Positions 1 through 64,000 of a stretch of 64,000 nucleotides of DNA are shown piece by piece. The translations under genes and the position numbers were made by a program. The notes beneath the pieces are model-generated. The model saw only the letters and a list, made by a program, of their open reading frames with translations, made no database searches and was not told the origin of the DNA. The stretch lies in the NCBI GenBank assembly GCA_027487075.1, contig JAIYEG010000010.1:111270-175269 (forward strand). Direction: 5' to 3'. The first letter of the stretch is position 1, and the number at the start of each line of letters is the position of its first letter. This DNA is from a bacterium (GTDB taxonomy: Bacteria; Patescibacteriota; Minisyncoccia; Phycocordibacterales; CALRBL01).

Positions 1-156
1 ACTTAAAAACATATGATCTCCCTTTTGAATCGTCGGGTTCATGGAATCACTCACCACGATGTACCAAGGAAAAAACATGACAGAGAAAATTCTCAATACA
101 AAAAGAATAAGAACAATAGTGGGTATAGTGTGAAATATTGATTTTAAAATTTTCAT
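1..156 (-). CDS. lepB: Signal peptidase I, N-terminal part; the gene runs off the window start
   Basis: Minus-strand translation from the ATG at 156 gives MKILKSIFHTIPTIVLILFVLRIFSVMFFPWYIVVSDSMNPTIQKGDHMF. This is an N-terminal TM helix followed by the SPase I box B motif (SDSMNPTI...GD). Confidence 0.7.
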   Translation of the reverse strand, partial: MKILKSIFHTIPTIVLILFVLRIFSVMFFPWYIVVSDSMNPTIQKGDHMFLS

Positions 157-160
157 GTAG

Positions 161-184
161 TGCGGAAGATGAGGGATTCGAATC
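161..184 (-). repeat. 24-bp direct repeat of the tRNA-Ser 3' end (T-arm plus acceptor), isolated 113 bp from the intact gene
   Basis: tgcggaagatgagggattcgaa(t/c)c occurs at 161-184 and 297-320. The copy at 161 has no matching 5' half or T-stem partner. Confidence 0.6.
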
Positions 185-298
185 TTACAGATTCGGTACA
201 GGCTTCGTATCGTGCTCGCTGCGCTCCGCGCGATATACTCAGCCTTTTCGAATCCCCACGAAGCTTCGCTTCTTCTCATTATATGCAAACTTCGTTTG

Positions 299-385
299 CG
301 GAAGATGAGGGATTCGAACCCTCGAAGAGATTGCTCCCTTGCCACCTTTCCAAGGTGGTGCACTCGACCACTATGCGAATCTTCC
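299..385 (-). tRNA. tRNA-Ser(GGA), type II with long variable arm; CCA not encoded
   Basis: Minus-strand read GGAAGAT-TC-GCA-TAGTGGTCGAG-TGC-A-CCACC-TTGGAAA-GGTGG-(18-nt variable arm)-GAGGG-TTCGAAT-CCCTC-ATCTTCC-G. It has a 3-bp D-stem, anticodon GGA and discriminator G73, as expected for Ser. Confidence 0.8.
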
Positions 386-399
386 GTATCTACCCCTCT

Positions 400-1293
400 T
401 CACTTACCTTCACCACGAAGTGCTTTAATGCGAAGTTCAATTGGAGGGTGAGTCATAAACAATCCCGACAACCCCTTCACCGCTTTTGCACCAAAGGGAT
501 TAGAGATGTAAAGATGTGCCATAGCATTTGAAGCATGACTCAGAGGACGATTGTATCCACCTATTTTTTCGAGCGCGGAGGCAAGACCTTCAGGATAGCG
601 CGTCATGAGGGCTCCGGTTGCATCGGCAAGATATTCGCGACGGCGTGAGATGGCAAGTTGAATGATCGTGGCAATAAAAGGTGAAAGCACAATAAATACA
701 ATACCTAGTATCATTAATGGATTACTTCCTCCCCGATTATCATCCTGACCACCTCCCCCAAACCACATAGAGCGGAGAAAGAAATCCGAAATAATTGAAA
801 TAAAACCAACAAGCACGACAATCACCGAAGAAAGTAAAATATCTTTATTGCCAATATGCGCGAGCTCGTGCGCAATGACCCCTTCAAGCTCACTGCGATT
901 AAGAATCGTGAGAAGTCCCGTCGTCACAGCTACTGCTGCATGATGTTTGTTACGACCTGTAGCAAATGCATTCGGAGCAGGATCACTAATAACATACACA
1001 CGAGGTGTAGGAAGTCCTGCGGTGATAGCGAGATTCTCTACAATGCGCTTGAGTTCTTGATGTTCGACGCCTATTTCTTTTGCACCCGCGAGAGTAAGTG
1101 CGATCTTGTCTGAAAACCAATAACTAGCAATATTCATCACCAAACTAAAAATGATGGCAATATAGAGAAGTGAAGGGTTGTTATACACCACGCTCACTGA
1201 AAATCCTATCGCAATGACCACCGCCACAAACGTGGCCATAAGTAGCCATGTTTTAAGACTATTTGATGTCTGCTGAGTATAAAGCGTTGCCAT
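400..1293 (-). CDS. htpX: Zinc metalloprotease HtpX (M48 family)
   Basis: 297 aa with a HELAHIGNKD HExxH motif, multiple TM segments, and a Gly/Asp-rich linker. Confidence 0.85.
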   Translation of the reverse strand: MATLYTQQTSNSLKTWLLMATFVAVVIAIGFSVSVVYNNPSLLYIAIIFSLVMNIASYWFSDKIALTLAGAKEIGVEHQELKRIVENLAITAGLPTPRVYVISDPAPNAFATGRNKHHAAVAVTTGLLTILNRSELEGVIAHELAHIGNKDILLSSVIVVLVGFISIISDFFLRSMWFGGGGQDDNRGGSNPLMILGIVFIVLSPFIATIIQLAISRRREYLADATGALMTRYPEGLASALEKIGGYNRPLSHASNAMAHLYISNPFGAKAVKGLSGLFMTHPPIELRIKALRGEGK

Positions 1294-1311
1294 AGGCAGA
1301 CTATACGGGAA

Positions 1312-1872
1312 TTAGAATTTTACTTCAACTGGCTTTTTTGCTGCTTGTTCTTCATCTCCAAGCTGGAAGAATTCGAGCTGCTCAAAATGAAAAACGTTCG
1401 CGATGATATTTGAGGGGAAGGACTGAATTGAAGTGTTGAGATCTCGGACATTACCGTTGTAGAAACGTCGTGCGGATTGAATTTTATTTTCGGTATCAGA
1501 AAGTTCTCGCTGAAGCTCAAGAAAATTAGTATTTGCTTTGAGATCAGGATATGCCTCAGCAATAGCGAAGAGCGACTTAAGCGTTCCTGCGAGCTGATTT
1601 TCGGCGAGCGCTTTGTCTTCAAGACTTCCTGCCTGCATCGCTTTGCTACGGGCCTCAGTCACCTTTTCAAAGGCTGTGGACTCGTGGGTCGCATACCCTT
1701 TGACCGTATTAACGAGGTTAGGGATAAGGTCATACCGACGCTTGAGCTGAATATCAATGTCTGACCATGCTTCTTTTGCACGGTTGATGAGAGTAATAAA
1801 ACCGTTATAGCTTGCGATCCCCCAAATCAATACTAGACCAACGATTCCAAGAGCGATGTATATGATAAGCAT
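1312..1872 (-). CDS. lemA: LemA family membrane protein
   Basis: 186 aa with an N-terminal TM helix and the LemA core (NGFITLINRAKEAWSDIDIQLKRRYDLIPNLV). It forms the usual LemA-HtpX pair. Confidence 0.8.
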   Translation of the reverse strand: MLIIYIALGIVGLVLIWGIASYNGFITLINRAKEAWSDIDIQLKRRYDLIPNLVNTVKGYATHESTAFEKVTEARSKAMQAGSLEDKALAENQLAGTLKSLFAIAEAYPDLKANTNFLELQRELSDTENKIQSARRFYNGNVRDLNTSIQSFPSNIIANVFHFEQLEFFQLGDEEQAAKKPVEVKF

Positions 1873-1887
1873 AGTCGCATCATACCA

Positions 1888-4800
1888 CTACAACGCAGGA
1901 GCTTCAACAGGAGCTGATTCTTCTACGGGAGGAGTCACCGTTTCTTCTTCAGTTACGTGAGTATCTACGGTAGTCTCAGTTGTCGTTGAAGTTGTCGTAG
2001 ATTCTTCGGTTGTCGGATCAGTATGTGTGGAATCGGTATAACTTACAGAAACGGGACGACTTGAATTCTCAAGCAATTGATCAACCTGATCTCGAGAAAG
2101 ACAGGTCTCACCACTTGCATCGCTAATACAAAGCTTATCGGTCTTCACTTCTTTTGTCTCAAAGAACGTAGCCATACTTTCGATCTTCTTCCACATTTCC
2201 TGCATACCAGCAATAATAAGCGCTGGGAGACGTGAGTAGTTGATTCCCATGAATCCATCGGTTTTATTCACAAACGTAATTTCTGGGAAAATCTTTTCCA
2301 TATCCTGCGCAATGAAGCCGAAATCCATCTTACCCTCTGTATCACCTTTCCATGTATATGACACGGGATTAAGCACAAGAAGTTTCTGAAGAGTCGTTGA
2401 AGCCTGTTCAGTAGTAGATGCAAGCGACACAACATTATCTTTCAAGCGTTCATCAGAAGTATTGGTGGTAAGTACACCATCTGCTGTGATACGAATATCA
2501 TTTGCAGCTGCTGCGCTCCCTACCGCCGTGAATTGTGCATTGCCTGTTACGACGAGTCTTTGCAACGGAGTCGTAGTGCCTATCCCCACGTTTCCAGAGC
2601 TAAGAATTGACAACTTTTCCTGATCAGACGCAATACCTGGAGTGACGAATGCAAACCTACCATTTCCTAGGCTGTCAGCAGCAATGAACGTAAATACTCC
2701 AAAGTCTCTATCACCCGAACTATCAAACCCACGGAATTGAATTTTCCCAAGCCAATCCCCTGGCGATATAACCACTGGCAAAGCCGCAGTTCCACGAGAT
2801 CGTGTAATAAGAATACCTCCAGCTCCTGCCGCTGCGTCGTTTGTGCTATATCTCTTAAACTGACCAAGTCCTACAGTTCCCTCAACTGCGAGAGGAAAAC
2901 CTGGAGTTGCTATACCAATACCAAGACGTGAATTAGTATTATCCCAGAACAAGTTTGCATTACTCTGGTTTAATGAACCTCCCGTTGCAAAGAATGGAAT
3001 CGAACCAGCGGTAAAATTAGTAAAGGTTGATGAAGCAACACTCAACGTTCCCGTACCAAGAATATTTCCCGCAACGGAGAGTCTTGTACTTGGAGAACTT
3101 GTACCAATACCCACGTTACCAAAGACGTCAACTTTCAAATGCGGTGTCCATGTTGTGCCGTTATGACCCATCACTGAGAAACCGCCTGTGCCGCTGTTTC
3201 GTGTATCAAAGACAATCTCAGCACCTCCGCGTTGTGCACTATTTGTATAGTTATTTCCAAACATCTGAATATATCCACCCTTAGGAGTTCCTGACCCATC
3301 AAGAATTCCCATATTCAATAGATCTGTTGCATCATCTTTGAACACACGCGATGAAGCTCCTGTAAGTGCGATATTACCATTGACATCAAGTCGAGCTGAA
3401 GGAGTGCTGGTACCGATACCCACATTTCCTGATTGAAGCACCGTAAAGAATGTTGAACCACTTGATGATGCAACCGTGAATGGATTATATCCTGCGTTAC
3501 CCCTCACGAAGAATGAAGTAAGCGTAGAGGTACCATTAACTCCAGCGAGTAATCCTGTATCAAACAAGCTACCAGATGTAAGCGTATTATCTGATCCCCA
3601 TGTCACCAAGCGATTCACGATGCCGTAGCCACCAAGTGCATTTTGTTTTGTTGACGGACGTAAGGTTGCATTGATTTCATTAAGAAATGCATCTGCAATA
3701 TGGAGCATACCACTATCGTTCGGATGAATTCCGTCGTTTATATAATCTTGCGTTAGAACCATGTACGACGCTGTATCAACATAAGCGATATTCAACCCAT
3801 CAGCAGCAAGAAGTCGTACATTTTCTTTTGTTCGCTCATTGTATGCATAAATGGTAGCTGCGGACGGAGATCCTGAAGAAGCAAGTATAGTACCACCCAC
3901 AAATACTGCAGGACCTTTATTGAGACTAAAACCCTTATTACCTGCCGCCCAATCAAAGTACACTTTATTTGATGCACTCGTTGGTGAAGTTACGGTCAAT
4001 ACCACAGTATGAGTCCCTTCAGAAAGATTAGGAATTCTCAAAAGCGCTGAGCCGAAATTGCGATTACGTTGAGGTGTCAAAATTTGCCCACCCGATGTTC
4101 CTGTATTTGAATATGTTCCATAATTAACCCCGTCGATGGTAACCGAGAATTGCCCTCCATTTCCGTCTTCCATCGTGTATGCAATATAAGCAGTAGTACC
4201 CTTGATCGTGAACGTTGCGGTAGCACCGTTTGTAGTCGAGTACCTACCTATATTGCCTCCATAATAAGAGCTATCAAGCCATGTTCCTGCGTACACAGGA
4301 CTCGATGATCCTGTAGACTGTCCTATTACTTTATTTTCATGTGGAATTGCTAACCATGCATTCGCAGCTCTTTGGAATAATTGTGAGTTGGTGAGTTGTC
4401 CTGTTGAGAAATATGCTGAGAGGTCGTTCGTTCCTATCATATAGGTAAAGAGCTCTGAGGAAGTTCCGCTCACAATCTTCTGATATACAAATTCCTGAGA
4501 ATCTGCTGCAGCATCTCCACTTCGAGCTCTCTTTGTAATAGGGATACCAAGAGTATTAGCAATGGCATTAAAATACTGATTTGCTGCGCTGATAGACGTA
4601 CAACATCCTTCAGTTATAGAATCACCAAACGCAGTGTAGCTACTATAGGTGTGAATGATTGGTGCTTTAACAATATTTGAAGCGTATAGAGATTCAACAG
4701 TTGTAGTGCCGTTTACAGCAAGCTTAACTCCGGGAGTTGTGGTTCCAATACCCACATTTCCATTGCTAAGGATAGTGAATTTCTCTTGATCTTCAGCGAT

Positions 4801-7257
4801 ACCTGGTGCCATAAATGCAAACCTTCCATTACCGACTGTGTCAGAAGCAATAAATGCAAATGCGCCATAGTCAATATCAGCTGAACCATCAAAGCCACGG
4901 AACTGCACCTTACCAAGCCAATCTCCCGCATTCACTGGTAAAGGACTCGCCTGACTACCTTGTGCTCGGGTAAGCAAGAAACCTCCCGAACTTGCGGCGT
5001 TTGAACTCACTCCGTTTGCTGCATAGCGCTTCAATGAGGCAAGTGCACTTGCCCCTTCAATTTGAAGCATGAACGCTGGGTTTGCAGTTCCAATACCCAC
5101 ATTTCCTGATCCAGCATTGACAAAGAGTGATGGATTACTACTTGTTCCTACCCGCAAACTTCCCCACACATCGAGTCTCTGTGAAGGAGTGGTTGTTCCA
5201 ATACCAACATTTCCCGATGAATCAACGACCAATCGAGAGGCATTTGCCATATCATCAAAAATAGCAAACTTTCCACCACCAAGACCCGAAGTGTTGTTGG
5301 TGCTTACAAAAGAGTATGATCGTCCACCTGTTGCAGGATCCTGAAGTTGAACACCTGTCGAAGTGGTGAGACCTGTTCCTACAATATGCAGTGCGCGGTT
5401 TGGTGTGCTTGTACCGATCCCCACGCTTCCACCAAATGAGGCGAATGTGGCTCCCTGGCTTGTTACCCTACCAGTACCAGTATTATTTACCAGATTTGTA
5501 ATGCCGGTGCGTTGCATTGTTCCCGATTCAAACAATTCAGCAGTACCCGACAGTGACACGAGATAAGGAAGCGGCGTTACGTTATTAACAATAATAGTTG
5601 CACCGCTCATTTTTATTTTTCCAGAACTTGCACTCACCATACTGTCTACTCCTACGTCATAGGTTTCGAGATAAAAATTAGGATTGACGAGTGAGACGTT
5701 TGCGCCCGTCGAAACGATGTATGGTCCTGAAAGTGAACCCCCAGGATTTTCAAAGTGATTGTTGCTCAATACGATTGAAAAAGCGCTGGCACCGATATTT
5801 ACACGACATGAATCAAATGATCCTCCATCAAAAATTCCTGATGCAAGTCCTCCTTGCAAATCTACACAAGTAGCAGATGATGTGCCATTGGTATTTGCAA
5901 AGGTTGTATCTCTAAACATCAGATTTTCTCCACTATTAAAGAGGCCATTAGGGTAAAAGAGGTTCTTACCGTTATTAACAATAATAGAGTGATCAAACTT
6001 TGTGAGCCATGTCTGATCTCCGTATTGAATTCCGATACCGAAACCTTGAATTTTTATACTATCTCCCAAGAACCCCGTTGCTCCATTGTTTCCTCCGAGC
6101 ATAATACCGATAGTTGGATTGCTGCGATTGGTACCTGACAACACAAGATCACGCAGACCAGAGCCAAACGTTAACGTACCAGGGAAATTAAACGTAAATG
6201 CCGTACCCGTACTTGGGGTATACAGCAATCGAGTACACTCTCCCGCACCCTGCAAAACAACTCGTTTATTAATAAGAATTGAAGTGATGTGATATACACC
6301 ACAAGGGAAATACACAACTCCTGCAGAATCAGAAGCTGCAGCAGATATAGCAGCAAGCACTGCAGTCGTATCATCAGCTGATCCATCACCTACGGCCCCA
6401 TACGCTTTTACGTTTGCCACTTGTCCATTCTTATCAAAAATTGAAGCTTTGAGTGATCCCCCCACTTCTACTTGTCCTCCACCTCTATTCAAAATAAGCG
6501 GGTTGGTGCCATTTGCTCCCGAATCAATAACAGCAGAACTACTAGCATTCACCCACAAACGAAGTGATCCATTTACTCCGCTATTTACCAAAGCAATTCC
6601 TCCAGCACTTGAATCAATACCTTGGAAAATCTCAAGGCGTCCTCGAGAAACGTTTGACGTCCCTATTCCCACATTTCCATTTAAATAGTACGCGGTAGTT
6701 CCCGTTGCAGCCCACGGACTGACAAGACCATTATCAAGAATATCGGCAATCTGATCGGTAAGTGTGTCCACATCGGTTTGTACACCATCAATTCTTTCTT
6801 CAAGACTTCTTACACGACGTGCGAGTCCGGATGTGTTTCCTCCTCCACCCGTAGTACGCACCTGAGTTATAATTGTTGTCGTTGCCGGAACATAACTCTC
6901 ATAATAATTAATTGTTGTATTGTTGGTGGTAACGATAACAGGATACAACGTTGCACCAAGTGACTGATTGAGTGTTGCTTTTGCTTCTTTAATTTCTTCG
7001 GGAGCATACGTAAACACGGTTGGAACAACTGAACCATCGTTAGATGAAATAGTGGCTGGTTGAGGAACAACATACGAAAGCACGGAATCAACAGCTGATG
7101 CGAACGTACGATAAAACTTATCATACAGAGAAAAGACTGACGAAGAAAATCCGGCTGCCGCAGAAACCTGAGGCAACGCACATGAAAAAACAAGCATTGC
7201 AATGAGAATGTAGTGTCGTGGTGTACTGAAGTTTTTCATTTGCAATATATAAATCAC
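1888..7257 (-). CDS. Giant secreted multidomain protein: signal peptide, pectate-lyase-3 (tailspike-like) beta-helix, Gly-rich tail-fibre-like repeats, SGNH/GDSL hydrolase, more repeats, C-terminal peptidase-S74 intramolecular-chaperone domain, Thr/Glu-rich tail
   Basis: 1789-aa ORF; the likely start is MKNFSTP at about 7239, giving a signal peptide ...ALPQVSAAAG. KAYGAVGDGSADDTTAVLAAI sits at about 6361-6420. GDSL blocks FGDSITEG (about 4600), GTNDL and DGIHPND (about 3700) are present. More than 10 repeats of SGNVGIGT(S/T)TP...RL.V.G occur. The C-terminus has SDERLKDNV...LNPVSYTWK...GFIAQDMEKIFPE (about 2170-2450), typical of the S74 chaperone domain of phage tail fibres and endosialidases. 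Confidence 0.75.
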   Translation of the reverse strand: MIYILQMKNFSTPRHYILIAMLVFSCALPQVSAAAGFSSSVFSLYDKFYRTFASAVDSVLSYVVPQPATISSNDGSVVPTVFTYAPEEIKEAKATLNQSLGATLYPVIVTTNNTTINYYESYVPATTTIITQVRTTGGGGNTSGLARRVRSLEERIDGVQTDVDTLTDQIADILDNGLVSPWAATGTTAYYLNGNVGIGTSNVSRGRLEIFQGIDSSAGGIALVNSGVNGSLRLWVNASSSAVIDSGANGTNPLILNRGGGQVEVGGSLKASIFDKNGQVANVKAYGAVGDGSADDTTAVLAAISAAASDSAGVVYFPCGVYHITSILINKRVVLQGAGECTRLLYTPSTGTAFTFNFPGTLTFGSGLRDLVLSGTNRSNPTIGIMLGGNNGATGFLGDSIKIQGFGIGIQYGDQTWLTKFDHSIIVNNGKNLFYPNGLFNSGENLMFRDTTFANTNGTSSATCVDLQGGLASGIFDGGSFDSCRVNIGASAFSIVLSNNHFENPGGSLSGPYIVSTGANVSLVNPNFYLETYDVGVDSMVSASSGKIKMSGATIIVNNVTPLPYLVSLSGTAELFESGTMQRTGITNLVNNTGTGRVTSQGATFASFGGSVGIGTSTPNRALHIVGTGLTTSTGVQLQDPATGGRSYSFVSTNNTSGLGGGKFAIFDDMANASRLVVDSSGNVGIGTTTPSQRLDVWGSLRVGTSSNPSLFVNAGSGNVGIGTANPAFMLQIEGASALASLKRYAANGVSSNAASSGGFLLTRAQGSQASPLPVNAGDWLGKVQFRGFDGSADIDYGAFAFIASDTVGNGRFAFMAPGIAEDQEKFTILSNGNVGIGTTTPGVKLAVNGTTTVESLYASNIVKAPIIHTYSSYTAFGDSITEGCCTSISAANQYFNAIANTLGIPITKRARSGDAAADSQEFVYQKIVSGTSSELFTYMIGTNDLSAYFSTGQLTNSQLFQRAANAWLAIPHENKVIGQSTGSSSPVYAGTWLDSSYYGGNIGRYSTTNGATATFTIKGTTAYIAYTMEDGNGGQFSVTIDGVNYGTYSNTGTSGGQILTPQRNRNFGSALLRIPNLSEGTHTVVLTVTSPTSASNKVYFDWAAGNKGFSLNKGPAVFVGGTILASSGSPSAATIYAYNERTKENVRLLAADGLNIAYVDTASYMVLTQDYINDGIHPNDSGMLHIADAFLNEINATLRPSTKQNALGGYGIVNRLVTWGSDNTLTSGSLFDTGLLAGVNGTSTLTSFFVRGNAGYNPFTVASSSGSTFFTVLQSGNVGIGTSTPSARLDVNGNIALTGASSRVFKDDATDLLNMGILDGSGTPKGGYIQMFGNNYTNSAQRGGAEIVFDTRNSGTGGFSVMGHNGTTWTPHLKVDVFGNVGIGTSSPSTRLSVAGNILGTGTLSVASSTFTNFTAGSIPFFATGGSLNQSNANLFWDNTNSRLGIGIATPGFPLAVEGTVGLGQFKRYSTNDAAAGAGGILITRSRGTAALPVVISPGDWLGKIQFRGFDSSGDRDFGVFTFIAADSLGNGRFAFVTPGIASDQEKLSILSSGNVGIGTTTPLQRLVVTGNAQFTAVGSAAAANDIRITADGVLTTNTSDERLKDNVVSLASTTEQASTTLQKLLVLNPVSYTWKGDTEGKMDFGFIAQDMEKIFPEITFVNKTDGFMGINYSRLPALIIAGMQEMWKKIESMATFFETKEVKTDKLCISDASGETCLSRDQVDQLLENSSRPVSVSYTDSTHTDPTTEESTTTSTTTETTVDTHVTEEETVTPPVEESAPVEAPAL

Positions 7258-7287
7258 CTGAATTATACATTACAAGGAAAGAAAATA

Positions 7288-8856
7288 CTACGTGTTTGAG
7301 ACCTGTTTCTGTGGATTCTCGTGCTTATTAAACTTAGGTGTCACCCAAAATCCCATATAGCGCCCGAGAAGAAGTCTCGTCTGCGCATCAAGACCTGGAA
7401 TGGCCCCAAAAATAATGATAGTGACCGGCACCAAGAGCCACTGGAAAAACATGAGGATGCGTGTTCGAGGCTTACCATCAGCACGAATAGCTGGAGGCAA
7501 GAAGCTTAAGAAGACAAACGCACTCACCACAAGTCCTAACATCGCAAGAATCATCAGATTTCTTGTGATAAACGGAAGATTGTATGAGAGCACGGTTGAA
7601 TTGAATACTTTTCCACCAATCGCAAGAGGTAACCATCCCAGAAGGAAAATAAAAATAGGATTTGTTGCAAGTGACCAATACCCCTCAAGTTGAATAAGAG
7701 TGGTCTTAATTTTTTTGCGGAGTGGAATTGCCTTATCTTTGATAAAACCAAAAAGAATGTACGGCACATTCTCTGCACCCCATGCCCAACGTCGCTGTTG
7801 TTTGTAAATATTTTTAAGAGTCTCAAAGAATGTCGGTGCAAGGTTTGCATCCATTGATACCGGATATGAGATAGATACCGTACGATAATTCCCTTCGTAC
7901 GCAAAGTATGCATTCCAGAAAATACGAGAATCCTCTGACACCATATTGCGCTGCCAATACCCAATCTCATACAGTGTTTTAAACGGTACACTGTGTGACG
8001 AGAAGGTGACGTTACGCTCTGGTCGCTCTTGTTGGGTCATCTGCCAAAAGGTTCCTGATCCAGCAACAACACGAGACAATGCAGGTGCATTCCAAATGTT
8101 GTTGTTATAAAACGGCACCGGCTGATATGAAGCATGATAAGGATCTTCTTCAGTAAGGAAATACCATGTCACACACTGGAAGTAGTGAGGATACACGACC
8201 GTATCAATATCAAACGCAGACACCATGACGTCTTCATAGGGAATACGCTCAACATCAAGCACTTCTACACGAGCTCGTTCGATTGCCCATGAAATATTAG
8301 CTCCCTTTCCTGCCATTTCACCGGGAAGCCCTTCGGGATGAATTGTCGTGATGAAGTGTCCAAACTTGTCCGCATACATTGACTTTATCAATGCTGCAAG
8401 GTGCTCAGCCGACTTCCCTCGTTTTCCCTCGGCCGCGAGAACAACAATAATTTTTTTATGATCTGTCTTCGTAGCAAGAAGTGACTTCACGCTATTTTCA
8501 ATGGTTTCCTGCCCCTCGCTATAGAACGGCAAAATCACCATATGATAGATATGGTCATGCTTTACCTCGCTTAACATCTTGTCCCAATCTGCATGCAAGT
8601 TGTGCGTGATTCTTCGCCAATTTCTGCTGAGATAAAATGAAAGATAGATGGTCTTCAAAAGCCAGTAGAGGTCGAAGATGATGATGAAAATTGCTGCAGC
8701 AACAGGAAAAAAGTACGAGAGCGCCACGGTACCAAAAAGAGAACCCCACGAAAGGATCCCTGGAACCATCTCAAGAAATCGATAGAGTATATAGTCTTTA
8801 CCAGTGAGTTCGGTTGCTCTACCAACGTGAAAGTAAGGAGAGTTCTTATATGACAT
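7288..8856 (-). CDS. Family 2 glycosyltransferase, membrane-bound, processive type with QxxRW motif
   Basis: The ORF 7288..8877 begins with GTG inside the tRNA-Thr gene, so the ATG at 8856 (MSYKNSPYF) is more likely. It contains D,D motifs and QQRRWAWG with flanking TM helices, a cellulose/chitin-synthase-like fold. Confidence 0.7.
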   Translation of the reverse strand: MSYKNSPYFHVGRATELTGKDYILYRFLEMVPGILSWGSLFGTVALSYFFPVAAAIFIIIFDLYWLLKTIYLSFYLSRNWRRITHNLHADWDKMLSEVKHDHIYHMVILPFYSEGQETIENSVKSLLATKTDHKKIIVVLAAEGKRGKSAEHLAALIKSMYADKFGHFITTIHPEGLPGEMAGKGANISWAIERARVEVLDVERIPYEDVMVSAFDIDTVVYPHYFQCVTWYFLTEEDPYHASYQPVPFYNNNIWNAPALSRVVAGSGTFWQMTQQERPERNVTFSSHSVPFKTLYEIGYWQRNMVSEDSRIFWNAYFAYEGNYRTVSISYPVSMDANLAPTFFETLKNIYKQQRRWAWGAENVPYILFGFIKDKAIPLRKKIKTTLIQLEGYWSLATNPIFIFLLGWLPLAIGGKVFNSTVLSYNLPFITRNLMILAMLGLVVSAFVFLSFLPPAIRADGKPRTRILMFFQWLLVPVTIIIFGAIPGLDAQTRLLLGRYMGFWVTPKFNKHENPQKQVSNT

Positions 8857-8871
8857 ACATGTGATTGAGGG

Positions 8872-8944
8872 AGCCACCTCTCGGATTTGAACCGAGGACC
8901 TTCACTTTACAAAAGTGTTGCTCTACCAACTGAGCTAAGGTGGC
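8872..8944 (-). tRNA. tRNA-Thr(UGU)
   Basis: GCCACCT-TA-GCTC-AGTTGGTA-GAGC-A-ACACT-TTTGTAA-AGTGA-AGGTC-CTCGG-TTCAAAT-CCGAG-AGGTGGC-T. It has a cloverleaf and anticodon TGT. Confidence 0.85.
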
Positions 8945-9026
8945 GTAATACTATTCTTACCTTATTCTTTCCATTTTGACCATCTTGGTGTTCAGAGCTA
9001 CCAAGACAGCTAAGGTGGCATAATCT

Positions 9027-9326
9027 TTACCGATAATACCGCGGAAATTTTCTTCGTACAAAATCCATTGCTTTCGAAAACCTTTCTTCTACTTCCTCGA
9101 TAATAAGGTGGATAAGAAGATGGAAGGTTCTTCGATTGAAGTAGCGAAGAAACTTTCGTACTTCTGCAATCTTTCTTCGAAGCACGTGATCCACTTTTCG
9201 TGCTCTATGTGACACAAGACGGTGGAAGAAATGCTCATCATGTAGTGTAACATAAAGTACACGAGACAGGATCATGAGTACGATCACCACCGCTGACACG
9301 ACAAAAATGTAGAAGTATATTGGCAT
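9027..9326 (-). CDS. Hypothetical small membrane protein; its ATG overlaps the tsf stop in a TAATG arrangement
   Basis: 99 aa with one N-terminal TM helix followed by a basic tail. The start/stop overlap suggests translational coupling. No recognisable family. Confidence 0.35.
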   Translation of the reverse strand: MPIYFYIFVVSAVVIVLMILSRVLYVTLHDEHFFHRLVSHRARKVDHVLRRKIAEVRKFLRYFNRRTFHLLIHLIIEEVEERFSKAMDFVRRKFPRYYR

Positions 9327-9784
9327 TACATCGCAGAGAAGCGAGCAAATCTCGCAATCTCAACTTTTTCTCCGAACTTCTGGATTGCTCCAGTAATAAG
9401 TCCGCCGATGGTAACATCTGGATTTTTGATGAACGGCTGCGCGAGAAGCGCTTCACTGTTTCCTTCTTCTACGTCAGATGCTGCAATGTGCATCGCAATA
9501 TCTTTTGCAAGGTCAGTGAACTCCTTATTCTTTGACACGAAATCGGTTTCAGACATGAGAAGCACCATAGCACCAATTGATCCACTTGAGTGAACATATG
9601 AACCAATCGCCCCCGCCCCAAGAACACGATCACCCTTCTTTGCAGCAATATCGGCGCTCTTTGCTCGAAGAATGTCGAGAGCTTTTTCCATATCACCCCC
9701 TGCTTCTTCGAGCGCCTTGCTACACTGCATTATAGAGATACCGGTCTTGTCGCGGAGCTCTTTGATCTGGTCCATGCTTGCCAT
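9326..9784 (-). CDS. tsf: Elongation factor Ts (short form)
   Basis: 152 aa starting MASMDQIKELRDKTGISIMQCSKALEEAGGDMEKALDILRAK, an EF-Ts UBA-like N-terminus. It lies downstream of rpsB as in the canonical operon. Confidence 0.85.
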   Translation of the reverse strand: MASMDQIKELRDKTGISIMQCSKALEEAGGDMEKALDILRAKSADIAAKKGDRVLGAGAIGSYVHSSGSIGAMVLLMSETDFVSKNKEFTDLAKDIAMHIAASDVEEGNSEALLAQPFIKNPDVTIGGLITGAIQKFGEKVEIARFARFSAM

Positions 9785-9801
9785 ATATGTAACTTTAAAA
9801 A

Positions 9802-10497
9802 TTATTGCTTGTAAGCTGCAATCACTTCGTCAACGATGTAAGACACACTGCTAAGGGTAGCATCGTTAGCAACGATTGGGTAGTCTACTTTTGAGATATC
9901 ACAGTCTGAACCGCAGATAGCGATTACGGGGATGTTAAGAGCGAGGGCTTCTGCAAATGCATTGTGCTCACGCTTAGGGTCTACGATGAAGAGCGCGTCG
10001 GGAGCCTTGGTAAGTGATACGAGACCTGAGAAAAGAGTTTCGAGGCGTTCGATTTCGCGATCGATGAGAAGACGTTCTTTCTTAGTGTATTTGCCAAGCT
10101 CACCCTTCTCACGCTTTGAGGTAAGGTCGAGAAGTTTTTCAATACGCTTGCGGATTTCTCCGAAATTACTGATAGTTCCTCCCACCCATCGTCCTGCAAC
10201 ATATGGAAGATTGAGCGCTTCACCAGCCTTCTTGGTAGCTCGCTTTGCTTCACTCTTTCCTCCCACAAAAAGAATAGTCTTCTTTTCTGATGCAAGCTTC
10301 TTCACATACTCAAGTGCGTCATCGAGAAGAGGCTGTGTCTTTTCGAGGTTGAAAATTTCAACGCGATTCTTAACACCGAAAATAAATGGGCTCACTGTAG
10401 GGTGGCGGCGTGACTTGATAAAACCGAAATGAGCACCTGCTTTAAAGAGGGCTTCAATCTTAGGATTTTGCTTGGTTTGTTCGCTGTTTTTTGGCAT
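9802..10497 (-). CDS. rpsB: 30S ribosomal protein S2
   Basis: 231 aa with ...LFKAGAHFGF...RRHPTVSPFIFGVKNRVEIFNLEKT..., the S2 signature. Confidence 0.9.
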   Translation of the reverse strand: MPKNSEQTKQNPKIEALFKAGAHFGFIKSRRHPTVSPFIFGVKNRVEIFNLEKTQPLLDDALEYVKKLASEKKTILFVGGKSEAKRATKKAGEALNLPYVAGRWVGGTISNFGEIRKRIEKLLDLTSKREKGELGKYTKKERLLIDREIERLETLFSGLVSLTKAPDALFIVDPKREHNAFAEALALNIPVIAICGSDCDISKVDYPIVANDATLSSVSYIVDEVIAAYKQ

Positions 10498-10516
10498 GTT
10501 CGGCTATACTACCAAA

Positions 10517-11470
10517 TTATTCGTTTTGCGCAACCTCTTCGGTACCAGGTTCCCCCTTATAGTTCAAGAGGCTCTCAATAATAGGGTCCATATAGCCAAG
10601 GAAGATTTTATCGATATTGTGCCAGCTCTCTCGGATACGGTGGTCGGTGATGCGGTCTTGGAGGATGTTATAGGTGCGGATTTTCTCCGAACGATCCCCC
10701 GTACCGATTTGATCCTTTCGATTCGCAGCAAATTTTTTCATTTCTTCCTCTTCTTTCATAGCTTCAAGCTTTGCTACAAGAATAGACATGGCTTTTTCAC
10801 GGTTTTTGAGCTGACTACGTTCTGAGGTCGAACGCACGTCGATACCGGTTGGCTTGTGGATAAGTCGTACCGCAGTTTCCACCTTGTTCACATTCTGCCC
10901 TCCTGCGCCACCCGAACGTGAGAATTCCATTTCAATATCTGCGGGGTTGATTTCGATTTTAGTCTTCTTGCGAAGTGGTAGAATCGCTACTGATGCAGTC
11001 GAGGTGTGTACGCGCCCCATTTTTTCAGTCGCGGGCACACGCTGCACACGGTGCACCCCTGTTTCAAATCGAAGTTTGTCATACACTCCTTCACCATCAA
11101 GCTGAAATGAGAGATCACTAATGGGAGTAATACGCCACCCCTGCATCCCTGCATATTTTTGATACATAAGCTCAAGATCGTGTGCAAATATGTTTGCTTC
11201 ATCTCCTCCAGCTCCCGCACGGATTTCGACGATAATCGATCGAGGCGATTCATTATCCGCCTCCTCATCCTTCTTCACAATATCCTCCATCTGTGTCCAC
11301 ACCATCTTCATCTGCTCCTCAATCTGAGCAGTTTCTTCTTTTGCGAGTTCTGCCATAGATGGATCACTTTCTACAAGTGCCACCGACTCCTCCTTCTGCT
11401 TCAAAAGCCGCTCGTATTCAGCAGCTAAAAAGCTCGTCTTATAGTTTTCCTTAAAATCCGAGAGTTCCAT
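10517..11470 (-). CDS. prfA: Peptide chain release factor 1
   Basis: 317 aa with the GGQ motif ([20 protein letters not shown]) and the RF1 PxT tripeptide (RVQRVPATE). Confidence 0.9.
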
Positions 11471-11527
11471 TGGGGTAGTATAGCAAAAAATAAAATTTTC
11501 TTAGTTCTTACTCGTAAAAAACATTGC

Positions 11528-11586
11528 GGAGCCTCTGAGGCGAGCATAGGAACTTTTTAGCAAAAAAGTATCCGTGTTTTTGAAGA
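11528..11586. repeat. Core copy (A) of a repeated structured intergenic element, between rpmE and prfA
   Basis: ggagcctctgaggcgagcataggaactttttagcaaaaaagtatccgtgtttttgaag matches the cores at 13257-13321, 57256-57312 and, inverted, 30598-30657. Confidence 0.5.
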
Positions 11587-11606
11587 GTAACGAACCTAAG
11601 AAAATC

Positions 11607-11816
11607 TTATTTCTTTGCAGCTGTCTTTCGAGCCTTGAACTTTTCTACGCGTCCTGCGGTATCGAGTACCTTTTCGTTGCCTGTATATACAGGGTGACAA
11701 TGACTGCAAATTTCGACATTAGTAGCCTGCTTTGTAGAGCCGATCTGATAGATGGCACCACACGCACAGGTAACAGTTGCGTCTTTATGATAAGTAGGAT
11801 GAATGTCTTTTTTCAT
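11607..11816 (-). CDS. rpmE: 50S ribosomal protein L31
   Basis: 69 aa, [20 protein letters not shown]...[10 protein letters not shown]. This is the L31 Cys-x-x-Cys zinc ribbon. Confidence 0.9.
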
Positions 11817-11838
11817 GTCGAGTTAGCCTATCAAACTA

Positions 11839-13176
11839 TCACTGATTTTGCAAGAAATCGATATCTGATTGGAATCCATTGGCCAGCGCAAGCACGCTAT
11901 TGGCATACCCTAAGCCATGCGTTGCCCAGCCCCCTCCAGCATAGTATCTACCAGCCGCCTCCCGCTCTGCACTATAGCCACCCTTCGATGCTCCAAGATC
12001 TGCCAAGAACAAAGCAGTGGCAGTAAAGGCATGTTCAGCGTTCCAAGGGTTTGCCTGAGAAACACCAAGAGCTGCCGCCACTCGTTTTTCGTAGCTAACC
12101 CACGTAGAAGGAATAAACTGAGAAGGACCCATGGCTCCTCCGAAGCCAATCGACTGAGGACATGAGACCACGGTGGTGTAGGGATCAAGTCCGAGGCGCT
12201 TGGTAACATCAAGAAATGGCACCACATCACGATCAGGCTTCATTACCTTCGCAAATGGCGTACCTGTATTTTTTCCCTTACCTGCTCCCGTGGTTGGATC
12301 GGTAAGATAACATTGCCCAACGTTTGCACCAAGATTAGTCTCCTGCTTCAAGATACCGAGAATAAATGCAGCACGCACACCTGTTGCTTGTGAGGCTTCA
12401 GTTGCAAAACGGAGCGCGTCTTCGAATTTGATGGGGCCAGAATTGATGAGAGGAAAGAGTCGATTTCTAATGGAAGCAGCTTTTGCTTGCTGCTGAGCAA
12501 TAAGATTTTGGTATGATTTCTGATCTTGTTGATTGAGACTAAGAAGACGCTTCTTTTCGGCTTCAGCCGCCTTGATTTTTTTCTGCTCATTCTCAACGTT
12601 TACTTTGGTATCAATTTCTTGATCACGTTTCTCACTCAAATCAATTTTCTGTTTCTCGGTATCTGCTTTAGCCTCTTTTACATCTGAAAGCACTGAATGA
12701 AGCGATTCCTGCACCGTCGCTAACACATCAAAATCCTGAAAGAAATCGGCAAAATTACGCTTTGCGAGAAATGCCTCAGCAATCGAATAAGAATCAAGTT
12801 TATTAGTTTTATTCAAAATATCAGCCAGCGCCTGTTTGTCTTCAGCAATACGTGTGTCTAGATTCTTAATAGTACTCACCTTCACCGTAATATCTTTTCC
12901 AAGCTTATCGATTGCAATATTGTGCGCCTTAATCTTAAGCTGTGCACCCTTAATCTGCGCATCGAGAATGGCAATATCTCGCGCAATTGACTGTCCTTCG
13001 GTCTTCTTCTGATTAAGAATTCCCTGTTGTTCTTTGATCTGTCGCTCTATATCTGCCAACTCCTTCTCAAGAGCCTGTCGTTCTTCTGGGGTGAGGTCCT
13101 GCTGGGCTTTTACCATCGGTGTCACCACAAAAAATGCCAATACGAATATAAGAATACATGTAAAAACTTTTCGCAT
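11839..13176 (-). CDS. Secreted coiled-coil protein with a C-terminal MltB-like (SLT_2) lytic transglycosylase domain
   Basis: 445 aa with a signal peptide and a coiled-coil of about 230 aa. It also has ...LKQETNLG... and ...GFGGAMGPSQFIPSTW..., matching the MltB GAMGQ.QFMP.T signature. Confidence 0.65.
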   Translation of the reverse strand: MRKVFTCILIFVLAFFVVTPMVKAQQDLTPEERQALEKELADIERQIKEQQGILNQKKTEGQSIARDIAILDAQIKGAQLKIKAHNIAIDKLGKDITVKVSTIKNLDTRIAEDKQALADILNKTNKLDSYSIAEAFLAKRNFADFFQDFDVLATVQESLHSVLSDVKEAKADTEKQKIDLSEKRDQEIDTKVNVENEQKKIKAAEAEKKRLLSLNQQDQKSYQNLIAQQQAKAASIRNRLFPLINSGPIKFEDALRFATEASQATGVRAAFILGILKQETNLGANVGQCYLTDPTTGAGKGKNTGTPFAKVMKPDRDVVPFLDVTKRLGLDPYTTVVSCPQSIGFGGAMGPSQFIPSTWVSYEKRVAAALGVSQANPWNAEHAFTATALFLADLGASKGGYSAEREAAGRYYAGGGWATHGLGYANSVLALANGFQSDIDFLQNQ

Positions 13177-13192
13177 TCTTCCAGTATACCAG

Positions 13193-13384
13193 AAAAAAAG
13201 GGACAGGCACCTTTTTCTACGAGACAGAGAAACATATAATCGTCAGTGTCCTGAAAGGAGCCTTGTGAGGCTCGACGGAGCGAGCACGAGGAATTTTCTA
13301 GTAAGAAAATATCCGTGCTCCTGTAAGGACACTGACGATTATGTGGTGATCTGCTTCACGAAAAAAGGTGCCTGTCCCTTTTTT
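13193..13384. repeat. Copy B of a TIR-flanked long-hairpin intergenic element, about 190 bp
   Basis: The 21-bp terminal inverted repeats are aaaaaaagggacaggcaccttttt and aaaaaaggtgcctgtccctttttt. Nested imperfect inverted repeats surround a conserved core, gagcacgaggaattttctagtaagaaaatatccgtgctc. The right TIR overlaps the rplY stop codon, and the left TIR ends 17 nt before the downstream start. Confidence 0.6.
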
Positions 13385-14024
13385 ATTCTGTTGGAGCGTC
13401 TTCCTCTTCCTTCTTACCCTTCTTTTCTGAGATTTCGATAGCTGAGATATCAACTGGAGCTGATTCTTCAACTTCTTCCTTAGCCTCAGATACGAGTGCT
13501 ACTACTTCTTCAGGGTCAGTAACGAGGGTTACACCTGATGGAAGCTTAATGTCTTTTGCGAGGATCTGTGAGTCAAACGTAACAAGTGAATCAATAGAAA
13601 CGGTAAGATCGTGTGGAAGATCGGTAGGCTTTGCCTCGATTTCGATTTCGTGAAGCACCTTAGTAAGAGTACCTCCGAGTTCCTTTACCGCAGGAGCTGA
13701 ACCCTCGAATACAAGAGGAACACTCACCTGTACTTTCTTACCCTTTTCTACCACGTAGAAGTCTGCATGGCGTACTTTACCTGATACAGGGTCTACATCT
13801 ACTTCGTGAATAAGTGCGTCGTGGGTCTCTCCTTCTACTTCAAGAGCGATGATTGATGATTCTCCGGCCTTTCGCCATGCTTTTACGAATTCTACTTCGT
13901 TAAGACGGATAGGTGTTGAGGCTTCTTTGGGCCCGTAGAATACTGCAGGCATATTGCCCTCCTTGCGAATTACAGGAAGTTTCTCGGTACGTGCGCGTTT
14001 TGCGGCTTTGAGGTTAATAGTCAT
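13383..14024 (-). CDS. rplY: 50S ribosomal protein L25 / general stress protein Ctc
   Basis: The ORF extends to 14078, but the conserved start is MTINLKAAKRARTEK... at 14024. It has the L25 beta-barrel plus a Ctc-type acidic C-terminal extension. Confidence 0.85.
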   Translation of the reverse strand: MTINLKAAKRARTEKLPVIRKEGNMPAVFYGPKEASTPIRLNEVEFVKAWRKAGESSIIALEVEGETHDALIHEVDVDPVSGKVRHADFYVVEKGKKVQVSVPLVFEGSAPAVKELGGTLTKVLHEIEIEAKPTDLPHDLTVSIDSLVTFDSQILAKDIKLPSGVTLVTDPEEVVALVSEAKEEVEESAPVDISAIEISEKKGKKEEEDAPTE

Positions 14025-14070
14025 ATGTCGGGATACTATAGCGGGAGATAAGGAAAAAATCAAGAGACTA

Positions 14071-14934
14071 TTAGGCAAGTCCGTTAAACAGCTTCAATCG
14101 CTCCTCAACCACCGCCTGCATCGCCTCCTTCGCTTCCTTCATATACTTGTATGGTGCAACTTCATCCGGATTTGCTTCAAGGGTCTTTCGGAGAGCCTCA
14201 CCCATGGCACGACGGAGCTCGGTAGAGATGTGAATAATCGCCATACCATTCTTGGCTGCAGCCACGAAGTCCTCATCGGGGATACCAGAACCACCGTGGA
14301 GCACGAGAGGTACCTTAGTAGCATCAGAAATCGCCTTCACACGATCAATATGAATGTGAGGGTTCGGACCGCTACGTGCCATACCATGAATGTTTCCAAC
14401 TGCAGGAGCAAACAGATCAATTCCTGTTGCTTCTACGAACCGCACTGCGTCTTCTGCTGAGGTGAGTTGGCTATCGTCCTGCGCCGCACCGTCCGGAATC
14501 TTGTCCCACACCTTCGATGATGACCCAATGAAGCCGAATTCTGCCTCAATGAGAATTTCAGGATTCACGCTCTTTGCATAGTCCACGCATTGCTTGGTCA
14601 CTTTCACGTTTTCTTCATACGGGAGCTTGGCACAATCGATGATCACCGAATCATATCCGGCGTCCACTACCTCTTTTACACGTTCAAACGAATAGGTGTG
14701 ATCAGCATTGAGAAATACCTTCACTCCCTGAGCTTTCTGCATATCCACGAGAGCTTTGATTTCTTTTACTCCCATCCAATCGCGCTCCCCTTCAGAAACA
14801 CCGATGATGACAGGAACATCAAGTTTTTTTGAAGCATTGATCACCGCCCAAAACCCTTCAATGTTTGAAATATTAAAATGTCCGATAGCAACCCCTCGTT
14901 TCAGTGCATCCGCAATCGTTTCTTTGTATGTCAT
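14071..14934 (-). CDS. fba: Fructose-bisphosphate aldolase, class II
   Basis: Starting from MTYKETIADAL (ATG at 14934), it has GVAIGHFN, HLDHG-type metal ligands and the HGGSG motif. Confidence 0.9.
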   Translation of the reverse strand: MTYKETIADALKRGVAIGHFNISNIEGFWAVINASKKLDVPVIIGVSEGERDWMGVKEIKALVDMQKAQGVKVFLNADHTYSFERVKEVVDAGYDSVIIDCAKLPYEENVKVTKQCVDYAKSVNPEILIEAEFGFIGSSSKVWDKIPDGAAQDDSQLTSAEDAVRFVEATGIDLFAPAVGNIHGMARSGPNPHIHIDRVKAISDATKVPLVLHGGSGIPDEDFVAAAKNGMAIIHISTELRRAMGEALRKTLEANPDEVAPYKYMKEAKEAMQAVVEERLKLFNGLA

Positions 14935-14952
14935 ATCTAAATTGTAACAAAA

Positions 14953-14993
14953 ATAATAGGGACAGGCACCTTTTGTGTGCCTGTCCCTATTAT
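14953..14993. terminator. Perfect 15-bp-stem hairpin built from the same gggacaggcacc motif as the TIR elements; it sits in a divergent intergenic region
   Basis: aatagggacaggcac-cttttgt-gtgcctgtccctatt, lying between the fba start and the plus-strand DUF1653 gene. Confidence 0.45.
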
Positions 14994-15032
14994 TGATTGC
15001 TATTAAAAACGCCACGTACTAAAATATAGGTA

Positions 15033-15254
15033 ATGAAAATAAAAATTGGTGGAACATATCGGCATTACAAGGACAACTTATATAAAGTCATTGCACTTGC
15101 AAAAGATAGCGGCACCCTTCAGGACATCGTTGTGTACGAAGCACTCTACCCCAACCCGCTTTCACGTGTCTGGATTCGACCTTATTCTGAATGGACCGAA
15201 GAAGTTACCACCTCAAAAGGCGAGAAAGTTGCTCGATTTATTCTTGAGGAATAA
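15033..15254 (+). CDS. DUF1653 domain protein
   Basis: 73 aa, YRHYKDNLYKVIALAKDSGTLQDIVVYEALYP..., matching the DUF1653 consensus. It is the only plus-strand gene for about 20 kb. Confidence 0.6.
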   Translation: MKIKIGGTYRHYKDNLYKVIALAKDSGTLQDIVVYEALYPNPLSRVWIRPYSEWTEEVTTSKGEKVARFILEE

Positions 15255-15266
15255 CTAACCGTTTTT

Positions 15267-16262
15267 TTAGATCTCTTTTGCTACAAAACTAGCAGGTGCC
15301 TTGGCGATGTATTCAAGGAGCTTTTCTTGTGTAAGGAGTCCTTCCTGTGCTCCTACGTACTGCACCACCGACATTGAATTGATTGATCCCCATGCAAGCG
15401 CTTCAGGGATTGTTTTTCCAAGTGATCGAGCTGAAGTAAAGGTTGAAGCAAAGGCATCGCCGGCACCAGTTCGTTCGTATGGCTCTTTTGGATCAGGATA
15501 TGGGGGCATAAACCACGCTTTATTGTTTTCTTTATCAAATGCATAGGCGCCGTTTGGACCATCAGTAACCACCACCGTCTTAGGACCAAGCTCACTGAGC
15601 TTTTGCATGAGCTTCTTAACATCTTTCTCCTCAGTACCCAAAATACGCTGTGCTTCTTCTACATTACAGAAAAAGATCGTTGCGTGATGATACATACCAG
15701 CAAGCGCATCGACACCAAGCGACATTTGAAATGTTCCTGGTTGGAAAGCAAGTTGCACTTCAGGATGCGCATCAAGGTACGCCTCAAGTGATTTGTGAAA
15801 TGGGAGCGATGTTTTTGAAAGTGACGAAAGATATATCCATTTTGGTGAGCCCACATCAGGAAGCTCATACGGATAATCTTCATGCTTAATAAGAATGGTG
15901 CGCTCATTATGGAACCAAAGCACGTAGTGATAGTTGGTTTTCTTGCCCTCATGCACTTTCACAAAATCAGTGTGCACACCATTTTGTTTAAAGGTCTCAA
16001 GACAATCCTTTCCGTAGTCATCACCTCCAACGTTTGAAAGAAGGAATGAACGGAGACCAAGTCGAGCGGCAGACACCGCAGCATTTGGACTGTTTCCTAC
16101 CGCTGAGAGCACGGTTGCAAATTCAAATGGAATTTTATCTCCGAAGGTCATGCAGAGCTGTCGTGTTTTGTGATCTGCGCTGAAAGTATCCTCTGCTTGT
16201 GACAACCTGATAAATGCATCGACGACGGTATCGCCAATCGCAAGAAAATCTATATGGTGCAT
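15267..16262 (-). CDS. PfkB-family carbohydrate kinase (ribokinase-like)
   Basis: 331 aa with an N-terminal GD di-Gly motif and a C-terminal TGAGDAF motif. Confidence 0.8.
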   Translation of the reverse strand: MHHIDFLAIGDTVVDAFIRLSQAEDTFSADHKTRQLCMTFGDKIPFEFATVLSAVGNSPNAAVSAARLGLRSFLLSNVGGDDYGKDCLETFKQNGVHTDFVKVHEGKKTNYHYVLWFHNERTILIKHEDYPYELPDVGSPKWIYLSSLSKTSLPFHKSLEAYLDAHPEVQLAFQPGTFQMSLGVDALAGMYHHATIFFCNVEEAQRILGTEEKDVKKLMQKLSELGPKTVVVTDGPNGAYAFDKENNKAWFMPPYPDPKEPYERTGAGDAFASTFTSARSLGKTIPEALAWGSINSMSVVQYVGAQEGLLTQEKLLEYIAKAPASFVAKEI

Positions 16263-16271
16263 ATGTATCTA

Positions 16272-17258
16272 CTATAGCAACTTTTTGACTGCAGCGACAA
16301 CGTCTTTTTCCCCCATCCCATAATATTCAATGAGTTCTGCTGGAGTTCCTGATTGACCGAACTTATCATGCACACCAAGACGCATCACCTGAGTTGGATG
16401 TTGTTCTGAAAGCACTTCACACACTACACTTCCAAGACCACCTGCGATCTGATGTTCTTCGAGTGTTACAATTTTTCCGGTTTTCTGTGCAAGTGTGACG
16501 ACCGCTTCTGTATCAAGTGGTTTGATCGTGACAACATTAAGTACCTCAACAGCAATTCCCTCTTCTTCGAGTGTTTGTGCCGCACAAAGCGCTTTATGTA
16601 CGAGTGCCCCCGTTGCAATAATTCCCACCTTCGGCTTGTCATCTTTTGCTACCCAATACGTGTATGCTTTACCGATTTCAAATGGGGTATCATCAGTGGT
16701 GATGAGAGGTGTTTTTTCGCGTGCAAGACGGATGTAGGTAGGAGTTTTAGTGCGCGAAGCCGCAAGCGTTGCCTTACGAGCTTGTATGGCATCACATGGC
16801 GAAATAACCTCCATATTAGGAATTACACGCGTGATAGCAATATCTTCGATTGCTTGATGAGTTCCCCCATCTGGCCCAACCGAAACACCGGCGTGCGAAC
16901 CAGCGATTTTTACTGGAACATCGTTGTAACAAATAGTAGTGCGAATCTGTTCCCAATTCCGCCCAGGAGAAAACATCGCATATGACGCAATAAATGGAAT
17001 CTTGCCCATATGTGCCATACCCGCAGCAACTGAAGCCATATTTTGCTCACCAATACCGATTTCATAAAAACGTTCTGGAAATTCTTTTTTGAATGCATCT
17101 ACTTTTGCCGACTCGGTAAGGTCAGCAACAAGCGCGACCACTTGTGAATTTTCTTTTCCGGCTTCGACGAGCCCTTCGCCGAATCCTTGGCGGATAGGAA
17201 TCTGGTTTACTTCTGGTGAAAAGATATCGGAATTGAGTTTGAGATGTTTGTTAATCAT
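16272..17258 (-). CDS. Transketolase, C-terminal (pyrimidine-binding) subunit
   Basis: 328 aa. Together with the adjacent N-terminal subunit gene it forms a split transketolase, as in archaea and reduced bacteria. Confidence 0.9.
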   Translation of the reverse strand: MINKHLKLNSDIFSPEVNQIPIRQGFGEGLVEAGKENSQVVALVADLTESAKVDAFKKEFPERFYEIGIGEQNMASVAAGMAHMGKIPFIASYAMFSPGRNWEQIRTTICYNDVPVKIAGSHAGVSVGPDGGTHQAIEDIAITRVIPNMEVISPCDAIQARKATLAASRTKTPTYIRLAREKTPLITTDDTPFEIGKAYTYWVAKDDKPKVGIIATGALVHKALCAAQTLEEEGIAVEVLNVVTIKPLDTEAVVTLAQKTGKIVTLEEHQIAGGLGSVVCEVLSEQHPTQVMRLGVHDKFGQSGTPAELIEYYGMGEKDVVAAVKKLL

Positions 17259-18088
17259 ATACGTGATTGTAATTCCTTTAGCGCCGCTTCACCCTGCTCT
17301 TTATTTGGAGGATTACCATGCCAGTAAGGCTTGTTTTCAAATTCTTTCACTCCCTTTCCTGGGGTGTTGTATGAAAGAATCACGATTGGCTGGGAGCGAA
17401 TTGCTTTTGCTTCTTCGACGATCGAAATAATTTCTTCAAAGTTATGACCATTGATTTCGAATACTTTCCAATTGAATGATGCCCATTTTTCGTAGAGCGA
17501 CTCAAGTGGCATCACATCTTCAGTGAAGCCATCGATCTGAATATGATTACGATCTACGACAGCAATAAGGTTGCCGAGCTGCTCCTTACCAGCCAGCATC
17601 ATTGCTTCCCAGTTTTGACCTTCATTGAGTTCACCATCACCAAGAAAACAATACACAAAACGATCATCCTGCTTATCTGCACGAAGTGCGAGGGTCATAC
17701 CCACCGCTTGTGAAAGCCCCGAACCCAGTGGACCAGAACTTGTTTCGAGTGCAGGCAGGAACTCTCTATGAGGATGACCCTGAAGTATCGAACCAAACTT
17801 GCGAAGCGTCATAAGCGTATCAAGAGGGAAATATCCCGCATGCGCCATCGACGCATAGAGTACGGGACAAATGTGACCATTTGAGAGCACCACGAGATCA
17901 CGCTCATTCCAATCAGGACGCTTTGGGTCGTGTTTGAGAATATGAAAATAAAATGCAGCAAAGATGTCTGCCATACCAAGAGGTCCTGCGGTGTGTCCTG
18001 ACTTTGCCTCTACCAGCATGCGAATTATCGACTGGCGGATATCATTCGCCTTCTTTGCAAGCACGTTCACTTCTTCGTCGGTAATCAT
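17255..18088 (-). CDS. Transketolase, N-terminal (TPP-binding) subunit
   Basis: 277 aa with GHTAGPLGM, GDGELNEG and a TPP-binding fold. Its stop overlaps the downstream subunit start by 4 nt. Confidence 0.9.
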   Translation of the reverse strand: MITDEEVNVLAKKANDIRQSIIRMLVEAKSGHTAGPLGMADIFAAFYFHILKHDPKRPDWNERDLVVLSNGHICPVLYASMAHAGYFPLDTLMTLRKFGSILQGHPHREFLPALETSSGPLGSGLSQAVGMTLALRADKQDDRFVYCFLGDGELNEGQNWEAMMLAGKEQLGNLIAVVDRNHIQIDGFTEDVMPLESLYEKWASFNWKVFEINGHNFEEIISIVEEAKAIRSQPIVILSYNTPGKGVKEFENKPYWHGNPPNKEQGEAALKELQSRI

Positions 18089-18100
18089 GAAGCAATTGTA

Positions 18101-18388
18101 TCAGGAATTCTCTAATGCGATAAGGCGACGCTCGACATCACCAAAGACTTTTTCTCCCAAAAAGACAATTGACTCACGAGAAAATGCAAGTGATTTGTCG
18201 AGCTTTTCTTCCATTCGCACCATTTCTGACTCAAGAATATCTAATCTATGTTCAACTCTATCCAGCCTCTCATTCACTTTGACTAAACTCATCAACACAA
18301 CATTCATGTTTTCGGTAAGAATGTTTATCTTTTGATCGATGTGTGCAAGGGTGATATCCATAAAATATACGTTAATACTAATGCTCAT
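18101..18388 (-). CDS. Hypothetical small coiled-coil protein
   Basis: 95-aa ORF in the 13-bp gap upstream of the transketolase. It has heptad-like Leu/Glu spacing and no recognisable family. Confidence 0.35.
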   Translation of the reverse strand: MSISINVYFMDITLAHIDQKINILTENMNVVLMSLVKVNERLDRVEHRLDILESEMVRMEEKLDKSLAFSRESIVFLGEKVFGDVERRLIALENS

Positions 18389-18462
18389 ATACTACTCATG
18401 CAACATAAAATTCACGTAAACAATCAATCAAATACACATCAACATCGTCGTCAAATTTGTAC

Positions 18463-19137
18463 CTAGGACAAAGACTCAAAATAGCTCACCGCTTCAGCAA
18501 CATCGACATCTCCAAAGATTGCCGAACCGATGACAAGTCTATCCACTCCTGCATTAACAAGAGATTGTGCAGTATCCTCATTCACTCCCCCATCAACACT
18601 CACAGGAAGGTCGGGGTACTTTGCTTTAACATCTTTCACGCGCTTAAGCACGCGTTCATCAAATGGCTGTCCCTGAAATCCAATACGCTCAATCCCCATA
18701 AGCTGCACCGCGTCGATGCGAGACCGGTACTTCTCCAGTACTTCAAGTGAATCTCCGATATGAAGCGCCAACCCCACCTCAACCCCTCTCTCTTTTGTCT
18801 TGTCCATGAGTCCAAGAAGCGTTGCGGCCTCTTGCTCACGATAATGAAAGATAATGCGTGAAGATCCTGCATCGATCCACTGCTCGTAGTCATGCGCTGG
18901 ATTAAGGACCATAAGATCAATTTCAAAATCAAAATCTTCCCACATCGGAAGACCACGTTCTTGTGCGAGAATTTCTTTAAACTCTATATCGCCACCAATA
19001 TATGGCCACGAAGGAGAACCCGTGAGTCGCCCATCACAAACATCGATCTGCACTGAGCGTGTCAAACCTCGCACCATCACAAGCTTGCTTTCAAGATCCT
19101 CGAAGTCAGTGGGAATAATTGCAGGATGAATAATCAT
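18463..19137 (-). CDS. rpe: Ribulose-phosphate 3-epimerase
   Basis: TIM-barrel epimerase motifs are present (IIPTDF...HIGDSLEVL...SVDGGVN...). The likely start is MIIHPAI at 19137. Confidence 0.8.
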   Translation of the reverse strand: MIIHPAIIPTDFEDLESKLVMVRGLTRSVQIDVCDGRLTGSPSWPYIGGDIEFKEILAQERGLPMWEDFDFEIDLMVLNPAHDYEQWIDAGSSRIIFHYREQEAATLLGLMDKTKERGVEVGLALHIGDSLEVLEKYRSRIDAVQLMGIERIGFQGQPFDERVLKRVKDVKAKYPDLPVSVDGGVNEDTAQSLVNAGVDRLVIGSAIFGDVDVAEAVSYFESLS

Positions 19138-19147
19138 ATGAACAGAG

Positions 19148-19606
19148 TTACTGGTGATCAATATCTTTATTTCGCCTTGCATGGCGACCCTCTTCGCTGA
19201 ACGAGAATGCGAGCCACAGATCTACTGCTTGCTTTGCTTGGTCTTCAGTGAGGAAGCGGGCACCAAGAGAAAGAACGTTAGCGTCGTTGTGTTCTCGAGA
19301 AAGCTGAAGAATCTTTACATCACCTCCGTAATACACCGTCGCGCGAATACCCGCATGACGATTTGCCACCATCGCTTCACCTTGTCCTGAACCTCCAAGA
19401 ATAATCGCTTTTGACTCATGTAACCCTTGCTTCATATCAGCAGTAAGGCGTTCAATCGCTTTTGGAATAAGCTTCGTATAGTCATCGCGCTCGTCAAATA
19501 CTTCTGGACCACAATCAACCGCATTGATTCCCTGTGCGGTGAGATGTGCGACAAGTGTATTCTTGAGTTCGAACCCGGCGTGATCTGATGCAAGATAAAT
19601 ATTCAT
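19148..19606 (-). CDS. rpiB: Ribose-5-phosphate isomerase B
   Basis: 152 aa, MNIYLASDHAGFELK...ILGGSGQGEAMVANRHAGIRA, the RpiB/LacAB signature. Confidence 0.9.
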   Translation of the reverse strand: MNIYLASDHAGFELKNTLVAHLTAQGINAVDCGPEVFDERDDYTKLIPKAIERLTADMKQGLHESKAIILGGSGQGEAMVANRHAGIRATVYYGGDVKILQLSREHNDANVLSLGARFLTEDQAKQAVDLWLAFSFSEEGRHARRNKDIDHQ

Positions 19607-19607
19607 A

Positions 19608-19916
19608 TTATGATGTTTTTTCTCCTTTCATGATAATGCGTTTTTCAAAACCTCCTCGTTCTGCTCGCTTTTTAAGTCGAATCGCTTCTACGTCACCGTA
19701 CTCAGGAAGCTCAAGTAGTGCTTTCACTACCTCAATGACATCAGCCAATTCTTCAGGACTTCCCGCTTCCTGAAATTCAGCAATTTCCTCACCAAGCTTT
19801 TCGATAAGTCGTGCTTTGAATTCTTCTTGATCTGCGGTGTGCTTCTCGTAGGGAACCTTCTTCTCATCAAGAAGTGATGGGATATTGTCTCTGACAAGCT
19901 TATCGTATCTTTCCAT
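19608..19916 (-). CDS. MazG/HisE-like nucleotide pyrophosphohydrolase
   Basis: 102 aa, MERYDKLVRDNIP...EELADVIEVV. This is a four-helix EE..D NTP-pyrophosphatase fold. Confidence 0.6.
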   Translation of the reverse strand: MERYDKLVRDNIPSLLDEKKVPYEKHTADQEEFKARLIEKLGEEIAEFQEAGSPEELADVIEVVKALLELPEYGDVEAIRLKKRAERGGFEKRIIMKGEKTS

Positions 19917-19925
19917 TTGTATAGA

Positions 19926-20951
19926 TTACTTCAAAAAGCTCCCTGTCTTAATCACGTGACGTACGAGTGTTTCAGTGTAGCCACGTTCGTTGTCATACCA
20001 TGCAAGCACTTTCACGAGATTTCCTCCCACTACACGTGTCATCTTGAGATCAGCGATTGATGCATGGGTGTTTCCGACTATGTCACGTGATACAAGCTCT
20101 TCGTCGCTTGCGAGGAAGATATCTTTCCAACGATCAGTTGCTGCAGCTTTTCGAAGAATGTCATTCACTTCTTCTACGGTTGTTTCTTTCTTTGAGATAA
20201 AGGTAATGTCTGCAAGAGAACCAGCAACTACCGGCACACGCACTGAAATACCATCGAATTTACCATTAAGGTCAGTGATGATCTGACCGAGTGCTTTTGC
20301 AGCTCCTGTTGATGATGGTGCCATGTTCATGGCGGCTGCGCGACCTTCGCGGAAATCTTTCTTTGAAGGAGCGTCCACCAGCGCCTGAGATGCGGTGTAT
20401 GCGTGGGTGGTGTTGAGGATCGCCTTTTCGATACCAAGCGCTTCATCGAGAATGGCAACTACAGGGCTTGAAGCGTTGGTGGTACATGATGCGTTTGAGC
20501 TCACTACCTTTTCTTTGAGGGTATCGCAGTTGATTGAAAGAAGCACCATTCCCTCAGTCGCATCAGCAGCAGGACCCTTTGCAGGGGCTGAGATCACCAC
20601 TTTCTTCGCACCAGCTTCGATGTGAGCACGAGCCGCAGTGTAATCGGTGAAGAAACCTGTTGATTCGACAACGACATCCACCTCCATATCTTTCCATGGA
20701 AGCGTCTTTGGATCTTTTTCTGATACGTAACGCACAGTCTGACCGTTGATCACGAGATTTCCGTTCTCAACCTTAATATCAAGAGTTGATACACCATACA
20801 CAGAGTCGTATTTGAGGAGATACGCAATGTTGTCGATAGAAGTGAGGTCATTTAAAGCAACGATTTCTACTTCTGGTCGGTCCCACGCTGCTTTTAAGAA
20901 TGCTCGTCCAATTCGTCCTGCGCCGTTAATGGCAATGCGTATTTTTTTCAT
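19926..20951 (-). CDS. gap: Glyceraldehyde-3-phosphate dehydrogenase
   Basis: 341 aa with INGAGRIGR (Rossmann) and the SNASCTTN active-site Cys. Confidence 0.9.
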   Translation of the reverse strand: MKKIRIAINGAGRIGRAFLKAAWDRPEVEIVALNDLTSIDNIAYLLKYDSVYGVSTLDIKVENGNLVINGQTVRYVSEKDPKTLPWKDMEVDVVVESTGFFTDYTAARAHIEAGAKKVVISAPAKGPAADATEGMVLLSINCDTLKEKVVSSNASCTTNASSPVVAILDEALGIEKAILNTTHAYTASQALVDAPSKKDFREGRAAAMNMAPSSTGAAKALGQIITDLNGKFDGISVRVPVVAGSLADITFISKKETTVEEVNDILRKAAATDRWKDIFLASDEELVSRDIVGNTHASIADLKMTRVVGGNLVKVLAWYDNERGYTETLVRHVIKTGSFLK

Positions 20952-20967
20952 ATGGGACTAGTATATA

Positions 20968-21000
20968 TAAAAAAACCACCTGTCGCCAGGCGGTTTTTTA
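20968..21000. terminator. Bidirectional rho-independent terminator
   Basis: aaaaaaccacctgtcgccaggcggtttttt: a GC stem flanked by an A-run on one side and a T-run on the other. Confidence 0.6.
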
Positions 21001-21052
21001 CTCTTCCCTCATCACTAATTATCTTAAGTAAAGAGGAGGAAGATGTCAATGT

Positions 21053-21120
21053 GGGTATGACAGGAATCGAACCCGTAAACCCTTCTTGATGAGGGAAGAG
21101 TCTTGAGCCATCACATACCC
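21053..21120 (-). ncRNA. Degenerate tRNA-like element (pseudo-tRNA or TLS) with a possible CAU anticodon
   Basis: The minus-strand acceptor GGGTATG/CATACCC and the T-arm ACGGG-TTCGATT-CCTGT are good, and an anticodon-like CTTCC-CTCATCA-AGAAG is present. The D-arm is 4 nt short and irregular. A bidirectional terminator lies immediately 3'. Confidence 0.3.
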
Positions 21121-21252
21121 ACGACTCAAGTTATCAGCTTAAGCCTGCGCATATTCTAAATGACACTATTTAAATTCTCGGCTAAAAGACTATCAATTAT
21201 TTCTAAACAAATAGCCTACAAAACGAGTTTTACCCGCTCCAACACCTCAGAT

Positions 21253-21402
21253 TCATCTAAATTTTGATGGATATTGTTGATTTTCCTTCTTGAGCTGATC
21301 TCCAAAGTAGTGACACAGAACTTTATTCTCGTGATTCAAGACAACTGCACCAACCGATACATGATATGGGTGTTCTTTTGTTCCTTGAAAAATATTTACC
21401 AT
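21253..21402 (-). pseudogene. Truncated NUDIX-like N-terminal fragment of 49 codons; its ATG overlaps the gatB stop (TAATG)
   Basis: MVNIFQGTKEHPYHVSVGAVVLNHENKVLCHYFGDQLKKENQQYPSKFR* stops before any NUDIX box. No continuation appears in other frames. Confidence 0.25.
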
Positions 21403-22847
21403 TAGTTTGAAATCAATTTTATTGCAACTTGCTTGAGCACCTCTGGATTCGCACTTCCCTTCGATGCTTTCATTCCTTGTCCTACGAAAAACATAAGCGC
21501 ACTTTCCTTTCCTGCTTTGTAATCAGCTACCACTTGAGGATTCGCTTCGATAAGTGGCTTAAGAAGTGCTTCGATAGATGCTTCATCGTTTTTCTGAAGC
21601 ATTCCTTCTCGTTCTGCAATTTCCGCAGGATCGCCACCCTTTTCAAACATGATCTTCAAGATATCCTTTCCCGCGCGTGATGAGAGCTTTCCTTCTGCAA
21701 GCATGATCATGAGCTTTGCGAATGCCTCTGCACCATCGTTTCTTCGCGTAAGCCATGCAGGAAAATCAAAGCCTGACGTTTTCACAAAACCAGCAACGTC
21801 GGTGGCGATATAGTTTGCTGCGAGTTGCACCGCTTTCTTATTATCCCCGCACTGTGAAGCGACCTTGTCATAGAAATTTCCATACAGCTCATTTGAAACA
21901 AACATTTCTGCATCCTCAGCTTTAAGACCCATATCCAAGAATCGCTGACGTTTTGCCCATGGTAATTCAGGGAGTTCAGCTGCAAGTGCGTCGCGTGAGA
22001 ATTCAGGAACTTCAGCGAGTTTGATTTTTGGAAGATCTGGATCAGGGAAATAGCGGTAGTCGTGCGAGTTTTCCTTCTTGCGCTGTGAGAAGGTGCTCTG
22101 CTTATTTTCGTCCCATCCGCGTGTTTCCTGTTCGATAGTTCCACCCTTTTCAAGTACTTCAATATGACGCTGTACTTCATAGTCGATTGCGCGCTCCACC
22201 GAACGGAAAGAGTTGAGGTTCTTCACCTCCACTTTTGTTCCGAACTTGTTCTTGTCTTTCGACACTGAGATGTTCGCCTCAACGCGCATCTCGCCTTTCT
22301 CCATGTTCGCTTCGCCGACTTTGAGCGTACGGAGCAAGAGCTGGAGCTCGCGTGCAAAATCCCCTGCCTGCTTGGCAGAATGTATCACCGGCTCAGTCAC
22401 GAGCTCCATGAGTGGAAGTCCAGCACGATTAAAATCTACAAGGCTGTAGTCGCCCGTATCATGCGATGACTTTGCCGTATCTTCTTCGAGGTGGATACGT
22501 GTGATGTCGACGCCATGGAGCGAGCCGCCCGATACGAGCGGATATTTGTATTGGCTGATTTGATATCCTTTCGGAATATCGGGGTAGAAATAGTTTTTAC
22601 GATCAAATTCCGTGAATTCAGTGGCGAGGTGTGAGCCAAGTGCCACACCCACCTTGAGTACGTGCTTCACTGCTTCTTTGTTGATATACGGCAGCGTGCC
22701 AGGGTGGCCCATGCAGATAGGACACACATTTACGTTCGGTCGTTCCTCATCCGGGTCGTTCTTACAACGACAAAACATTTTGGTGTTTGTCTTGAGTTCA
22801 GCATGGATTTCGAGACCAATTGTGGTGAAATATTCAGATTCTGACAT
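21402..22847 (-). CDS. gatB: Asp/Glu-tRNA amidotransferase subunit B
   Basis: 481 aa, MSESEYFTTIGLEIHAEL...CRC...CPIC. This is the GatB N-terminal cradle plus the C-terminal YqeY-like domain. Confidence 0.9.
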   Translation of the reverse strand: MSESEYFTTIGLEIHAELKTNTKMFCRCKNDPDEERPNVNVCPICMGHPGTLPYINKEAVKHVLKVGVALGSHLATEFTEFDRKNYFYPDIPKGYQISQYKYPLVSGGSLHGVDITRIHLEEDTAKSSHDTGDYSLVDFNRAGLPLMELVTEPVIHSAKQAGDFARELQLLLRTLKVGEANMEKGEMRVEANISVSKDKNKFGTKVEVKNLNSFRSVERAIDYEVQRHIEVLEKGGTIEQETRGWDENKQSTFSQRKKENSHDYRYFPDPDLPKIKLAEVPEFSRDALAAELPELPWAKRQRFLDMGLKAEDAEMFVSNELYGNFYDKVASQCGDNKKAVQLAANYIATDVAGFVKTSGFDFPAWLTRRNDGAEAFAKLMIMLAEGKLSSRAGKDILKIMFEKGGDPAEIAEREGMLQKNDEASIEALLKPLIEANPQVVADYKAGKESALMFFVGQGMKASKGSANPEVLKQVAIKLISN

Positions 22848-22886
22848 ATGAGAGCATACTAGCAGAAAAGAGTGATATGAAAAAGA

Positions 22887-23861
22887 TCACTTATTCCTCA
22901 ACAATTTCAAAATCCCCTCACTCAATTCCTTAATCGAAACGTCGTCATATACGGTGACCTTAAAAAATTCTCCGTTATGAACTTGCTTGAGCGAAGCGAT
23001 CCTCTCTTCCATCACCTCCGGAGTCACCATGTCGGTCTTAGTGAAAATAATATATTCATCTTTTTTTGCCACCTCAGCATCAAAGGCTTCAAGCTCGTTT
23101 CTAATAATGTTATAGGTTGCAACAACATCTTCGTTTTCGAGAGAGATGCAGTGGAACAATACTTTCGTACGCTTGATGTGGCGCAAGAATTTGATTCCGA
23201 GCCCCTTTCCATCGGCTGCACCAGCGATGAGTCCTGGAATATCAGCGAGTACGAATTCATACAGCGCACCGAGATTTGGTTCGAGGGTGGTGAACTGATA
23301 ATCACCCACCTTTGCTTCGGCGCGTGTGAGCGCATTGAGAAGACTTGATTTACCGGCGTTTGGAAGTCCGATGAAAGACGCACTCGCCGTAAGTTGAAGC
23401 TCGATAAGAAAATCCGCTTCTTCCCCTTCACGTCCGAGGGTAAATTCTTGTGGAGCAACGTTTGTCGACGCCTTAAAATGTTCGTTACCAAGACCACCGC
23501 GACCTCCTTTCAAAATAAGCACTGGTTCTCCGAGAGTGGTAATATCAAATGCTTTTTCATTATCAAGATTAGTCACAAGCGTTCCAATAGGAACCTCAAT
23601 AATAAGATCATCACCATCTTTTCCATGCATACTGCGAGACTGACCATCATCACCACGCATAGCGGCAAACTCTTTCTTGTGACGATAGTGTGCAAGCTTC
23701 GACAAATCACTCACCCCAACCACATACACATCGCCACCTTTTCCACCATTTCCTCCTGCAGGACCCATGAATTCCTTGCCCTTTTCATGCAACCACCGCA
23801 CCACGCCGTCTCCGCCGTTTCCTGCCCGAATATGTACTTTTAATTCATCAACGAATGCCAT
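22887..23861 (-). CDS. obg: GTPase Obg (short form without C-terminal extension)
   Basis: 324 aa with the Gly-rich Obg fold (GNGGDG...GGNGGKGG) followed by a G-domain (GLPNAGKSSL, DIPG). Confidence 0.9.
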   Translation of the reverse strand: MAFVDELKVHIRAGNGGDGVVRWLHEKGKEFMGPAGGNGGKGGDVYVVGVSDLSKLAHYRHKKEFAAMRGDDGQSRSMHGKDGDDLIIEVPIGTLVTNLDNEKAFDITTLGEPVLILKGGRGGLGNEHFKASTNVAPQEFTLGREGEEADFLIELQLTASASFIGLPNAGKSSLLNALTRAEAKVGDYQFTTLEPNLGALYEFVLADIPGLIAGAADGKGLGIKFLRHIKRTKVLFHCISLENEDVVATYNIIRNELEAFDAEVAKKDEYIIFTKTDMVTPEVMEERIASLKQVHNGEFFKVTVYDDVSIKELSEGILKLLRNK

Positions 23862-24024
23862 AAATTTTACTATAGCATGTTTATCAAAATTTGATGGTAT
23901 ATGGGATAGGATAGCCTAAGAACTATGTTGTACCTTATCAAAACCATCCTCATTCACCTATTTGAAAAAGACAATACTTCCACAAAGAACGCGCGAAGTG
24001 CCTGGATTGAGTGAGTGAGAAAAA

Positions 24025-24912
24025 TCACGCTTCAACTGCAAGGCGCGCAAGCTTGAGCGCGCCTTCTTTTGAATTAGCAACCACAATAAAGCGGCCGTTG
24101 TGGCAGAAGTTTGCATCATGCACACCCGTCACTTCTGCAAGCGCACTTCCTGTTTTCCCTGCCCAGCTTTCGGGAAAGAGCTTGCGACTTTGAAACGACA
24201 CACCATCTTTTCGAATGGCTGACACTGCCCACGTCGTCTGCTTACCATCATTCATGATCACAAAAAGTGGCTCAGAGTATTTCGTGAGTACATCACGCCA
24301 TGAATAGTTATTATCGAGTATCACCATCCGCTTATCCTCGGCTTGCTTATATGCTCTCTCTACTTCTTGCTCACCATCGATAAATGCACGCGCTTTTGCC
24401 ACCTCGCGCTGCAGCACCGCCTGAGCAAGTGTCACCGCCTGCATAAAAGCTTGATCGACACTTTTCTCTTTTTCCTGCCACGTTGGCAAAAATGAAATCA
24501 AAGCTGCTTCAAGAAGATATGGCTTAAAATGTTTATTCGCTTTTTGAAACGTATCAATACCGTTATCCATTGCATCGATAGGAAGCACGAGCTTTTCTTC
24601 GATAGTCGCTGCTGCGCGCGCAGAGCCCGCAATCTGCTCACCAAACTGTTTCCAGATCAGCCCAAACGCAGCATAGGGAATACCATTCTCACGCTTTCCT
24701 GCTCCACCTTCTTGATGATGATCAAACCGATTCTCTTCAGGTAGGTACTTAAACCCCACATCAAGTACGACATCTTCAGGAGCCTTTTCTTCAATGGTTT
24801 TGATGTCGCGGGTACGCTCAATCACCACATCAGTTCCATACAAGATACGAAGCGCCGCACATGCAAGCACTTCATCAGGATGAAAGTTACCACTATGCGT
24901 GATGATCTTCAT
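24025..24912 (-). CDS. MYG1/UPF0160 family metal-dependent hydrolase
   Basis: 295 aa starting MKIITHSGNFHPDEVLA, with HH and D motifs characteristic of the MYG1 family. Confidence 0.7.
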   Translation of the reverse strand: MKIITHSGNFHPDEVLACAALRILYGTDVVIERTRDIKTIEEKAPEDVVLDVGFKYLPEENRFDHHQEGGAGKRENGIPYAAFGLIWKQFGEQIAGSARAAATIEEKLVLPIDAMDNGIDTFQKANKHFKPYLLEAALISFLPTWQEKEKSVDQAFMQAVTLAQAVLQREVAKARAFIDGEQEVERAYKQAEDKRMVILDNNYSWRDVLTKYSEPLFVIMNDGKQTTWAVSAIRKDGVSFQSRKLFPESWAGKTGSALAEVTGVHDANFCHNGRFIVVANSKEGALKLARLAVEA

Positions 24913-25954
24913 GTTCTTCTGTCTTCACAATAAGTCGATAAATACCAAAGAGCGCCATAAAGAGCGAGATGGTGAGTGGTCCGAGAATAAATCCAACAGG
25001 ACCATAGAACGACAAACCTCCAATAATTGAGAACAAAATAATAAGCGGATGAATCTTGAGACCTTTGCCGATAAGACGTGGTGATAAGAAGTTATCGAGA
25101 AGTCCTACCGCAAGAAGCGCCCAGATACCAAGCCCGATTCCCTGGAAGAGTGAACCAATAGCGAATGCATATGCCACCGCCGGCACCAACACAAGCGACG
25201 TTCCAACCCCTGGAACAAGCGCAGAAAGACCCGTGAGCATTCCCCACAACGCAGGATTAGGAATACCAAAGATCGCGTAGCCGATACCTGACACCACCCC
25301 CTGCATCACCGCCACCGTCAAAGAACCCCCAATAATTGATCGGATCGATAGGCGTAATTTATCAATGAGAACAAGTGCATGCTCTCGTGGAATCGGGCTC
25401 TGACTTTCAAATGTGTGAACAAACATTTTTCCATCCTTGATGAAGTAATACAGAGCAATAATGCCGAGAAATAAGTGAACTCCAATACTTATTGTACTTG
25501 AGAAAAACGCTCCCACATTCTTCAAAAGCCACTGTGAACCTGCAGCGACATAATCTCCGAGATCAACATTGACTCCAGGAAACACCGACTCGATAGCACG
25601 ATTAATACGCATCTCAAATGTATCTGCCACCGTACTCAACGAACTTCCTTCTGAAGTGATGTATTGATACGTATTATTTGCTTCATTAAAAATCTGTGCG
25701 GCAATGAGGTAGAGCGGAACAATGATGAGAAAGAAGAGGCACACAAGTGTGATGGCTGATGCAAACGCACTATTCCCTTTCACAGCTTCCACCACTTTCT
25801 TATGTGCAGGGTAAATCACTACCGCAAGCGTAGCAGCAATAATAAGCGTTGATAAAAACGGCAAAAATACCAAAAACGCCAACACTCCAACAACAATCAA
25901 AACTGCCAGGAAAAAATATGTTTCCGGACGAGTATAGGGAGTATATGTTTGCAT
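24893..25954 (-). CDS. AI-2E family transporter (PerM/UPF0118)
   Basis: 353 aa with 7-8 TM helices and AI-2E-like topology and motifs. Confidence 0.7.
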   Translation of the reverse strand: MQTYTPYTRPETYFFLAVLIVVGVLAFLVFLPFLSTLIIAATLAVVIYPAHKKVVEAVKGNSAFASAITLVCLFFLIIVPLYLIAAQIFNEANNTYQYITSEGSSLSTVADTFEMRINRAIESVFPGVNVDLGDYVAAGSQWLLKNVGAFFSSTISIGVHLFLGIIALYYFIKDGKMFVHTFESQSPIPREHALVLIDKLRLSIRSIIGGSLTVAVMQGVVSGIGYAIFGIPNPALWGMLTGLSALVPGVGTSLVLVPAVAYAFAIGSLFQGIGLGIWALLAVGLLDNFLSPRLIGKGLKIHPLIILFSIIGGLSFYGPVGFILGPLTISLFMALFGIYRLIVKTEEHEDHHA

Positions 25955-25966
25955 GTACCAAGTATA

Positions 25967-26752
25967 TTAGAAAAGCACAAAAAAGAAAATCAAACCGGCA
26001 ATAATGCGGTAGATACCGAATACGATGAATGAATGCTTTTGAATATACGTGAGAAGCCACTTAATAACCATGAGCGCCACCACAAACGCTGTTACAAACC
26101 CTATTCCCAAAAGAAGCCATTGCTCACCTGAGAACGTGATACCACTCTTCAAAAGATCGAGTCCACTTGCTGCAAGCATGGTAGGAATCGCCAAAAGAAA
26201 CGAGAACTCTACCACTGCCGCACGAGACAGACCAAGCGACTGTCCTGCAACAATGGTCGTCCCTGATCTCGACACCCCAGGTATCACGGCGAGAGCCTGC
26301 GAAATACCAATATACACTGCGATTTTGAAGGGTACCTCACTCACGGTATTAAATGTGGCAACATATCCTGTTGCAGTTTTTCGTTGACACCATCGCTCGA
26401 ATACAATAAGTATCACACCTCCAATAATCAGTGACCATACCACAATCATGGCATTACCAAGGAGATACTGCTTCACTAATGTATAGAGAAGAAATCCGAT
26501 CACACCCGTAGGAATAAACGCAGCAAGAACCCTCTTCCATGTTGCTACACTGGTCGCAATGGTACGACGATAGTAATACACCACAGCAAGAATCGCTCCC
26601 AGCTGAATAAAAATCTCAAAACTTCTCAAAAATTCTGAATCGACAAGACCTATAAGCTTTGATGTAACAATCAGATGTCCTGTCGAAGAAATCGGCAAAA
26701 ATTCAGTGATACCTTCGACAATTCCAAGAATAATGGCGTGTATGAATGTCAT
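25967..26752 (-). CDS. uppP: Undecaprenyl-diphosphatase
   Basis: 261 aa with GIVEGITEFLPISSTGHL and a C-terminal SRSG motif, typical of the BacA/UppP family. Confidence 0.9.
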   Translation of the reverse strand: MTFIHAIILGIVEGITEFLPISSTGHLIVTSKLIGLVDSEFLRSFEIFIQLGAILAVVYYYRRTIATSVATWKRVLAAFIPTGVIGFLLYTLVKQYLLGNAMIVVWSLIIGGVILIVFERWCQRKTATGYVATFNTVSEVPFKIAVYIGISQALAVIPGVSRSGTTIVAGQSLGLSRAAVVEFSFLLAIPTMLAASGLDLLKSGITFSGEQWLLLGIGFVTAFVVALMVIKWLLTYIQKHSFIVFGIYRIIAGLIFFFVLF

Positions 26753-26763
26753 ATTTTAACAAA

Positions 26764-27291
26764 TTAATGAATCCGTCTTTCCCACTTTATTTCATTTCCC
26801 TCGCGATTCATCTCAATATAAGTTGGTTCTCTATGCTCATCAAGTACAATCAATGTATCAAAGCCTTCTGTAAGTTCAGGAGGATACTTTTTTAATGTCT
26901 TATCCATTCTTTCTATTGAGGTCTCTTTTGTTTGTAATTCACGCTCTGCATTTCTTTCTTTAGCAATTTCAATTGGTGTATCAAAAAAAATTCCTTGAAT
27001 TTTTTCTGCCCCTGCTTCTCGCAAAAACTTTAAGGTCATCTCTCTTCCTTCCTGTTGAGCAAACGTTGCATCGATAACCACGGTATGTCCATGTGCGAGC
27101 GAGTCAGCAGCTCGCTGTCTAAGCGCTTCGAAAACTTCAACGTTCTTTGTTTGATCATAATAATCTCCTATAATTTCTTGTCTGATTTCATCTGAACTTA
27201 GATAGTCATATCCATGTTCAGTAGCAAACTGCTTAAGATACGTAGTTTTACCGGCCCCTGGGATCCCGATACTGAGAATAACTTTAGACAT
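26764..27291 (-). CDS. P-loop kinase (AAA_33 / polynucleotide-kinase-like ATP-binding protein)
   Basis: It starts MSKVILSIGIPGAGKTTYL (Walker A) and has a DATF Walker B-like motif. Its start overlaps the stop of the upstream phosphatase gene by about 8 nt. Confidence 0.6.
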   Translation of the reverse strand: MSKVILSIGIPGAGKTTYLKQFATEHGYDYLSSDEIRQEIIGDYYDQTKNVEVFEALRQRAADSLAHGHTVVIDATFAQQEGREMTLKFLREAGAEKIQGIFFDTPIEIAKERNAERELQTKETSIERMDKTLKKYPPELTEGFDTLIVLDEHREPTYIEMNREGNEIKWERRIH

Positions 27292-27925
27292 ATAGGTGTG
27301 ATTGATCATTCCATGATACTACATTCCATCGAACCTGTTCATCCTCTTTCTTTTGGACCGTACATTTTGATATACCAGTATTTCCCATCTTAAAAACACG
27401 TTTAATACTCTTATATTCCTTATGCGTAAATACGTCTCCGAATATCATTCCGCTTAAAAGATGTGGCAATAATCCTCCATGTGTTACCACAAGCACTCGC
27501 TCATGACCACAATCTTTTAGAAATGAGAGCACTTCAAGCGCACGATGTTTAATATTGCTAAATGATTCTTCATTCTCATATACCCAATCTACATTTAGTT
27601 CTTGCTCCTTTTTTCGTACAACGTTCACTTCTTTCACGCGCTCATCTTCTGATGAAAGTCCGATAAGTGAAGTTGGATTCGTTTTTTCTTTGAGCGAATC
27701 ATAGACTTGCACTGGGATATTATGTGTTTCAGCAATAATTTTTGCTGATTCAAGCGCCCGAGGAAGCGGACTACAAAAGACTGCATCAAGTTGTATGCCA
27801 GCAAGACGTTTTGCTAGTATCTGAACTTGTTTTACACCTTCTTCAGTTAAGACATCATCAGCACCTTGAATAGTTTTTGACTTATTCGCTAAAGTCTCCC
27901 CGTGTCGAATAAAGTATACTTCCAT
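27284..27925 (-). CDS. Histidine phosphatase family protein (PGAM/SixA-like)
   Basis: 213 aa with the RHGE catalytic motif (MEVYFIRHGETLAN...) and a downstream H in THGG. Confidence 0.7.
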   Translation of the reverse strand: MEVYFIRHGETLANKSKTIQGADDVLTEEGVKQVQILAKRLAGIQLDAVFCSPLPRALESAKIIAETHNIPVQVYDSLKEKTNPTSLIGLSSEDERVKEVNVVRKKEQELNVDWVYENEESFSNIKHRALEVLSFLKDCGHERVLVVTHGGLLPHLLSGMIFGDVFTHKEYKSIKRVFKMGNTGISKCTVQKKEDEQVRWNVVSWNDQSHLYV

Positions 27926-27928
27926 ACA

Positions 27929-30244
27929 TTAACCTTTCTTCTCAATCTCCAAATGCATCATAATCCGCACGATCTCATCATCAGTTGCCTGAAGCATTTC
28001 TTTGTAGAGGCGGAGGCTTTCCTTACGGTATTCGACAAGCGGATCACGCTGTCCATACGCACGGAGGTTCACACTCTGACGTGAATAATCCATGAGCTCA
28101 AGATGATCAATCCAGAACAAGCTAATAGCTTGGAGCATGACTTGTCTCACCACATTAGTGAATTCTTTTTCAGGAATGAGCGCTTTCTTTGCATCAATTG
28201 CCGCTTTTTCTTCTTCAGTTCGTATCGCATACACCGCATTCCATTCTTCCATTACCACCTCTTCAGTGCCAGTGAGAATTTTACGACGACGATCATAGAC
28301 TGACTTTCGCTGAGTAGAGAGCACATCATCGTATTGAAGTGTGTGCTTGCGGGCATCAAAGTGGAATCCCTCGATCTTTGTCTGGGCATTCTCAAGGCCT
28401 TTACTGATAAGACCTGCTTGGATAGGTTCATCTTCGGGAATGCCAAAGCGTCCCATCATGTTCTTGATCGTATCTGTTGCAAACACTTTCATGAGATCGT
28501 CTTCAAGCGATACAAAGAACTGTGTTTCTCCGGGATCTCCTTGGCGTCCTGCTCGTCCGCGAAGCTGGTTGTCGATACGACGCGCTTCGTGACGTTCGGT
28601 ACCAAGGACGAACAAACCTCCAAGCGCGCGCACCTCCTCGACTTCTTCCGGAGTTGCCTGTGGACCTCCGAGCTTGATGTCCACTCCTCGTCCTGCCATG
28701 TTGGTAGCGATAGTCACCGCACCCTTCTTTCCAGCTTCCGCAATGATTTCTCCTTCACGTTCTGCAAACTGTGGCTTTGCATTCAAGATCTGATGCTTCA
28801 CTCCTTCCTTCTTCAAATAGTCGGCAAGTAATTCGTTCTTTTCGATCGAGACTGTACCAATGAGGATCGGTTGACCCTTTTTGTTGAGCTCTTTCACTTT
28901 CTTGGCGATAGCCATGAATTTTCCTTTTTCGGTTTGGAAGATGAGATCATTTTGATCGATACGAGCGATTGGTCGATGTGTCGGCACTTCGTATACATCA
29001 AGATTGTATACCTTGAGAAATTCTTCTTTGCTTGTTGATGCTGTTCCGGTCATTCCCGAAAGTTTTTTGTACAAGCGGAAATAGTTTTGGAACGTGATAG
29101 AAGCTGCAGTGCGTGACTCGCGCTGCACACGCACACCCTCTTTCGCTTCGATTGCTTGATGAAGGCCTTCTGACCATCGGCGACCTGGCTGAAGACGACC
29201 CGTCGATTCGTCGACGATGATCACCTCATCGCCCTTCACGACATATTCCTTGTTTACATTATAGAGCGCTTTCGCACGTACGGCGGTCTCAAGATGGTGC
29301 ACATACTTAATTCCCTTATCGGTGTAAATATTGCCGACACCAAGCATCTTCTCTGCTTTGTTGATACCTTCGTCAGTGAGTGAAATCTGTTTGAACTTCA
29401 GATCGACGGTAAAGTCCTCACCTTCAGTAAGCTTTGATGCAATCTTTGCAAAGGTTGCATAGAGATTTTCTGATTCGACAGTTGGCATTGAGATGATGAG
29501 CGGTGTACGTGCTTCATCAATGAGAATAGAGTCAATTTCGTCTACGACTGCATAGTGATAATCACGTTGACGAAGTTGTGCGGGATCACGCTCGATATTG
29601 TCGCGAAGATAATCAAAACCAAATTCATTGTTGGTACCATAGGTAATATCAGCATGATACGCATCTTTGCGTGATGCGGGTCGCAAAAATTCGTGCACGA
29701 CTTTGAAGGATGCCACTTGATCACGATTTGTATCAAGCTCAGTATGACTTGGATCATACATATATGATGCATCACCATTAATCACCCCAATGGTCATACC
29801 AAGAAATGCAAATACCTGCCCCATCCATACGGCATCACGACGTGAGAGATAGTCATTCACGGTCACTACATGCACCCCTTTTCCTTCAAGGGCATTGAGA
29901 TAAGTGGGCAACGTCGCCACCAAGGTCTTTCCTTCTCCGGTCTTCATTTCAGCAATTGCACCCTTGTGAAGGGTGATTCCGCCAAGAAGCTGCACATCGA
30001 AATGGCGCAACTTGAGTGTGCGCTGAGCTGCTTCTCGCACTACCGCAAATGCCTCAGGAAGAATATCATCGACAGTTTTCCCCTCAGCCAACTGAGCCTT
30101 AAAATAAGCGGTTTTTGCCTTAAGCTCCTCATCGGTGAGAGACTTGAGACTTTCTTCTAATGCATTAATCTTCGCAACGATCGGTGCAAACGAATCCAAC
30201 TGTTTCTGACTATGACTTTTGAAAAATGATTGTAAAAATGACAT
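27929..30244 (-). CDS. secA: Preprotein translocase ATPase SecA
   Basis: 771 aa with DEAD-like motors (MKTGEGKTLVATLP, DEVD), a preprotein cross-linking domain and a helical wing/scaffold. Confidence 0.95.
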   Translation of the reverse strand: MSFLQSFFKSHSQKQLDSFAPIVAKINALEESLKSLTDEELKAKTAYFKAQLAEGKTVDDILPEAFAVVREAAQRTLKLRHFDVQLLGGITLHKGAIAEMKTGEGKTLVATLPTYLNALEGKGVHVVTVNDYLSRRDAVWMGQVFAFLGMTIGVINGDASYMYDPSHTELDTNRDQVASFKVVHEFLRPASRKDAYHADITYGTNNEFGFDYLRDNIERDPAQLRQRDYHYAVVDEIDSILIDEARTPLIISMPTVESENLYATFAKIASKLTEGEDFTVDLKFKQISLTDEGINKAEKMLGVGNIYTDKGIKYVHHLETAVRAKALYNVNKEYVVKGDEVIIVDESTGRLQPGRRWSEGLHQAIEAKEGVRVQRESRTAASITFQNYFRLYKKLSGMTGTASTSKEEFLKVYNLDVYEVPTHRPIARIDQNDLIFQTEKGKFMAIAKKVKELNKKGQPILIGTVSIEKNELLADYLKKEGVKHQILNAKPQFAEREGEIIAEAGKKGAVTIATNMAGRGVDIKLGGPQATPEEVEEVRALGGLFVLGTERHEARRIDNQLRGRAGRQGDPGETQFFVSLEDDLMKVFATDTIKNMMGRFGIPEDEPIQAGLISKGLENAQTKIEGFHFDARKHTLQYDDVLSTQRKSVYDRRRKILTGTEEVVMEEWNAVYAIRTEEEKAAIDAKKALIPEKEFTNVVRQVMLQAISLFWIDHLELMDYSRQSVNLRAYGQRDPLVEYRKESLRLYKEMLQATDDEIVRIMMHLEIEKKG

Positions 30245-30287
30245 GTGAGTACTAGATTACCATACCCGACTGGAGGATACCACCAAG

Positions 30288-30316
30288 TAAAAACCCCGGC
30301 ACGAGACCGGGGTTTT
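30288..30316. terminator. Bidirectional rho-independent terminator
   Basis: aaaaaccccggcacgagaccggggttttt, lying between the small Lys-rich peptide gene and secA. Confidence 0.65.
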
Positions 30317-30334
30317 TACTAAGTGGGAAGAAGA

Positions 30335-30412
30335 CTACTTTCGCTTCTTTGTTGACTTCTTCTTTGTAGCCTTTTTCTTTGCTACCTTCTTTGCTTTTTT
30401 CTTTGCTGCCAT
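30335..30412 (-). CDS. 25-aa Lys/Ala-rich small basic peptide
   Basis: MAAKKKAKKVAKKKATKKKSTKKRK*. Its ATG is followed by a clean frame and a terminator 20 nt after the stop. The 60-aa ORF 30335..30517 is the same frame extended into AT-rich leader sequence. Confidence 0.4.
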   Translation of the reverse strand: MAAKKKAKKVAKKKATKKKSTKKRK

Positions 30413-30597
30413 ATGAGTAGTATAAAATTTTATTTTTAAGAGTATGCGGAGAACGACTTTTATAAAAATATTTTCTCTGCAATACCTGAAGTAATTATCA
30501 TACAAATAATTTTTCATTACAATTATTTTTTACACAAATGTGTGGATAACTTTACATTTTGTTTTTTGAATTTTTTCCACATAATTATTTTAAAAAT

Positions 30598-30657
30598 TTC
30601 CACGGATATTTTTTTACTAAAAAATTCCTCGTGTTCGCTCCGTCGAGCCTCACAAGG
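30598..30657. repeat. Inverted-orientation core copy (D) of the repeated structured element
   Basis: Its reverse complement, ccttgtgaggctcgacggagcgaacacgaggaattttttagtaaaaaaatatccgtgg, matches the copy B core at 13261-13318 at about 90 percent. It lies in a 350-bp AT-rich spacer. Confidence 0.5.
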
Positions 30658-30767
30658 AAAATTTTTTAAAATAATTTTGTAATAAAAACTCAAAATCAAA
30701 ATTTGCTTAATACAAAAAAACTACCCTCCTCCCGTGAAGGAGAAGGGTGTTTGTTTTGTGAGCTGCT

Positions 30768-31418
30768 TCACCCGGAAATTTTGAGGCCAAACTTTGCCAA
30801 AAAATCTTCCAAGCATCGCAACCTGTCTGCATCTGTTGAACCGTAGATTGGTGCATAACCTCGGCTACTTGTGTCGAGCATAGCAACAAATGACATCAGA
30901 ACGTCTTGTGGCTGATATGCCACATTAACGATGTGAAGCCAATCGAGTTTTTGAAACTCGGAAGCGAGATTATCGCTGATACCGAGAGCTGTCAAACTGA
31001 AAGAACGGTACACTTCCTGCTCAAGCAGGCCAGCGATCTTATCGCTGCAGCCAACCACCCCACGCTCCCTCAAATATTCCCGCAGTATCCACCATGTCTT
31101 TTTACCCACATCTCGCATCTTAAGGAATTGAGCTTCAGTCATTCGAGTGATTTGTCCCAGTGTATGCACACCAGCTTTCTTGAGATTGTTGACCAACCTG
31201 AGATGGAGAAGCCCTGGCGGCAACTCATCGATTTTTGTTGCAAAGATTGCGTCCAACGCGTCACCTTCGAAAACGAGTTCAACTGTTGGTGAAGTCGCAA
31301 AACTTACTGCAACTTGTGCCATCATCCCCGAAGGAATGAGATCATGTGATGTGAGGTAACCTTCGACGAGTGAAGTCAAGGCAGCGGTATGTTCAGGAGA
31401 AAGAGAGAAAGTATTCAT
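30768..31418 (-). CDS. Hypothetical protein with an RNA polymerase alpha-CTD-like helix-hairpin-helix
   Basis: 216 aa. The segment LRLVNNLKKAGVHTLGQITRMTEAQFLKMRDVGKKTWWILREYL resembles the alphaCTD (RpoA_CTD) fold. Confidence 0.45.
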   Translation of the reverse strand: MNTFSLSPEHTAALTSLVEGYLTSHDLIPSGMMAQVAVSFATSPTVELVFEGDALDAIFATKIDELPPGLLHLRLVNNLKKAGVHTLGQITRMTEAQFLKMRDVGKKTWWILREYLRERGVVGCSDKIAGLLEQEVYRSFSLTALGISDNLASEFQKLDWLHIVNVAYQPQDVLMSFVAMLDTSSRGYAPIYGSTDADRLRCLEDFLAKFGLKISG

Positions 31419-31460
31419 TTAAGCATCTTTTAACACAAAAATCAAAAGTGGTCAAAATAC

Positions 31461-31494
31461 AAAAAACACCTCGCGTGATGCGAAGTGTTTTTTG
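31461..31494. terminator. Bidirectional terminator downstream of nrdB
   Basis: aaaaaacacctcgcgtgatgcgaagtgttttttg. Confidence 0.5.
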
Positions 31495-31680
31495 TATTTG
31501 TATCCCCACTCATGGCGAGCGGGTGCGAGCTCCAAAGTAAATATCTATGTGAGTGCAGTCGCTCGCCATGACTGAGGACACTCATCACCCATTATTAAGT
31601 AGTTCCGCATAAAAATCAAATATAAAACAGCACTTTATGAGTGCTGTTTTATATATTATTTATCTTGTCTCTCGATCTTA

Positions 31681-32679
31681 CTACTTCGCCGTAGCTGCCA
31701 CCTTGTGTGCGTGTGAATCCACTTCATAGCTCGTGTTCTGCATTTCAAAGAAGTTCACGAGTTCGTGCACGTCAGTTGCAGTTGCCATCCACTTTGCAGG
31801 GTTGGTTACATTATAGTGTGGTTCGAAACCAAGCTCTTCAAGACGTCGGTCGGCCACATACTTTACGTACTGATTGATGTAGTCGGCGTTGAGACCGAGA
31901 ATTCCTCGTGGGAACAAATCCTGGTTGTATGCCACTTCAAGCTCAACTCCCTGAATGATGATGTTACGAATTTCGTCGGCAAATTCCGCGCTCACTACCG
32001 CTTCGTTTTCTGCGAGGATTTCGGTCACAAGATTGATACCAAATTTGAGGTGAAGTGATTCGTCGCGAAGCACCCATGAAATCATTGAACCAAAGTTGCG
32101 AAGCTGGTTGCGCTGACGGAATGAGAGAGCCACCATAAATCCTGAGTAGAACCACACTCCTTCCATCACCACATTGGTTGCAATGAGGTTTCGGATAAAG
32201 TCGCGCTTACCTTCTGGTGTATCGATATCGAGTGTGCTTTCAGTCATGCGCTTGACGTACTGTGATACAAACTCTTCTTTTGCAAGCATTGAAGGTACTT
32301 CGAGGTGAAGCTTGAAGATCTGCTCACGATCAAAGCCGAAGGTCTGAAGCACGTATTCGAATGACACACAGTGGTTTGCCTCTTCCCACATTTGCTTTGC
32401 GAGGTAGAGGTGAGCTTCAGGAGCCTTGAGGTACGGATATACACCAAGAGCAATCGAACGATTCACAATAAGTTCTGCTGGGTTGAAGAATGCCATCAAG
32501 AATTTCACGGCATGTTGCTCGTCAGGAGTCATTGCCTGAAAATCGCGTACATCTTCGCCGAGTGCAATTTCGTGTGGAAACCATGTATTACGCACTGCTT
32601 GCTGATACAAATCGTATGCCCATTGATATTTAATGGGGTGAAGTGTCATGTCTTCTGGTGAAGCTTTTCCTAATAGCAT
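31681..32679 (-). CDS. nrdB: Ribonucleotide reductase class I beta subunit
   Basis: 332 aa with ferritin-like di-iron ligands (EEANH...E..H motifs) and a tyrosyl-radical region. Confidence 0.9.
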   Translation of the reverse strand: MLLGKASPEDMTLHPIKYQWAYDLYQQAVRNTWFPHEIALGEDVRDFQAMTPDEQHAVKFLMAFFNPAELIVNRSIALGVYPYLKAPEAHLYLAKQMWEEANHCVSFEYVLQTFGFDREQIFKLHLEVPSMLAKEEFVSQYVKRMTESTLDIDTPEGKRDFIRNLIATNVVMEGVWFYSGFMVALSFRQRNQLRNFGSMISWVLRDESLHLKFGINLVTEILAENEAVVSAEFADEIRNIIIQGVELEVAYNQDLFPRGILGLNADYINQYVKYVADRRLEELGFEPHYNVTNPAKWMATATDVHELVNFFEMQNTSYEVDSHAHKVAATAK

Positions 32680-32718
32680 ATATGTTGTGAAATTAATTAT
32701 TAATAAATACTAACCACT

Positions 32719-35418
32719 CTACTGACAACTATCACACTGCATCGCATCTGCGGGATCGGTCGGATAATTTGCAGATCGCACCACCTTGAACTTTTTGGGC
32801 TCAGGAGCTGCTGGCTGCGTTGACTGCTGCGTGCTACCAAACAATGTTGCTGCGGGTTCTGGAGTGATACCTTCAAAAGGTTTTGGTTTTTCGAGTTCTG
32901 CTGATGCGGGAACTTCTGGTACTTCGACAGTATGTGTGGTCATCTGTGCGAGAGATACCGGCACGAGCTCTGGCTGATCGACTTCGATAGGACTCTTGAT
33001 TGCCACTTCTTCTTTTGGAAGCTCGGTCTTTACCGATGCAAATGCGCCGAATGCCTTGCGTCCGAGTTTTGCCGACTTATCTACCTTCACCGTGCTTTGC
33101 TCTGCGGTATGACGAGGCTTGAGGTGGAGATAGTACGTAGACTTGAGCCCCTTCTTCCATGCTGTTGAGTAGATATTGATGGTCTCATCGATGTCACGTG
33201 TCTCGAGATACATATTTCGTGAGAGCGCCTGATCAACCCACTTCTGTGCGCGTGCCGCTACTTCGATGTATCCGTAAGGAGAGGTAGTGAATGATGTCTT
33301 GTAAATTGATTTCAAGTGATCAGGGATACCAGGGATATCAGAGATATCTCCCTGCTTCTCGATGATGAGGTCTTTCACCTTGTCCCAAAGTCCCATGTTC
33401 TTGAGATCCTTCACGAGGTTATGATTCACATCCATGTACTTTCCTGAAATCTTGTTGCGAGAGAATACCTGCGCGAAGCGTGGATCGAAACCTGGAGTAG
33501 TACCCACGAGAAGTCCGATGTTTGCATTTGGTGCTACTGCCATGAGGGTAGCGTTTCGCATTCCCTTCTTTACTTTTTCGCGAAGGAGATCCCAGTTGAG
33601 CCCCTTATGCTTACTTCCCTTGTCGATAGAAAGTTCGATGCCACGACCTTCTTCGAGTGTCTTGATGCTGTCGATAGGTACGCGACCCTTTGACCACTCT
33701 GAACCTTGGAAGTGTTTGTATGAACCTCGCTCTTGAGCAAGATTGGTGCTTTCATCGATGGCCATGTAGCTGATGAATTCGAAGACACGGTCTGCGAAGT
33801 CGTAAGCATGTTCGCTGTCGTATGCCATACCAAGCTGTTCGATAGTATCTGAGAATCCCATCACTCCAAGACCCATCGCGCGATTTTCTTTGTCTGAACG
33901 TTCTGCTTCTGGAATAGGAAGCACGTTGATATCGATGAGGTTATCGAGCTGACGCACCGCGAGACGCACTGACTTTTCGAGCTTACCCCAATTCACTTCT
34001 TTGCGACTGACGTGAGCAGCGAGGTTGATGGAAGCCAAGTTACATACCGCCACATTATCTTTGTCTTGTGGAAGACAAATTTCTGTACAGAGGTTCGACA
34101 TGTGAATGGTGCCGGTGTTGTTGTTGAGAGCGCGGAGGTTGATCGAATCTTTCCACGTGATCCACGGGTGAGACGTAGACTGCAATGCAGAAATAATATT
34201 GCGGAATTGCTCTTCTGCAGGCACTTTCTTGAAGACTCGAAGCTTTCCTGCTTCTGCCATTTCGATGTACTCAGCATAGCGCTTGCTAAATGCCTGTCCG
34301 TAGAGCTCATTGAGGTCAGGAGTTTCTACGGGATCGAACATATACCAATCACCATGAGACTCAACTCGCTTCATGAATTCGTCTGAAAGGAAACACGCAG
34401 TGTTTGCGGTGCGCATACGCATGTAGTCATCGCCCGCATTGTGCTTCCAGTCGATAAACTCTGGGAAGTCGATGTGCCAGTTCTCCATGTAGAAACAGAG
34501 GGCGCCTTTTTTCTTTCCTCCTCGCTGAATAGCGCGAATAGCCGTATCGATGATTTTGGCAAAAGGAGTGGGGCCAGTAGAAGTACCATTGTTTGACTTG
34601 AGTGGTGATCCTGCAGCGCGAAGCTTCGTCACTGATGCACCAATACCTCCGGAACCTTTCGAAAGAAGCATCACGTCTGCAACAGACTTTGCGATATGCC
34701 CCATGTCGTCATGGATTTCCATGAGGTAGCAGTTTGAAAGTGCGGCGTTTGGCGTACCTGCTCCGAGGTTTGCTGATCCTCCTGCAATATATTCAAACTT
34801 CGACATCTTGTCGTAGAAGATCTTTGCCCATTCGGTAGGATTCTTTTCGTTCATCGAAAGACCCATAGCCACACGCATAAAGAAGTATTGGGGAGTTTCG
34901 ATAGTATCTTGTGTTTTGTAGTGCTTGAGGGCATAACGACTCAAAAAACCTGAAAGCCCAGCATAGAGGAACTGGTCATCACGATCGATGCGGAGCGCGT
35001 CTGCGAGAACTTCGAGATCGAAGAGCTTTTCCATGCGCTCATCGAGGCGCTTATCCTCTACACCATTCTTTACATATGAGATAAAGCCTTCACGATGCTT
35101 CTTTTTAAGATCTTCAGAGTTTTCTTTGTTGTAATCACCAATTACTTTTCTATATATAGTCTTGAGAAGGAGGCGGGTAGCGATCTTGTCATACTCGATA
35201 TCCTCTTTAATATTTTGTACTGCAGCATTGATGGTCGCCTGATCGAGCTCATCGGTAGAAATACCATCGTAGAGTGTGATCTGGGTCTCTGTTGCTATCT
35301 GAATAACCTTCGAAACTGGATCGGTAAGGCCGTGTGCTGCCCGCTCGATCGACCGGTTGATAAGATCTGCATTAAACGGCTCTCTGGTACCGTCTTGTTT
35401 TGTAATGGTGATGTTCAT
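32719..35418 (-). CDS. nrdA: Ribonucleotide reductase class I alpha subunit with N-terminal ATP-cone and a long low-complexity C-terminal tail ending in CxxC
   Basis: The start is MNITITKQDGTREPF at 35418. It has the ATP-cone, the catalytic NLCTEI Cys, and a tail of about 150 aa ending ...QCDSCQ. Confidence 0.9.
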   Translation of the reverse strand: MNITITKQDGTREPFNADLINRSIERAAHGLTDPVSKVIQIATETQITLYDGISTDELDQATINAAVQNIKEDIEYDKIATRLLLKTIYRKVIGDYNKENSEDLKKKHREGFISYVKNGVEDKRLDERMEKLFDLEVLADALRIDRDDQFLYAGLSGFLSRYALKHYKTQDTIETPQYFFMRVAMGLSMNEKNPTEWAKIFYDKMSKFEYIAGGSANLGAGTPNAALSNCYLMEIHDDMGHIAKSVADVMLLSKGSGGIGASVTKLRAAGSPLKSNNGTSTGPTPFAKIIDTAIRAIQRGGKKKGALCFYMENWHIDFPEFIDWKHNAGDDYMRMRTANTACFLSDEFMKRVESHGDWYMFDPVETPDLNELYGQAFSKRYAEYIEMAEAGKLRVFKKVPAEEQFRNIISALQSTSHPWITWKDSINLRALNNNTGTIHMSNLCTEICLPQDKDNVAVCNLASINLAAHVSRKEVNWGKLEKSVRLAVRQLDNLIDINVLPIPEAERSDKENRAMGLGVMGFSDTIEQLGMAYDSEHAYDFADRVFEFISYMAIDESTNLAQERGSYKHFQGSEWSKGRVPIDSIKTLEEGRGIELSIDKGSKHKGLNWDLLREKVKKGMRNATLMAVAPNANIGLLVGTTPGFDPRFAQVFSRNKISGKYMDVNHNLVKDLKNMGLWDKVKDLIIEKQGDISDIPGIPDHLKSIYKTSFTTSPYGYIEVAARAQKWVDQALSRNMYLETRDIDETINIYSTAWKKGLKSTYYLHLKPRHTAEQSTVKVDKSAKLGRKAFGAFASVKTELPKEEVAIKSPIEVDQPELVPVSLAQMTTHTVEVPEVPASAELEKPKPFEGITPEPAATLFGSTQQSTQPAAPEPKKFKVVRSANYPTDPADAMQCDSCQ

Positions 35419-35627
35419 ATCGAAGAAAATTTTACCACGAGGTGAACGAATGAACAGCACGTTTTCCCCTGTTTTTTGTATGAAGAAACAAATTCAAAAG
35501 CCTATCAACCCACCCGTCAAAATAGCCCTAAAATAAGTGCCGAAATGACCAAGATAAAGTTTTTATAAAATGCAAGCCCTTTTTTGCTTTACTTCCTCTC
35601 TCTGTGCCTTACAATTATCCACATATG

Positions 35628-36290
35628 CGCATGCTCATCATCGAAGACGAACAAGAAATCCGAGAATATTTGAAGATAAATTTTGAAAAAGAGGGCTATG
35701 TCGTCGATACTGCTGAGGATGGCGAACACGGCTCATACCTCGCACGCACGAATGAGTATCAGATCATCATTCTTGATCACATTCTCCCCAAGAAGACTGG
35801 TCTTAAGGTTGTCGAGGATATCCGCGAGAGTCTTCGCTCTGTCCCCATCATCATGCTCTCGGTAGAAACCGCTATTCCAAACAAGATCAACTGCTTCAAA
35901 GCCGGCGCAGACGACTATGTCACCAAGCCCTTCTCATACCAAGAGCTTACTATGCGCATCAAGACCGTACTCAAGCGCCCCTACGACATCAAAAGCTCTA
36001 CCTATACGATAAACGACCTCACGATCTACACCGACAAACAGCAAGTCACCAAGAATGGCAAAGAGCTTCCCCTCACCCGCAAAGAATTCATGCTCCTTGA
36101 GTGTCTCGCAAAAGAAAAAGGTCGTGTTCTCACCCGTGGCGCTCTCATGGAAAACGTCTGGGATATGAACATCGACCCCTTCTCAAATACTTTAGAGACT
36201 CATATTCTCAACCTTCGCAAAAAGATTGGTAAAAACGGCAAGAATATCATCAAGACCGTTACAGGAAGAGGTTATCGTATTGCTGAATAG
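35628..36290 (+). CDS. OmpR/PhoB-family response regulator
   Basis: It starts MRMLIIEDE, with a receiver (D, D, K) and a winged-helix C-terminus (...VTGRGYRIAE). No histidine kinase is adjacent. Confidence 0.85.
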   Translation, partial: RMLIIEDEQEIREYLKINFEKEGYVVDTAEDGEHGSYLARTNEYQIIILDHILPKKTGLKVVEDIRESLRSVPIIMLSVETAIPNKINCFKAGADDYVTKPFSYQELTMRIKTVLKRPYDIKSSTYTINDLTIYTDKQQVTKNGKELPLTRKEFMLLECLAKEKGRVLTRGALMENVWDMNIDPFSNTLETHILNLRKKIGKNGKNIIKTVTGRGYRIAE

Positions 36291-36999
36291 GCACAGTGAA
36301 TTCTTGAAGACCGAGTACATACGGACCCACTTGGTATTGCTGAAACACAAACGTAATATTATCTCCTTCGACAAACCATGTATTCCAATTTTCAATCTTT
36401 GGTGCTGTTCCCTCTTTGATAGTCATCTCATTTGCATCCTCACCGAGATGTTTGATCAGATATACTTGAGCGGCTTCACTAAGTTGCGGCAAGACGGTGG
36501 GATTGATCTCTACTTTTTTACCTGAACGATCATATGTGTACGTTGTTATAAAGGTGCCTCCATGAGCACCACCTGTGTCCATGTAGGTAGTGAGCACATA
36601 CGTTATACTTGAAGATGAAGTACTGACCGCGGTCGTCATCAAAAGTGAGTAGGAACGATCTTTGGTAAGACCAATATACGCCGCTTCTTCATCAGTCTTT
36701 GGTACCATATCCATAAACTGTGTTCGTATAGAATCAACGTATGATTGAATATCCCCCAAACGATTATCAACGTTCTTTGGATATTCCATATCTATGTTGT
36801 AATACGAACCCACGATGTGTTCTGTCTCAAAAGGCACTGGTGTGAGCGGAGTTTCTGTTGATGGTGTTGATGTTGCCTGTTGAGACAGCGTATCTGCTCG
36901 CCTACTATCCTTCCATGCGCTGAGTGACGCGAACATAGCAATAAGCGCAGATCCTCCGAGGACAATACCTACAAGCAACATAACTTTTTTTCTATTCAT
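36259..36999 (-). CDS. Membrane-anchored DUF3298/DUF4163 (RsiV-like) domain protein
   Basis: 246 aa with an N-terminal TM helix and a TGGAHG motif. It converges on the response regulator and overlaps it by 32 bp. Confidence 0.55.
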   Translation of the reverse strand: MNRKKVMLLVGIVLGGSALIAMFASLSAWKDSRRADTLSQQATSTPSTETPLTPVPFETEHIVGSYYNIDMEYPKNVDNRLGDIQSYVDSIRTQFMDMVPKTDEEAAYIGLTKDRSYSLLMTTAVSTSSSSITYVLTTYMDTGGAHGGTFITTYTYDRSGKKVEINPTVLPQLSEAAQVYLIKHLGEDANEMTIKEGTAPKIENWNTWFVEGDNITFVFQQYQVGPYVLGLQEFTVPIQQYDNLFL

Positions 37000-37002
37000 A
37001 TA

Positions 37003-37566
37003 TTATGAAGTGATCGTAAAGCTATCGACTACTGTTTTGATTGCTTTATCAAGAACATCCTGATCGAATGACACCACCGCTCCAGGCTCGTAGTTGGCAA
37101 TATTCATCGAATGCACAAAAAGCGTTATTTCATAACACATGCCCGGTTGACCTTTGGTATAGACCAGTGAGTGATAAAAATTACCTGCTCCTGCTTCTTC
37201 GGTGATGATAGGATCCTTACCAGCCGCTACACATGTTGAACTTGCGGCAAGCTTCTCAATATAGATGCGACTATCTGTTGCAAGGTTGGTGCCTGTTGTA
37301 AGTTGTGGTGGTACTACAAACGATACCCCTTTATTAAAAAGATCATCTTCAGTTGAGGTTGCTAGAATAAAATCTTTTGGATAGTGCACCCGATACCCAT
37401 CATTTGTGTTTATATATGTAGCAGTATTTGTATCGGAAACCACAGGAGGAGCTTCCTGACTTTGCTTTTCTCTTACATCAAACGGAACCACATCACGAAC
37501 GGCATACACGAATACACCCATAAACACCACGAAGATCACCGTCCATGTAAGTGTGCTTCTTTTCAT
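37003..37566 (-). CDS. Hypothetical membrane-anchored or secreted protein
   Basis: 187 aa with an N-terminal TM helix. No recognisable family. Confidence 0.4.
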   Translation of the reverse strand: MKRSTLTWTVIFVVFMGVFVYAVRDVVPFDVREKQSQEAPPVVSDTNTATYINTNDGYRVHYPKDFILATSTEDDLFNKGVSFVVPPQLTTGTNLATDSRIYIEKLAASSTCVAAGKDPIITEEAGAGNFYHSLVYTKGQPGMCYEITLFVHSMNIANYEPGAVVSFDQDVLDKAIKTVVDSFTITS

Positions 37567-37588
37567 ATGGTAAGTGTATCACAGATGC

Positions 37589-39178
37589 TCACACGTCAAG
37601 CCACTTTCGCACATCGTCTTCAGTGCCACCAACTTTCTTTTTTGGATTAAAAATTCCTTCAGGATCGAATAGGTTCTTTGTTTTTACAAACGCCTCATAT
37701 AATTCATCTCCATAAAACTCACGAAGAAATGGTGTACGGATAATACCATCGCTATGATCAGCGCTCATGTTCCCCTTCACTTTCTTCACCAAGACAAAGA
37801 CATCTCGCGTAAATGCAATAATCTTGTCGGCAACATCTGGATCTTTGAAATTGAAGACGGGGATTATGCGAAGGGCGCCATCGCCAATGTGTCCATGATA
37901 TCCATATGAGATACCATGCTTTTTCATAATAGCAACAAGTTCTTCAATGAATTCATCAAAGTGTGCAACGGGAACAATAATATCTTCGATACACGGCACG
38001 GCTTTGTATCCATCTTCATTGTAATCGCGCATCACTGTGTAGCTGGTGCGACGAATACGCCATGCTGCAGCTGCAATCTCTGGATCTTCTACATATTCAA
38101 ATGACACCTTATGACCTTCAAGAAGTGATGCACATTCTTTTGCCACCTTGTCGGTCTCTTCCTGTGTTTGTTCAGAAAACTGCGCAAGGATGATTGAGCT
38201 TGTTGTTGGATGAATCGCATGTGCAATACGATCAGTATCTGCGGGAGTATTTTTCTTTGCACGGTTGTAGGTATTGATATCAAAGGTCTCCACACCTTCT
38301 GGATGATGCTTCATAACGGTCTTCAAAATAAACGGCATGTCATGAATGGAGTCAATGGAAATAATGAGAAGACGGGTGTATGCAGGAAGAGGCACGAGCT
38401 TGAGCACCGCCTTTGTCACAATCCCCAAGGTTCCCTGCGCCCCCACAAACAGCGGTGTGAGATCAAAGACATCATCTTTCACTAATCGCTCGATGCGGTA
38501 TCCTGATGCTGCTTTTGGTACATCACCTATTGCTTTCTTGAGTTTTTCTCCATATTGCTGATAGATATGGTAGGCATCATCTTGGAGGCGTGCGTAGGGG
38601 GTACGCGCATGGGTCTGCTCAATTCTGAGTGATGGTAATGTTTGTACTACCTGGCCATCAGCCAGCACCACCTCGAGTGCAAGGACATTATCGATCGTTG
38701 CTCCGTAGCGAATACTCTTTTCTCCCGAAGCATTATTACCAATCATACCTCCGATACCACAGATAAGGTGTGAAGACGTGTACGGTGCAAACATCAAACC
38801 ATGCTTAGCAGCTTCTGATTCGATGTCACGGAAGTACGCACCCATTTCTACCACCGCCACCGATGCATCAACATCAACCTCTATCTTGTGCATATACTTG
38901 GTCATGTTGAGCATGATGCCGGTATTAAGTGATCCTCCGCTCATGCACGTACCCCCTGCGCGGACTGATATTGAAGCATGCGGATCGGTCTTTCGTTGCT
39001 CATGCACATACTGCACAGCACGCACCACATCCTGCACATCTTTTGGATAGACGACCGCAGATGGCACTACCTTAAATACACTTGCGTCTTTGGCGTGTTC
39101 TTGCAGCGTCTTATCATCCACTACCACATCGCCTTTAAAATCTTTGATGAACATGAGAATATAATAGCATGTTCTCAT
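37589..39178 (-). CDS. FAD-linked oxidase (GlcD / D-lactate dehydrogenase-like)
   Basis: 529 aa with a FAD_binding_4 region (VRAGGTCMSGGS...) and an FAD-oxidase C-terminal domain. The start could instead be MFIKDF at 39154. Confidence 0.8.
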   Translation of the reverse strand: MRTCYYILMFIKDFKGDVVVDDKTLQEHAKDASVFKVVPSAVVYPKDVQDVVRAVQYVHEQRKTDPHASISVRAGGTCMSGGSLNTGIMLNMTKYMHKIEVDVDASVAVVEMGAYFRDIESEAAKHGLMFAPYTSSHLICGIGGMIGNNASGEKSIRYGATIDNVLALEVVLADGQVVQTLPSLRIEQTHARTPYARLQDDAYHIYQQYGEKLKKAIGDVPKAASGYRIERLVKDDVFDLTPLFVGAQGTLGIVTKAVLKLVPLPAYTRLLIISIDSIHDMPFILKTVMKHHPEGVETFDINTYNRAKKNTPADTDRIAHAIHPTTSSIILAQFSEQTQEETDKVAKECASLLEGHKVSFEYVEDPEIAAAAWRIRRTSYTVMRDYNEDGYKAVPCIEDIIVPVAHFDEFIEELVAIMKKHGISYGYHGHIGDGALRIIPVFNFKDPDVADKIIAFTRDVFVLVKKVKGNMSADHSDGIIRTPFLREFYGDELYEAFVKTKNLFDPEGIFNPKKKVGGTEDDVRKWLDV

Positions 39179-39735
39179 TTGATGCGCCGATGACAGTACT
39201 CCTCAATACCTATGCTCTCACACACCAACCGCTGTTGTATGCTGCGGTAGTCTTTGCAACCGATGTTCCTTACATCCTCATTTCTTTTCTTATCGTCTAC
39301 ATATTTTTTGATCACAAAAAAGCAAGTGAGCGTGGACATGTGGTCTTCACCGCTCTTCTTGCAGGACTCATCGCACGCTATGTGGTGAAGTCGATCATCG
39401 TACTTGGCTACGCCTTCTCACGCCCCTACGTTGCCCTCCAAGACATCACGCTCCTCATTCCCCCTATTCTTTCTGAAGAACATATGAGCTTTCCTTCTGG
39501 ACACATGCTTTTTTTCTTTGCGGTGAGCGCGGTGATGTATACACACAACAAAACTATCGGCACAACATTCTTTATCACCTCTCTTATTGTCGGCAGTGCT
39601 CGTATCATGGCAGGGGTTCATTATCCAAGTGATATTTTCTTTGGGGCACTTATTGGCACCCTCGTGGGCTTTGCTATTACCCGCACCATGTCGTTTTACC
39701 ACTCACACGCAGAGCTTCGAAGGCGTCTCCCCTAA
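39169..39735 (+). CDS. PAP2 family phosphatase
   Basis: 188 aa with the KxxxxxxRP / PSGH / SRxxxxxHxxxD triad (FSRPYV, SFPSGH, GVHYPSD). The start could instead be MTVLLN at 39190. Confidence 0.75.
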   Translation: MFSFDAPMTVLLNTYALTHQPLLYAAVVFATDVPYILISFLIVYIFFDHKKASERGHVVFTALLAGLIARYVVKSIIVLGYAFSRPYVALQDITLLIPPILSEEHMSFPSGHMLFFFAVSAVMYTHNKTIGTTFFITSLIVGSARIMAGVHYPSDIFFGALIGTLVGFAITRTMSFYHSHAELRRRLP

Positions 39736-39745
39736 CTGATACACA

Positions 39746-39777
39746 AAACACCACACGATGAGGTGTGGTGTTTTGAA
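39746..39777. terminator. Bidirectional terminator
   Basis: aaaacaccacacgatgaggtgtggtgtttt. Confidence 0.6.
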
Positions 39778-39793
39778 CTCGTTCTATTAATAA

Positions 39794-39907
39794 TTATTTT
39801 TTCTTTGTTCGAGCAGCTTTTGCGGCGTGCTTGATCGCAAGACGCTTCTTAGTCTTCTTTGACCGTGAAGTCTTATTCTTGGTGTTTACTGACATTCGTT
39901 TTGCCAT
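39794..39907 (-). CDS. 37-aa highly basic small protein
   Basis: MAKRMSVNTKNKTSRSKKTKKRLAIKHAAKAARTKKK*. It lies 18 nt downstream of the DUF1295 gene and is followed by a terminator. It is below the 60-aa cutoff of the ORF track. Confidence 0.4.
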   Translation of the reverse strand: MAKRMSVNTKNKTSRSKKTKKRLAIKHAAKAARTKKK

Positions 39908-39924
39908 GCGCTTATTATATCACG

Positions 39925-40695
39925 CTATTGCTTGGGTGGAAGTGGAAAGAACACACTCGTCGTGCGTCGATACTCGTCATACATAGGATTTTCTCTCATA
40001 CTCTTTTCGAGCATTGGCACACCCGACACTTTGAGGATGAGGAAGGTGATTGTAAGTGGACCAATGACACCAATGATGCCGTAAGGAACAGAGAGCGCTA
40101 TAATCCATATTCCCCACCACATCGTCACTTCACCAAAATAGTTGGGATGACGCGTGTATCGCCACAACCCTGTCGAAAGCACCGTTCCTTTTTTTGAAGG
40201 GTCTGCGAGAAATTGTCTGAGTTGACGATCACCCACTGATTCAAAATAAAATCCTATGATCCACACTACAAGACCTATCACATCCCCGAGTGTGAGCATA
40301 AGCGGACCACGAAACATATTGATGAGAATAACCGGAGTAACAATAAGTAAGAGCAACAATCCCTGCAACATAAATATCTGAACATAACTACGAGACACAA
40401 ACCACTTTCCCCACGAGGCGCGCCATGCTGCATAGCGCTTATCTTCTGACTTGTGAATATTGCGCTTGAAAATATGCCACGCCAAACGTGATCCCCAGAT
40501 CGTGACAAGCGCGGTCACCAGAAGCCCTCGATCAACCTGCATGCCGTACACAACAAAGGTATACACCGCAACCACAATAAACCCGAGCCCCCATGCAATA
40601 TCAGCAACATCATTACGCTTAATCAAAAGCGCAATAAGAAACCACACCGACATGTACACATAGATTAGAAGCGCGCTATCCATACCACAATACAT
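39925..40695 (-). CDS. DUF1295 / steroid-5-alpha-reductase / ICMT-like membrane methyltransferase-fold protein
   Basis: 256 aa, multi-TM, with an RHPNYFGE motif. Confidence 0.65.
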   Translation of the reverse strand: MYCGMDSALLIYVYMSVWFLIALLIKRNDVADIAWGLGFIVVAVYTFVVYGMQVDRGLLVTALVTIWGSRLAWHIFKRNIHKSEDKRYAAWRASWGKWFVSRSYVQIFMLQGLLLLLIVTPVILINMFRGPLMLTLGDVIGLVVWIIGFYFESVGDRQLRQFLADPSKKGTVLSTGLWRYTRHPNYFGEVTMWWGIWIIALSVPYGIIGVIGPLTITFLILKVSGVPMLEKSMRENPMYDEYRRTTSVFFPLPPKQ

Positions 40696-41048
40696 GAAAC
40701 CAGCGATGTAAGAATAGTGCCCCAGATAATATCAAGAATAGTAATGAGGACTGGCCACTCTTTCATAACTGCGTGGTTAGTAAGATCGTACGTTGCATAT
40801 GCCACTAAACCGAAGAACGCACCAGCGAGCGCAACGTGCATAAGACTTGCTCCTGATTTGATCGCTGGTCCTATCACAAAGTGCATCAACCCAGCTGCGT
40901 AGATAAGATAAAAAAGCGCGGCTGGTACAAAATTCGGCGTAGACGCCATCAAGTGACCAAGCTTTGCTTTGTACAAGCCTGCCGTCGAAAAAAGCCACAC
41001 CGCATCAATCACCAAGAAAACCCCAAGAGTTGTTATATATGTGATCAT
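40665..41048 (-). CDS. Small polytopic membrane protein (DUF2177-like)
   Basis: 127 aa with 4 TM helices. Confidence 0.45.
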   Translation of the reverse strand: MITYITTLGVFLVIDAVWLFSTAGLYKAKLGHLMASTPNFVPAALFYLIYAAGLMHFVIGPAIKSGASLMHVALAGAFFGLVAYATYDLTNHAVMKEWPVLITILDIIWGTILTSLVSCIVVWIARF

Positions 41049-41057
41049 ACGTATATC

Positions 41058-41636
41058 TTACCCTCTTTTTCGAATGAATGCAGTCATGAGAGAATTGGTG
41101 ATAATCATCCAGATGGAGTGAAAAGTCGTTGCCACATTGTAGGCATTGAGTGAGAAGAGAGTGAGAATATGACGAAGCACATTCATTTCATAGAGAAGCG
41201 GTTGCTCGGTATGAGGATGTTCCCATGCTTTGCGGAGCGTCGGAATAAAAGCCACCACATCGATGAGCACCACCACGACCACCGAGATGGTCGGATCTCT
41301 TGTTAGTGCCCAGGGAATAAGACCAAGGAGTGCGATAATGAGGAAGATGTGGTCGACTTTTCGAATATGTCCCGCGCGACGCTTGAAGAGATACTTGAGT
41401 GAAAAAATGAAGATGATAATGGTAAAGCCTTCAGCGATACCTGTCGGCAAGGCACCGATCCCTGCCCCTTTTGCAATACCTCCAAAAAAAGTCGTCATCG
41501 ATACAATAGACCAAATAAACCACGTGTATGGATGCGGGATGACTGTTCCTTTAATCACATCACGAAGATACGAGACATTGCCGACAATTGCGAGGAGTGA
41601 GGCGATGATAGCGAAGATAAGTTTGGAGTCAAACAT
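41058..41636 (-). CDS. Hypothetical polytopic membrane protein
   Basis: 192 aa with 5-6 TM helices. Confidence 0.45.
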   Translation of the reverse strand: MFDSKLIFAIIASLLAIVGNVSYLRDVIKGTVIPHPYTWFIWSIVSMTTFFGGIAKGAGIGALPTGIAEGFTIIIFIFSLKYLFKRRAGHIRKVDHIFLIIALLGLIPWALTRDPTISVVVVVLIDVVAFIPTLRKAWEHPHTEQPLLYEMNVLRHILTLFSLNAYNVATTFHSIWMIITNSLMTAFIRKRG

Positions 41637-41653
41637 ACACTTCTACACATGAG

Positions 41654-44600
41654 CTACCACCAAAGTCCTGTAAGACCTGATGCTTTCATCTGCGCGCGAG
41701 TCTTTGGACCGAAGGCGCCTGTTGCTGGAATGATACTATTTTTCTTTTGATATGCTGACAGAGCTGCTGCTGTTTGGGGACCGAAGGTGCCTGTTGCACC
41801 GTTTGGAATAGCAAACCCTTGTGCAATAAGAAGTGCTTGAAGTGCCTTAACATCATCACCTGTCATACCACTGCGAAGATCACGTGTTACTTGTGGAGCA
41901 GTTGATGTTGCGGGAGTTATAGGTGTTGTATTCGCATTCATAATGAACGCTCGTGTCTTAGGGCCGAAATACCCTGAAGCAGGTACGATACCATTTGCTG
42001 CTTGGAACCGCATAAGCGCTTGTCGCGTAAGCTGACCGAAGATTGTTGTCTCATTTCCAACTGAACCTGGTCCTGACGGAGCAATGACGAAGCCTTGTGC
42101 ATTAAGGAATTTTTGTAGCTCTCGCACATCATCACCTGACACACCTAGATCAATATTGCGCGTAAATACTACCGGAGATTGAGATGGTGTAGTTGTGACA
42201 TCTGTACGAGCAGTCACAGCACGTCGACTTCCTGATGTTCTACTCTTTCGAACTTGAGGAGCAGATTCACCACTTACAAAGTCTGGATATCTCCCCACGT
42301 GCATATACCATACAGGAACATTCGCAAAATCCCACTTACCTTGGAACGGACTCTTTGTATCAAGACCGAAGCCTTGGAAGTACTCTGCGTTTGCAACTTT
42401 TGTGGGTTGCACAGCATTAGAATTACCATTGCCTACCTCAAAATTATTAAACCAGAAGTTGTTGGTGATCGTATCACCCGTCTCACCATACCCCACAATA
42501 CCTCCTGTATCATATTCAGGATTAGCAACGATGTCTGAGGTAGAGAATGAATCAGAGATACCCGCATTATCATTGCTTTCACTATATCCTGCAATACCAC
42601 CTGTATTGTAGCCATCATTTATAACTGCGCCCGTGGAATATGCGCGCTCAATAGAGCCCGTATTGTATCCTACAATACCTCCCACATGACTAATTCCTGT
42701 TATGGTACTTGAAGCGTATACATCATGGATCAAACCTGTAGCTCCAAAATTAAATCCTGCAATACCTCCCGCATAATTACGACCTGTTACACTTCCGGTA
42801 AAATATGATGTACGTATCTCTTTACGGTTTTCTCCTACTAGACCTCCCGATGCACCACTCATCGCTTCAACATGTGCCGACGAGTGTGAACCGATAATAG
42901 TACTTCCACCAGACCGAAATGCATCAGCAAATGGTCCTGCGTACGTTCGTGTGTTCCATGTAGTTTGATACTCAATATTCTCAGGAGTAGCAGGATACGG
43001 AGCCATATCACGAGCGTATGTTGTCATACCTCGATATGGCAAGTAGGCAGCAGACTGTCCAAGCTCACCTATATCGCTATACGTTGCATGTTTGTAGAAG
43101 ACATTGTTGAGCAAGATAAAGCTTCGTTCGGTACCTTCGGTAGCAGGAGGAACATACGGGAATTCAATCGACATCTGATCACCGTAGCGCATTACCACGA
43201 AATGGTCATCGGCAGCATTGAGCAATTCTGTAACATTGCCATACTTGGTGAAGTTTCCATATTGATTCACAAATGGAAGTTCTGGAAGCGGTCTCACCTC
43301 ATAATAATCATGGTCATAGAAATGAGTACGATCAATTTTGGTGAATCCATAGTAACCGAGATCAGCACGTTCTGGTGAATGGGTGGTAGCGGTAAATGGA
43401 ATTTGAGGAGATCGATCAACCGCAAAATAATTTGCATTAAACGTATCGAATGCTACTTTTACTTGATACGTATTTGAAAGGAACTTACCTGTAAGATCAA
43501 TAACGCGAAGACGAGGTGTTCCGTCAGAACCAAGCTGACTCTTATTATAAATTTCAACCCACTTTCCTTGTGCGTCTTTTACCTGAATCGAACGTGCTGA
43601 ATTGCCTGGGAATTCTGCAGATGCCGCATAGTCACGCGCACCTCGCATAACAAGTTGGATACTTGATGTTCCCGACAAGTCACCGAAGTCCAGAATAAAT
43701 GACTTACGTAAATTCTTTGGATCATATTGACCTTTCTTATTTGCATAACTCCATTGATCATCGTATGCAGATAATGCCGATGTACAATCGACACCCTTCT
43801 CATCTACGCACGAAATAAGTGGATGAGTCGGTGTATTACTTACACTTCTCAACTGATCAAGTGAAGATACTCTTCCAAGTTGTTCAACGATGGTATAGCC
43901 AGGCTGATGATCAAAGGTCAAAAGCTTAAGCTCATCAAAATACACAATTTCGTTATACTCCTCTCCAATCTTCATGAGATACTTTCCATCTTTTGGTGCC
44001 AGATCTGCGCGATCAATAGAAGCAAGGTCGAGACCATTCAATTCTTTCGGAAGAAGTGAACCAACGTCATTGGTATACACATACTTTGTGCCATTCCATG
44101 TATAGACAAGGGGGCTTGAGTTAGGAAAGCTATTATTTGCAACGTGCACTCCCACAAGTCCTCCTACTCGATATCCTCCTGTCACATTTCCGGTACTATA
44201 TACATTCGTAAGGGTTCCCGATAACCCTCCTGCTACTGCACCGACAGAAGACTCCTCTCCGTAGATACTCACATTCTCTAGACCAAGGTTTTTTACCTCA
44301 GCGCCTGCCGAAATCGTTCTAAAAAGACCTACATAATATCCATCGGGGTCGGACCAATTGATTCCCCGATTGATATACAGGTTGCTAATTTTCTTATTAT
44401 TTCCATCAAAGTGGCCTGTGAAGCTCATGTGGGTAAAGCCTTGATTTACATTATTTCCTACAAACTCAAGGTCTCCAATAGGATTGAATCCTTTATCGTC
44501 AGTCCACTGACTTCCTTCGTTTGCTGGGTTTTCAGGATCTGTCGCCGCACAATCTATGTCGGTCGTAAGAATATAGTATTTATCCAAGAATGATTCATCA

Positions 44601-45454
44601 GAATCGATTGCCTGCAACAACGAACAACTTGAAATCTGATAGGGACTCTCAGCGGTTCCCTCTCCAGAAAATGGCACACTCGCCACAGGCTCAGGAATTT
44701 CGGTGCCTTCTACCGCGACATTATCAACTGCACCATATCGCTCATCAGAAGTACCGAAATATGCACGCACCGCTTCAGCGTTAGTCATATCACTATTTGA
44801 AATATCAGTGATAGTGTGAGTTGTCTTCAGTGGTCCAAGGGTACCACTACTATCTGAAGGATAGATTTCAAAGGTCATATCATACAGGTTATCCGCTCTT
44901 CCGGTGATCTCTAGTCTCATAAACCACCACCCATCAGTCATATCGCCATCAGCCCATGAAAGGTCTTGAAGATTCTGTGCATTACTTACAAAGTTTCCTC
45001 CACCCCCATGAAAAACAATACCGAGACCTCTCACCGCCTTAGGAGTTCCATTCAAAATTCCCCCTGTTCGTCTTGTTGAGAGACCAAGCCCTCCGTATCC
45101 ACCTGAGCCTATATTATTAAAATAACCTTCAATGGTAATAGTTTCATCTATGGCTGGAGCGCTATAGGTAGTGCGTGTTGCCCACACATTTGAAACACCT
45201 GTCACATCGATTGCTGCCGACCCTGCAAGACCTGTACTTGTGGCATAAGTGTAATTAGGACTTACGATAGCTTCACGAAAATCATTACTAAGAAGTTCAG
45301 AGAGATCAGTTCCTTCAAAATCATACAGAGTGTTGGTTTGTGTTGCGTGAGCATGAGAAGTGCCGATGAGCATACTAGGAATCACAAGCATGAGTGCAAG
45401 GACGAGCGACTGTATGTATGTACTAAAAGAACGTGGTAATGACAATGAACGCAT
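41654..45454 (-). CDS. Giant secreted surface protein with GLUG-motif repeats and two C-terminal peptidoglycan-binding (PG_binding_1) domains
   Basis: 1266 aa with a signal peptide. Repeated GG(I/L)(A/V)G...N blocks occur at about 42450-42900. Two copies of (D)LxxGMxGDDVxxLQxxLxAQGF...FGPxTxxAxxxFQ fall in the last 170 aa. Confidence 0.75.
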   Translation of the reverse strand: MRSLSLPRSFSTYIQSLVLALMLVIPSMLIGTSHAHATQTNTLYDFEGTDLSELLSNDFREAIVSPNYTYATSTGLAGSAAIDVTGVSNVWATRTTYSAPAIDETITIEGYFNNIGSGGYGGLGLSTRRTGGILNGTPKAVRGLGIVFHGGGGNFVSNAQNLQDLSWADGDMTDGWWFMRLEITGRADNLYDMTFEIYPSDSSGTLGPLKTTHTITDISNSDMTNAEAVRAYFGTSDERYGAVDNVAVEGTEIPEPVASVPFSGEGTAESPYQISSCSLLQAIDSDESFLDKYYILTTDIDCAATDPENPANEGSQWTDDKGFNPIGDLEFVGNNVNQGFTHMSFTGHFDGNNKKISNLYINRGINWSDPDGYYVGLFRTISAGAEVKNLGLENVSIYGEESSVGAVAGGLSGTLTNVYSTGNVTGGYRVGGLVGVHVANNSFPNSSPLVYTWNGTKYVYTNDVGSLLPKELNGLDLASIDRADLAPKDGKYLMKIGEEYNEIVYFDELKLLTFDHQPGYTIVEQLGRVSSLDQLRSVSNTPTHPLISCVDEKGVDCTSALSAYDDQWSYANKKGQYDPKNLRKSFILDFGDLSGTSSIQLVMRGARDYAASAEFPGNSARSIQVKDAQGKWVEIYNKSQLGSDGTPRLRVIDLTGKFLSNTYQVKVAFDTFNANYFAVDRSPQIPFTATTHSPERADLGYYGFTKIDRTHFYDHDYYEVRPLPELPFVNQYGNFTKYGNVTELLNAADDHFVVMRYGDQMSIEFPYVPPATEGTERSFILLNNVFYKHATYSDIGELGQSAAYLPYRGMTTYARDMAPYPATPENIEYQTTWNTRTYAGPFADAFRSGGSTIIGSHSSAHVEAMSGASGGLVGENRKEIRTSYFTGSVTGRNYAGGIAGFNFGATGLIHDVYASSTITGISHVGGIVGYNTGSIERAYSTGAVINDGYNTGGIAGYSESNDNAGISDSFSTSDIVANPEYDTGGIVGYGETGDTITNNFWFNNFEVGNGNSNAVQPTKVANAEYFQGFGLDTKSPFQGKWDFANVPVWYMHVGRYPDFVSGESAPQVRKSRTSGSRRAVTARTDVTTTPSQSPVVFTRNIDLGVSGDDVRELQKFLNAQGFVIAPSGPGSVGNETTIFGQLTRQALMRFQAANGIVPASGYFGPKTRAFIMNANTTPITPATSTAPQVTRDLRSGMTGDDVKALQALLIAQGFAIPNGATGTFGPQTAAALSAYQKKNSIIPATGAFGPKTRAQMKASGLTGLWW

Positions 45455-45535
45455 ATTTATAAAAATGTAATTTGATAAAACACATCGGCATGATGTTCAT
45501 ACATTATATACATAAATAGATGTGTGTGACAGAGT

Positions 45536-45586
45536 AAAAACCCCGACCATTTCTGGTCGGGGCGGAACAGCGCGAAGCTGTTCCTA
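45536..45586 (-). terminator. Double-hairpin terminator module, copy 1, beginning at the leuA stop codon
   Basis: Minus-strand read TAG-gaacagcttcgcgcgctgttcc-gccccgaccagaaatggtcgggg-ttttt. The same module, differing only in the loop of the first hairpin, follows the 2OG-oxygenase gene at 48241-48298. Confidence 0.6.
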
Positions 45587-47221
45587 TTTTCTGTTCAGCG
45601 CGGAAAGGACCGCACGGATGGACGCCAATGGAATACTCGTATCAACGCCTGCTCCCCACCGGATCGCTCCGTCTTGAAACTGAAGCTTCACATACGAGAT
45701 TGCTTTCGCATCTGCACCACTACCAAGCGCATGCTCAGCTTGATCGAGGATACTCACACCAGTCTCACATCTGCTATTGAAACCACAAACGAATGCATCG
45801 ATTGGACCATTTCCATTCGATGATATTTCGTGACCTTTATACCGATGCGAGACCACTCCCTTGAAGCGACATTCACGTCCGCCTTCATCAAAATGAACTT
45901 CGCCGAGCTTCCACGGATCTGTCCGCGCGACATACTCGTTGAAGAACATAGCTTTCAGATCTGCTGCAGTCGCTTCTCTACCGAGACGATCTATCAAAGG
46001 ACCCGCAATGGCGCCGAATTCCCTCGCCATGTCTTTCGGCAAACGAATACCACAGCCATGTTCGAGCATGTGCGCGATGCCGCCTTTGCCTGACTGTCCG
46101 TTGATGCGGATCAAGCCGTCGCGCGTGCGACCGATGTCCAGCGGATCAATGATGAGATAGGGAACTTCCCATACCACACCTTCGTTCTGCAAGCCTTTGC
46201 GGATTGCATCCTGATGCGATCCGGAGAACGCCGTGAAGACAAGCTCTCCGCTGTATGGCTGGCGCGGTGGCACGGTCATTCCCGTGCATTCCTCATACAC
46301 ATCACGGATCGCATCAAGGTTTGAAAATTCCAAACCAGGATCGATTCCCTGCGTGTACATGTTCAGTGCCACGATGACGATATCGAGATTTCCGGTCCGC
46401 TCTCCGTTTCCAAAGAGCGTTCCTTCTGCCCGATCTGCTCCTGCAAGCAATGCAAGCTCTGTTGCCGCTACACCCGTCCCGCGATCATTGTGCGTATGCA
46501 CACTGATGATAGCCGAGTCGCGCCGCGTCATATGCGTCGCAAACCATTCGATCTGATCTGCATAGACGTTAGGCATGGCCACCTCTACCGTGCACGGAAG
46601 ATTGAGAATCATTCTATGCTCGGGCGTCGGCTGCCACACATCCATCACTGCTTCGCAGACTTCGAGCGCAAACTCCACTTCAGTCGCCGAAAAGCTTTCG
46701 GGCGAATATTGAAAGGTTACATTCGCACCTTGAAGTGCGGCGACGCTTTCTTTGACCCACTTAGTGCCCCGAACTGCCATCGCAATGATGTCCTGCTTTT
46801 CCAAACCGAAGACGATGCGACGCTGTGCTGGCGAGGTGGAGTTGTAGAGATGCATGATGACGTTCTTCGCGCCGACGAGCGACGCGATAGTCGTCTTGAT
46901 GAGTTCCTCACGTGCTTGGACGAGCACTTGGATCGTGACGTCTTCGGGAATGCGCCCTTCTTCGATCAGCTTCCTCACGAATGCGAATTCTGTCGGAGAT
47001 GCTGCCGGAAATCCGACTTCGATTTCTTTGAAACCGCATGCGACGAGTATGTCGAACATCTTCAATTTCTGTTCGACCGTCATGGGAACTGCCAAGGCTT
47101 GGTTGCCATCGCGAAGATCGACGCTGCACCACAAGGGCGCATGCGTGATGCTCTTGTTCGGCCATGTGCGATGCGGAAGATCGATACGCGGAAATGGCAG
47201 ATACTTATGTTGTGGATTCAT
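45584..47221 (-). CDS. leuA: 2-isopropylmalate synthase (long LeuA2-type with C-terminal regulatory domain)
   Basis: 545 aa with a DRE-TIM metallolyase (DLRDGNQA...HTHNDRGTG) and a LeuA-dimer/regulatory C-terminal domain. GC is visibly higher than in the flanks. Confidence 0.85.
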   Translation of the reverse strand: MNPQHKYLPFPRIDLPHRTWPNKSITHAPLWCSVDLRDGNQALAVPMTVEQKLKMFDILVACGFKEIEVGFPAASPTEFAFVRKLIEEGRIPEDVTIQVLVQAREELIKTTIASLVGAKNVIMHLYNSTSPAQRRIVFGLEKQDIIAMAVRGTKWVKESVAALQGANVTFQYSPESFSATEVEFALEVCEAVMDVWQPTPEHRMILNLPCTVEVAMPNVYADQIEWFATHMTRRDSAIISVHTHNDRGTGVAATELALLAGADRAEGTLFGNGERTGNLDIVIVALNMYTQGIDPGLEFSNLDAIRDVYEECTGMTVPPRQPYSGELVFTAFSGSHQDAIRKGLQNEGVVWEVPYLIIDPLDIGRTRDGLIRINGQSGKGGIAHMLEHGCGIRLPKDMAREFGAIAGPLIDRLGREATAADLKAMFFNEYVARTDPWKLGEVHFDEGGRECRFKGVVSHRYKGHEISSNGNGPIDAFVCGFNSRCETGVSILDQAEHALGSGADAKAISYVKLQFQDGAIRWGAGVDTSIPLASIRAVLSALNRK

Positions 47222-47284
47222 ACGAATATTCCTTTCTAAAGAACAACCGAAGTTTAGTTATGACTTTCTTTTGCGCACTCATGT

Positions 47285-47320
47285 AACGCAAAACCAGCTC
47301 CTTCGGTGAAGAGCTGGCTT
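47285..47320 (-). promoter_or_regulatory. Possible leader terminator/attenuator hairpin in the leuA 5' leader
   Basis: Minus-strand ccagctcttcaccgaaggagctgg-ttttgcg lies about 65 nt upstream of the leuA ATG. A 28-codon ORF (47347-47433, MPSQAHNLRTLLNLRTTGGDFACAHTIE) precedes it. Confidence 0.3.
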
Positions 47321-47563
47321 GTATCTATCTATCGTTTTTTCTTCGACTACTCAATAGTATGGGCACAAGCAAAATCTCCACCGGTTGTTCGGAGGTTGAG
47401 CAGGGTTCGAAGATTGTGTGCTTGTGAAGGCATAGGAAAAGAGTAGCGGATTGAGGGTGGGGTGTCAAATGAAAATTATATCTCAAACTAATTTATATAA
47501 AAGAACACCCTGCTCCAGACGAATCTGAAGCAGGGTGCGGGGCCAAGGATCTGTCCGATTGGC

Positions 47564-47992
47564 CTAAACTTTTTTGCGAACGGCCAGGAAACAGCAGAGG
47601 GAAGACCTATCGCAGCCACACCAGAGGAGGCCGAGATAGCGCATCAAGCCATCCCCGCTGAGATACGGGACGCGGAAAAAACCACGGATCTTGCTGACGG
47701 AGCCGAGCGCGAGGATCGGGAACTTATGCTGCTCGTCAGGGTGCTTTGCACCGAAGGCGAGCAGATGCTCCGTTTTCGCCACTTCCCAGCTAGCCTCCTC
47801 GATCAAACGCCCAGCATCCTTCAAAGAGACACGGGGTTCAAAGTGGAAAAGATGGGCTTCCAGCTCTTCCACGCCTTTCCCTTCGATCTGCAAACGCTTG
47901 ACCATGGGATCGTCGATACTCAAGTTGTTGAGATCAGCGGCGATCATCTGTTCGAGCGTCTTCGAGTAATCCACCGAGAGCGTAAAATTCAT
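47564..47992 (-). CDS. Hypothetical protein (GC-rich island)
   Basis: 142-aa ORF with its own downstream hairpin terminator (47506-47537). A 120-aa antisense ORF overlaps it, so the strand choice rests on the start context and the terminator. Confidence 0.4.
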   Translation of the reverse strand: MNFTLSVDYSKTLEQMIAADLNNLSIDDPMVKRLQIEGKGVEELEAHLFHFEPRVSLKDAGRLIEEASWEVAKTEHLLAFGAKHPDEQHKFPILALGSVSKIRGFFRVPYLSGDGLMRYLGLLWCGCDRSSLCCFLAVRKKV

Positions 47993-48240
47993 AGTCGGTC
48001 TTTCAATTTGGAATTGTTCGTTAGAACTATGTCCGTTTATTTGATGCTAGAGGGCTACCTTATCGCCATAGCTAGGAAATGCCCATAATTGAGCAGTTTT
48101 TAGCTATGGCGATATTGCAAATAGGTGTAAAAGAACTGTGGTGTATTATAGCATAATATATACCATATTGTCAATATCGTATATATTATACAAATCATAC
48201 GGCATGGATTATTTATTGTTCGACAGAAGGAGACAATAAA

Positions 48241-48298
48241 AAAACCCCGACCATTTCTGGTCGGGGCGAAACAGCAATGCTGTTCCCAGCTGTTCCTA
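48241..48298 (-). terminator. Double-hairpin terminator module, copy 2, beginning at the 2OG-oxygenase stop codon
   Basis: Minus-strand read TAG-gaacagctgggaacagcattgctgtttc-gccccgaccagaaatggtcgggg-tttttt. Confidence 0.6.
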
Positions 48299-49129
48299 CT
48301 TAAACATCTGCACGAACTCGCCATGCGGCATATCGTAGTTGAAACCGGGTTTCTTCTCCTGCAAGCGACCGTGCCCTGCTTTGTCATACTTTGGAGTACG
48401 ACTCAACTGCACAAAGCATACCGCAGAATATCTTCCATGCCCTGCGGTTTCTGGAGTTGCCACCACCCGATGACACAGCGCACGAAGCGTGCCTTCTGAC
48501 CGAAGCTGTAATTGCATTGACGGAATGATGACCGTCTCACCTTCCGACACCGGCATGTCGATCCACTGACGATCGTCGTAGGTGAGACACTGCAACCCTG
48601 GTGCACTCTCGAACAAGTGAAGAGTGAAGCCACTTTGATCGGTGTGCGCGGTTGCAGTCTCTTCACCGATTTTGCGATCACCGAAGTAGTGAATGAATCG
48701 AACAAAGAACGCTACCTCACTCTCTTCCACCTCTTTGGCGAAACCTTTGATACCAAACTCAGATTCGACCTGAGCAGCAAACTGCACGATGGTCGGCTTC
48801 ATGAGTCCGACGAGCGTACTTGCTTGTTGCACGAACCGACGAGCAACATCAGAGCTCACCGAGCCAAGATGCTGTTCGACCCACTGTTCCCCTGCGAGCG
48901 TGATGTCAAAGTTTTCTTTTCGGTCAGCACTGGGTCCTTCACCAAGTTTGAGTTCGTATCCAACACCATCAGCACCATTGCTGTATGGCAAGCCTCGCTT
49001 CACCTCTTCAGGCAGAGCGCAGAATTTGTGCCACAGACTGATTGTATCCACGACTGCTTGTCGCAAATCGGGAGGATATGAAATTGAAACAAAACCATGA
49101 GTTCCTAGTTGTGTGATTGATGTGTTCAT
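48296..49129 (-). CDS. 2-oxoglutarate/Fe(II)-dependent oxygenase (IPNS/flavanone-hydroxylase-like)
   Basis: 277 aa with an HTDQSGFTLH...H HxD...H facial triad, an RxS-like motif, and a DIOX_N-like N-terminus. Confidence 0.7.
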   Translation of the reverse strand: MNTSITQLGTHGFVSISYPPDLRQAVVDTISLWHKFCALPEEVKRGLPYSNGADGVGYELKLGEGPSADRKENFDITLAGEQWVEQHLGSVSSDVARRFVQQASTLVGLMKPTIVQFAAQVESEFGIKGFAKEVEESEVAFFVRFIHYFGDRKIGEETATAHTDQSGFTLHLFESAPGLQCLTYDDRQWIDMPVSEGETVIIPSMQLQLRSEGTLRALCHRVVATPETAGHGRYSAVCFVQLSRTPKYDKAGHGRLQEKKPGFNYDMPHGEFVQMFK

Positions 49130-49188
49130 AATCTATGAACAGTCTATAGATAGACCCACAAAAAGATAGCGAGGACTCCCTCGGTAGA

Positions 49189-49908
49189 CTATTCCTCGAT
49201 CGTATCGCTCTGTATTTCTTCCTTAAAGAAAAATGGCATGGTATCTATGGTGCCATCTTTAATTGCGGTGAGTACCGGCACCAAACTTCTGATCGAATCA
49301 TACTCAGCAGACTCATGCTGTATCGCTTGATCGATAGGAACCCAGATATGGTGTCCGAACGATGAATCAATAAGAAGCTCACCCGATGATGAGTCAGTAT
49401 AGGCAATGGGAAAGAGTACATCAGAAAAGAGTTCACCTTGTTTGTAGAGAATGCGGCGCTCCATAGCCACAAGTTTGAAGGTGGCATCAAGTCCGGTTTC
49501 TTGTTTGAGTTTACGGGTTGCTGCAGGTTCGATGAGTTCACCTTTGAGCACAACTCCACCCATGACACCAACTTTTCCATACGATGGGTTTGAGTGTCGG
49601 ACCTGATTGAGAATTTCTATCGCACCATTATTGATGCGCGAGACGATAGTGATGACATTCACCTTAAAGAGACTCGTGATGGCGTCGTTAGTGGGATAGG
49701 GATCAGCAACGTGCTTGATTCCCTTTTGTGACAAGGCATAACCCTCATCTGTCTTGGTGACGAAGTCTTTTTTGACGAGGTGTTGGAGGTGGTAGTTGAA
49801 GAGGTCGTTCGGGACTTTGGGAGGTTGGAGCTCGCTATAGCGAAGAGACGCTGCGTTTTTGAGCTTGGAGAGGATATGGTTTTGGATGGGAGACAGGTTG
49901 AGGGACAT
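49189..49908 (-). CDS. NUDIX hydrolase with N-terminal winged-HTH domain
   Basis: 239 aa with N-terminal HTH-like helices and a Nudix box, GVVLKGELIEPAATRKLKQETGL. Confidence 0.6.
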   Translation of the reverse strand: MSLNLSPIQNHILSKLKNAASLRYSELQPPKVPNDLFNYHLQHLVKKDFVTKTDEGYALSQKGIKHVADPYPTNDAITSLFKVNVITIVSRINNGAIEILNQVRHSNPSYGKVGVMGGVVLKGELIEPAATRKLKQETGLDATFKLVAMERRILYKQGELFSDVLFPIAYTDSSSGELLIDSSFGHHIWVPIDQAIQHESAEYDSIRSLVPVLTAIKDGTIDTMPFFFKEEIQSDTIEE

Positions 49909-49953
49909 GAGGTGATACTACTCAGTCTGGGAGAAAATTCAACTTGTAACAAC

Positions 49954-50403
49954 CTACACCGTCATTGTCGGCACCACCTCATCACTCTGATACTGTGCAT
50001 CACCGAAAGCGAGGAGAGGATAGAAGATGACGGGCAAAAAGATAAGTCCAAGTGTGTATCCTACTCCCTTTCCAAAGACACGTGAGAGTTCAACATAGAC
50101 GAGAAGAAGTATAATAAGGTTGACGAATGGAATAAACAGGAGGAATATCCACCATATTGGCTTTTTGATGATTTGGAGGAGAACGACGGTGTTATAGATA
50201 GGAATGAGAGATGCCCAGCCTGGCTGGTGTGCCTTGGTGAAGATACGCCATAGTGATGCCACCATGAGCACGATAACAAATACTACAAAGATGAAGATAG
50301 GTGCGTAAACAGTAACGTCGGGACACGGGACCTCTTGACCGTTGACGCGACACAGTGCTGCCGCGAGGTTAGATGGTGATGAAAATAATGAAAAAATGTT
50401 CAT
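49954..50403 (-). CDS. Hypothetical membrane protein
   Basis: 149 aa with 3-4 TM helices and a PGWASLIPIYN motif. Confidence 0.45.
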   Translation of the reverse strand: MNIFSLFSSPSNLAAALCRVNGQEVPCPDVTVYAPIFIFVVFVIVLMVASLWRIFTKAHQPGWASLIPIYNTVVLLQIIKKPIWWIFLLFIPFVNLIILLLVYVELSRVFGKGVGYTLGLIFLPVIFYPLLAFGDAQYQSDEVVPTMTV

Positions 50404-50452
50404 GTGATTGTTGTTTGGTTGGTATGAATAAATTATATCATTTGAAATGAAA

Positions 50453-50806
50453 TTACATCACCTCTATCTGATACACATCCGTCGCAGGTTCTTCATACGG
50501 GTGCGCTTCGCGAATTGCTTTTAACACTGTTTGAAGTTTGTCTTCCGAGCAGACGGTTTCAATACGATCTTCTTGAACTTCTTCCAATGTTCCAACCGTA
50601 CCAATGGTTGGATGAGCTCCTTCGAGGGGCTTAAACCTACCTACTCCTTTAAGGGTGAATGTGCAGTGTGAATAATTACCTATCTTTCCAGCACCAGCGT
50701 TTCCGATTGCATCACGAAGCACATCAGCATGTGTTTCGGGAACATAAATGACAATTTTGTATTGTTTCTGCATGAGGTAATTATACACATAAGCGCCAAT
50801 TGACAT
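50453..50806 (-). CDS. Small PII-like / Nif3-insert-like domain protein
   Basis: The conserved part begins MSIGAYVYNYLMQKQYKIVIYVPETHADVLRDAIGNAGAGKIGNYSHCTF...EAHPYEEPATDVYQIE. This matches the YqfO/NIF3 PII-like insert domain (COG3323-like). The ORF's first 64 codons look non-coding. Confidence 0.45.
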   Translation of the reverse strand: MSIGAYVYNYLMQKQYKIVIYVPETHADVLRDAIGNAGAGKIGNYSHCTFTLKGVGRFKPLEGAHPTIGTVGTLEEVQEDRIETVCSEDKLQTVLKAIREAHPYEEPATDVYQIEVM

Positions 50807-51090
50807 ATCGACACTATATGGTTGTATAAGCTGTGAATGAACAAGCCACTCAACGAACTTTCCCGGAGCACGTCGTTTGTCCCTGTACAAAGAAGTGATA
50901 TGCGGAGCTTCCATGGAGCCGAGCACTGTGGCCCCTACCTTCTTCTCATCCAAACAGTTTCTGTTCCCGACAATGGGGATTGGAACTGCGTGTGCCAAAC
51001 GACGGGAACTCTTTGCTTTTTACCACCACTTCATCGCGTCACTCCTGTAAAGGTGAAGGTAACCCTTGTGATGTGACGCATGGGTTCAAT

Positions 51091-51120
51091 CCGCACACCT
51101 CTCAGTGTGCGGATTTTTAT
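51091..51120 (+). terminator. Plus-strand rho-independent terminator with no annotated plus-strand gene upstream
   Basis: ccgcacacctctcagtgtgcgg-atttttat. The T-run is on the plus strand only. Confidence 0.45.
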
Positions 51121-51126
51121 GTATGC

Positions 51127-52785
51127 TTAATTTAAATCAATACCGTACCTTTTTACTCTCTGCCTGTTTAAATCAGATTCTTGACCAATTTTAATAAGAG
51201 CATTTTCAAAAGTTGTAGTAATTTTTTTCATTTCATCACTTGCGTTAGCATATTTTCCAAATTGAAGCGCCTGACTAATAATTGTTCGTAACTCTCTTCC
51301 TTCGGAGTTTTTAATTATGCTATAGTAATTTTCAACCGTCACTTCAGAAAGCCTCTTTAAATCATCCTCGTTCCATCCTCCATTTTTAGCAATATCTATT
51401 AATAAACTTTTTGGATCCCTATTATCTTTAAAACTCAAGAACTTATTATTGAATGCCTTAATAAGATTCGGATCACTTAACTCACTCAATAATAAACTTT
51501 GTGTATTATAAAAATTTTTTGATTCCTTTCTTTCATTAATGTAAAAATCAATCATTTCTTCTGCTTCCTCATCTTTATCGAATTTTCTAAAAAGACGAAC
51601 TGTTGCATCTAAATCATTAGGAGTAACTGCCTGCACACCCTTTTTTAGAGACTCTTTAATGTTAGTTAAAATTTCTTCTTTTTCACCTAGAAATGATTCA
51701 TCAAACTTATTCCATGCCTCACCAAAAGTATTACCATAATTTTCAATACTAATACTCTTATCGAATTCATCAGCTTTATCCTTAATTGCCTTGGTATCAA
51801 AATAGCCACACTTAATTGCCTCCAAGATAAGATTATCAACTTCATCAAAATGAGTAAAATTAATTGAACTTAACTGCAACCTCCATCTTTTTTCCACTTC
51901 ATTTTCTTTTGTCTTGCTATCTCTTAAAAAATTATAATGGTTAAAATTCTTAATATAATTGAGGTCAGGTGCAACATTCGGTTGATAAAAAGACCAACCC
52001 AACAAAACGACAGAAGGAAGCCAACCTACGAAAACCTTTTGACTATTATCTTTTAATATAATTTCTAGTTTATCTAAAATTCTTTCAATCTTTTTAATAA
52101 TCCTAATATTTTTGATGTTTAATGATATACAAATACTTTTAAAATCTTTACTAAAAGATTTAGTATCATTGACTGCGATTTGTATAGCTTCAATAGTTGT
52201 TGGTTCAAATTTAATATCAATATCAAAAACTTTTTCTAGTTGCAGATCAAAATCTTTTCTATTATGCTCAGTAAGCATTTCATAATTTAATAACACCACA
52301 ACCTTGCATTTTCTCTGTTCCTTAAGAAACAAGGCCAACCCAAATATATCATTCATGGTTAGATCAGCTCCACAACGTTCTAAATCGTCAATACAAATAA
52401 TTTGATTTGAGACCAAACTAAAAGTAGGAAATATTGATTTATAATCTTTAATTTTTGGTATTTCACCTACAAATTTGTAGACTTTTCTCCAGCTATTCCA
52501 TTTTCCAAAAGAAAAATATGAAAGAATGTAATCAATGTAATTAATTTTAAGTTTTTTAGAATTTTCAAAAATTGAAAATTTTACTTCTTCTAGAGAATTA
52601 ACTCCAAATAAGCTAACGTACGAATACTTTCTCAAAGCAACATTATTTTTTTGAGTAGCTAAATTTAAATAGTGATTCCAAGTATAAGTTTTTCCAACTC
52701 CCCACTCACCAGTAACACACATGATTTCTGGTTCAGAGGTTGAGATAAATCTTTCAATTTCTTCTGCTGCTAGTTTAACTGACAT
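51127..52785 (-). CDS. KAP-family P-loop NTPase
   Basis: 552 aa with Walker A GEWGVGKTYTW and the KAP-type Walker B ICIDDLERC. The gene is strongly AT-rich, about 30 percent GC against about 45 percent in the flanks. Confidence 0.8.
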   Translation of the reverse strand: MSVKLAAEEIERFISTSEPEIMCVTGEWGVGKTYTWNHYLNLATQKNNVALRKYSYVSLFGVNSLEEVKFSIFENSKKLKINYIDYILSYFSFGKWNSWRKVYKFVGEIPKIKDYKSIFPTFSLVSNQIICIDDLERCGADLTMNDIFGLALFLKEQRKCKVVVLLNYEMLTEHNRKDFDLQLEKVFDIDIKFEPTTIEAIQIAVNDTKSFSKDFKSICISLNIKNIRIIKKIERILDKLEIILKDNSQKVFVGWLPSVVLLGWSFYQPNVAPDLNYIKNFNHYNFLRDSKTKENEVEKRWRLQLSSINFTHFDEVDNLILEAIKCGYFDTKAIKDKADEFDKSISIENYGNTFGEAWNKFDESFLGEKEEILTNIKESLKKGVQAVTPNDLDATVRLFRKFDKDEEAEEMIDFYINERKESKNFYNTQSLLLSELSDPNLIKAFNNKFLSFKDNRDPKSLLIDIAKNGGWNEDDLKRLSEVTVENYYSIIKNSEGRELRTIISQALQFGKYANASDEMKKITTTFENALIKIGQESDLNRQRVKRYGIDLN

Positions 52786-52950
52786 AGTTTTAAATTAACT
52801 TGAATTCAAGGCTCGGTCACGGATAATTTTTTGCTAAAAATTTCCGCGACCCCGCCTCGCGCCGTCGCGCTCCGGCTTTCGAGTCCGCGTTACGCTTTCC
52901 ACAAAAGCTACGCCGTCTCTCAGTCTCGCTCACCCTTCGGGTATCGCTTG

Positions 52951-53021
52951 CTGCGAGACTAGGACTCGAACCTAGATAAACGGTGCCAGAAACCGTTGTC
53001 CTACCATTAGACGATCTCGCA
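52951..53021 (-). tRNA. tRNA-Gln(CUG)
   Basis: TGCGAGA-TC-GTCT-AATGGTA-GGAC-A-ACGGT-TTCTGGC-ACCGT-TTATC-CTAGG-TTCGAGT-CCTAG-TCTCGCA-G. U1-A72 and G73 are typical of Gln. The 74-aa ORF 52817..53041 across it is spurious. Confidence 0.85.
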
Positions 53022-53037
53022 ATGTTCTCCATTTGTA

Positions 53038-54138
53038 TCACAAAAACGTGATAACGACAATTTCGGCTTTGGTGCCGATACGAAACGGCGGACCCCAGGT
53101 TCCTGCCCCGCTTGTGGTGATCTGGGTCATGGTGCCGTAGGCTTTCATGCCGTAGTCGTAGCCTTGGTAAATCTTTTTGGTGATGTAGCTCAAGGGATAG
53201 AGCTGGGCGTGGTGGGTGTGACCTGAGACGGCGAGGTCGATACCGGCGGCTTCAGGGACTTCGAGGTGGAGGGGGACGTGTTTGATGAGGATGGTGGGAG
53301 TGGTGCTTGCGGTGGTGAGTGAGGTGAGAACGGAGGTGTAGTCTATGGCATCTTCGGTGGATTGGTAGTCGACACCGATGATGTCGACACCTTGTACCGT
53401 GCGCTTTTCATTGTTGAGGACGGTGACACCTGCATTGCGCAATCCTTCGAAAAAACCGATGGGCGAGCCGTGGAGTTCTTCGTGGTTACCTGAGGCGAAG
53501 TAGACACCCCACGGTGCGGTGATGGTGGCGAGGGGTGCGACACTTGCCTTCTCATCGATCTTCACACCGTCGTACACGTCTCCGGCAAGGAGGACGATGT
53601 CGGCACGTTCGGTGTTGGTGAGGTCGGCGATCTTCTGTGAGAAAGCGGTGCTTCTGATGTTGCCAAGATGCATGTCGGCGACGAGCACGGCTTTCTTTCC
53701 CTTCCACGCTTCAGGTGTGTTTGGGAGGCGCACGTCGTACCTCGTGACCTGCACATCGAATGCGCGGTATGCGCTGTATATGGTGAGGACTCCGGCAATC
53801 ACGACGAATGCGAGACCGATGCGAGAGAGGTATGGTGCAAGTGGTGGGATGAGCGCGATGAGTGCATACAAGATCGAAGCGACAAAGAGAAAATACAAAA
53901 GTCCCATCCAATAGGCAGAAATATTGTACAGCACTTTGATCACGATGTTGCTGTATTGCACAGAAACGATGGTTAACACCAAGAAACTGAGCGCAAGGAC
54001 GACAAACACCGTGCGAAACACGGTGAGGTGCGGCATGAGTGCGGTGGCAAACACCGCAAGAAGAAACTTATACACCGCAAGATGTACGAGTGAGATGATA
54101 CCGAGTACGATGCTGAAGAAAAACGCGAAGGCAATCAT
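53038..54138 (-). CDS. Membrane-anchored metallophosphoesterase (calcineurin-like)
   Basis: 366 aa with N-terminal TM helices and GDxxD / GNHE / GHTH motifs (DMHLG, GDVYDG, SGNHE, SGHTHH). Confidence 0.8.
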   Translation of the reverse strand: MIAFAFFFSIVLGIISLVHLAVYKFLLAVFATALMPHLTVFRTVFVVLALSFLVLTIVSVQYSNIVIKVLYNISAYWMGLLYFLFVASILYALIALIPPLAPYLSRIGLAFVVIAGVLTIYSAYRAFDVQVTRYDVRLPNTPEAWKGKKAVLVADMHLGNIRSTAFSQKIADLTNTERADIVLLAGDVYDGVKIDEKASVAPLATITAPWGVYFASGNHEELHGSPIGFFEGLRNAGVTVLNNEKRTVQGVDIIGVDYQSTEDAIDYTSVLTSLTTASTTPTILIKHVPLHLEVPEAAGIDLAVSGHTHHAQLYPLSYITKKIYQGYDYGMKAYGTMTQITTSGAGTWGPPFRIGTKAEIVVITFL

Positions 54139-54141
54139 GCC

Positions 54142-55068
54142 CTACACCTTAATATATTTCTTGACGGCAATCCAGCTTGAGATGATACCGAGGATGATAC
54201 CTGCTGCAATAATGATGGCAGTAATTTGCATGAAGTTGTCGAGATAGTAGGTGAAGATATTCAAACCAGTACCAAGGTCATACGTATACGGACCGAGCCA
54301 ATACGTGATGGGATAAAAGATAGCGAGGGTAATGAGCGACGAAATGAAGCCGTAGATGATACCGATGATAATGAAGGGGCCTTTGATATAGCGGGCTGAT
54401 GCACCTACGAGGCGCATGACGGCAATCTCATCCTTTGAGGTATAAATAGCGAGACGCACGGTATTGAAGGTGATGAGGATAGAGATGAGTGCGAAGAAGA
54501 TAGTGATGATGAGGCCGAGCTTTTCCGAAGAATCGATCATGCGACTCAAGGTGTCGATAGCTTCTTTGTTTTCGATGTAGCTGATCTTGTCGACGATATT
54601 GCGCGTCTTATCTCCTGAGACATTTTGAGTGGTCACAAAATCTGCAATTGCTTGGTATTGTGACGGATCGACAGCGCGGATGTTAAGACTTGGCTCCAGA
54701 GGATTCCCTCCTACTTCATCGAGCGCTTCGGTGATGAGCGGGTTGTCAGCATGGCGTGCGCGGAAGTTTTCGAGGGCCTCTGCTGCGGTGGTGTAGGTCA
54801 CTGAGGCTACTTCAGGACGCGCTTCGAGTGCTTGCTTGAGTGCTTGCGCTTGATCGTCGGTCGTGGTGGTTTCGAGATAGACATTGATGTCGACTTTCTC
54901 ACGAATTCCCTGCAAGGTTGATTGAAGGAGTGCACCAACAAACAAAATAGAGAGCACCACCGACAACGTCACTGTCATGATGAGTGTTGATGCAACAGAC
55001 ACTGATCCATTGCGAACAAATCCTTTTGCTCCAGCTTTTATGACACGTTTAATTTTGGTCCAGATCAT
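54142..55068 (-). CDS. ftsX: Cell division permease FtsX
   Basis: 308 aa with one N-terminal TM helix, a periplasmic domain and 3 C-terminal TM helices. It lies downstream of ftsE. Confidence 0.85.
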   Translation of the reverse strand: MIWTKIKRVIKAGAKGFVRNGSVSVASTLIMTVTLSVVLSILFVGALLQSTLQGIREKVDINVYLETTTTDDQAQALKQALEARPEVASVTYTTAAEALENFRARHADNPLITEALDEVGGNPLEPSLNIRAVDPSQYQAIADFVTTQNVSGDKTRNIVDKISYIENKEAIDTLSRMIDSSEKLGLIITIFFALISILITFNTVRLAIYTSKDEIAVMRLVGASARYIKGPFIIIGIIYGFISSLITLAIFYPITYWLGPYTYDLGTGLNIFTYYLDNFMQITAIIIAAGIILGIISSWIAVKKYIKV

Positions 55069-55078
55069 ATATGTTTAG

Positions 55079-55759
55079 TTATAGCATGTATTTGCCTGAT
55101 GTATCATCACGCACAATCTTACCATTTTCCATGGTCACCACACGACGACCGAGCGAATCGATGACACCTTTGTTGTGGGTAGTGAGGATGACGGTGGTGC
55201 CGAGGTCGTTAATTTTTTTGAGGATTTGAATGATTTCGTAGGTGTTCACAGGATCGAGGTTTCCGGTCGGCTCGTCAGCGATGATGATGTCAGGCTGATT
55301 GACAATGGCACGTGCAATAGCCACGCGCTGCTTCTCTCCCCCTGAAAGCTGATGAGGAAAATTCCAAATCTTATTGCCGAGATCCACGAGCTCGAGCACA
55401 TGCGGCACATCCACCGCAATCTCCTCTTCGCTACGACCTGCTGCCTCCATAGCAAATGCAATATTCTCATACACGTTCTTATGAGCAAGGAGGCGGAAGT
55501 CTTGGAAAACGGTTCCGATACGACGGCGATAGTTGTTGAGGTCGGTTTTCTTGAGGGCGTGGATATCGGTCTCCTCGAAGTACACTGCACCGTAGGTCGG
55601 CTTCTCTTCTCCGAGGATCATCTTGATGAGTGTGGTCTTACCTGCTCCCGACTGACCTACGATAGACACGAACTCCTTCGGGTCGACACGAAAGGTGATG
55701 TTATCGAGCGCAGCAGTGTGATCGCCGTAGATTTTTGAAACGTTGTCGAAGTAAATCAT
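55079..55759 (-). CDS. ftsE: Cell division ATP-binding protein FtsE
   Basis: It starts MIYFDNVSKIYG at 55759 and has GQSGAGKTT, LSGGEKQR and IADEPTGNLD. The longer 273-aa ORF adds a non-conserved N-terminus. Confidence 0.9.
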   Translation of the reverse strand: MIYFDNVSKIYGDHTAALDNITFRVDPKEFVSIVGQSGAGKTTLIKMILGEEKPTYGAVYFEETDIHALKKTDLNNYRRRIGTVFQDFRLLAHKNVYENIAFAMEAAGRSEEEIAVDVPHVLELVDLGNKIWNFPHQLSGGEKQRVAIARAIVNQPDIIIADEPTGNLDPVNTYEIIQILKKINDLGTTVILTTHNKGVIDSLGRRVVTMENGKIVRDDTSGKYML

Positions 55760-55810
55760 GCGAGATTCATTATACCAGCTGACTTGAGAGGCGCAATCAT
55801 GGAAGAGGCA

Positions 55811-55849
55811 TAAGAAAAGCGCCCGACCACGATGGTCGGGCGCTTTCGA
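55811..55849. terminator. Bidirectional terminator
   Basis: aagaaaagcgcccgaccacgatggtcgggcgctttcgag. Confidence 0.55.
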
Positions 55850-55859
55850 GCCAAGGCAC

Positions 55860-56687
55860 TCAGGCCGCGGCGAGCTTTTTGGAGCAGCACGGATATTCAA
55901 GCCGCTGCCGTACTTTCCACAGCACCACGCCGAGCAGTCCGCCGAACAGGCTTGCGCCGATCATCCACGCGGCGTCCTCAGCTTTGGTGGCCATTGACGG
56001 ACGCAGAAGGTAATCGGCCGAGAAGGCGATCAATGCTCCGACGCCAGCCGCCACGCTTTGCGTGGTAGCAACGTAGAAAAAGAGCGTGATGAGCGCGTCG
56101 AGAATAATGACAATCCACAACAGTACACACACATTCAGAGCGATAATGATGAGTGTCCAATCTCGTGCCATGACCAATGCTTCACGTACACCATGAGCGG
56201 TTACTAGCTTCCCTTCCCTATCACGAAGAGTGATTTTTCTTTCTGGCTTATCACCCGGACCTGAGTCATCAGGAAGCATCCTACCGATCATTTTACACAG
56301 CGGAAACTTGAACGATCCTTTGTCTAAGCACATGCACACTGCGAGCATTGCAGCAATGAAGCCTAGCACCAAAGTGATCGGCGTCGCAAAGTGTGCTGTC
56401 CAAGGCGAGACGAAGTACGTGACGCCGATATGCATCGGCATGATTCCAATGGTGAGCACCATCAGAGAGAAGACTGCCCATATCACCCCTTTGATGGTGT
56501 TTCCGAACACCTCCCAGAATGCTTCGACAGTCTTCTTCGGGTCGCAGAGTGCGATCGCGAATACCACGCCGAGCAAGCCGACGTACCAGGTATCGAAACG
56601 GCGCGTGAGCGCCAAGGACATGAATGTGCCGATTGCGGCGCAGGCAAAAAGCCTGAAGAGTTTTGAAGGAACCGAATTTGGATTCAT
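55860..56687 (-). CDS. Hypothetical polytopic membrane protein (GC-rich gene)
   Basis: About 275 aa from MNPNSVPSKLF, with 7-8 TM helices. Its GC is visibly higher than the neighbours. No recognisable family. Confidence 0.45.
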   Translation of the reverse strand: MNPNSVPSKLFRLFACAAIGTFMSLALTRRFDTWYVGLLGVVFAIALCDPKKTVEAFWEVFGNTIKGVIWAVFSLMVLTIGIMPMHIGVTYFVSPWTAHFATPITLVLGFIAAMLAVCMCLDKGSFKFPLCKMIGRMLPDDSGPGDKPERKITLRDREGKLVTAHGVREALVMARDWTLIIIALNVCVLLWIVIILDALITLFFYVATTQSVAAGVGALIAFSADYLLRPSMATKAEDAAWMIGASLFGGLLGVVLWKVRQRLEYPCCSKKLAAA

Positions 56688-56777
56688 AAACAAGCATGAC
56701 GTAGATCGGGCACCATGCACGACGATACGTTCTGCTAGCAGATTACAACGTTTACATCGTAAGTCAAAGCGGTTTAG

Positions 56778-57164
56778 TTATGATGCGAGAATACCCACGA
56801 GAAGCTTATCGAGTACCACCTGCGTCTGTGGATTGGCGTGTCCTTCTTCGTTATTGAAAAGCGCACTTCCATCTTTGCCACATGCTTTCACGATTGCCTG
56901 ACCACCTGGGTGAATCGGGATGAATGGGGTGAGATTGTAGACCTTGCCGTTAATTGCTGACCAACAATCTGATGCCGTGTTGTGAGGAGCGATGTCTGCA
57001 AGCGTAAGCTTCGTTGAAAGAGCAGTCTCAGTTGCACGTACGGACATATCAGGAATCGCGGCGATCTTTGCCTGAATATTCTTGAGCATGTAATAGTAGA
57101 CACCTCCTCCGATGAGGGTGAGCACAAGAATAACGAGGGCAATAATTTTGATGGTTTTGTTCAT
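56778..57164 (-). CDS. Membrane-anchored cytochrome b5-like heme-binding domain protein
   Basis: 128 aa with an N-terminal TM helix and the b5 signature HPGG (PFIPIHPGGQAI). Confidence 0.55.
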   Translation of the reverse strand: MNKTIKIIALVILVLTLIGGGVYYYMLKNIQAKIAAIPDMSVRATETALSTKLTLADIAPHNTASDCWSAINGKVYNLTPFIPIHPGGQAIVKACGKDGSALFNNEEGHANPQTQVVLDKLLVGILAS

Positions 57165-57183
57165 GAATTGAGTATATCAAAAT

Positions 57184-57369
57184 AAAAGGGACAGGCACCT
57201 TTTTATAGAAGTAATTGAGCTGTAGAATGTTCTCGCCTGGAGAAAACATTGCGCAAGCACGACGGTGCGAGCATAAGAATTTTCTAGTAAGAAAATATCT
57301 GTGTTTTCGAAGGGCGTAGAAGATTGTACAACCAAGTTGCTTGGTGAAAAAAGGTGCCTGTCCCCTTTT
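57184..57369. repeat. Copy C of the TIR-flanked long-hairpin intergenic element, about 186 bp
   Basis: The TIRs are aaaagggacaggcaccttttt and aaaaaaggtgcctgtcccctttt, and the core is gcgagcataagaattttctagtaagaaaatatctgtgttttcgaag. The right TIR overlaps the prfB stop, and the left TIR ends 20 nt before the cyt-b5-like start. Confidence 0.6.
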
Positions 57370-58225
57370 ATTTGATAAACAAATCGAGATCTCCAGCGAG
57401 CACACTTTCGACATCACTCGTCTCTACTTCAGTACGATGATCCTTCACCATCTTGTAGGGATGAAGCACATACGAACGGATCTGGTTGCCCCATTCATTG
57501 TCACTCGTCTTTGAGACATACATTCCCTTTTCTTTTGCCAAACGCTCTTCTTCTTTGCGTACATAGAGCTTTGCCTTGAGGAGCGCGATCGCTTTTTCTT
57601 TGTTTTGTGCCTGACTGCGCTCACTCGTCACATGCACTGATATTTTTGTCGGGATATGAAGCATGCGCACCGCGGTCTCGCGCTTGTTCACGTTTTGTCC
57701 TCCAGGACCTCCGGCGCGTGCGATCGTCACTTCGATTTCATCATCTTTGAGTTCAATATCTGCCGAGGTATGTTCGAACTTCGGAATCACTTCCACCATA
57801 GCAAACGATGTCTGTCGCAAACCCTTCGCACCAAATGGCGAAATGCGCACCAAGCGATGGACACCTGATTCATTCTTCAAATCACCGTATACATTTTTTC
57901 CTGATACTTCAAAGGTCACATTACGGATACCATTGTGATCATTTTGATGTTCATGAATAAGCACACTTTTCCAACCCCGCTTTTCGATGTATCGCTGATA
58001 CATATCAAAGAGCATACGTGCCCAATCTTCGGCATCATCTCCTCCTGCACCAGCAAAGATAGTGACCACGGCATCACCGCGATCGTACTTTTTTTCGGGA
58101 TCACCATCGCGCTTGAGTGCATTGAGTTCTTGTACGAGCTCCTGCGCTTTATCTTTGTTTGCCCAGAATCCTGGATCAAGCATGGCGTCTTCGATTTCTT
58201 TGATGCGTTGTTCGTATGCTGACAT
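57368..58225 (-). CDS. prfB: Peptide chain release factor 2 without the programmed +1 frameshift leader
   Basis: It has the SPF tripeptide ([10 protein letters not shown]) and GGQ ([19 protein letters not shown]). It starts [21 protein letters not shown], which aligns to the region just after the frameshift site of E. coli and B. subtilis RF2. The ORF track's 58226-58294 extension is a TTG read-through of the tRNA-Thr gene. Confidence 0.85.
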
Positions 58226-58233
58226 GTATATTG

Positions 58234-58309
58234 TGGAGCCAAAGGGCGGGATCGAACCGCCGACCCTTCGCTTACGATGCGAATGCTCTACCAACTGAGC
58301 TACTTTGGC
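58234..58309 (-). tRNA. tRNA-Thr(CGU), CCA encoded
   Basis: GCCAAAG-TA-GCTC-AGTTGGTA-GAGC-A-TTCGC-ATCGTAA-GCGAA-GGGTC-GGCGG-TTCGATC-CCGCC-CTTTGGC-T-CCA. Confidence 0.85.
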
Positions 58310-58341
58310 ACAAGCCCGAAGGCTTGATATCTACGTATTGA

Positions 58342-59091
58342 CTACTGCTTTTTACTAAATCCTTCGAATGCTTTCAAGACTTCAAGAGGTGTAGCAAACA
58401 CTACCGTGTTTGATGCGTCTGAAGAAATGTCGTTTATCGACTGGAGCGTGCGAAGATGAAGCGCTCCCGGCACCGCAGATAGAATAGCAGCTGCTTCAGC
58501 AATCTTTTGTGATGCCGCAAGCTCTCCTTCTGAGTTGATAATGACGGCGCGCTTCTCACGTTCTGCTTCTGCCTGCTTTGCGATCGTGCGCTCCATATCT
58601 GGAGGAAGACTTACGTCTTTGAGCTCTACGTTTGCTACCTTGAGTCCCCACGCATCAGTTTCGTGATCAACAATTTCGCGAATACGATCAGCAATCTTGT
58701 CACGATTTGCAAGAAGCTCATCGAGGGTCACTTCTCCGACAATGTTACGCATGGTGGTCTGCGCATACTGCGATACTGCGTAGCGAAAATCTTCTACTTC
58801 GATGATCGCTTTATCTGCAGCTGAGACCTTGTAATAGATCACGGCATTTACACGCACGGACACGTTGTCACGCGTGATGGCATTCTGATCTGGCACATCC
58901 ACCGCCTTGGTGCGCATATCCACCTTCTGATACGACTGAATGATCGGAAGCACCAAGCGCCATCCTGGCTCCATGATGCTTGAGAATTTTCCGAAACTAA
59001 ACTTCACTCCACGCTCATACTGATTAATCTGACGAATACTGGTAAGAATAATAAAACCACCTGCAATAAGTAGCAAAATTAATAATGGCAT
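58342..59091 (-). CDS. SPFH/band-7 (stomatin/HflK-like) protein
   Basis: 249 aa with an N-terminal TM helix and an SPFH domain (...YERGVKFSFGKF...VNAVIYYKV...). Confidence 0.85.
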   Translation of the reverse strand: MPLLILLLIAGGFIILTSIRQINQYERGVKFSFGKFSSIMEPGWRLVLPIIQSYQKVDMRTKAVDVPDQNAITRDNVSVRVNAVIYYKVSAADKAIIEVEDFRYAVSQYAQTTMRNIVGEVTLDELLANRDKIADRIREIVDHETDAWGLKVANVELKDVSLPPDMERTIAKQAEAEREKRAVIINSEGELAASQKIAEAAAILSAVPGALHLRTLQSINDISSDASNTVVFATPLEVLKAFEGFSKKQ

Positions 59092-59130
59092 ACCGCGATA
59101 GTATCAAAATCTCCTCTATTTAGCCAGATA

Positions 59131-60339
59131 CTAGGTAATAGGTAAGGTGATATGCACATGTGTTCCTTTTCCCTCTTTTGATTCAAGAAAAATAGTGCCT
59201 TTATGCAATTCAATAATTCGTTTTGCAGTGTACGTCCCAATCCCGCTTCGATTTGGCTCAAGCTTTTCAGCCTCATGACCACGATATAAACGCTCAAAAA
59301 TAAGTGAGAGTTCAGCACTAGGTATGCCAATACCAGTATCTGCGACATCAATATGAATCTCTCGGTGGTGTAGCGACATTCGAATCTCCACATGTCCATC
59401 AGGGCTATACATGCATGCATTCTCAATAATATTACTTAATGCAAGCGTCAACATGCTCTTATTTGCTTTAGTGACCAGCGAATCGGGGGTCACCAGCGTC
59501 AATTGCACATGCTTTCGCTTGATTAACTCATCATGAGACTCAACAATGTGCTTTATAATATCAACTATATTCACTACTTCAGGAAGCACAATGGCATGAT
59601 TATCCAACTGAATCGAGCGAAGCAATTCATCAACGACTGATTGCGCGTGTTGCACCTGTATGAGACCTTTTTGAGCAACATCAAACACGTCTTTAGGTAA
59701 AGACTTATGTTCGAGTAATGTAGTAAATGCATATGAAGCATCGGTGAGCGGTGTATGGAGACGCTGAGATGCGATTGTCATAAAGTCACTCTTTATACGC
59801 TCAACTTCCATCAAACGATCAAAATTTGCATGAATCGCTTCTTTATCAATCACCAAGCGCGTAATTAAATACATGACTAACATTAAAATAAACGTGGTAA
59901 ATGCATGACGCACCACAAACTCAGGATGAACTGATGAGCTTTGCACAAAAAGCGACAAGAGAAAGATCACAATAACTACTGCTGTCACCACCACATCTCT
60001 CACCTTAAGATCTACTGCAGCAACCAGAATAGGAAATACAAAAAGATAGGTCACCACACTTGCAATCCCTCCAGAATTTATGACAAGCAACGAAAAGAAA
60101 AGTACCCATATATATCGATATATAGTAAATATAAGAGGATGACGATACGTCTTACGTATCAATAAAAAAATAACATTACAAATTCCAATATATGCAAATA
60201 ACCACAACACGATACGTGGTTCACCAAAAAAAGTAAAAAGCTCAGGACGAGTAACCAACGAAATTCCCGTCACGCAGACCGCCAATAGACCGATGGTCTC
60301 TATGGTTTTGTAATACCGTGTGAGCTTATGATTAGTCAT
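59131..60339 (-). CDS. Sensor histidine kinase (membrane, 5-6 TM)
   Basis: 402 aa with an HisKA-like region (MTIASQRLHTPLT) and HATPase_c motifs (NIIENACMYS, DTGIGIP, GIGTYTAKRIIELHKG). Confidence 0.75.
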   Translation of the reverse strand: MTNHKLTRYYKTIETIGLLAVCVTGISLVTRPELFTFFGEPRIVLWLFAYIGICNVIFLLIRKTYRHPLIFTIYRYIWVLFFSLLVINSGGIASVVTYLFVFPILVAAVDLKVRDVVVTAVVIVIFLLSLFVQSSSVHPEFVVRHAFTTFILMLVMYLITRLVIDKEAIHANFDRLMEVERIKSDFMTIASQRLHTPLTDASYAFTTLLEHKSLPKDVFDVAQKGLIQVQHAQSVVDELLRSIQLDNHAIVLPEVVNIVDIIKHIVESHDELIKRKHVQLTLVTPDSLVTKANKSMLTLALSNIIENACMYSPDGHVEIRMSLHHREIHIDVADTGIGIPSAELSLIFERLYRGHEAEKLEPNRSGIGTYTAKRIIELHKGTIFLESKEGKGTHVHITLPIT

Positions 60340-61255
60340 GTAAAGAAAACTTCATATCACGGACAAGCTGATCAAAGCTCAACATCTTGCGATGATCTCT
60401 TACTTCTTTTGCCATAGTGATTGCTTTATCAAAGTAATTTAACCGTTTTGTAAGTGCAGGCACCACTGCTTTGGGAAACGCTTCGACCTCTTTTTCAGCT
60501 AAAGCAGCGCGGCCTTCTGCAAAAGCGACTTGAGATTCTGCCCATGCCACCATGCGTCCTCTATAATATCCTTTAGTGAGCGTATCAATACGGTGACCAC
60601 GTTGTACTGCTTCACGGATATCTACGTTCTCTTCTCTAAACAGCTCATCTCCCGTTCGAATATACGACTCTGCCCCATCGAGCCCTGCTCCGCATATATC
60701 AGCAAGCGCAAGCGCCCTTGTCACCACTGATGATTCCGGTGTTAGGTGCGGCTGAACCACGGTCATATGTTCAAGATTAAAATCAGGAATCGTTGCCACA
60801 ATTGCCTCTTCTACCACACGCATATCTTCAGGAGAAAAAATCTCTTCACCCGCTTCTTCATTGCATGCTTCCATATATGCAATCGCTTCACGTGCACTTG
60901 CACGCTCATTGTCACCCCGCATTTTCTGGGCAATCTTTTTTATAAACGGCTTTGGATGATCTGCGATAATCTCTTTCTTTTCTACAACGTTGAACTGTTG
61001 TTCGGTGTCGTGACGCGCTGCTGCAAACCTCCCCAAAGAAACATCATGTGCTGTAGCAACTCCCGCTTCAACACATACGTCAAGAATGCTTTGTACACGA
61101 CGCATTACATCTTCAGTATGAGCCACATGATGATACGGCAATTCCTTTTCATTCAAACGTGAGCGGATAAGCTCACGTGCTTCTTGAATTCCCCTCTCTA
61201 TCGCGGCTTCGAATTGTGGTTCTTGTTCGTGAGTGTGAGGTCGTTCTGGTTTCAT
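60332..61255 (-). CDS. HD-domain phosphohydrolase-like protein
   Basis: 307 aa containing YHHVAHTEDV...ARHDTEQ (H...HD). Confidence 0.55.
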   Translation of the reverse strand: MKPERPHTHEQEPQFEAAIERGIQEARELIRSRLNEKELPYHHVAHTEDVMRRVQSILDVCVEAGVATAHDVSLGRFAAARHDTEQQFNVVEKKEIIADHPKPFIKKIAQKMRGDNERASAREAIAYMEACNEEAGEEIFSPEDMRVVEEAIVATIPDFNLEHMTVVQPHLTPESSVVTRALALADICGAGLDGAESYIRTGDELFREENVDIREAVQRGHRIDTLTKGYYRGRMVAWAESQVAFAEGRAALAEKEVEAFPKAVVPALTKRLNYFDKAITMAKEVRDHRKMLSFDQLVRDMKFSLHD

Positions 61256-61270
61256 ATCAGTATGATATGT

Positions 61271-61909
61271 CTACTTCGTCTGCTTGTAAAACCACGCGCC
61301 TCCAGCAAGTGTGGCAATGGTACCCACGATCACCATAGCAGATATTGCGAGAGGTGAAGGATCAAAGGTAAAGAATACTCCTGCAGACACAAGTACCACC
61401 GTAAGGGGAAGACCGACAATCACGTGAACAAGAATAAACTGTAGATATGACATTTTAGTAAGACCCGCTGCATAACACACCACCTCAGGCATCGGACTAA
61501 AGCATACACGCGCAAAAATATATCCTCTGAGTGATCCGAGCTTCGTAAGAATTTTTTGCATAAGCACATTTTCTTCTTTGATGAAGCGCGACGCAATGCG
61601 TATACCATAATGACGTGAGATATAAAACGCGATGGTGCCTCCAAGTGCATCGCCGATCATAAGCACCGTTAGACCTTGCCAAAATCCAAACACGGCACCG
61701 GCAACAGGATACAACGCTGCTCCTGACAAAGGTGCAAAGACGATCGTCGCTGCTTTTGAAAGCACGAACATAAGTGGAGCGAGCACCCCAAAACGTGCCA
61801 CAAAACTTTGCACGTCCGCCAAGTCAAAATAGGTAAAAGCGATATAAATGAGCGCGAAGACAATCGCGAGTGAGACCACATTCTCAATAACGTCTTTGTA
61901 CTTTTTCAC
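61271..61909 (-). CDS. DedA/TVP38/TMEM64 (VTT-domain) membrane protein
   Basis: The ORF 61271..61963 starts inside the tRNA 3' exon. A GTG at 61909, 3 nt after the tRNA end, or a downstream start is more likely. The VTT domain has the motif FVLSKAATIVFAPLSG. Confidence 0.6.
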   Translation of the reverse strand: MKKYKDVIENVVSLAIVFALIYIAFTYFDLADVQSFVARFGVLAPLMFVLSKAATIVFAPLSGAALYPVAGAVFGFWQGLTVLMIGDALGGTIAFYISRHYGIRIASRFIKEENVLMQKILTKLGSLRGYIFARVCFSPMPEVVCYAAGLTKMSYLQFILVHVIVGLPLTVVLVSAGVFFTFDPSPLAISAMVIVGTIATLAGGAWFYKQTK

Positions 61910-61911
61910 TG

Positions 61912-62178
61912 AGCCGTTGATCGGGATTGAACCGATGACCTTTTCCTTCGTTGATACCTCCACTTCGCAGTGCTTATAGGAGGACTAGACTGTATCTTAC
62001 GCATACTCTTATGAGTGAAGCGCCCCTTGTCAGTCGTTCGGGCTCATAGATAATCTATCGCCACGGTCTTACCCACGTGTGTGGACTTTAACCGTTATTC
62101 GGGCTTCATTCTGCAGTTTCCCGCAGAGAGGGCTATGCAATAACCATGGAAATGCTCTACCAACTGAGCTACAACGGC
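61912..62178 (-). tRNA. tRNA-Thr(GGU) interrupted in the anticodon loop by a 194-nt group I intron
   Basis: The 5' exon is GCCGTTG-TA-GCTC-AGTTGGTA-GAGC-A-TTTCC-ATGGT (62178..62143). The 3' exon is AA-GGAAA-AGGTC-ATCGG-TTCAATC-CCGAT-CAACGGC-T (61948..61912). Joined, they give a canonical 73-nt cloverleaf with the anticodon loop ATGGTAA. Confidence 0.75.
61949..62142 (-). mobile_element. Group I self-splicing intron within the tRNA-Thr anticodon loop, between positions 36 and 37
   Basis: Core elements are present: P-like TGCGGGAAA, Q-like CTGCAG, R-like CGAACGACTGACAAGG, and S-like AAGATACAGTCTAGTCC with P7 GACTG/CAGTC. The 5' exon ends in U, which can pair with the G of an internal guide GCC 10 nt into the intron. 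The intron ends in G (omega-G). Confidence 0.7.
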
Positions 62179-62210
62179 TTGTAACGTGCCAACGCATAGT
62201 ACCCGATTTA

Positions 62211-62798
62211 TTAAATATTTTCAATAACCTTACTAATAGAGGTTTTAAGCTTCATATTATTGAAATACACCGTCAAAACCCCATGTTCAGATTTTCTACC
62301 ATAACTACCCTTTCCTCTTATCTGACTCACCACAATTGATGGATAAAAGTAGTCTAAACTAAAACCCAATTCCTTAGACCAAAATTGAAGAGCGACATTT
62401 GGATCAATATCGTTAAATATTTGTAAACCAAACCTCAACTTAGTGGCATCAATTTTATAAGTGTGTATTAAAAATTTTATGAACATTTTTATCAAACTCG
62501 GATCAGTATTTCCCAACCTTACTGAATACTTATTCCTTTTATTACCCTCACCCCAAAATAATCCAATACCTAAACCAAATAAAAAATCATCATAATTACT
62601 AATGTTTTGCGGAAGAGTAAATGGATCACCTTTTATATTGTTTTTAATATAAATTGATTCTGAAATTGATCTTTTCTCAATATTAAATTTTTTCAACCAG
62701 TAATTTACTTTTGAAACTGTGTAATTTACATCAAGCGCGATTTCAGCAGCTGATTTTTTATTACTTACATATTCTCTATACAAGTATTCTTTATCCAC
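62211..62798 (-). CDS. Free-standing putative LAGLIDADG-like homing endonuclease, AT-rich, immediately upstream of the intron-containing tRNA
   Basis: 195 aa. Residues 1-45 are helix-turn-helix-like. The motif DFLFGLGIGLFWGEGNK fits a degenerate LAGLIDADG (GIGLFWGEG), followed by a basic beta-saddle-like region. GC is about 30 percent. Confidence 0.45.
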   Translation of the reverse strand: MDKEYLYREYVSNKKSAAEIALDVNYTVSKVNYWLKKFNIEKRSISESIYIKNNIKGDPFTLPQNISNYDDFLFGLGIGLFWGEGNKRNKYSVRLGNTDPSLIKMFIKFLIHTYKIDATKLRFGLQIFNDIDPNVALQFWSKELGFSLDYFYPSIVVSQIRGKGSYGRKSEHGVLTVYFNNMKLKTSISKVIENI

Positions 62799-62838
62799 TC
62801 ATTTATTATGAGTTCTCAAGATAAAGAAAACATAAAGA

Positions 62839-63462
62839 CTAATCCTTCACCGCCTCAACCAATGCCTTATGAATGATATTGGTACTTGCAGGAACGAGAT
62901 TGAAGAGGATTCCTGCAGCAAACAGCACGATAGAAATCACCGGACTAATAAACGAAAGCACCACTCCGAAGAGCGCTGTCACCACCGGAAAAAGAATACG
63001 CACATACCCACTCACTTTTTCGTCAAGATGAAATTGCTCGGTCTCTATCTTAGGATGTTCTTCGATATAGCGACGCATAAAGAAGAGGGTCATACCGATG
63101 AGAATAACGTTTGTACCATAGATAATGATGGCGGCTTGATTATAGACATGCTCACCAAGAAGACCCGCAGTGAATGGCACGAGTACAATGAGGAAGAAAA
63201 AGAGTGCATTCCAGTTTGCAAGACCGACGTTCAACGTCTTTGCATAGACTGACACCAAAAAGTGATGAGCGCGCCAGTACGTAAAGAGAAGTGCAAATGA
63301 AAGGGTGAGGCTCACGAAGACATGTGACATGTTGACAACCGCAATCCAGATGTCAGTAGGATCCACAATATTGCCATGAGGCACCTTGAGCTCAAAAGCA
63401 AGGATAGTCATAACGATGGCAAAGATTCCGTCGGCGAGGCCGTTCAAGCGCTGTTGTTGCAT
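62839..63462 (-). CDS. TMEM175/DUF1211 family potassium-channel-like membrane protein
   Basis: 207 aa with RLNGLADGIFAIVMTILAFEL, the RxxxFSD-like signature helix, and 6 TM helices. Confidence 0.7.
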   Translation of the reverse strand: MQQQRLNGLADGIFAIVMTILAFELKVPHGNIVDPTDIWIAVVNMSHVFVSLTLSFALLFTYWRAHHFLVSVYAKTLNVGLANWNALFFFLIVLVPFTAGLLGEHVYNQAAIIIYGTNVILIGMTLFFMRRYIEEHPKIETEQFHLDEKVSGYVRILFPVVTALFGVVLSFISPVISIVLFAAGILFNLVPASTNIIHKALVEAVKD

Positions 63463-63487
63463 ACCGTTTTTAGTATATCATAAGCAC

Positions 63488-64000
63488 ATGACCGATATCA
63501 CCGTTTTCAACACACCGTCACGCGCTAAAAAAGTATTTGCTCCACTCAAAGAGGGCGAGGTGCGCATCTATCACTGTGGACCAACGGTGTATCACTTCCA
63601 ACACATCGGCAACATGCGACGCTTTATTTTTGCCGACCTTGTACACCGACTATTTCTTGCACATCACTACAACGTACAGCAGATCATCAACATCACCGAT
63701 GTAGGCCACCTCGTATCGGATCAGAATGACGGCGAAGACAAAATGGAAAAAGGAGCAAAGCGCGAGGGCAAAACCGCACAAGAAATTGCGGCGATGTACA
63801 CCGCTGATTTCATGGAAGATTTGAAGCTCCTCAAGATCAGCACCGAGGACACCCGCTTCCCGAAAGCCACCGAGCACATCCCTGAGCAGATTGCGATGAT
63901 TCAATCACTCGAAGAAAAGGGGTTCACTTATCAAATTACGGATGGTATCTACTTCGACACCTCAAAAGACGAGCACTACCCCGACTTCGCACATCTTGAT
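63488..64000 (+). CDS. cysS: Cysteinyl-tRNA synthetase, N-terminal part; the gene runs off the window end
   Basis: The ATG at 63488 opens a frame to the window end. HCGPTVYHFQHIGNMR is the HIGH motif, and the class I Rossmann fold is recognisable. It is absent from the ORF track because there is no stop in the window. Confidence 0.9.
   Translation, partial: MTDITVFNTPSRAKKVFAPLKEGEVRIYHCGPTVYHFQHIGNMRRFIFADLVHRLFLAHHYNVQQIINITDVGHLVSDQNDGEDKMEKGAKREGKTAQEIAAMYTADFMEDLKLLKISTEDTRFPKATEHIPEQIAMIQSLEEKGFTYQITDGIYFDTSKDEHYPDFAHLD

What the first reader, a model, noticed from the sequence alone, without database searches (positions are those of the whole stretch)
1888..7257. About 1780-aa secreted protein built like a phage tailspike/tail-fibre, with pectate-lyase beta-helix, SGNH esterase and an S74 autochaperone
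Sequence motifs place four modules in one chain: a tailspike-type beta-helix (KAYGAVGDGSADDTTAVLAAI), an SGNH/GDSL hydrolase with all blocks (FGDSITEG, GTNDL, DGIHPND), at least 10 tail-fibre-like repeats (SGNVGIGTxTP...RLDV.G), and a C-terminal S74-type intramolecular chaperone (SDERLKDNV...YTW...GFIAQDMEKIFPE). An extra Thr/Glu-rich acidic tail of about 100 aa follows, where S74 domains are normally terminal and self-cleaving. It has a signal peptide and sits in a housekeeping neighbourhood, directly downstream of a processive GT2 glycosyltransferase, with no other phage genes. It may therefore be a cell-surface, trimeric polysaccharide-degrading and deacetylating fibre of the organism itself, for example for host-cell attachment by an episymbiont, rather than prophage cargo.
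Basis: partly seen in the sequence, partly recalled or inferred. Interest (0 to 1): 0.65.

Follow-up and report, generated by a model that had tools for sequence, protein, structure and literature searches.

The report
Phage-like surface fibre of a CPR bacterium
A tiny-genome (Patescibacteria/CPR) bacterium encodes, among its own housekeeping genes, a 1783-residue exported protein built like a phage tailspike or tail fibre with two sugar-processing modules; it is most likely the cell's own fibre for recognising and trimming the surface sugars of another microbe.

Summary
ORF 1888-7239(-) encodes a 1783-aa protein with these parts:
- a signal peptide;
- a PF12708 right-handed beta-helix;
- an SGNH esterase with all catalytic blocks and an inserted CBM-like beta-sandwich;
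- 8-9 GNVGIGT fibre repeats (not "at least 10");
- an S74 autochaperone with an SDERLK dyad.

The extra tail after S74 is about 60-85 aa, not about 100, and it recurs in related exported proteins.

The gene is chromosomal. It fills the gap between a conserved processive GT2 gene and LemA/M48, its codon usage is native, and no phage gene occurs in the 64 kb.

The closest solved structures of the fibre modules are the Bdellovibrio MAT prey-recognition fibres. Both enzyme modules have structural twins in phage tail proteins, but their closest sequence relatives are cellular enzymes in EPS loci.

Near relatives carry fibres with the same rare N-terminal module but different distal content, once in the same slot. 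This is the MAT logic of a conserved base with mosaic tips.

The exact architecture is a singleton, and I found no paper describing such fibres in CPR bacteria.

Best reading (about 0.5): a Sec-exported, S74-matured trimeric fibre that binds, deacetylates and possibly cleaves a partner cell's surface polysaccharide. The main rival is processing of the cell's own GT2-made polymer.

Verdict: new variant of a known kind, moderate interest.

The parts
1888..7239 (-). Whole gene, 1783 aa + stop (ATG at 7239; an alternative GTG at 7257 adds 6 aa)
   Evidence: GC 0.439 and RSCU correlation 0.81 with the rest of the window
7159..7239 (-). Signal peptide, aa 1-27 (MKNFSTPRHYILIAMLVFSCALPQVSA | AAG)
   Evidence: n/h/c regions read from the sequence and a hydrophobicity heuristic; the cleavage region is conserved in P0189 and P0285
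6835..7158 (-). Lineage-specific N-terminal module, aa 28-135 (F.SF..SxVDS..S..VP, Pro-rich linker, PEE..EAK, GGGG.TSGLA); proposed cell-proximal base
   Evidence: only P0189 and P0285 align from the N-terminus among 1.84e9 representatives; alignment; absent from viral and JGI metagenome contigs
6715..6834 (-). Heptad coiled coil, aa ~136-175
   Evidence: 10 of 13 a/d positions hydrophobic in one register
6430..6714 (-). First GNVGIGT repeat plus a widespread ~75-aa fibre 'neck' module, aa ~176-270
   Evidence: about 95 of the 100 hits of the exhaustive search match only this stretch
5440..6429 (-). Right-handed parallel beta-helix (PF12708, tailspike/AlgE-like), aa ~271-600
   Evidence: Pfam 48.9 bits; AF2 model pLDDT 82; Foldseek matches to phage tailspikes and AlgE4
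4702..5439 (-). Fibre shaft with 4 GNVGIGT repeats, including MAT-like module copy 1 (aa ~700-858), aa ~601-846
   Evidence: phmmer to Bd2439 (8OL4) E 6e-9 and Bd1334; PHROG tail-fibre families
3598..4704 (-). SGNH carbohydrate-esterase module with an inserted CBM6/35/36-like beta-sandwich, aa 846-1214
   Evidence: Pfam; family alignment with conserved blocks; AF2 model pLDDT 89; Foldseek PDB and BFVD
2485..3597 (-). Distal fibre shaft with 3 GNVGIGT repeats plus one degenerate repeat, including MAT-like module copy 2 (aa ~1430-1583); predicted mature tip, aa 1215-1585
   Evidence: phmmer to Bd2133 (8OND); tblastn to cyanophage, Thermus and Roseobacter tail fibres
2065..2457 (-). S74 intramolecular chaperone/autoprotease, aa 1595-1725; Ser1595 and Lys1600 in SDERLK; Cys1704-x8-Cys1713 motif at its end
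   Evidence: Pfam 48.6 bits from profile position 1; motif and length comparison
1891..2064 (-). 58-aa Thr/Glu/Ser/Pro-rich acidic tail (T17 E9 S8 P6 D3 R1 K0), aa 1726-1783
   Evidence: recurrent in P0189, P0214, P0170, P0023, P0052 and P0024
7288..8856 (-). Upstream neighbour (context, not part of the fibre): processive-type GT2 with DID, SED, QQRRW and TM helices
   Evidence: conserved at this position in L001, L002, L010 and L089

Best explanation
The gene encodes the bacterium's own exported fibre. It is built on the same principles as phage tailspikes and tail fibres and as the Bdellovibrio MAT fibres.

Shown:
- The domain order is signal peptide, rare N-terminal module, coiled coil, PF12708 beta-helix, fibre repeats, SGNH esterase with an inserted CBM-like sandwich, more fibre repeats, S74 chaperone/protease, and an acidic tail.
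- The location is chromosomal and the codon usage is native.
- Near relatives carry the same N-terminal module with different distal content.

Inferred mechanism:
1. The chain is exported unfolded by Sec (SecA is encoded at 27929-30244) and the signal peptide is removed.
2. Outside the membrane the C-terminal S74 domain nucleates trimerisation and the folding of the triple beta-helical shaft.
3. S74 then cleaves itself off at Ser1595 using Lys1600, releasing the chaperone together with the acidic tail.
4. The mature trimer (about 1567 aa per chain) stays attached to the cell envelope through the conserved N-terminal module.
5. It projects a MAT-like tip (aa ~1430-1585) that binds a glycan on a partner or host cell.
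6. The mid-shaft SGNH/CBM module removes O-acetyl groups. The beta-helix binds, and probably cleaves or modifies, the same polysaccharide. Together they would act as a receptor-binding and receptor-destroying device, like esterase and depolymerase tailspikes or influenza C HEF, letting the small cell reach its partner's surface.
For: Domains and active-site motifs:
- Pfam hits above curated cut-offs.
- GDSIT/G/GxND/DxxH conserved in 63 homologues.
- SDERLK at profile position 1 of S74.

Structure:
- SGNH model pLDDT 89. It matches the two-domain acetyl-mannan esterase 6HFZ, CE2 esterases, influenza C/D HEF and, for the insert, CBM6/35/36.
- It also matches the Gordonia phage Beenie minor tail protein at E 6e-22, TMq 0.69.
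- Beta-helix model pLDDT 82. It matches Geobacillus virus E2 ORF18, the Klebsiella K2-2 tailspike, AlgE4, and the CBA120, Sf6 and Pam1 tailspikes.

Fibre modules:
- The best PDB sequence hits are the MAT fibres Bd2439, Bd2133 and Bd1334. These are surface-displayed, S74-processed prey-recognition trimers (PMC10769870).
- PHROG tail-fibre families and phage tail fibres match the C-terminal third.

Cellular origin:
- The gene is flanked tightly by GT2 and LemA/M48, which are syntenic in L002.
- Codon usage is native.
- No phage genes in 64 kb.
- No relative in viral contigs.

Family logic:
- P0189, in a genome whose nrdB is 91% identical, and P0285, directly downstream of a 78%-identical GT2, share the N-terminal module but have different distal parts.
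- P0170 is a miniature version (SP, coiled coil, beta-helix, S74, acidic tail) in a cellular context on a 746-kb contig, next to GH26, GT2 and type IV pilus genes.
Against: - No experiment or multimer model supports trimerisation, cleavage or surface retention.
- No known anchoring signal is present: no LPxTG, no conserved lipobox, and no TM segment beyond the signal peptide.
- The N-terminal module is not detectably related to anything characterised.
- Catalytic residues of the beta-helix were not identified, and binding-only helices such as PfbA are also among the matches.
- The lifestyle of this uncultured Parcubacteria-type organism is unknown.
- The closest sequence relatives of both enzyme modules lie in EPS or O-antigen biosynthesis loci, and the gene follows a processive GT2. 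That fits processing of a self-made polymer equally well.
- A signal-peptide-like N-terminus is not proof of cellular use, because fibre proteins on phage-like contigs also have one.
Confidence: 0.5

Rival explanations
1. Self-polysaccharide processing. The protein acts on the exopolysaccharide made by the adjacent processive GT2. It would trim, epimerise or deacetylate the cell's own surface polymer, as AlgE epimerases, AlgL, PslG, PgaB-type enzymes or EPS-locus hydrolases do. It would have no role in recognising another cell.
For: - The gene starts about 48 bp (30 bp from the GTG) after a GT2 with DID/SED/QQRRW motifs, on the same strand, with no terminator in between.
- Fibres also follow GT2 in L089 and, after an insertion, in L001.
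- P0170 lies two genes from a GT2 and next to a GH26.
- The nearest beta-helix relative (P0166) and an SGNH relative (P0105) lie in EPS/O-antigen loci.
- The best sequence-level PDB hit of the beta-helix is the mannuronan epimerase AlgE4.
Against: - GT2 is a conserved core gene that has no fibre downstream in L002, and none detected by tblastn in L010.
- The fibres in L089 and L001 show no enzyme modules in the parts available.
- P0189 sits at an unrelated site after nrdB.
- A shaft of more than 1500 aa with a MAT-like tip and S74 maturation is unnecessary for a housekeeping trimming enzyme.
- The slot downstream of GT2 is a rearrangement hot spot: pheST in L002, transposase plus secA in L001.
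Confidence: 0.2
2. Freely secreted polysaccharide-degrading enzyme for nutrient scavenging. The trimeric fibre scaffold serves only as a stable extracellular carrier for a depolymerase and an acetyl esterase, and the protein is released rather than anchored.
For: - There is a signal peptide but no recognisable anchor.
- The SGNH/CBM module resembles secreted plant/mannan acetyl esterases (6HFZ, CE2) and CBM6/35/36.
- The window encodes a sugar-fermenting core metabolism: PPP, glycolysis and PfkB-family kinase genes.
Against: - A conserved, lineage-specific N-terminal module followed by a coiled coil is shared by fibres with quite different distal parts. This is the pattern expected for a common attachment base, not for soluble enzymes.
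- MAT precedents are surface displayed.
- Enzymes for bulk polymer degradation rarely carry about 1000 aa of fibre repeats.
Confidence: 0.15
3. Prophage remnant or phage cargo. The gene would be a stranded tail-fibre/tailspike gene of a degraded prophage, or a phage gene mis-binned into the genome, with no cellular function.
For: - PHROG tail-fibre hits.
- The C-terminal third matches phage tail fibres.
- Beta-helix relatives inside fibre proteins are on phage-like contigs.
- The esterase has structural twins in actinophage tail proteins.
- tRNA genes lie nearby: tRNA-Thr at 8870-8944 and tRNA-Ser at 298-385.
Against: - No other phage gene occurs in 64 kb.
- The flanking genes are syntenic core genes with spacers of only 15-48 bp.
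- GC content and codon usage are native.
- The 1783-codon ORF is intact.
- It has a Sec signal peptide and an N-terminal module shared with chromosomal genes of near relatives.
- The gene and its N-terminal module are absent from viral contig collections.
Confidence: 0.05

Closest known systems
Bdellovibrio bacteriovorus MAT (mosaic adhesive trimer) fibres, S74 subgroup (e.g. Bd3182; Bd2439, Bd2133 and Bd1334 structures 8OL4/8OND/8OML; Caulton et al. 2024, PMC10769870)
   Same: - A cellular, signal-peptide-bearing, ~1000+ aa fibre protein encoded on the chromosome of a bacterium.
- Fibre beta-helix modules detectably homologous by sequence (E 6e-9 to 3e-6).
- An S74 end with an SDxxxK motif.
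- A conserved N-terminal region after the signal peptide with variable distal modules among paralogues/orthologues.
   Different: - Found in Patescibacteria, a phylum not listed for MATs.
- The N-terminal module shows no detectable similarity to any other hit, so homology with the MAT N-domain is unproven.
- Two carbohydrate-active modules are embedded mid-shaft, whereas MAT tips described so far are lectin-like, TNF-like, beta-sandwich or FGE-like.
- There is an extra Cys-x8-Cys motif and an acidic tail after S74.
- Only one copy is seen in 64 kb, against 21 paralogues in B. bacteriovorus.
Phage tailspike depolymerases with a right-handed beta-helix and a C-terminal S74 chaperone (K1F endosialidase; Klebsiella K2-2 TSP 8IQ5; CBA120 TSPs; T5 pb1 fibre, PMC4690869)
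   Same: - Beta-helix fold (Foldseek E about 1e-8, TMq 0.6).
- PF12708 N-terminal motif.
- S74 Ser-Lys autoproteolytic chaperone.
- GNVGIGT-type tail-fibre repeats.
   Different: - It has a Sec signal peptide and sits in a chromosomal housekeeping context.
- It lacks a virion-attachment N-terminus.
- It is much longer and carries two different enzyme modules in series.
- The chaperone is followed by about 85 extra residues. The T5 chaperone is the terminal 133 aa (PMC4690869, abstract as listed).
Esterase tail proteins and viral receptor-destroying esterases (Gordonia phage Beenie minor tail protein A0A2K9VH04; Arthrobacter phage Persistence hydrolase; influenza C/D HEF 1FLC/5E64; from my own knowledge, phage G7C gp63.1)
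   Same: - An SGNH esterase with a beta-sandwich carbohydrate-binding or receptor-binding domain inserted into or fused to it, carried on an adhesion device.
- The whole-module match to the Gordonia phage protein is E 6e-22, TMq 0.69.
   Different: - Sequence identity is only about 20% or less.
- The closest sequence relatives (35-46% identity) are stand-alone cellular proteins.
- Here the module sits in the middle of a cellular fibre.
Two-domain carbohydrate acetyl esterases (Roseburia RiCEX 6HFZ; CE2 family 2WAO/2WAA)
   Same: SGNH catalytic core plus a jelly-roll carbohydrate-binding domain, with catalytic blocks I, II, III and V.
   Different: - The domain order differs: here the sandwich is inserted between blocks III and V rather than appended. 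TM scores are therefore low (0.24-0.36).
- Substrate unknown.
AlgE4/AlgE6 mannuronan C5-epimerase A-modules (2PYG, 5LW3)
   Same: - The best sequence-level PDB match for the start of the beta-helix (E 2.5e-6), with a good fold match (TM about 0.6).
- Secreted polysaccharide-modifying enzymes.
   Different: - The epimerase catalytic motif (YG(F/I)DPH(D/E), recalled from my own knowledge) could not be recognised.
- There are no Ca-binding R-modules.
- The overall protein context is different.

Membership tests
Peptidase_S74 / intramolecular chaperone of endosialidase (CIMCD) | Profile match above the curated threshold | tested here: met
   PF13884, 48.6 bits against a cut-off of 22, profile positions 1-55 of 58
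Peptidase_S74 / intramolecular chaperone of endosialidase (CIMCD) | Catalytic Ser-Lys dyad in an SDxxxK motif at the start of the domain | tested here: met
   S1595-D-E-R-L-K1600; the motif is defined in PMC10769870
Peptidase_S74 / intramolecular chaperone of endosialidase (CIMCD) | Domain forms the extreme C-terminus (about 90-150 aa after the Ser) | tested here: not met
   189 aa follow the Ser, against 70-152 aa in 36 of 47 comparison proteins. The extra Cys-x8-Cys motif plus 58-aa acidic tail is shared by a minority of exported homologues
Peptidase_S74 / intramolecular chaperone of endosialidase (CIMCD) | Trimerisation-dependent self-cleavage | not testable with these tools
   Needs expression of wild type and S1595A and SDS-PAGE or mass spectrometry
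SGNH/GDSL hydrolase (carbohydrate esterase type) | Blocks I (GDS), II (G), III (GxND) and V (DxxH) with Ser, Asp and His | tested here: met
   GDSIT, G, GTNDL and DGIHPND are present. They are near-invariant in 63 homologues (G27 D28 S29, G63, G91 N93, D324 H327 of the segment)
SGNH/GDSL hydrolase (carbohydrate esterase type) | Alpha/beta SGNH fold | tested here: met
   AF2 model pLDDT 89, pTM 0.88. The core matches GDSL esterase 4RW0 with target-normalised TM 0.81, and it also matches CE2 and RiCEX
SGNH/GDSL hydrolase (carbohydrate esterase type) | Esterase activity on acetylated glycans | not testable with these tools
   Needs an enzyme assay
PF12708 pectate-lyase-like beta-helix (tailspike depolymerase / AlgE / RGase A type) | Profile match and right-handed parallel beta-helix fold | tested here: met
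   48.9 bits against a cut-off of 27. AF2 model pLDDT 82. Foldseek E about 1e-9 to phage tailspikes and AlgE4
PF12708 pectate-lyase-like beta-helix (tailspike depolymerase / AlgE / RGase A type) | Identifiable catalytic acidic residues in the groove | tested here: inconclusive
   In the 26-sequence alignment only the N-terminal cap motif is conserved. No residue-level structural alignment was available
MAT (mosaic adhesive trimer) fibre superfamily | Signal peptide and chromosomal (non-phage) gene | tested here: met
MAT (mosaic adhesive trimer) fibre superfamily | Fibre beta-helix modules homologous to solved MAT shafts | tested here: met
   phmmer: Bd2439 E 6e-9 (aa 749-849), Bd2133 E 2.6e-6 (aa 1524-1615), Bd1334 E 9e-4
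MAT (mosaic adhesive trimer) fibre superfamily | Conserved ~130-aa beta-rich N-terminal domain of the Bdellovibrio MATs | not testable with these tools
   No full-length MAT sequence or N-domain structure was available. A conserved N-terminal module of similar size exists here, but it has only 2-4 detectable relatives
MAT (mosaic adhesive trimer) fibre superfamily | One end conserved, other end mosaic among family members | tested here: met
   The giant protein, P0189 and P0285 share aa 1-~190 but differ distally
MAT (mosaic adhesive trimer) fibre superfamily | Trimeric, surface displayed, used in contact with another cell | not testable with these tools
   Needs multimer modelling, microscopy and proteomics of an uncultured organism
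Prophage tail fibre / tailspike | Embedded in a phage structural/lysis/integration gene set | tested here: not met
   40 neighbouring ORFs across the window were scanned against Pfam and none is a phage gene. The flanks are syntenic with L002. Only 1.9 kb is visible to the left of the gene

The most novel reading that the evidence does not exclude
Parcubacteria-type CPR bacteria possess their own class of Sec-exported, S74-matured trimeric 'cellular tailspikes'. A rare conserved N-terminal base fixes them to the cell. The distal binding and enzyme modules (depolymerase-like beta-helix, SGNH/CBM esterase, MAT-like tips) are shuffled between genomes, and exchanged with phages and with EPS loci of other bacteria. 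This would give these ultrasmall cells a phage-like, rapidly evolving system for recognising partner cells and trimming their surfaces. The acidic tail after S74 would be an adaptation of the autochaperone to folding outside the cell.
Probability: 0.35. Interest if true: 0.75.

Novelty: new variant of a known kind. Interest (0 to 1): 0.55.

Why it matters
How CPR/Patescibacteria cells find and hold on to partner cells is largely unknown. The papers my searches returned implicate type IV pili (for example PMC12206443, listed).

This is a concrete candidate of a different kind: a phage-like receptor-binding fibre that carries its own receptor-modifying enzymes and is encoded among core genes. 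It extends the MAT concept (predator fibres related to phage tail fibres) to a new phylum and to enzyme-bearing fibres.

It also gives a testable set of predictions:
- S74 self-cleavage at Ser1595;
- acetyl-esterase activity of aa 846-1214;
- glycan binding by the tip;
- cell retention through aa 28-135.

The modules could also be useful as glycan-specific enzymes.

It remains a single uncultured-genome example with no functional data, so its weight is that of a well-characterised lead.

Tried and rejected
Searches that found nothing:
- Giant protein in GTDB species representatives: none.
- Exact gene look-up: not on record.
- Giant protein, N-terminal module and SGNH module in IMG/VR viral contigs: none.
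- N-terminal module in JGI metagenome contigs: none.
- SGNH module against PDB sequences: none.
- S74 region against PDB sequences: only a marginal hit to the phage S16 fibre 6F45. The S74 assignment therefore rests on Pfam.
- Promoter/terminator scan: fewer sites than in shuffled sequence, so uninformative.
- Paralogues elsewhere in the window: none.
- Literature searches for CPR or Parcubacteria together with S74, tail fibre or MAT: no relevant paper.

Ideas considered and rejected:
- Lipoprotein anchoring. The Cys in 'VFSC' is not conserved in P0189 or P0285, and the -2 residue is atypical.
- Sortase anchoring. There is no LPxTG.
- Recent horizontal insertion at the nearby tRNA genes. Composition is native and the flanks are syntenic.
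- Signal peptide alone as proof of cellular use. Fibre proteins on phage-like contigs also have one.


Full report
**1. What is in the sequence.**
Window 1888..7257 on the minus strand is one uninterrupted ORF. The public gene call starts at the ATG at 7239 and gives 1783 aa (P0001). I use that numbering, which is ORF numbering minus 6.

Pfam supports the three named domains above their curated cut-offs:
- Pect-lyase_RHGA_epim (PF12708), 48.9 bits against a cut-off of 27, ORF residues 281-444.
- Lipase_GDSL and Lipase_GDSL_2, 43.9 and 42.7 bits. The match is split into an N-terminal part and a C-terminal part.
- Peptidase_S74, 48.6 bits against a cut-off of 22. It begins at profile position 1, exactly on the Ser of SDERLK.

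PHROGs gives tail-fibre families for the repeat regions and the C-terminus.

The N-terminus reads as a Sec signal peptide: K2/R8, a hydrophobic core at aa 11-22, and V-S-A before A28.

There are eight strict G[NS]VGIGT motifs plus one degenerate motif, so 'at least 10' is slightly high. A module of about 155 aa (aa ~700-858) is duplicated at aa ~1430-1583 with 58% identity, E 1e-45. A clean heptad coiled coil lies at aa ~136-175.

**2. The two enzyme-like modules.**

*SGNH module (aa 846-1214).*
- It has 67 database relatives. Identity is about 35-46% among the closer ones (down to about 30% overall), over about 90% of the module. All are stand-alone proteins of 310-640 aa.
- In a 63-sequence alignment the catalytic blocks GDSIT, G, GxND and DxxH are near-invariant.
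- The AlphaFold2 model is confident (pLDDT 89, pTM 0.88). It shows an SGNH alpha/beta core with a beta-sandwich inserted between blocks III and V.
- Against the PDB, the model matches the two-domain acetyl-mannan esterase 6HFZ, CE2 esterases and the influenza C/D haemagglutinin-esterase-fusion proteins. The insert matches CBM6/35/36.
- Against predicted viral structures, the best matches are much stronger and cover the whole module: Gordonia phage Beenie minor tail protein (E 6e-22, TMq 0.69) and Arthrobacter phage Persistence hydrolase (E 8e-19).
- At sequence level, deposited phages give only weak hits (E about 3e-4).
- The close relatives I looked up are chromosomal. One lies beside an EPS cluster with Wzy, GT4, WecG and two acyltransferase-3 genes, plus a PF12708 protein nearby.

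*Beta-helix (modelled as aa 250-640).*
- The model has pLDDT 82.
- It is a right-handed parallel beta-helix. It matches Geobacillus virus E2 ORF18, the Klebsiella K2-2 tailspike, the CBA120, Sf6 and Pam1 tailspikes, AlgE4/AlgE6 epimerases, an alginate epimerase/lyase, the RbmB lyase and the adhesin PfbA.
- I could not identify catalytic residues, because only the N-terminal cap motif is conserved. Enzymatic activity of this module is therefore an inference.
- Its nearest relative, P0166, is a small secreted protein in an EPS/O-antigen locus.
- The fibre proteins that share this helix (P0010, P0031) lie on phage-like contigs of about 37 kb.

**3. The fibre and S74 parts.**
- Of 87 partial homologues, about 70 share the repeat modules, 37 share S74, 4 share the beta-helix, and none shares the SGNH module or the N-terminus. 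The full architecture is therefore a singleton at this sensitivity.
- The best PDB sequence matches of the shaft modules are Bd2439 (8OL4/8ONF, E 6e-9), Bd2133 (8OND) and Bd1334 (8OML/8ON4).
- These are the Bdellovibrio bacteriovorus MAT fibres. The paper describes signal-peptide-bearing, surface-displayed trimers used in prey recognition. Thirteen of the 21 end in an S74 domain with an SDxxxK motif that self-cleaves. All have a conserved N-terminal domain and variable tips (PMC10769870).
- The paper's list of MAT-like proteins in other phyla includes no Patescibacteria and no esterase-bearing or lyase-bearing members.
- Phage tail fibres of cyanophages, Thermus phages and Roseobacter phages match only aa ~1250-1700, at 25-31% identity.

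**4. The end of the protein.**
- From Ser1595 to the C-terminus there are 189 aa.
- In a regex-based survey of 47 S74-motif proteins with complete N-termini, 36 end 70-152 aa after the Ser. They usually end in a coiled coil.
- The giant protein adds a Cys1704-x8-Cys1713 motif and a 58-aa tail rich in Thr, Glu, Ser and Pro with no Lys.
- The same arrangement, a Cys pair followed by a long acidic or PTS-rich tail, occurs in P0189, P0214, P0023, P0052 and P0024. P0170 has the acidic tail without a detected Cys pair.
- Long extensions are enriched among proteins with an N-terminal export signal: 9 of 21 against 2 of 26, Fisher p = 0.006, using crude heuristics.
Because S74 cleaves at the Ser, the tail would leave with the chaperone. 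Its role is unexplained. One speculation is that it helps folding after Sec export.

**5. Genomic setting.**
- The organism is a Patescibacteria member of the Parcubacteria/Paceibacteria type. Its RpsB is 74-77% identical to the nearest MAGs, which are labelled Nomurabacteria, Paceibacterota and similar.
- Genes around the finding are tRNA-Ser, M48 peptidase, LemA, [giant gene], GT2, tRNA-Thr, a 99-aa ORF, tsf, rpsB, prfB, an SLT-domain protein, L25 and FBA. Pentose-phosphate and glycolysis genes, gatB, obg, secA, nrdAB and others follow. No phage gene was found in the 40 ORFs scanned.
- The giant gene has a spacer of about 48 bp after GT2 (30 bp from the GTG) and 15 bp before LemA.
- Its GC content (0.439) and codon usage (RSCU r = 0.81 with the rest of the window) are typical of the window.
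- In L002 the order prfB-rpsB-tsf-orf99-GT2 ... LemA-M48 is conserved, but the slot holds a hypothetical gene plus pheS and pheT.
- In L001 the slot holds an IS200-like transposase, secA, and then a different signal-peptide fibre protein.
- The gene therefore sits in a rearrangement-prone slot between core genes and is not in a prophage. Only 1.9 kb to its left is visible in the window.

**6. A small family with a conserved base.**
- An exhaustive HMMER search with aa 28-270 found 100 hits. About 95 match only a common fibre module of about 75 aa (aa 187-264).
- Only P0189 and P0285 align from the true N-terminus. P0214 and P0270 align partially.
- The giant protein, P0189 and P0285 share the signal-peptide cleavage region, F.SF..SxVDS..S..VP, a Pro-rich linker, PEE..EAK, GGGG.TSGLA and the coiled coil.
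- P0189 (956 aa, with S74 and an acidic tail) lies directly after an nrdB that is 91% identical to the window's nrdB. A very close relative therefore carries a sister fibre at another site.
- P0285 lies directly after a GT2 that is 78% identical to the window's GT2. That is the same slot as the giant gene. A further fibre-repeat ORF follows it.
- P0170 (892 aa) is a miniature of the design: signal peptide, coiled coil, a beta-helix with a near-identical start, one repeat, SDERLK and an acidic tail of about 140 aa. It is encoded on a 746-kb contig next to RecG, PG-binding/PKD proteins, GH26, a GT2 and type IV pilus genes.
- A conserved proximal end with mosaic distal ends is the logic described for MATs.

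**7. Interpretation.**
- *High confidence:* the domain architecture, the intact catalytic motifs of the SGNH and S74 domains, the chromosomal origin, and the homology of the shaft to MAT and phage fibres.
- *Inferred:* Sec export, C-terminally nucleated trimerisation, self-cleavage at Ser1595, retention through the N-terminal module, and use of the tip and the two mid-shaft modules to bind, deacetylate and perhaps cut a surface polysaccharide of another cell. I put this whole reading at about 0.5.
- *Main rival (0.2): the target is the cell's own polymer made by the adjacent GT2.* The GT2 has the processive DID/SED/QQRRW signature. Both enzyme modules have their nearest cellular relatives in EPS loci. 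Against this, GT2 occurs without a fibre in L002, with none detected in L010, and the family members move between sites.
- *Free secreted scavenging enzyme (0.15):* not excluded, because no anchor is recognisable.
- *Prophage remnant (0.05):* unlikely.

**8. Novelty.**
- Each module is of a known kind, and cellular S74-terminated fibres are known from predatory bacteria since 2024.
- New here are the phylum, the tandem enzyme modules inside a MAT-like shaft, the rare N-terminal base and the extended tail after S74.
- My literature searches found no description of such fibres in CPR bacteria. The library is incomplete, so this is absence of evidence only.
- I rate it a new variant of a known kind, with interest 0.55.

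Noticed in passing
window 41654-45454 (-): A second large envelope protein (1266 aa) with two C-terminal PG_binding_1 domains and a GLUG motif. Its GC3 (0.32) is as low as the giant gene's.
   Followed up: no
window 51127-52785 (-) and 62211-62798 (-): Two ORFs with only 29% GC, against about 45% for the window. The first has a weak KAP NTPase hit and lies next to tRNA-Gln (52950-53021). They are probably foreign islands. Conversely, 45.5-47.2 kb (LeuA-like) and 53-57 kb are above 50% GC.
   Followed up: no
window 7288-8877 (-) and tRNA-Thr 8870-8944: The GT2 has DID, SED and QQRRW motifs with flanking TM helices, the processive synthase signature. It is conserved at this position in relatives. 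The listed GTG start overlaps the tRNA, so the true start is probably the ATG at 8856.
   Followed up: partly
L001 4302-7346; L002 13340-16974: The slot downstream of GT2 is a rearrangement hot spot. L001 has an IS200-like Y1 transposase plus secA there before a fibre gene. L002 has a hypothetical gene plus pheS and pheT.
   Followed up: partly
P0091, P0070, P0052, P0015 (Campbellbacteria/Doudnabacteria-labelled giant proteins): These CPR fibre-repeat giants begin with an HTH-like, apparently cytoplasmic N-terminus (KF.S.K.A....Y..DYI.QL.R.GKI) instead of a signal peptide. This suggests a different way of anchoring.
   Followed up: no
L086 10001-14626 and L087 8289-13367: Fibre proteins on phage-like contigs of about 37 kb have signal-peptide-like N-termini. 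L086 has ERF, YqaJ and a neighbouring tail-fibre gene; L087 has a SU10 adaptor and a LysM lysin. These proteins share the beta-helix with the giant protein.
   Followed up: partly
S74-bearing homologues (P0001, P0189, P0214, P0170, P0024, P0035, P0046, P0030, P0012): Extensions of 180 aa or more after the S74 serine are enriched among proteins with an N-terminal export signal: 9 of 21 against 2 of 26, Fisher p = 0.006, using a crude regex and a hydrophobicity heuristic. They are often preceded by a Cys-x4-9-Cys motif.
   Followed up: partly
L091 1-6936: In a Patescibacteria MAG the fibre-repeat giant P0002 (2449 aa) lies next to another giant of more than 2600 aa with Pel9A-like beta-helices, Big_7, PA14 and CHB_HEX_C domains. 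The context is chromosomal: L20, L35 and IF3 are nearby.
   Followed up: no
window 9326-9784 (-): EF-Ts is only 152 aa. The tblastn alignment to relatives spans about 190 codons for 150 query residues, so the window's copy appears shorter than its relatives'.
   Followed up: no

Follow-up and report, generated by a model that had tools for sequence, protein, structure and literature searches.

The 64,000-nucleotide stretch of DNA analysed in the present study (hereafter, the window) contains 60 open reading frames (ORFs), 58 of which are located on the minus strand, together with a series of long hairpins in the gaps between genes. Composite hairpin 1 (positions 13193-13384, plus strand) extends from the stop codon of rplY, which encodes L25 (13383-13385), to an extended -10 box on the minus strand (TGGTATACT, 13183-13191), followed by the start codon of an SLT-domain gene (ATG at 13176). 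The left arm of its outer stem (13195-13216), composed of the word GGGACAGGCACC (termed W1) and A/T runs, is the perfect complement of positions 13362-13383, where the right arm, i.e., the reverse complement of W1, overlaps the rplY stop codon. Enclosed within it is the first copy of a three-way-junction core of the type termed class A (13253-13325, plus strand, 85.2 bits). Composite hairpin 2 (57184-57369, plus strand) shows the same arrangement: it runs from the stop codon of an RF-2-like gene (57368-57370) to the extended -10 box TGATATACT (57171-57179, minus strand) of a cytochrome-b5-like gene (ATG at 57164), its W1 arms occupy 57184-57204 and 57348-57369, and the second class A core lies between them (57239-57311, plus strand, 64.8 bits). 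Both cores are antisense to their flanking genes.

Two additional hairpins carry class A cores on other arms. Hairpin 3 (about 11490-11609, plus strand) possesses its own arms of ~33 nt, without W1; the L31 stop codon (11607-11609) is situated at one side and the -10 box of prfA (GCTATACT, 11477-11484, minus strand; ATG at 11470) at the other, and the core, copy 3, occupies 11514-11584 (plus strand, 61.4 bits). Hairpin 4 (about 30556-30702, minus strand) has AT-rich arms of ~45 nt and contains copy 4 (30593-30665, minus strand, 84 bits), whose P3 helix differs from those of copies 1 and 2 by compensatory C:G to U:A changes. A separate terminator (30725-30760) lies upstream of hairpin 4, and a DnaA box, a tiny Lys-rich ORF and secA lie downstream. 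A core of a second type, class B, is found at 52810-52885 (minus strand, 46.3 bits), 64 nt downstream of a tRNA-Gln gene (52950-53021, minus strand) and in the same orientation. Finally, an empty W1 hairpin with an 18-bp stem and a 7-nt loop (14952-14994) is located upstream of the promoter of a DUF1653 gene. A covariance-model scan of the window with filters off returned exactly these five cores (85, 84, 65, 61 and 46 bits) and none other above noise: four class A copies, each on a long copy-specific hairpin, and one class B copy. The original prediction had noted four copies, those of class A, and had overlooked the fifth core; the two that it called core-only, at 11.5 and 30.6 kb, proved to be long hairpins as well, each with its own unrelated arms.

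Much of what had been predicted for the two ~190-nt hairpins is confirmed. Both are present and strongly folded, with RNA fold energies of -106 and -76.9 kcal/mol for hairpins 1 and 2, respectively (z = -13.9 and -10.4 against dinucleotide shuffles). The terminal arms common to the two full copies are real: the arm word AAAGGGACAGGCACCTTTT has five matches in the window (at most one mismatch) compared to 0.02 expected, and these correspond to the four arms of the composite hairpins and one arm of the 14952-14994 hairpin, the arm-only hairpin of the original prediction. The common central core is likewise supported, by three window matches of the word AATTTTCTAGTAAGAAAATATC (at most three mismatches) versus 0 expected. 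The genes flanking the class A hairpins were assigned by Pfam to L25, SLT-domain, L31, RF-1, RF-2-like, cytochrome-b5-like and SecA proteins, all on the minus strand, so that the co-directionality described for the L25, RF-2-like, L31 and RF-1 genes holds. The Logan assemblies of two other sequencing runs contain an identical 11.5-kb element and, in the case of the 13-kb and 57-kb elements, halves of identical sequence, the contigs breaking inside the palindromic core. Because identical sequence is carried by these independent assemblies, the window copies are not assembly artefacts or assembly-derived duplicates, the latter having been named as fatal to the prediction.

The distribution of the core was assessed by a pattern scan of one genome per species (GTDB), in which variable stem positions were left free and the resulting counts are lower bounds. 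The core occurs at no fewer than 117 loci; the 80 loci listed are distributed over 65 assemblies, which without exception are metagenome-assembled genomes (MAGs) of Patescibacteria, and many of the host names among the matches listed are Zambryski-, Taylor-, Nomura-, Lloyd- or Wildermuthbacteria or Paceibacterota. A covariance model built from 69 distinct copies detected 132 copies in 718 kb of core-bearing loci, with up to four per 8 kb. The density is about one core copy per 13-25 kb, with several copies per genome in at least 65 species.

The conserved unit is a three-way junction of ~72 nt, consisting of P1, an ACU linker, P2 and P3, with P1 running on into the long arms. P2 comprises a 3-bp base, a (G)GA/GA (tandem-GA) internal loop, a stem of 4-5 bp and a GACG-type loop, and the sequence of P3, which has a bulged A and an AGCA loop, is CG-A-GGAAUUUUYU-AGCA-ARAAAAU-A-UCC-G-UG. 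In class A, which accounts for most copies, P1 is extended to a copy-specific stem of 20-75 bp. The covariation-supported structure on which the original prediction had staked its case is strongly borne out: 94.2% of the cells are paired in the 69 copies, compared to 36-61% when the partners are slid by one to three columns, 18 of the 27 pairs have changed on both sides, and the observed values were reached by none of 500 shuffles. Every pair of P2a and P2b, both left unconstrained by the collecting pattern, covaries, and RNAalifold independently yields the same junction. The pattern fixes most positions of P3, so that unbiased variation in this helix comes from the model matches only; in the divergent copies detected by the model alone P3 covaries throughout (e.g., GCAAUCCGCC-AGCA-GGCGGAU-A-UGC), and the AGCA loop, the bulged A, the GA motifs and CGUG remain fixed.

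At the Rfam 15 gathering threshold only four tRNAs pass in the window, and searches at E-values up to 10 around the class A and class B cores gave nothing relevant. The conserved positions and topology of SRP RNA, RNase P, 5S, tmRNA and 6S RNA, as well as those of the hammerhead, hairpin, twister-sister, pistol and hatchet ribozymes and of T-box stem I, were inspected and are unlike those of the core. No description of the element was found in the literature, searched by keywords and by sequence word. The core represents a previously undescribed repeat family of Paceibacteria-type bacteria of the CPR, with no match among the families of Rfam 15.

The relationship between this core and the outer W1 hairpin bears on the original idea of an element bounded by 21-23-bp terminal inverted repeats (TIRs). 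The W1 word, an A/T-flanked hairpin word, was searched by BLAST in the core-bearing loci and is present in none of the other 117 collected; conversely, the core is absent from 100 W1-bearing metagenome contigs (459 kb). Between W1 and the core, the inner arms of the two full window copies show no significant similarity (p = 0.07 and 0.24) and are no more alike than those of unrelated copies, which also led us to reject the two copies as diverged duplicates of a single 190-nt unit. Since W1 and the core occur apart elsewhere and the arms between them are unalike, the window elements are nested, with W1 outside and a class A element with its own stem inside; each supposed TIR-flanked element is, to judge from these comparisons, two unrelated repeats, one within the other. 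The 22-bp word taken for a TIR is confined to two of the core copies and belongs to an independent hairpin family, not found with the core outside the window, and is thus not an element end.

These findings largely refute a classical MITE, that is, a 190-nt unit with 22-bp TIRs bound by a transposase, an explanation which we now consider very improbable. In its support, the TIRs of the two window copies are identical, the unit lengths are almost equal and a core is found in two of the window's three W1 hairpins. Against these stand, in addition to the separate occurrence of TIR and core (in the core-bearing loci listed and the 100 W1 contigs) and the unrelated intervening arms, the other two class A window copies, which have no such TIR, and same-genome copies with near-identical cores on wholly different arms, as opposed to the conserved termini of MITEs. 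None of the 60 window ORFs encodes a transposase, integrase, reverse transcriptase or HUH (including Y1) domain, and no clear target-site duplication was observed at the only precise filled/empty pair (a 117-nt insert, L125 versus L124). The same two results count against any selfish reading of the core, to which we return below; a linked mobility enzyme was not found beside the element elsewhere either. Of the three options originally offered (a MITE-like mobile element, an RNA processing or termination module and a regulatory leader), the mobile element is still the best fit, with an anatomy other than that proposed: the apical junction is conserved and repeated, and the termini are not.

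The placement of the hairpins is as precise as had been described: in both full copies the right arm lies over the stop codon of the upstream gene and a spacing of 17-20 nt separates the left arm from the next ATG. The hairpin occupies the whole gap from the previous stop codon to the -10 box, and the downstream genes start 6-8 nt past an extended -10 box (TGGTATACT, TGATATACT or GCTATACT), an arrangement also seen in the relatives; the DUF1653 promoter differs (TTGCTA-N17-TAAAAT). Owing to this short distance the downstream genes look leaderless, each with its own promoter, and the interval of 17-20 nt follows from the fact that the slot ends at the extended -10 box of such a gene.

Termination was among the functions originally considered for these hairpins. 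A G+C-rich stem followed by a T run is present in the outer W1 hairpins and in hairpin 3, and the empty W1 hairpin has a terminator-like score on both strands, such that W1 looks like a bidirectional intrinsic terminator. Among class A hairpins overall, a run of four or more T residues is found at the 3' base in ~10% and on either side in ~24%. Termination in the window probably derives, as far as these motifs indicate, mainly from the W1 hairpins and T runs.

The position of the window copies after stop codons, together with the covariation and conserved loops, favours a host-beneficial, cis-acting RNA module at the 3' ends of mRNAs and tRNAs, involved in termination, protection or processing and kept by selection; the junction and its long stem would then act as a platform that binds proteins or directs RNases. 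This is the main rival of the interpretation that we prefer, and we consider it unlikely. In addition to the scarcity of T runs at the 3' base, the orientation of the elements argues against it. Based on simple ORF calls in the core-bearing loci, orientation relative to the flanking ORFs is approximately random, with 25 (+,+), 32 (-,-), 19 convergent and 13 divergent cases (n = 89, crude calls), and a host module would be out of place in the ~13 copies between divergent genes. For class A, no orientation bias was evident with respect to gene, replication strand or lagging-strand template. Three of the four class A copies of the window are antisense to their operons, where the G.A and loop motifs would be read as complements.

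Class B is distinguished by a P1 that is short and by a P3 whose base is paired throughout (GGUCGCG/CGUGACC); one pair, in addition, is swapped (U:A to A:U). Its copies immediately follow a tRNA gene or separate two such genes, and in adjacent cases their orientation is invariably that of the tRNA; many different tRNAs are followed in this manner, with several such copies per genome. The constant codirectionality suggests real expression of the class B copies as RNA. It also counts in favour of the host RNA module and against the selfish reading. No gene is linked to class B, as the neighbours are heterogeneous; that in the window is a KAP-type NTPase, with no integrase.

A strand-specific signature was observed in the arms, whose mismatches were scored symmetrically and read on the strand carrying the core as written. 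G:T mismatches outnumber A:C by 117 to 50 (p = 2e-7) and G.A mismatches outnumber C.T by 101 to 14 (p = 2e-17), the latter excess being evident in both orientations relative to the genes (16:0 and 32:5). Internal loops of the GA type, conserved within subfamilies of the arms (CGAG/CGAG, GCGAAGC/GCGAAGC and GUCGAA/GAGAAA), account for the excess of G.A. Judged by this asymmetry of mismatches, the element shows folding as one defined strand. The ratio of G:T to A:C is 25:3 for sense elements versus 29:26 for antisense elements (Fisher p = 0.0013). Two influences thus appear to be superimposed, a preference inherent in the element's strand and an effect tied to the transcribed strand. The latter effect could reflect selection for pairing in the mRNA or a transcription-linked C-to-T bias, which are inseparable at the level of sequence; hence it fits the host RNA module, which would require pairing in the transcribed RNA, and is explained equally well by mutation bias.

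A strand-specific signature that is maintained whatever the orientation of the flanking genes would also be expected of independently transcribed small RNA genes, each hairpin forming its own transcription unit and yielding a rod-like RNA of 100-190 nt, and the class B copies do lie within tRNA transcription units. Boxes resembling a -10 element are, however, in no excess upstream on the element's strand over the opposite one (means 3.58 and 3.52, p = 0.89), which led us to rule out a promoter of the element itself. Given, in addition, the copies inside ORFs and the hypervariable arms, small RNA genes appear to be a very remote explanation.

Comparison of copies within and between genomes revealed extensive turnover. 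In two same-genome pairs the cores are near-identical (L084, one mismatch over ~80 nt; L054, ~70 nt) and the arms are entirely different and self-complementary; other same-genome copies have the whole ~135-nt hairpin in common and differ in the P2b hairpin. In syntenic FBA-L25-SLT-L31-RF1-S2 loci of relatives (83-85% identity in L25), the L25/SLT slot contains either no hairpin (a remnant, GTGCCTGTC), an empty A/T-flanked hairpin or the same kind of hairpin with a different apex. Other apices again occupy the L31/RF1 slot, and one of these has opposite orientations in close relatives. The hairpins with these other apices (modules 2-4) were set aside as further repeat families, being found, among the loci examined, only at those slots. 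At the slot orthologous to the empty W1 hairpin of the window, L120 bears a class A element; L119, considered as its clean empty site, more closely resembles an imprecise deletion comprising the apex and 6 nt of one arm. Close relatives devoid of the element at the same slots argue against the host RNA module. Rearrangement breakpoints, moreover, coincide with hairpins. The target flanks were rejected as the source of the arms, in direct or inverted form, the longest shared words being those of the null (mean 6.64 versus 6.56), a further point against the selfish reading.

The slot upstream of the tiny Lys-rich ORF and secA is occupied by class A elements in the window and in two other genomes (L062 and L026). 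Nucleotide identity among their secA genes is ~65%, the slot elements have unrelated arms, and both of the other elements are inverted relative to the window copy. The retention of an element at this slot in distant genomes favours the host RNA module and counts against the selfish reading.

About 5% of the sampled copies are located within ORFs. In one secA gene (L002), a class A hairpin of 119 nt is inserted in frame 0, giving rise to a 42-residue insert compared to the window SecA, with the ORF intact; a SecA homologue that is 89% identical over the aligned segment (P0131) is without it. The same putative surface loop of SecA contains unrelated palindromic inserts in two other relatives, one of which is a clean insertion of 117 nt against an empty allele (L125 versus L124). 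Further in-frame class A copies were identified in MnmA (L039), TsaD (L068 and L109, at two sites) and UvrB (L087), in both orientations, with intact ORFs and Pfam domains on both sides of the inserts. Such copies within secA, mnmA, tsaD and uvrB are difficult to reconcile with a host RNA module at transcript ends. The argument of the original prediction, that precise placement and conservation of the core imply function, is consequently weakened by the random orientation, by gain, loss and inversion at orthologous slots and by the in-frame copies in housekeeping genes; the placement itself is real.

The element may alternatively represent a DNA structural site, i.e., a cruciform or single-stranded DNA fold bound by a structure-specific protein with a role in replication, segregation, supercoiling or recombination. 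High stability is a property of tandem G.A and GCGAAGC-type motifs in DNA as well, and their presence counts in favour of such a site, as do the perfect DnaA box adjoining the 30.6-kb copy and its orthologues and the rearrangement breakpoints at hairpins; its function, furthermore, would not depend on orientation. A cruciform folds both strands, however, and would leave the strong single-strand signature unexplained, and the lack of bias relative to gene or replication strand, the copies in ORFs and the tRNA-linked class are not accounted for. We know of no candidate protein, and regard a DNA structural site as quite improbable.

We interpret the inner element, given its strand-specific fold, its turnover and its insertions into ORFs, as a selfish, non-autonomous palindromic element, copied via a folded single-stranded intermediate and persisting in places where it does no harm, and we assign to this reading a probability of roughly 0.6. 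According to this proposal, the core element would multiply within genomes and turn over at orthologous sites. Copying would proceed through folded single-stranded RNA or ssDNA of the strand reading GAAUUUUYUAGCAARAAAAUAUCCGUG, the junction being recognized by a trans-acting enzyme presumably encoded outside the window, and the apex would flip through recombination between the element's own arms. The element would survive where it is harmless, in the slots between stop codon and -10 box and, for class B, in tRNA trailers, and occasionally in frame within essential proteins, at putative surface loops. Carriage by a phage or plasmid was rejected: the core and W1 are both absent from the viral contigs of IMG/VR, and W1 hairpins are absent from PLSDB.

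A separate observation is that the conserved loops and covarying helices, and the GA-type loops of the arms, have the look of a functional RNA family, which speaks against a selfish element. In a rather unlikely variant of the mobile reading, the junction would be the active RNA or ssDNA of a new kind of structure-dependent mobile element, copied and re-inserted by a housekeeping or other enzyme. The hypervariable P2b and the mid-stem between the GA motifs would then be specificity or targeting segments, and the tRNA-linked class B copies would be transcribed source genes.

Among known systems, the selfish element that we propose most closely recalls the Rickettsia palindromic elements (RPEs), which are found in intergenic DNA and, characteristically, in frame within unrelated housekeeping genes without destroying them (PMC10969869). 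Both are palindromic repeats of ~100-150 bp with several subfamilies, no coding capacity and no known transposase; both occur in frame in functional genes (here SecA, MnmA, TsaD and UvrB) and both inhabit host-dependent bacteria with reduced genomes. The core element differs in its phylum (Patescibacteria), its unrelated sequence, the covariation-supported apical three-way junction on copy-specific arms and the tRNA-linked subclass, and only ~5% of its sampled copies are in ORFs, where RPEs are often found. By analogy, we propose that the core element would work like an RPE, and claim no membership of that family.

Other small repeats exhibit partial likeness. The SPRITE, BOX and RUP repeats of pneumococci are small, structured and modular and are reported to insert into one another, SPRITE being terminator-like (PMC10969869). 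Such mutual insertion parallels the enclosure of the core element by W1 hairpins; the repeats bear no sequence relation to it, however, and BOX consists of linear modules (A-B-C), as opposed to a hairpin apex. The text consulted describes neither in-frame gene insertions nor a tRNA-linked class for these repeats (PMC10969869). The Correia elements (CREE) of Neisseria and the enterobacterial ERIC sequences are palindromic but imperfect, 100-200 bp long and transcribed together with their neighbours; Correia elements can invert, and their transcripts are cut by RNase III (PMC10969869). The long double-stranded stems of the window hairpins would, by the same reasoning, be substrates of RNase III as well. 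Correia and ERIC elements have conserved terminal inverted repeats (with TA duplications in the case of Correia), whereas the core element has variable ends and a conserved centre.

The REP/REPIN sequences mobilized with RAYT (HUH, Y1) and the palindromes derived from IS200/IS605 are recognized as folded single-strand hairpins of one strand, which is the kind of mechanism suggested by the strand signature of the core element. REPINs are composed of two conserved REP ends with a 5' GTAG and a variable middle, which is the opposite layout, and no RAYT or TnpA gene is present in the window. The double-hairpin elements of fungal and chytrid mitochondrial DNA are short, mobile and composed of two adjacent conserved hairpins, and occur between and inside genes; unlike the core element they are organellar, much shorter and without a long carrier stem.

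The genomes of CPR bacteria (Patescibacteria) are usually considered small, streamlined and poor in mobile DNA. Here, a single structured repeat is present about once per 13-25 kb in at least 65 species, even inside secA, tsaD, mnmA and uvrB. It breaks short-read assemblies, as shown by Logan contigs that terminate within cores. Terminator slots become polymorphic for its insertion and inversion, essential proteins acquire additional peptide segments, and the breakpoints of rearrangements are marked by it. The family is absent from Rfam, and a model of it would therefore improve the annotation of thousands of MAGs. The covarying junction and the single-strand signature point to a mobilization unlike that of transposases which bind TIRs, and the abundance of natural variants offers a data set in which to seek the partner enzyme.

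The outer W1 hairpin has a wider distribution of its own. An exact 19-mer of W1 has at least 120 matches in JGI metagenome contigs with G+C contents from below 30% to 70%, where it again forms A/T-flanked hairpins, some of them short and perfect; some of the arms pair with a related word, GGGGACTGGCTAC, and some of the hairpins hold other conserved apical inserts, in either orientation. The W1 loci showed no match in Rfam, and a literature search by sequence word found nothing on W1. In the window, two of the four class A copies lie within two of the three W1 hairpins, which is unexpected under random nesting and counts against a selfish core. The 12-mer stem of W1 recurs exactly in organisms of 30-70% G+C, with different apical inserts, and W1 could be a cross-phylum mobile mini-hairpin that serves as a landing pad.

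The stem word W1, which belongs to an A/T-flanked, terminator-like hairpin, occurs in the window at 13195-13216 and 13362-13383 and again at 57184-57204 and 57348-57369, in each case as the outer arms of a long hairpin, and at 14952-14994, where the hairpin is empty. Its exact 19-nt form, AAAGGGACAGGCACCTTTT, is present in at least 120 metagenome contigs (L127-L246) with GC contents of 30-70%, mostly as one arm of an A/T-flanked hairpin. Some of these arms pair with a related word, GGGGACTGGCTAC, and some of the hairpins bear different conserved inserts at the apex, facing either way. The stem word gave no match in IMG/VR, PLSDB or Rfam, and no description of it was found in the literature searched.

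Hairpins are found at rearrangement breakpoints. In the window, at 14952-16262, the DUF1653-PfkB gene pair is inverted compared to five related loci (L118-L122), and one junction of the inverted pair holds the empty W1 hairpin. A perfect 21-bp hairpin is located at the PfkB/FBA junction of L122. In L119, DUF1653 adjoins a DGR-like pair, composed of bAvd and an RVT_1 reverse transcriptase (114-1846 of that locus), and the homology between L119 and L120 ends exactly at the right end of the class A hairpin of L120, i.e., a three-way-junction core borne on long, copy-specific arms. The SecA surface loop YDPKH...KEVDQIGSF contains a palindromic insert in L002, L125 and L126, a different one in each of these relatives, and the same loop is free of any insert in L124; it appears to be a hotspot tolerant of selfish insertions.

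Copies from assembly CAZFHL01 (L029, L056 and L035) are identical over approximately 135 nt except for P2b, a short hairpin of the core, where they differ by several compensating changes. A small set of P2b variants turns up repeatedly, also in genomes that are distant from one another. The pattern suggests either that elements exchange modules or that the helix is hypervariable.

The class B element, whose core follows a tRNA gene, lies downstream of tRNA-Gln, and 25 nt past it begins a KAP-family P-loop NTPase of 552 aa (51127-52785, minus strand). The neighbouring region, at 48-51 kb of the window, is lower in GC (0.42) and contains several small ORFs without a Pfam match; this may be a small island beside tRNA-Gln, although no integrase was found in the window.

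Extended -10 boxes occur on the minus strand at 13183-13191, 57171-57179 and 11477-11484 (TGGTATACT, TGATATACT and GCTATACT, respectively), and a TTGCTA-N17-TAAAAT promoter on the plus strand at 14997-15025. In the window, the end of each of these elements is separated from the ATG of the downstream gene by 6-8 nt, an arrangement shared by the relatives L118-L123. The genes of this lineage look leaderless, with one promoter each.

Upstream of secA, a perfect DnaA box, TTATCCACA (30541-30549, minus strand), directly follows the class A hairpin, and the box is conserved at this position in two distant relatives (L062 and L026). Since a single box was seen at the site, it may be a promoter regulated by DnaA and not oriC. 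A tiny conserved ORF of 25 aa, MAAKKKAKKVAKKKATKKKSTKKRK (30335-30412, minus strand), separates the hairpin from secA and has a promoter-like region and a terminator of its own; in the same two relatives, similar Lys-rich ORFs are found at the equivalent position.

Elsewhere in the window, a 1789-aa protein (1888-7257, minus strand) contains three types of domain: pectate-lyase-like, GDSL-lipase and Peptidase_S74 (endosialidase intramolecular chaperone). Its architecture is tailspike-like, and the genomic context is chromosomal.

Follow-up and report, generated by a model that had tools for sequence, protein, structure and literature searches.

A solitary leuA with a predicted leucine attenuator beside a putative DGR target remnant and a wHTH-NUDIX/2OG-Fe(II) oxygenase pair in a CPR genome

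Long-form (type II) 2-isopropylmalate synthases (IPMS), such as those of Mycobacterium tuberculosis (PDB 1SR9/3FIG) and Verrucomicrobium spinosum, have a three-domain architecture in common. Classical ribosome-mediated attenuators, e.g. Escherichia coli leuL, combine a short leader ORF containing a run of Leu codons, placed before a leucine-pathway gene, with alternative antiterminator and terminator hairpins and a U-run. The actinobacterial "LEU element" shares the leader ORF and the Leu run, but is described as a pseudoknot in which the Shine-Dalgarno box pairs with the Leu codons, no terminator being obvious (PMC1262725). Variable proteins of diversity-generating retroelements (DGRs) that have C-type-lectin-fold VRs include Mtd of Bordetella phage BPP-1, and many DGR targets are reported in CPR (PMC8144416). 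Isopenicillin-N-synthase-like 2OG-Fe(II) oxygenases, among them the iron/ascorbate oxidoreductase family of PDB 3ON7, AdaV and ACC oxidase, share the PF03171 domain and HxD...H...RxS motifs.

The window, i.e. the whole 64-kb stretch of DNA analysed here, derives from a CPR (Patescibacteria) genome, probably of Paceibacteria type. We regard it as likely that the region is a mosaic of a native wHTH-NUDIX/oxygenase pair, a DGR target remnant and a self-contained acquired leuA module (leader attenuator, leuA, terminator). The oxygenase gene, a 142-aa hypothetical gene and leuA are adjacent, all on the minus strand, separated by spacers of 300-340 nt and positioned as in the preliminary description. 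Features are given in the direction of transcription:

49189..49908, minus strand: wHTH (DUF7347)-NUDIX gene (Pfam DUF7347 and NUDIX)
48296-49129, minus strand: 2OG-Fe(II) oxygenase gene, 277 aa, isopenicillin-N-synthase-like family, PF03171
48240..48298, minus strand: direct-repeat copy A: stop codon of the oxygenase gene, small hairpin at 48286-48268, terminator hairpin CCCCGACCAGAAATGGTCGGGG and T-run
48145..48174, minus strand: sigma-70-type promoter of perfect consensus (TTGACA-18-TATAAT, TG-extended), upstream of the 142-aa gene
47564-47992, minus strand: hypothetical gene, 142 aa
47505..47538, minus strand: predicted terminator of the 142-aa gene, a 15-bp hairpin with T-run, downstream of the VR
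47289..47433, minus strand: leuA leader, predicted leucine attenuator (leader ORF, segments 1-3, terminator)
47433-47347, minus strand: leader ORF, 28 codons, MPSQAHNLRTLLNLRTTGGDFACAHTIE
47400-47394, minus strand: leader segment 1
47382-47364, minus strand: leader segment 2
47322-47305, minus strand: leader segment 3
47320-47289, minus strand: leader terminator
45584-47221, minus strand: leuA, 545 aa, long-form 2-isopropylmalate synthase
45536..45586, minus strand: direct-repeat copy B: stop codon of leuA, small hairpin at 45584-45564, terminator hairpin CCCCGACCAGAAATGGTCGGGG and T-run

Because each of the three genes is followed by an intrinsic terminator and the middle gene is preceded by a consensus promoter, they are predicted to form independent transcription units, i.e. 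three unrelated, separately transcribed neighbours.

The leuA product matches NF002991 with 783.5 bits (cutoff 455), in agreement with its initial assignment as a long-form LeuA, and scores 686.9 against the TIGR00970 equivalog, just under the cutoff of 697.4. Scores against CimA, NifV and homocitrate-synthase models are far under their cutoffs. The ORF is full-length with HMGL-like, IPMS_D2 and LeuA_dimer domains (Pfam) and matches 190 of 196 near-invariant positions; alignment to M. tuberculosis LeuA 1SR9 (E 5e-155) shows that every catalytic and 2-oxoisovalerate-pocket residue is kept. Its regulatory domain is without the mycobacterial insertion, and the protein is 62-66% identical to Verrucomicrobia LeuA, whose genes are likewise stand-alone. 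In M. tuberculosis numbering, the catalytic residues are R80, D81, H285, H287, E218, H379 and Y410, and those of the pocket L143, H167, Y169, S216, N250, P252 and T254. Judged by its sequence, the protein is an intact long-form IPMS, which would condense acetyl-CoA with 2-oxoisovalerate to 2-isopropylmalate; its C-terminal LeuA_dimer domain would permit feedback by leucine.

A conserved Leu-run leader peptide is also present upstream of leuA in the loci L001, L004, L088, L089 and L019, with invariant blocks in the nucleotide alignment. Two clade members (L003 and L005) and the Verrucomicrobia loci read showed no such leader before leuA; the leader matches no Rfam family. Folding of the terminator gives -17.0 kcal/mol, and when segment 1 is masked the antiterminator of segments 2 and 3 wins at -24.9. 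This antiterminator is the predicted minimum-energy fold in 36/36 related instances (mean -22.7, versus -12.7 with segment 2 shuffled). From sequence elements, conservation and thermodynamics we infer ribosome-mediated regulation by leucine, as we infer the enzyme activity. With Leu-tRNA plentiful, the ribosome would read through the 28-codon leader and cover segment 2, so that segments 3 and 4 would form the terminator and transcription would stop. With Leu scarce, the four Leu codons would stall it, segment 2 would pair with segment 3 and leuA would be transcribed. The leader has the alternative hairpins and the U-run of leuL and differs from the LEU element. Unlike in classical attenuators, the leader ORF contains the antiterminator strand, so that the peptide tail ...GGDFAC is fixed, and on metagenome contigs this scaffold recurs with Ile codons ahead of IlvA, CimA-like and unknown genes. 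The regulatory codons follow the downstream enzyme, with Leu runs before long LeuA and Ile runs before IlvA and CimA-like genes.

In a neighbour-joining phylogeny of about 150 sequences, LeuA falls into a "CPR-type" clade (bootstrap 95%) of 49 sequences (47 protein clusters and two genome loci) that takes in named Paceibacterota MAGs but consists mostly of unnamed metagenome proteins, the tie to CPR being given by name or gene content only for the window, L004, L005/P0059 and P0015. The clade joins Verrucomicrobiae/Chthoniobacterales with a bootstrap of 100% and is placed inside Verrucomicrobiota with 79%; LeuA is nested in Verrucomicrobiota LeuA. Verrucomicrobia are the nearest named non-CPR relatives. 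No donor can be named, identity to the closest LeuA being only 74%. The GC content of leuA exceeds that of its flanks by 0.15 (L004), 0.10 (L005), 0.086 (window) and 0.06 (L001), and by about 0 in Verrucomicrobia. The genomic context of leuA is different in every CPR-type locus. Deviant composition, nesting in Verrucomicrobiota LeuA, differing contexts and a bracketing direct repeat of about 50 nt make leuA look horizontally acquired, with Verrucomicrobiota-like ancestry rather than tracking CPR relatives.

The repeat copies bracket a 2.7-kb segment composed of the 142-aa gene and leuA. Copy A matches 45536-45564 with 36 nt at 97% and with 29 nt exact (blastn), and a 22-mer of the repeat occurs twice in the window (0 expected). 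A related terminator, GCCCCGAYC...GRTCGGGG, stands behind leuA in L004, L005 and L143, and variant forms do so in L001, L088 and L116; the repeat appears to originate from the 3' end of leuA and its terminator. Since both genes lie between the two copies, they probably came to their place behind the oxygenase gene jointly, by insertion or rearrangement, and together they look acquired. Neither an integrase nor a transposase lies in or adjoins the segment, and relatives yielded no exact empty site.

The 142-aa protein has 22 other family members (the 23rd row of the search is the window protein itself), each matching 96-98% of its length; 20 of the 22 are 192-237 aa long and two are short forms of 149-151 aa. 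The homologue in L084 represents a textbook DGR arrangement: its 3' end (VR) matches a template repeat (TR) 529 nt downstream, with 20/20 mismatches at TR adenines, and a reverse transcriptase (RT) gene follows. The VR-like part of the window gene (about 47574-47704) retains the adenine-specific pattern, differing from the L084 TR at 23/33 A and 15/98 non-A positions (Fisher p 1.3e-8). Similarity to L084 extends beyond the coding region (81% identity), with 77% over the promoter side (48184-47997 against the region upstream of the L084 target gene) and 91% between 47551-47471 and L084 10686-10766; the hairpin at 47505..47538, a homologue of the one that follows the VR in the L084 DGR, would terminate transcription of the 142-aa gene. 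An AF2 model (pLDDT 89) matches mostly C-type-lectin-like domains, weakly. In contrast to described DGR variable proteins, the window copy lacks an N-terminal domain and has neither a TR to its VR within the 64 kb nor an RT gene there (Pfam annotation of nearly all called ORFs). It matches 39 of 52 near-invariant family positions (13 lost), other members 85-100%. The gene is best described as a putative N-terminally deleted, decaying homologue of a DGR target protein: promoter, gene and post-VR hairpin would have been kept, and about 72 N-terminal codons, TR and RT lost, with conserved residues eroding.

The oxygenase matches PF03171 with 40.8 bits (Pfam cutoff 23), and its H162-x-D164...H220...R233-x-S235 motif is at least 99% conserved in 120 homologues. 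It is only distantly similar to 3ON7, AdaV and ACC oxidase, its closest solved relatives (E about 1e-6). Among 544 homologues, those with names are Patescibacteria, hundreds of them at 62-70%. A wHTH-NUDIX gene lies directly upstream of the homologue in 3/3 other genomes examined, L085 (78% identity), L214 (Taylorbacteria) and L215 (Minisyncoccota); the 3' flanks of these loci are unrelated to that of the window. In all three, the oxygenase GC content is above the rest of the locus by 0.02-0.04 (here 0.06 over the window average). Given the Patescibacteria homologues, the conserved synteny, the recurring GC excess and typical codon usage, the oxygenase family appears CPR-specific and the gene native, with the wHTH-NUDIX gene as its presumably native, conserved upstream partner.

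Base composition had suggested a GC-rich block, which holds in part. Window GC is 0.447 (median of the 55 other genes 0.456, robust sd 0.021). The 142-aa gene (0.545, robust z 4.3, GC3 0.69) is the window maximum and leuA (0.531, robust z 3.6) forms a GC step, but the oxygenase (0.507, robust z 2.5) is only mildly enriched, and three other genes are comparable: 53038-54138 (0.539), 55860-56720 (0.534) and 55079-55900 (0.506). The reported abundance of CCG/CGC/GCG codons applies to leuA (20/22/40 versus 7/11/18 per thousand, a 2-3 fold enrichment) and partially to the 142-aa gene; CGC and GCG are not enriched in the oxygenase. Synonymous codon bias against the window (Karlin B) ranks the 142-aa gene 1/58, leuA 23/58 (7th of 32 long genes) and the oxygenase 37/58, which is typical. 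Tetranucleotide distance gives z 2.5 at leuA. The strongest tetranucleotide outlier of the 64 kb lies away from leuA, at 51.2-52.8 kb (z 6.9). The GC excess has three different causes: in leuA it would reflect foreign ancestry, only partly ameliorated; in the 142-aa gene, it would be characteristic of the DGR target family, with high GC over the entire length of the gene (5' part 0.543, VR part 0.55) and adenine depletion in the VR only; in the oxygenase, it would be a gene-intrinsic bias common to orthologues.

A single acquired cassette of LeuA, 142-aa protein and oxygenase making something other than leucine, as the preliminary description proposed, would account for three adjacent genes on the same strand with GC above average, but is highly improbable. 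Terminators and spacers separate the genes, neither the oxygenase nor the 142-aa gene occurs within 10 kb of LeuA in any of about 90 LeuA loci, nor do the genes co-occur in the three other oxygenase loci, all from different genomes. The gene in the middle is a DGR target in decay, and the oxygenase is CPR-native with typical codon usage and keeps another partner in the relatives compared for synteny. Of the proposed acquired block, leuA with the 142-aa gene is supported. Moreover, canonical IPMS residues and the Leu-codon leader point to a role of leuA in leucine metabolism. Recent capture of leuA as a passenger that has no function or decays like the DGR remnant is very improbable: leuA has a deviant composition and shares the repeat-bracketed segment with a visibly decaying gene, but its ORF and three domains are intact, near-invariant positions are kept far better than in that neighbour (190/196 versus 39/52), and leader, terminator and ribosome-binding region are intact and conserved across a clade of only about 70% identity. 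An assembly or binning artefact, i.e. a verrucomicrobial fragment joined to a CPR contig, might be read from the GC step and the Verrucomicrobia relatives, yet we give it next to no credence. The DUF5684-NUDIX-2OG-hyp-leuA junctions recur at 100% identity in two Logan assemblies of different sequencing runs (3653 and 2288 nt), leuA GC is intermediate at 0.53, not verrucomicrobial (0.56-0.66), and leader and terminator are common to other CPR-type loci and absent from the Verrucomicrobia loci read.

Unlike other long-form LeuA systems, the window leuA lies in a CPR genome with no other pathway gene visible in 64 kb. The reported absence of leuBCD and ilv genes holds for the whole window (tblastn with E. 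coli LeuB/C/D and IlvA/C/D/E/H/I, E<=1e-6; Pfam annotation of nearly all called ORFs) and, out to 10 kb from leuA, for seven CPR-type loci. LeuA might be an orphan enzyme in this and other CPR genomes, which would be devoid of leuCD and leuB, induced by leucine starvation and making 2-isopropylmalate for a host or partner that completes leucine synthesis, or for another role. This is rather unlikely, though the window is otherwise poor in biosynthesis genes, LeuA is patchy in CPR (49 clade sequences versus >500 clusters of the native oxygenase) and no discussion of it in CPR was found in the literature searched. Missing neighbours are a weak argument, however: leuB/C/D adjoin none of about 75 subfamily members in Verrucomicrobia and Pseudomonas loci, both from prototrophic lineages, or in other loci, so a solitary leuA is normal for the subfamily and says little about the pathway. 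Some related contigs carry other biosynthetic genes, PurF and PurH (L089) or a homoserine-dehydrogenase-like gene adjoining leuA (L091). Within the favoured mosaic, leuA and its neighbours do not constitute a new biosynthetic cassette, and a predicted leucine-sensing attenuator maintained by strong selection is most readily understood if what leuA makes feeds the organism's own leucine pool.

The region of leuA (45584-47221, 545 aa), the 142-aa gene (47564-47992) and the 2OG-Fe(II) oxygenase gene (48296-49129, 277 aa) is a mosaic in which a NUDIX-oxygenase pair is native, a target of a diversity-generating retroelement (DGR) is dead or orphaned, and a leuA module is acquired and predicted to be leucine-attenuated; all of these components belong to known kinds. 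The window has a GC content of 44.7%, with nearly all genes on the (-) strand, and the Pfam content of nearly all called ORFs is typical of small-genome Patescibacteria (CPR): ribosomal proteins S2 and L25, EF-Ts, RF1/RF2, SecA, GatB, Obg, a split transketolase, RpiB, Rpe, GAPDH, a class II aldolase, ribonucleotide reductase and FtsEX, besides giant PG_binding/GLUG surface proteins. No amino-acid biosynthetic gene other than leuA is recognised by Pfam among nearly all called ORFs of the 64 kb. Named homologues of the proteins studied come from Paceibacterota, Taylorbacteria, Minisyncoccota or the "Patescibacteria group".

The preliminary description had suggested that LeuA, the hypothetical protein and the oxygenase might form a single cassette. 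This reading is tempting but wrong, and we reject it: a terminator is predicted after every gene, a consensus promoter stands ahead of the middle gene, and the three do not co-occur in the other LeuA and oxygenase loci examined.

Predicted transcription signals of the three genes
48267-48244, (-), strong intrinsic terminator 3' of the oxygenase gene (prediction)
48174-48145, (-), perfect TTGACA-18-TATAAT promoter ahead of the 142-aa gene (consensus match)
47538-47505, (-), strong intrinsic terminator 3' of the 142-aa gene (prediction)
45563-45540, (-), strong intrinsic terminator 3' of leuA (prediction)

The genes lie 303 and 342 nt apart and are predicted not to be co-transcribed. Neither the oxygenase nor the 142-aa protein is found in ~90 loci of LeuA relatives (tblastn, ±10 kb), and in three further CPR genomes (L085, L214 and L215; L-numbers denote homologous loci or contigs from other genomes or metagenomes) the locus of the oxygenase contains no LeuA. 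Conserved co-occurrence of the three thus amounts to 0/~90 LeuA loci and 0/3 other oxygenase loci from different genomes.

The oxygenase is, on sequence grounds, native to CPR. It has the double-stranded beta-helix domain of the 2OG-Fe(II) oxygenase superfamily (PF03171, above cutoff) and carries the HxD...H iron triad and the RxS 2OG-binding motif, with H162, D164, H220, R233 and S235 each at least 99% conserved and 77 of its 277 positions at least 98% conserved. The best 120 of 544 homologues detected share 62-70% identity with it, and the nearest solved structures (3ON7, AdaV, ACC oxidase) are distant. A wHTH(DUF7347)-NUDIX gene is located directly 5' of the oxygenase gene in L085, L214 (Taylorbacteria) and L215 (Minisyncoccota), as in the window, and the upstream genes RF2-FtsE-FtsX are also common to L085 and the window. 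In all three other genomes the oxygenase gene lies a few GC points above the rest of the locus and above the NUDIX gene, again as in the window, so its GC excess is intrinsic to the gene. The pair conserved in these genomes (49189-49908 and 48296-49129 in the window) opens with a protein whose N-terminus is a winged helix (DUF7347) and whose C-terminus is a NUDIX domain, and the oxygenase comes 59-120 nt further on; this arrangement suggests that the wHTH-NUDIX protein is a Nudix-type regulator or a nucleotide-linked partner of the oxygenase. An Aminotran_4 gene (branched-chain or D-amino-acid aminotransferase family, 2932-3852) occurs near the pair in L215.

Apart from the window protein itself, only 22 homologues of the 142-aa protein were found: 20, with a length of 192-237 aa, have an extra N-terminal domain, and the other two are short (149-151 aa). 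The closest (64% identity) is encoded in L084, where a 131-nt repeat of the gene's own 3' end follows downstream, forming a variable repeat (VR) and a template repeat (TR). All 20 differences between these copies (20/20) fall at adenines of the downstream one, and a reverse transcriptase gene with an RVT domain follows the TR; the L084 locus is a textbook DGR. Window positions 48184-47471 are homologous to this module, with 77% identity in the promoter region, 81% in the gene and 91% in the hairpin after the VR, and approximately 72 N-terminal codons are cleanly deleted relative to L084 (blastn). No remnants of the missing domain are detected 5' of the 142-aa gene (tblastn). Compared with the TR of L084, a foreign template, the window VR (~47574-47704) mismatches at 23 of 33 adenine positions vs 15 of 98 others (p 1.3e-8). 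A template repeat for this VR is found nowhere in the window (blastn, word size 7), and no reverse transcriptase gene or RVT domain is present among the window ORFs (Pfam). Of 52 residues that are near-invariant in the family, 13 are furthermore missing from the window protein; every other member keeps 85-100% of them. Structure matches to its AlphaFold model (pLDDT 89) are nearly all C-type-lectin-like domains, but they are not significant. These alignments mark the 142-aa gene as a DGR target in decay, dead or orphaned. Adenine depletion of the VR, considered as the full cause of its high GC content, holds only partly: the 5' part (0.543) is as GC-rich as the VR (0.55), and the L084 homologue reaches 0.583 vs 0.416 in its flanks, so that high GC is a trait of this DGR target family.

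LeuA contains the three expected domains above cutoffs, i.e. the HMGL-like TIM-barrel catalytic domain (PF00682, 246 bits), the post-catalytic subdomain (PF22615, 94.5 bits) and the C-terminal LeuA_dimer regulatory domain (PF08502, 79.9 bits). It passes the subfamily model NF002991 (783.5 bits vs a cutoff of 455) and falls narrowly below the equivalog model TIGR00970 (686.9 vs 697.4). Placement with CimA or NifV, also considered at the outset, finds no support, as TIGR00977 (citramalate synthase, 73.9 vs 450), TIGR02660 (NifV, 105 vs 463) and TIGR02146 (homocitrate synthase, 93.9 vs 414) all score far below their cutoffs. Aligned to Mycobacterium tuberculosis LeuA 1SR9 (phmmer, E 5e-155), the protein keeps R80, D81, H285, H287, E218, H379 and Y410 and all residues of the 2-oxoisovalerate pocket, which we take to serve metal, catalytic and 2-oxoisovalerate functions in the mycobacterial enzyme. 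It matches 190 of 196 positions near-invariant among 104 non-CPR homologues. Judged by domains and residues, leuA encodes an intact 2-isopropylmalate synthase of the long form, and the acquired module is apparently functional.

The best LeuA matches are metagenome proteins of 64-74% identity, several of them named Paceibacterota, followed by Verrucomicrobia (62-66%). In neighbour-joining trees the window LeuA belongs to a clade of 49 sequences that includes all named CPR ones (bootstrap 95%); this CPR-type clade joins Verrucomicrobiae/Chthoniobacterales with 100% support, and the two together lie within a broader Verrucomicrobiota assemblage (79%). The GC content of leuA exceeds that of its flanks by 0 to 0.15 in CPR-type loci (0.086 in the window) vs approximately 0 in Verrucomicrobia, and the gene neighbourhood differs in every CPR-type locus. 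Tree position, GC excess and differing neighbourhoods together support transfer of leuA into CPR and its continued mobility. In L004, a contig of a "Saccharibacteria" MAG, leuA and its leader are situated between two ORFs matching HAD hydrolases (160-498 and 2518-2985), with the C-terminal part of the profile before leuA and Hydrolase_like after it, and leuA is 0.146 GC-richer than the flanks; this hints at insertion into or beside a HAD gene.

In the window the leuA module is bracketed by repeats. The stretch from the leuA stop codon through the terminator (45586-45536) is directly repeated after the oxygenase stop codon (48298-48240); the copies agree exactly over 29 nt, at 97% over 36 nt and, with gaps, over approximately 50 nt. 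The 22-nt hairpin of this repeat occurs at these two sites only within the window. The leuA terminator GCCCCGACC...GGTCGGGG recurs 3' of leuA in L004, L005 and L143, with variants in L001, L088 and L116, and the 3' flanks of oxygenase orthologues are unrelated. An integron-like attC site or a REP element, to which such a hairpin might be compared, is not borne out: there are only two copies in 64 kb, no integrase, and matches to leuA terminators in other genomes. Duplication of the 3' end of leuA is the better reading of the repeated hairpin. Between the repeats lie the DGR remnant and the leuA module, 2.7 kb in total, and the junction of DGR-derived and leuA-derived sequence falls at ~47470-47416, just past the TATAAT (47480-47475) of the DGR-homologous stretch. 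The hairpin after the VR and the AT-rich stretch with this TATAAT (47471-47551) are 91% identical to L084 10686-10766, the target genes 81%; the DGR-derived TATAAT, ~40 nt 5' of the leuA leader, may drive the leader. No integrase, transposase or other recombinase is encoded in the 2.7-kb segment. An exact empty site was not found, the relatives with the NUDIX-2OG pair (L085, L214, L215) carrying different downstream genes. The bracketed segment could have arisen by duplication and subsequent deletion, or by insertion of a terminally redundant fragment. An assembly chimera is excluded, since all junctions are reproduced at 100% identity in two Logan assemblies from different runs. The notion of an acquired block is upheld for leuA, by phylogenetic incongruence, deviant composition and flanking repeats, but not as a three-gene cassette.

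The region 5' of leuA contains a short leader ORF and a terminator of its own.

Predicted leader features of leuA
47433-47347, (-), leader ORF of 28 codons 5' of leuA, MPSQAHNLRTLLNLRTTGGDFACAHTIE, with 4 Leu in 8 codons
47320-47289, (-), leader terminator hairpin with U-run, 3' of the leader ORF

Homologous leaders with at least 5 Leu, e.g. MIRYAQNLLALLNLRKKGGDFACV and MIRHSKNLLALLSLRKNGGDFTCA, are present 5' of leuA in 5 of 7 distinct CPR-type loci, and in L019. Two nucleotide blocks, GGTGGAGATTTTGCTTGTG and ACAAGCCAGCTCTTCACC, are invariant among them and complementary to each other. The terminator is predicted to fold with -17.0 kcal/mol, the antiterminator with -24.9 kcal/mol when the Leu-codon segment 1 is masked, mimicking a stalled ribosome. 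A metagenome scan for an 18-mer examined 84 pattern matches (80 loci), about half of which were chance matches within coding sequence and were discarded; together with the copies from LeuA-derived loci and the window, 36 distinct genuine copies result. The alternative pairing is present in 36 of 36 (mean -22.7 vs -12.7 with the segment shuffled). Leu-run leaders precede this long LeuA; some of them, in other contigs, precede short LeuA/CimA-like genes or uncharacterised small proteins. Leaders of this scaffold with an Ile run are followed by IlvA (L109) and CimA-like genes (L106, L146). The codon run matches the pathway, which serves as an internal control. leuA is thus predicted to be under its own regulation by a ribosome-mediated leucine attenuator.

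The scaffold has the consensus GGTGGAGAyyTTGCTyGTG ... ACAAGCCAGCTCTTCACC, and the leader peptides end in ...GG(D/G/E)(F/L)A(C/R). Members comprise window 47289-47433, L001, L004, L019 (9860 and 11869), L088, L089 and L093-L171, ~36 instances altogether; within the window no copy besides the one 5' of leuA is found. Rfam yields only four tRNAs, both for the whole window at gathering threshold and for 45.3-49.3 kb at E<=1, with no T-box, leu leader or riboswitch. These copies appear to constitute a modular family of leader-peptide attenuators that is without an Rfam entry. Leu- or Ile-run leaders also precede uncharacterised small proteins 5' of gatC-gatA (L098, L103, L163, L165) or DAHP synthase (L114), and L019, L114, L155, L163 and L165 have a Leu and an Ile copy in tandem. 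Pfam assigns no families to the non-LeuA genes after related attenuators in L133, L171, L103, L155, L114, L124 and L098. The contig L019, with a basal "type B" leader, ends (~12.3-12.9 kb) in a stretch that reads as 16S rRNA sequence, from the 5' end of the gene (…GAATGCTGGCGGCGTG…CATGCAAGTCGA…).

The three genes had been described as a GC-rich block with frequent CCG/CGC/GCG codons. Measured against the 55 other genes, GC-richness is real for leuA (0.531, 3.6 robust sd) and the 142-aa gene (0.545, 4.3 robust sd; GC3 0.69) but weak for the oxygenase (0.507, 2.5 sd), and it is not unique in the window, as three genes at 53-56.7 kb match the block in GC content. The enrichment of CCG/CGC/GCG is 2-3 fold in leuA, and in leuA only. 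In synonymous codon bias (58 genes) the 142-aa gene is the most deviant of the window and leuA moderately so (rank 23/58), whereas the oxygenase is ordinary (37/58). The region shows that a single GC bump can have three unrelated causes.

Other compositional outliers occur nearby. A 552-aa KAP-family P-loop NTPase-like gene (51127-52785, (-)) has a GC content of 0.287 vs 0.447 for the window, is its strongest tetranucleotide outlier (z 6.9) and directly adjoins tRNA-Gln (52950-53021, (-)); the gene probably represents a small islet of foreign origin, and its composition departs much further from that of the window than the leuA region does. The genes at 53038-56720 (-), encoding a metallophosphoesterase, FtsX, FtsE and an uncharacterised membrane protein, have GC contents of 0.47-0.54 (three of the four at 0.51-0.54), and in codon bias the metallophosphoesterase and FtsE genes equal or exceed leuA. 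Because FtsE and FtsX share synteny with L085, this high GC is not simply foreignness. A 195-aa ORF without Pfam match (62211-62798, (-); GC 0.287) has the third highest codon deviation of the window. The longest RF2-like ORF (57368-58294, (-)) overlaps tRNA-Thr (58234-58309, (-)) with its 5' end, and PCRF is matched from profile position 93 onwards; the true RF2 start therefore lies downstream, or the usual prfB frameshift is involved, and the ORF call is unreliable.

The reported lack of further leucine-pathway genes nearby is confirmed, as tblastn with E. coli LeuB, LeuC, LeuD, IlvA, IlvC, IlvD, IlvE, IlvH and IlvI matches nothing in the 64 kb. In ~75 non-CPR loci of this LeuA subfamily leuB, leuC or leuD never occur within 10 kb, and only ilvIH (Desulfobulbaceae) and ilvIHC (one betaproteobacterium) are found near it. 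A solitary leuA is the norm for the subfamily, so a 64-kb window cannot decide on pathway completeness. L091 possesses a homoserine-dehydrogenase-like gene (8722-9612) directly 5' of leuA, and L089 PurH-like and PurF-like genes near leuA (15322-15927 and 20869-21650); CPR-type lineages with such scattered biosynthetic genes (L215, L091, L089) may be less auxotrophic than assumed. Literature searches returned no paper linking leader-peptide attenuation to Patescibacteria; nor did they give anything relevant to leucine biosynthesis or to isopropylmalate synthase in Patescibacteria, CPR or Parcubacteria.

Patescibacteria are ultra-small and usually described as amino-acid auxotrophs. An unlikely, though conceivable, scenario is that a set of CPR keeps only the first committed leucine enzyme under a starvation attenuator and feeds 2-isopropylmalate to a partner, a pathway split between episymbiont and host, with the Leu/Ile scaffold acting as a general amino-acid sensor that also controls the small proteins 5' of gatCA and the DAHP synthase gene. 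Wider interest attaches only to the leader scaffold and to the orphan question of LeuA in CPR. In these ultra-small cells purifying selection maintains an acquired leuA, apparently of verrucomicrobial type, that has a conserved predicted leucine attenuator. If the rest of the pathway is present in whole genomes, some CPR lineages would have regained leucine prototrophy through gene transfer; if it is missing, LeuA would be an orphan, implying metabolite exchange with a host. The Leu/Ile leader scaffold would be a handle on amino-acid sensing in Patescibacteria.
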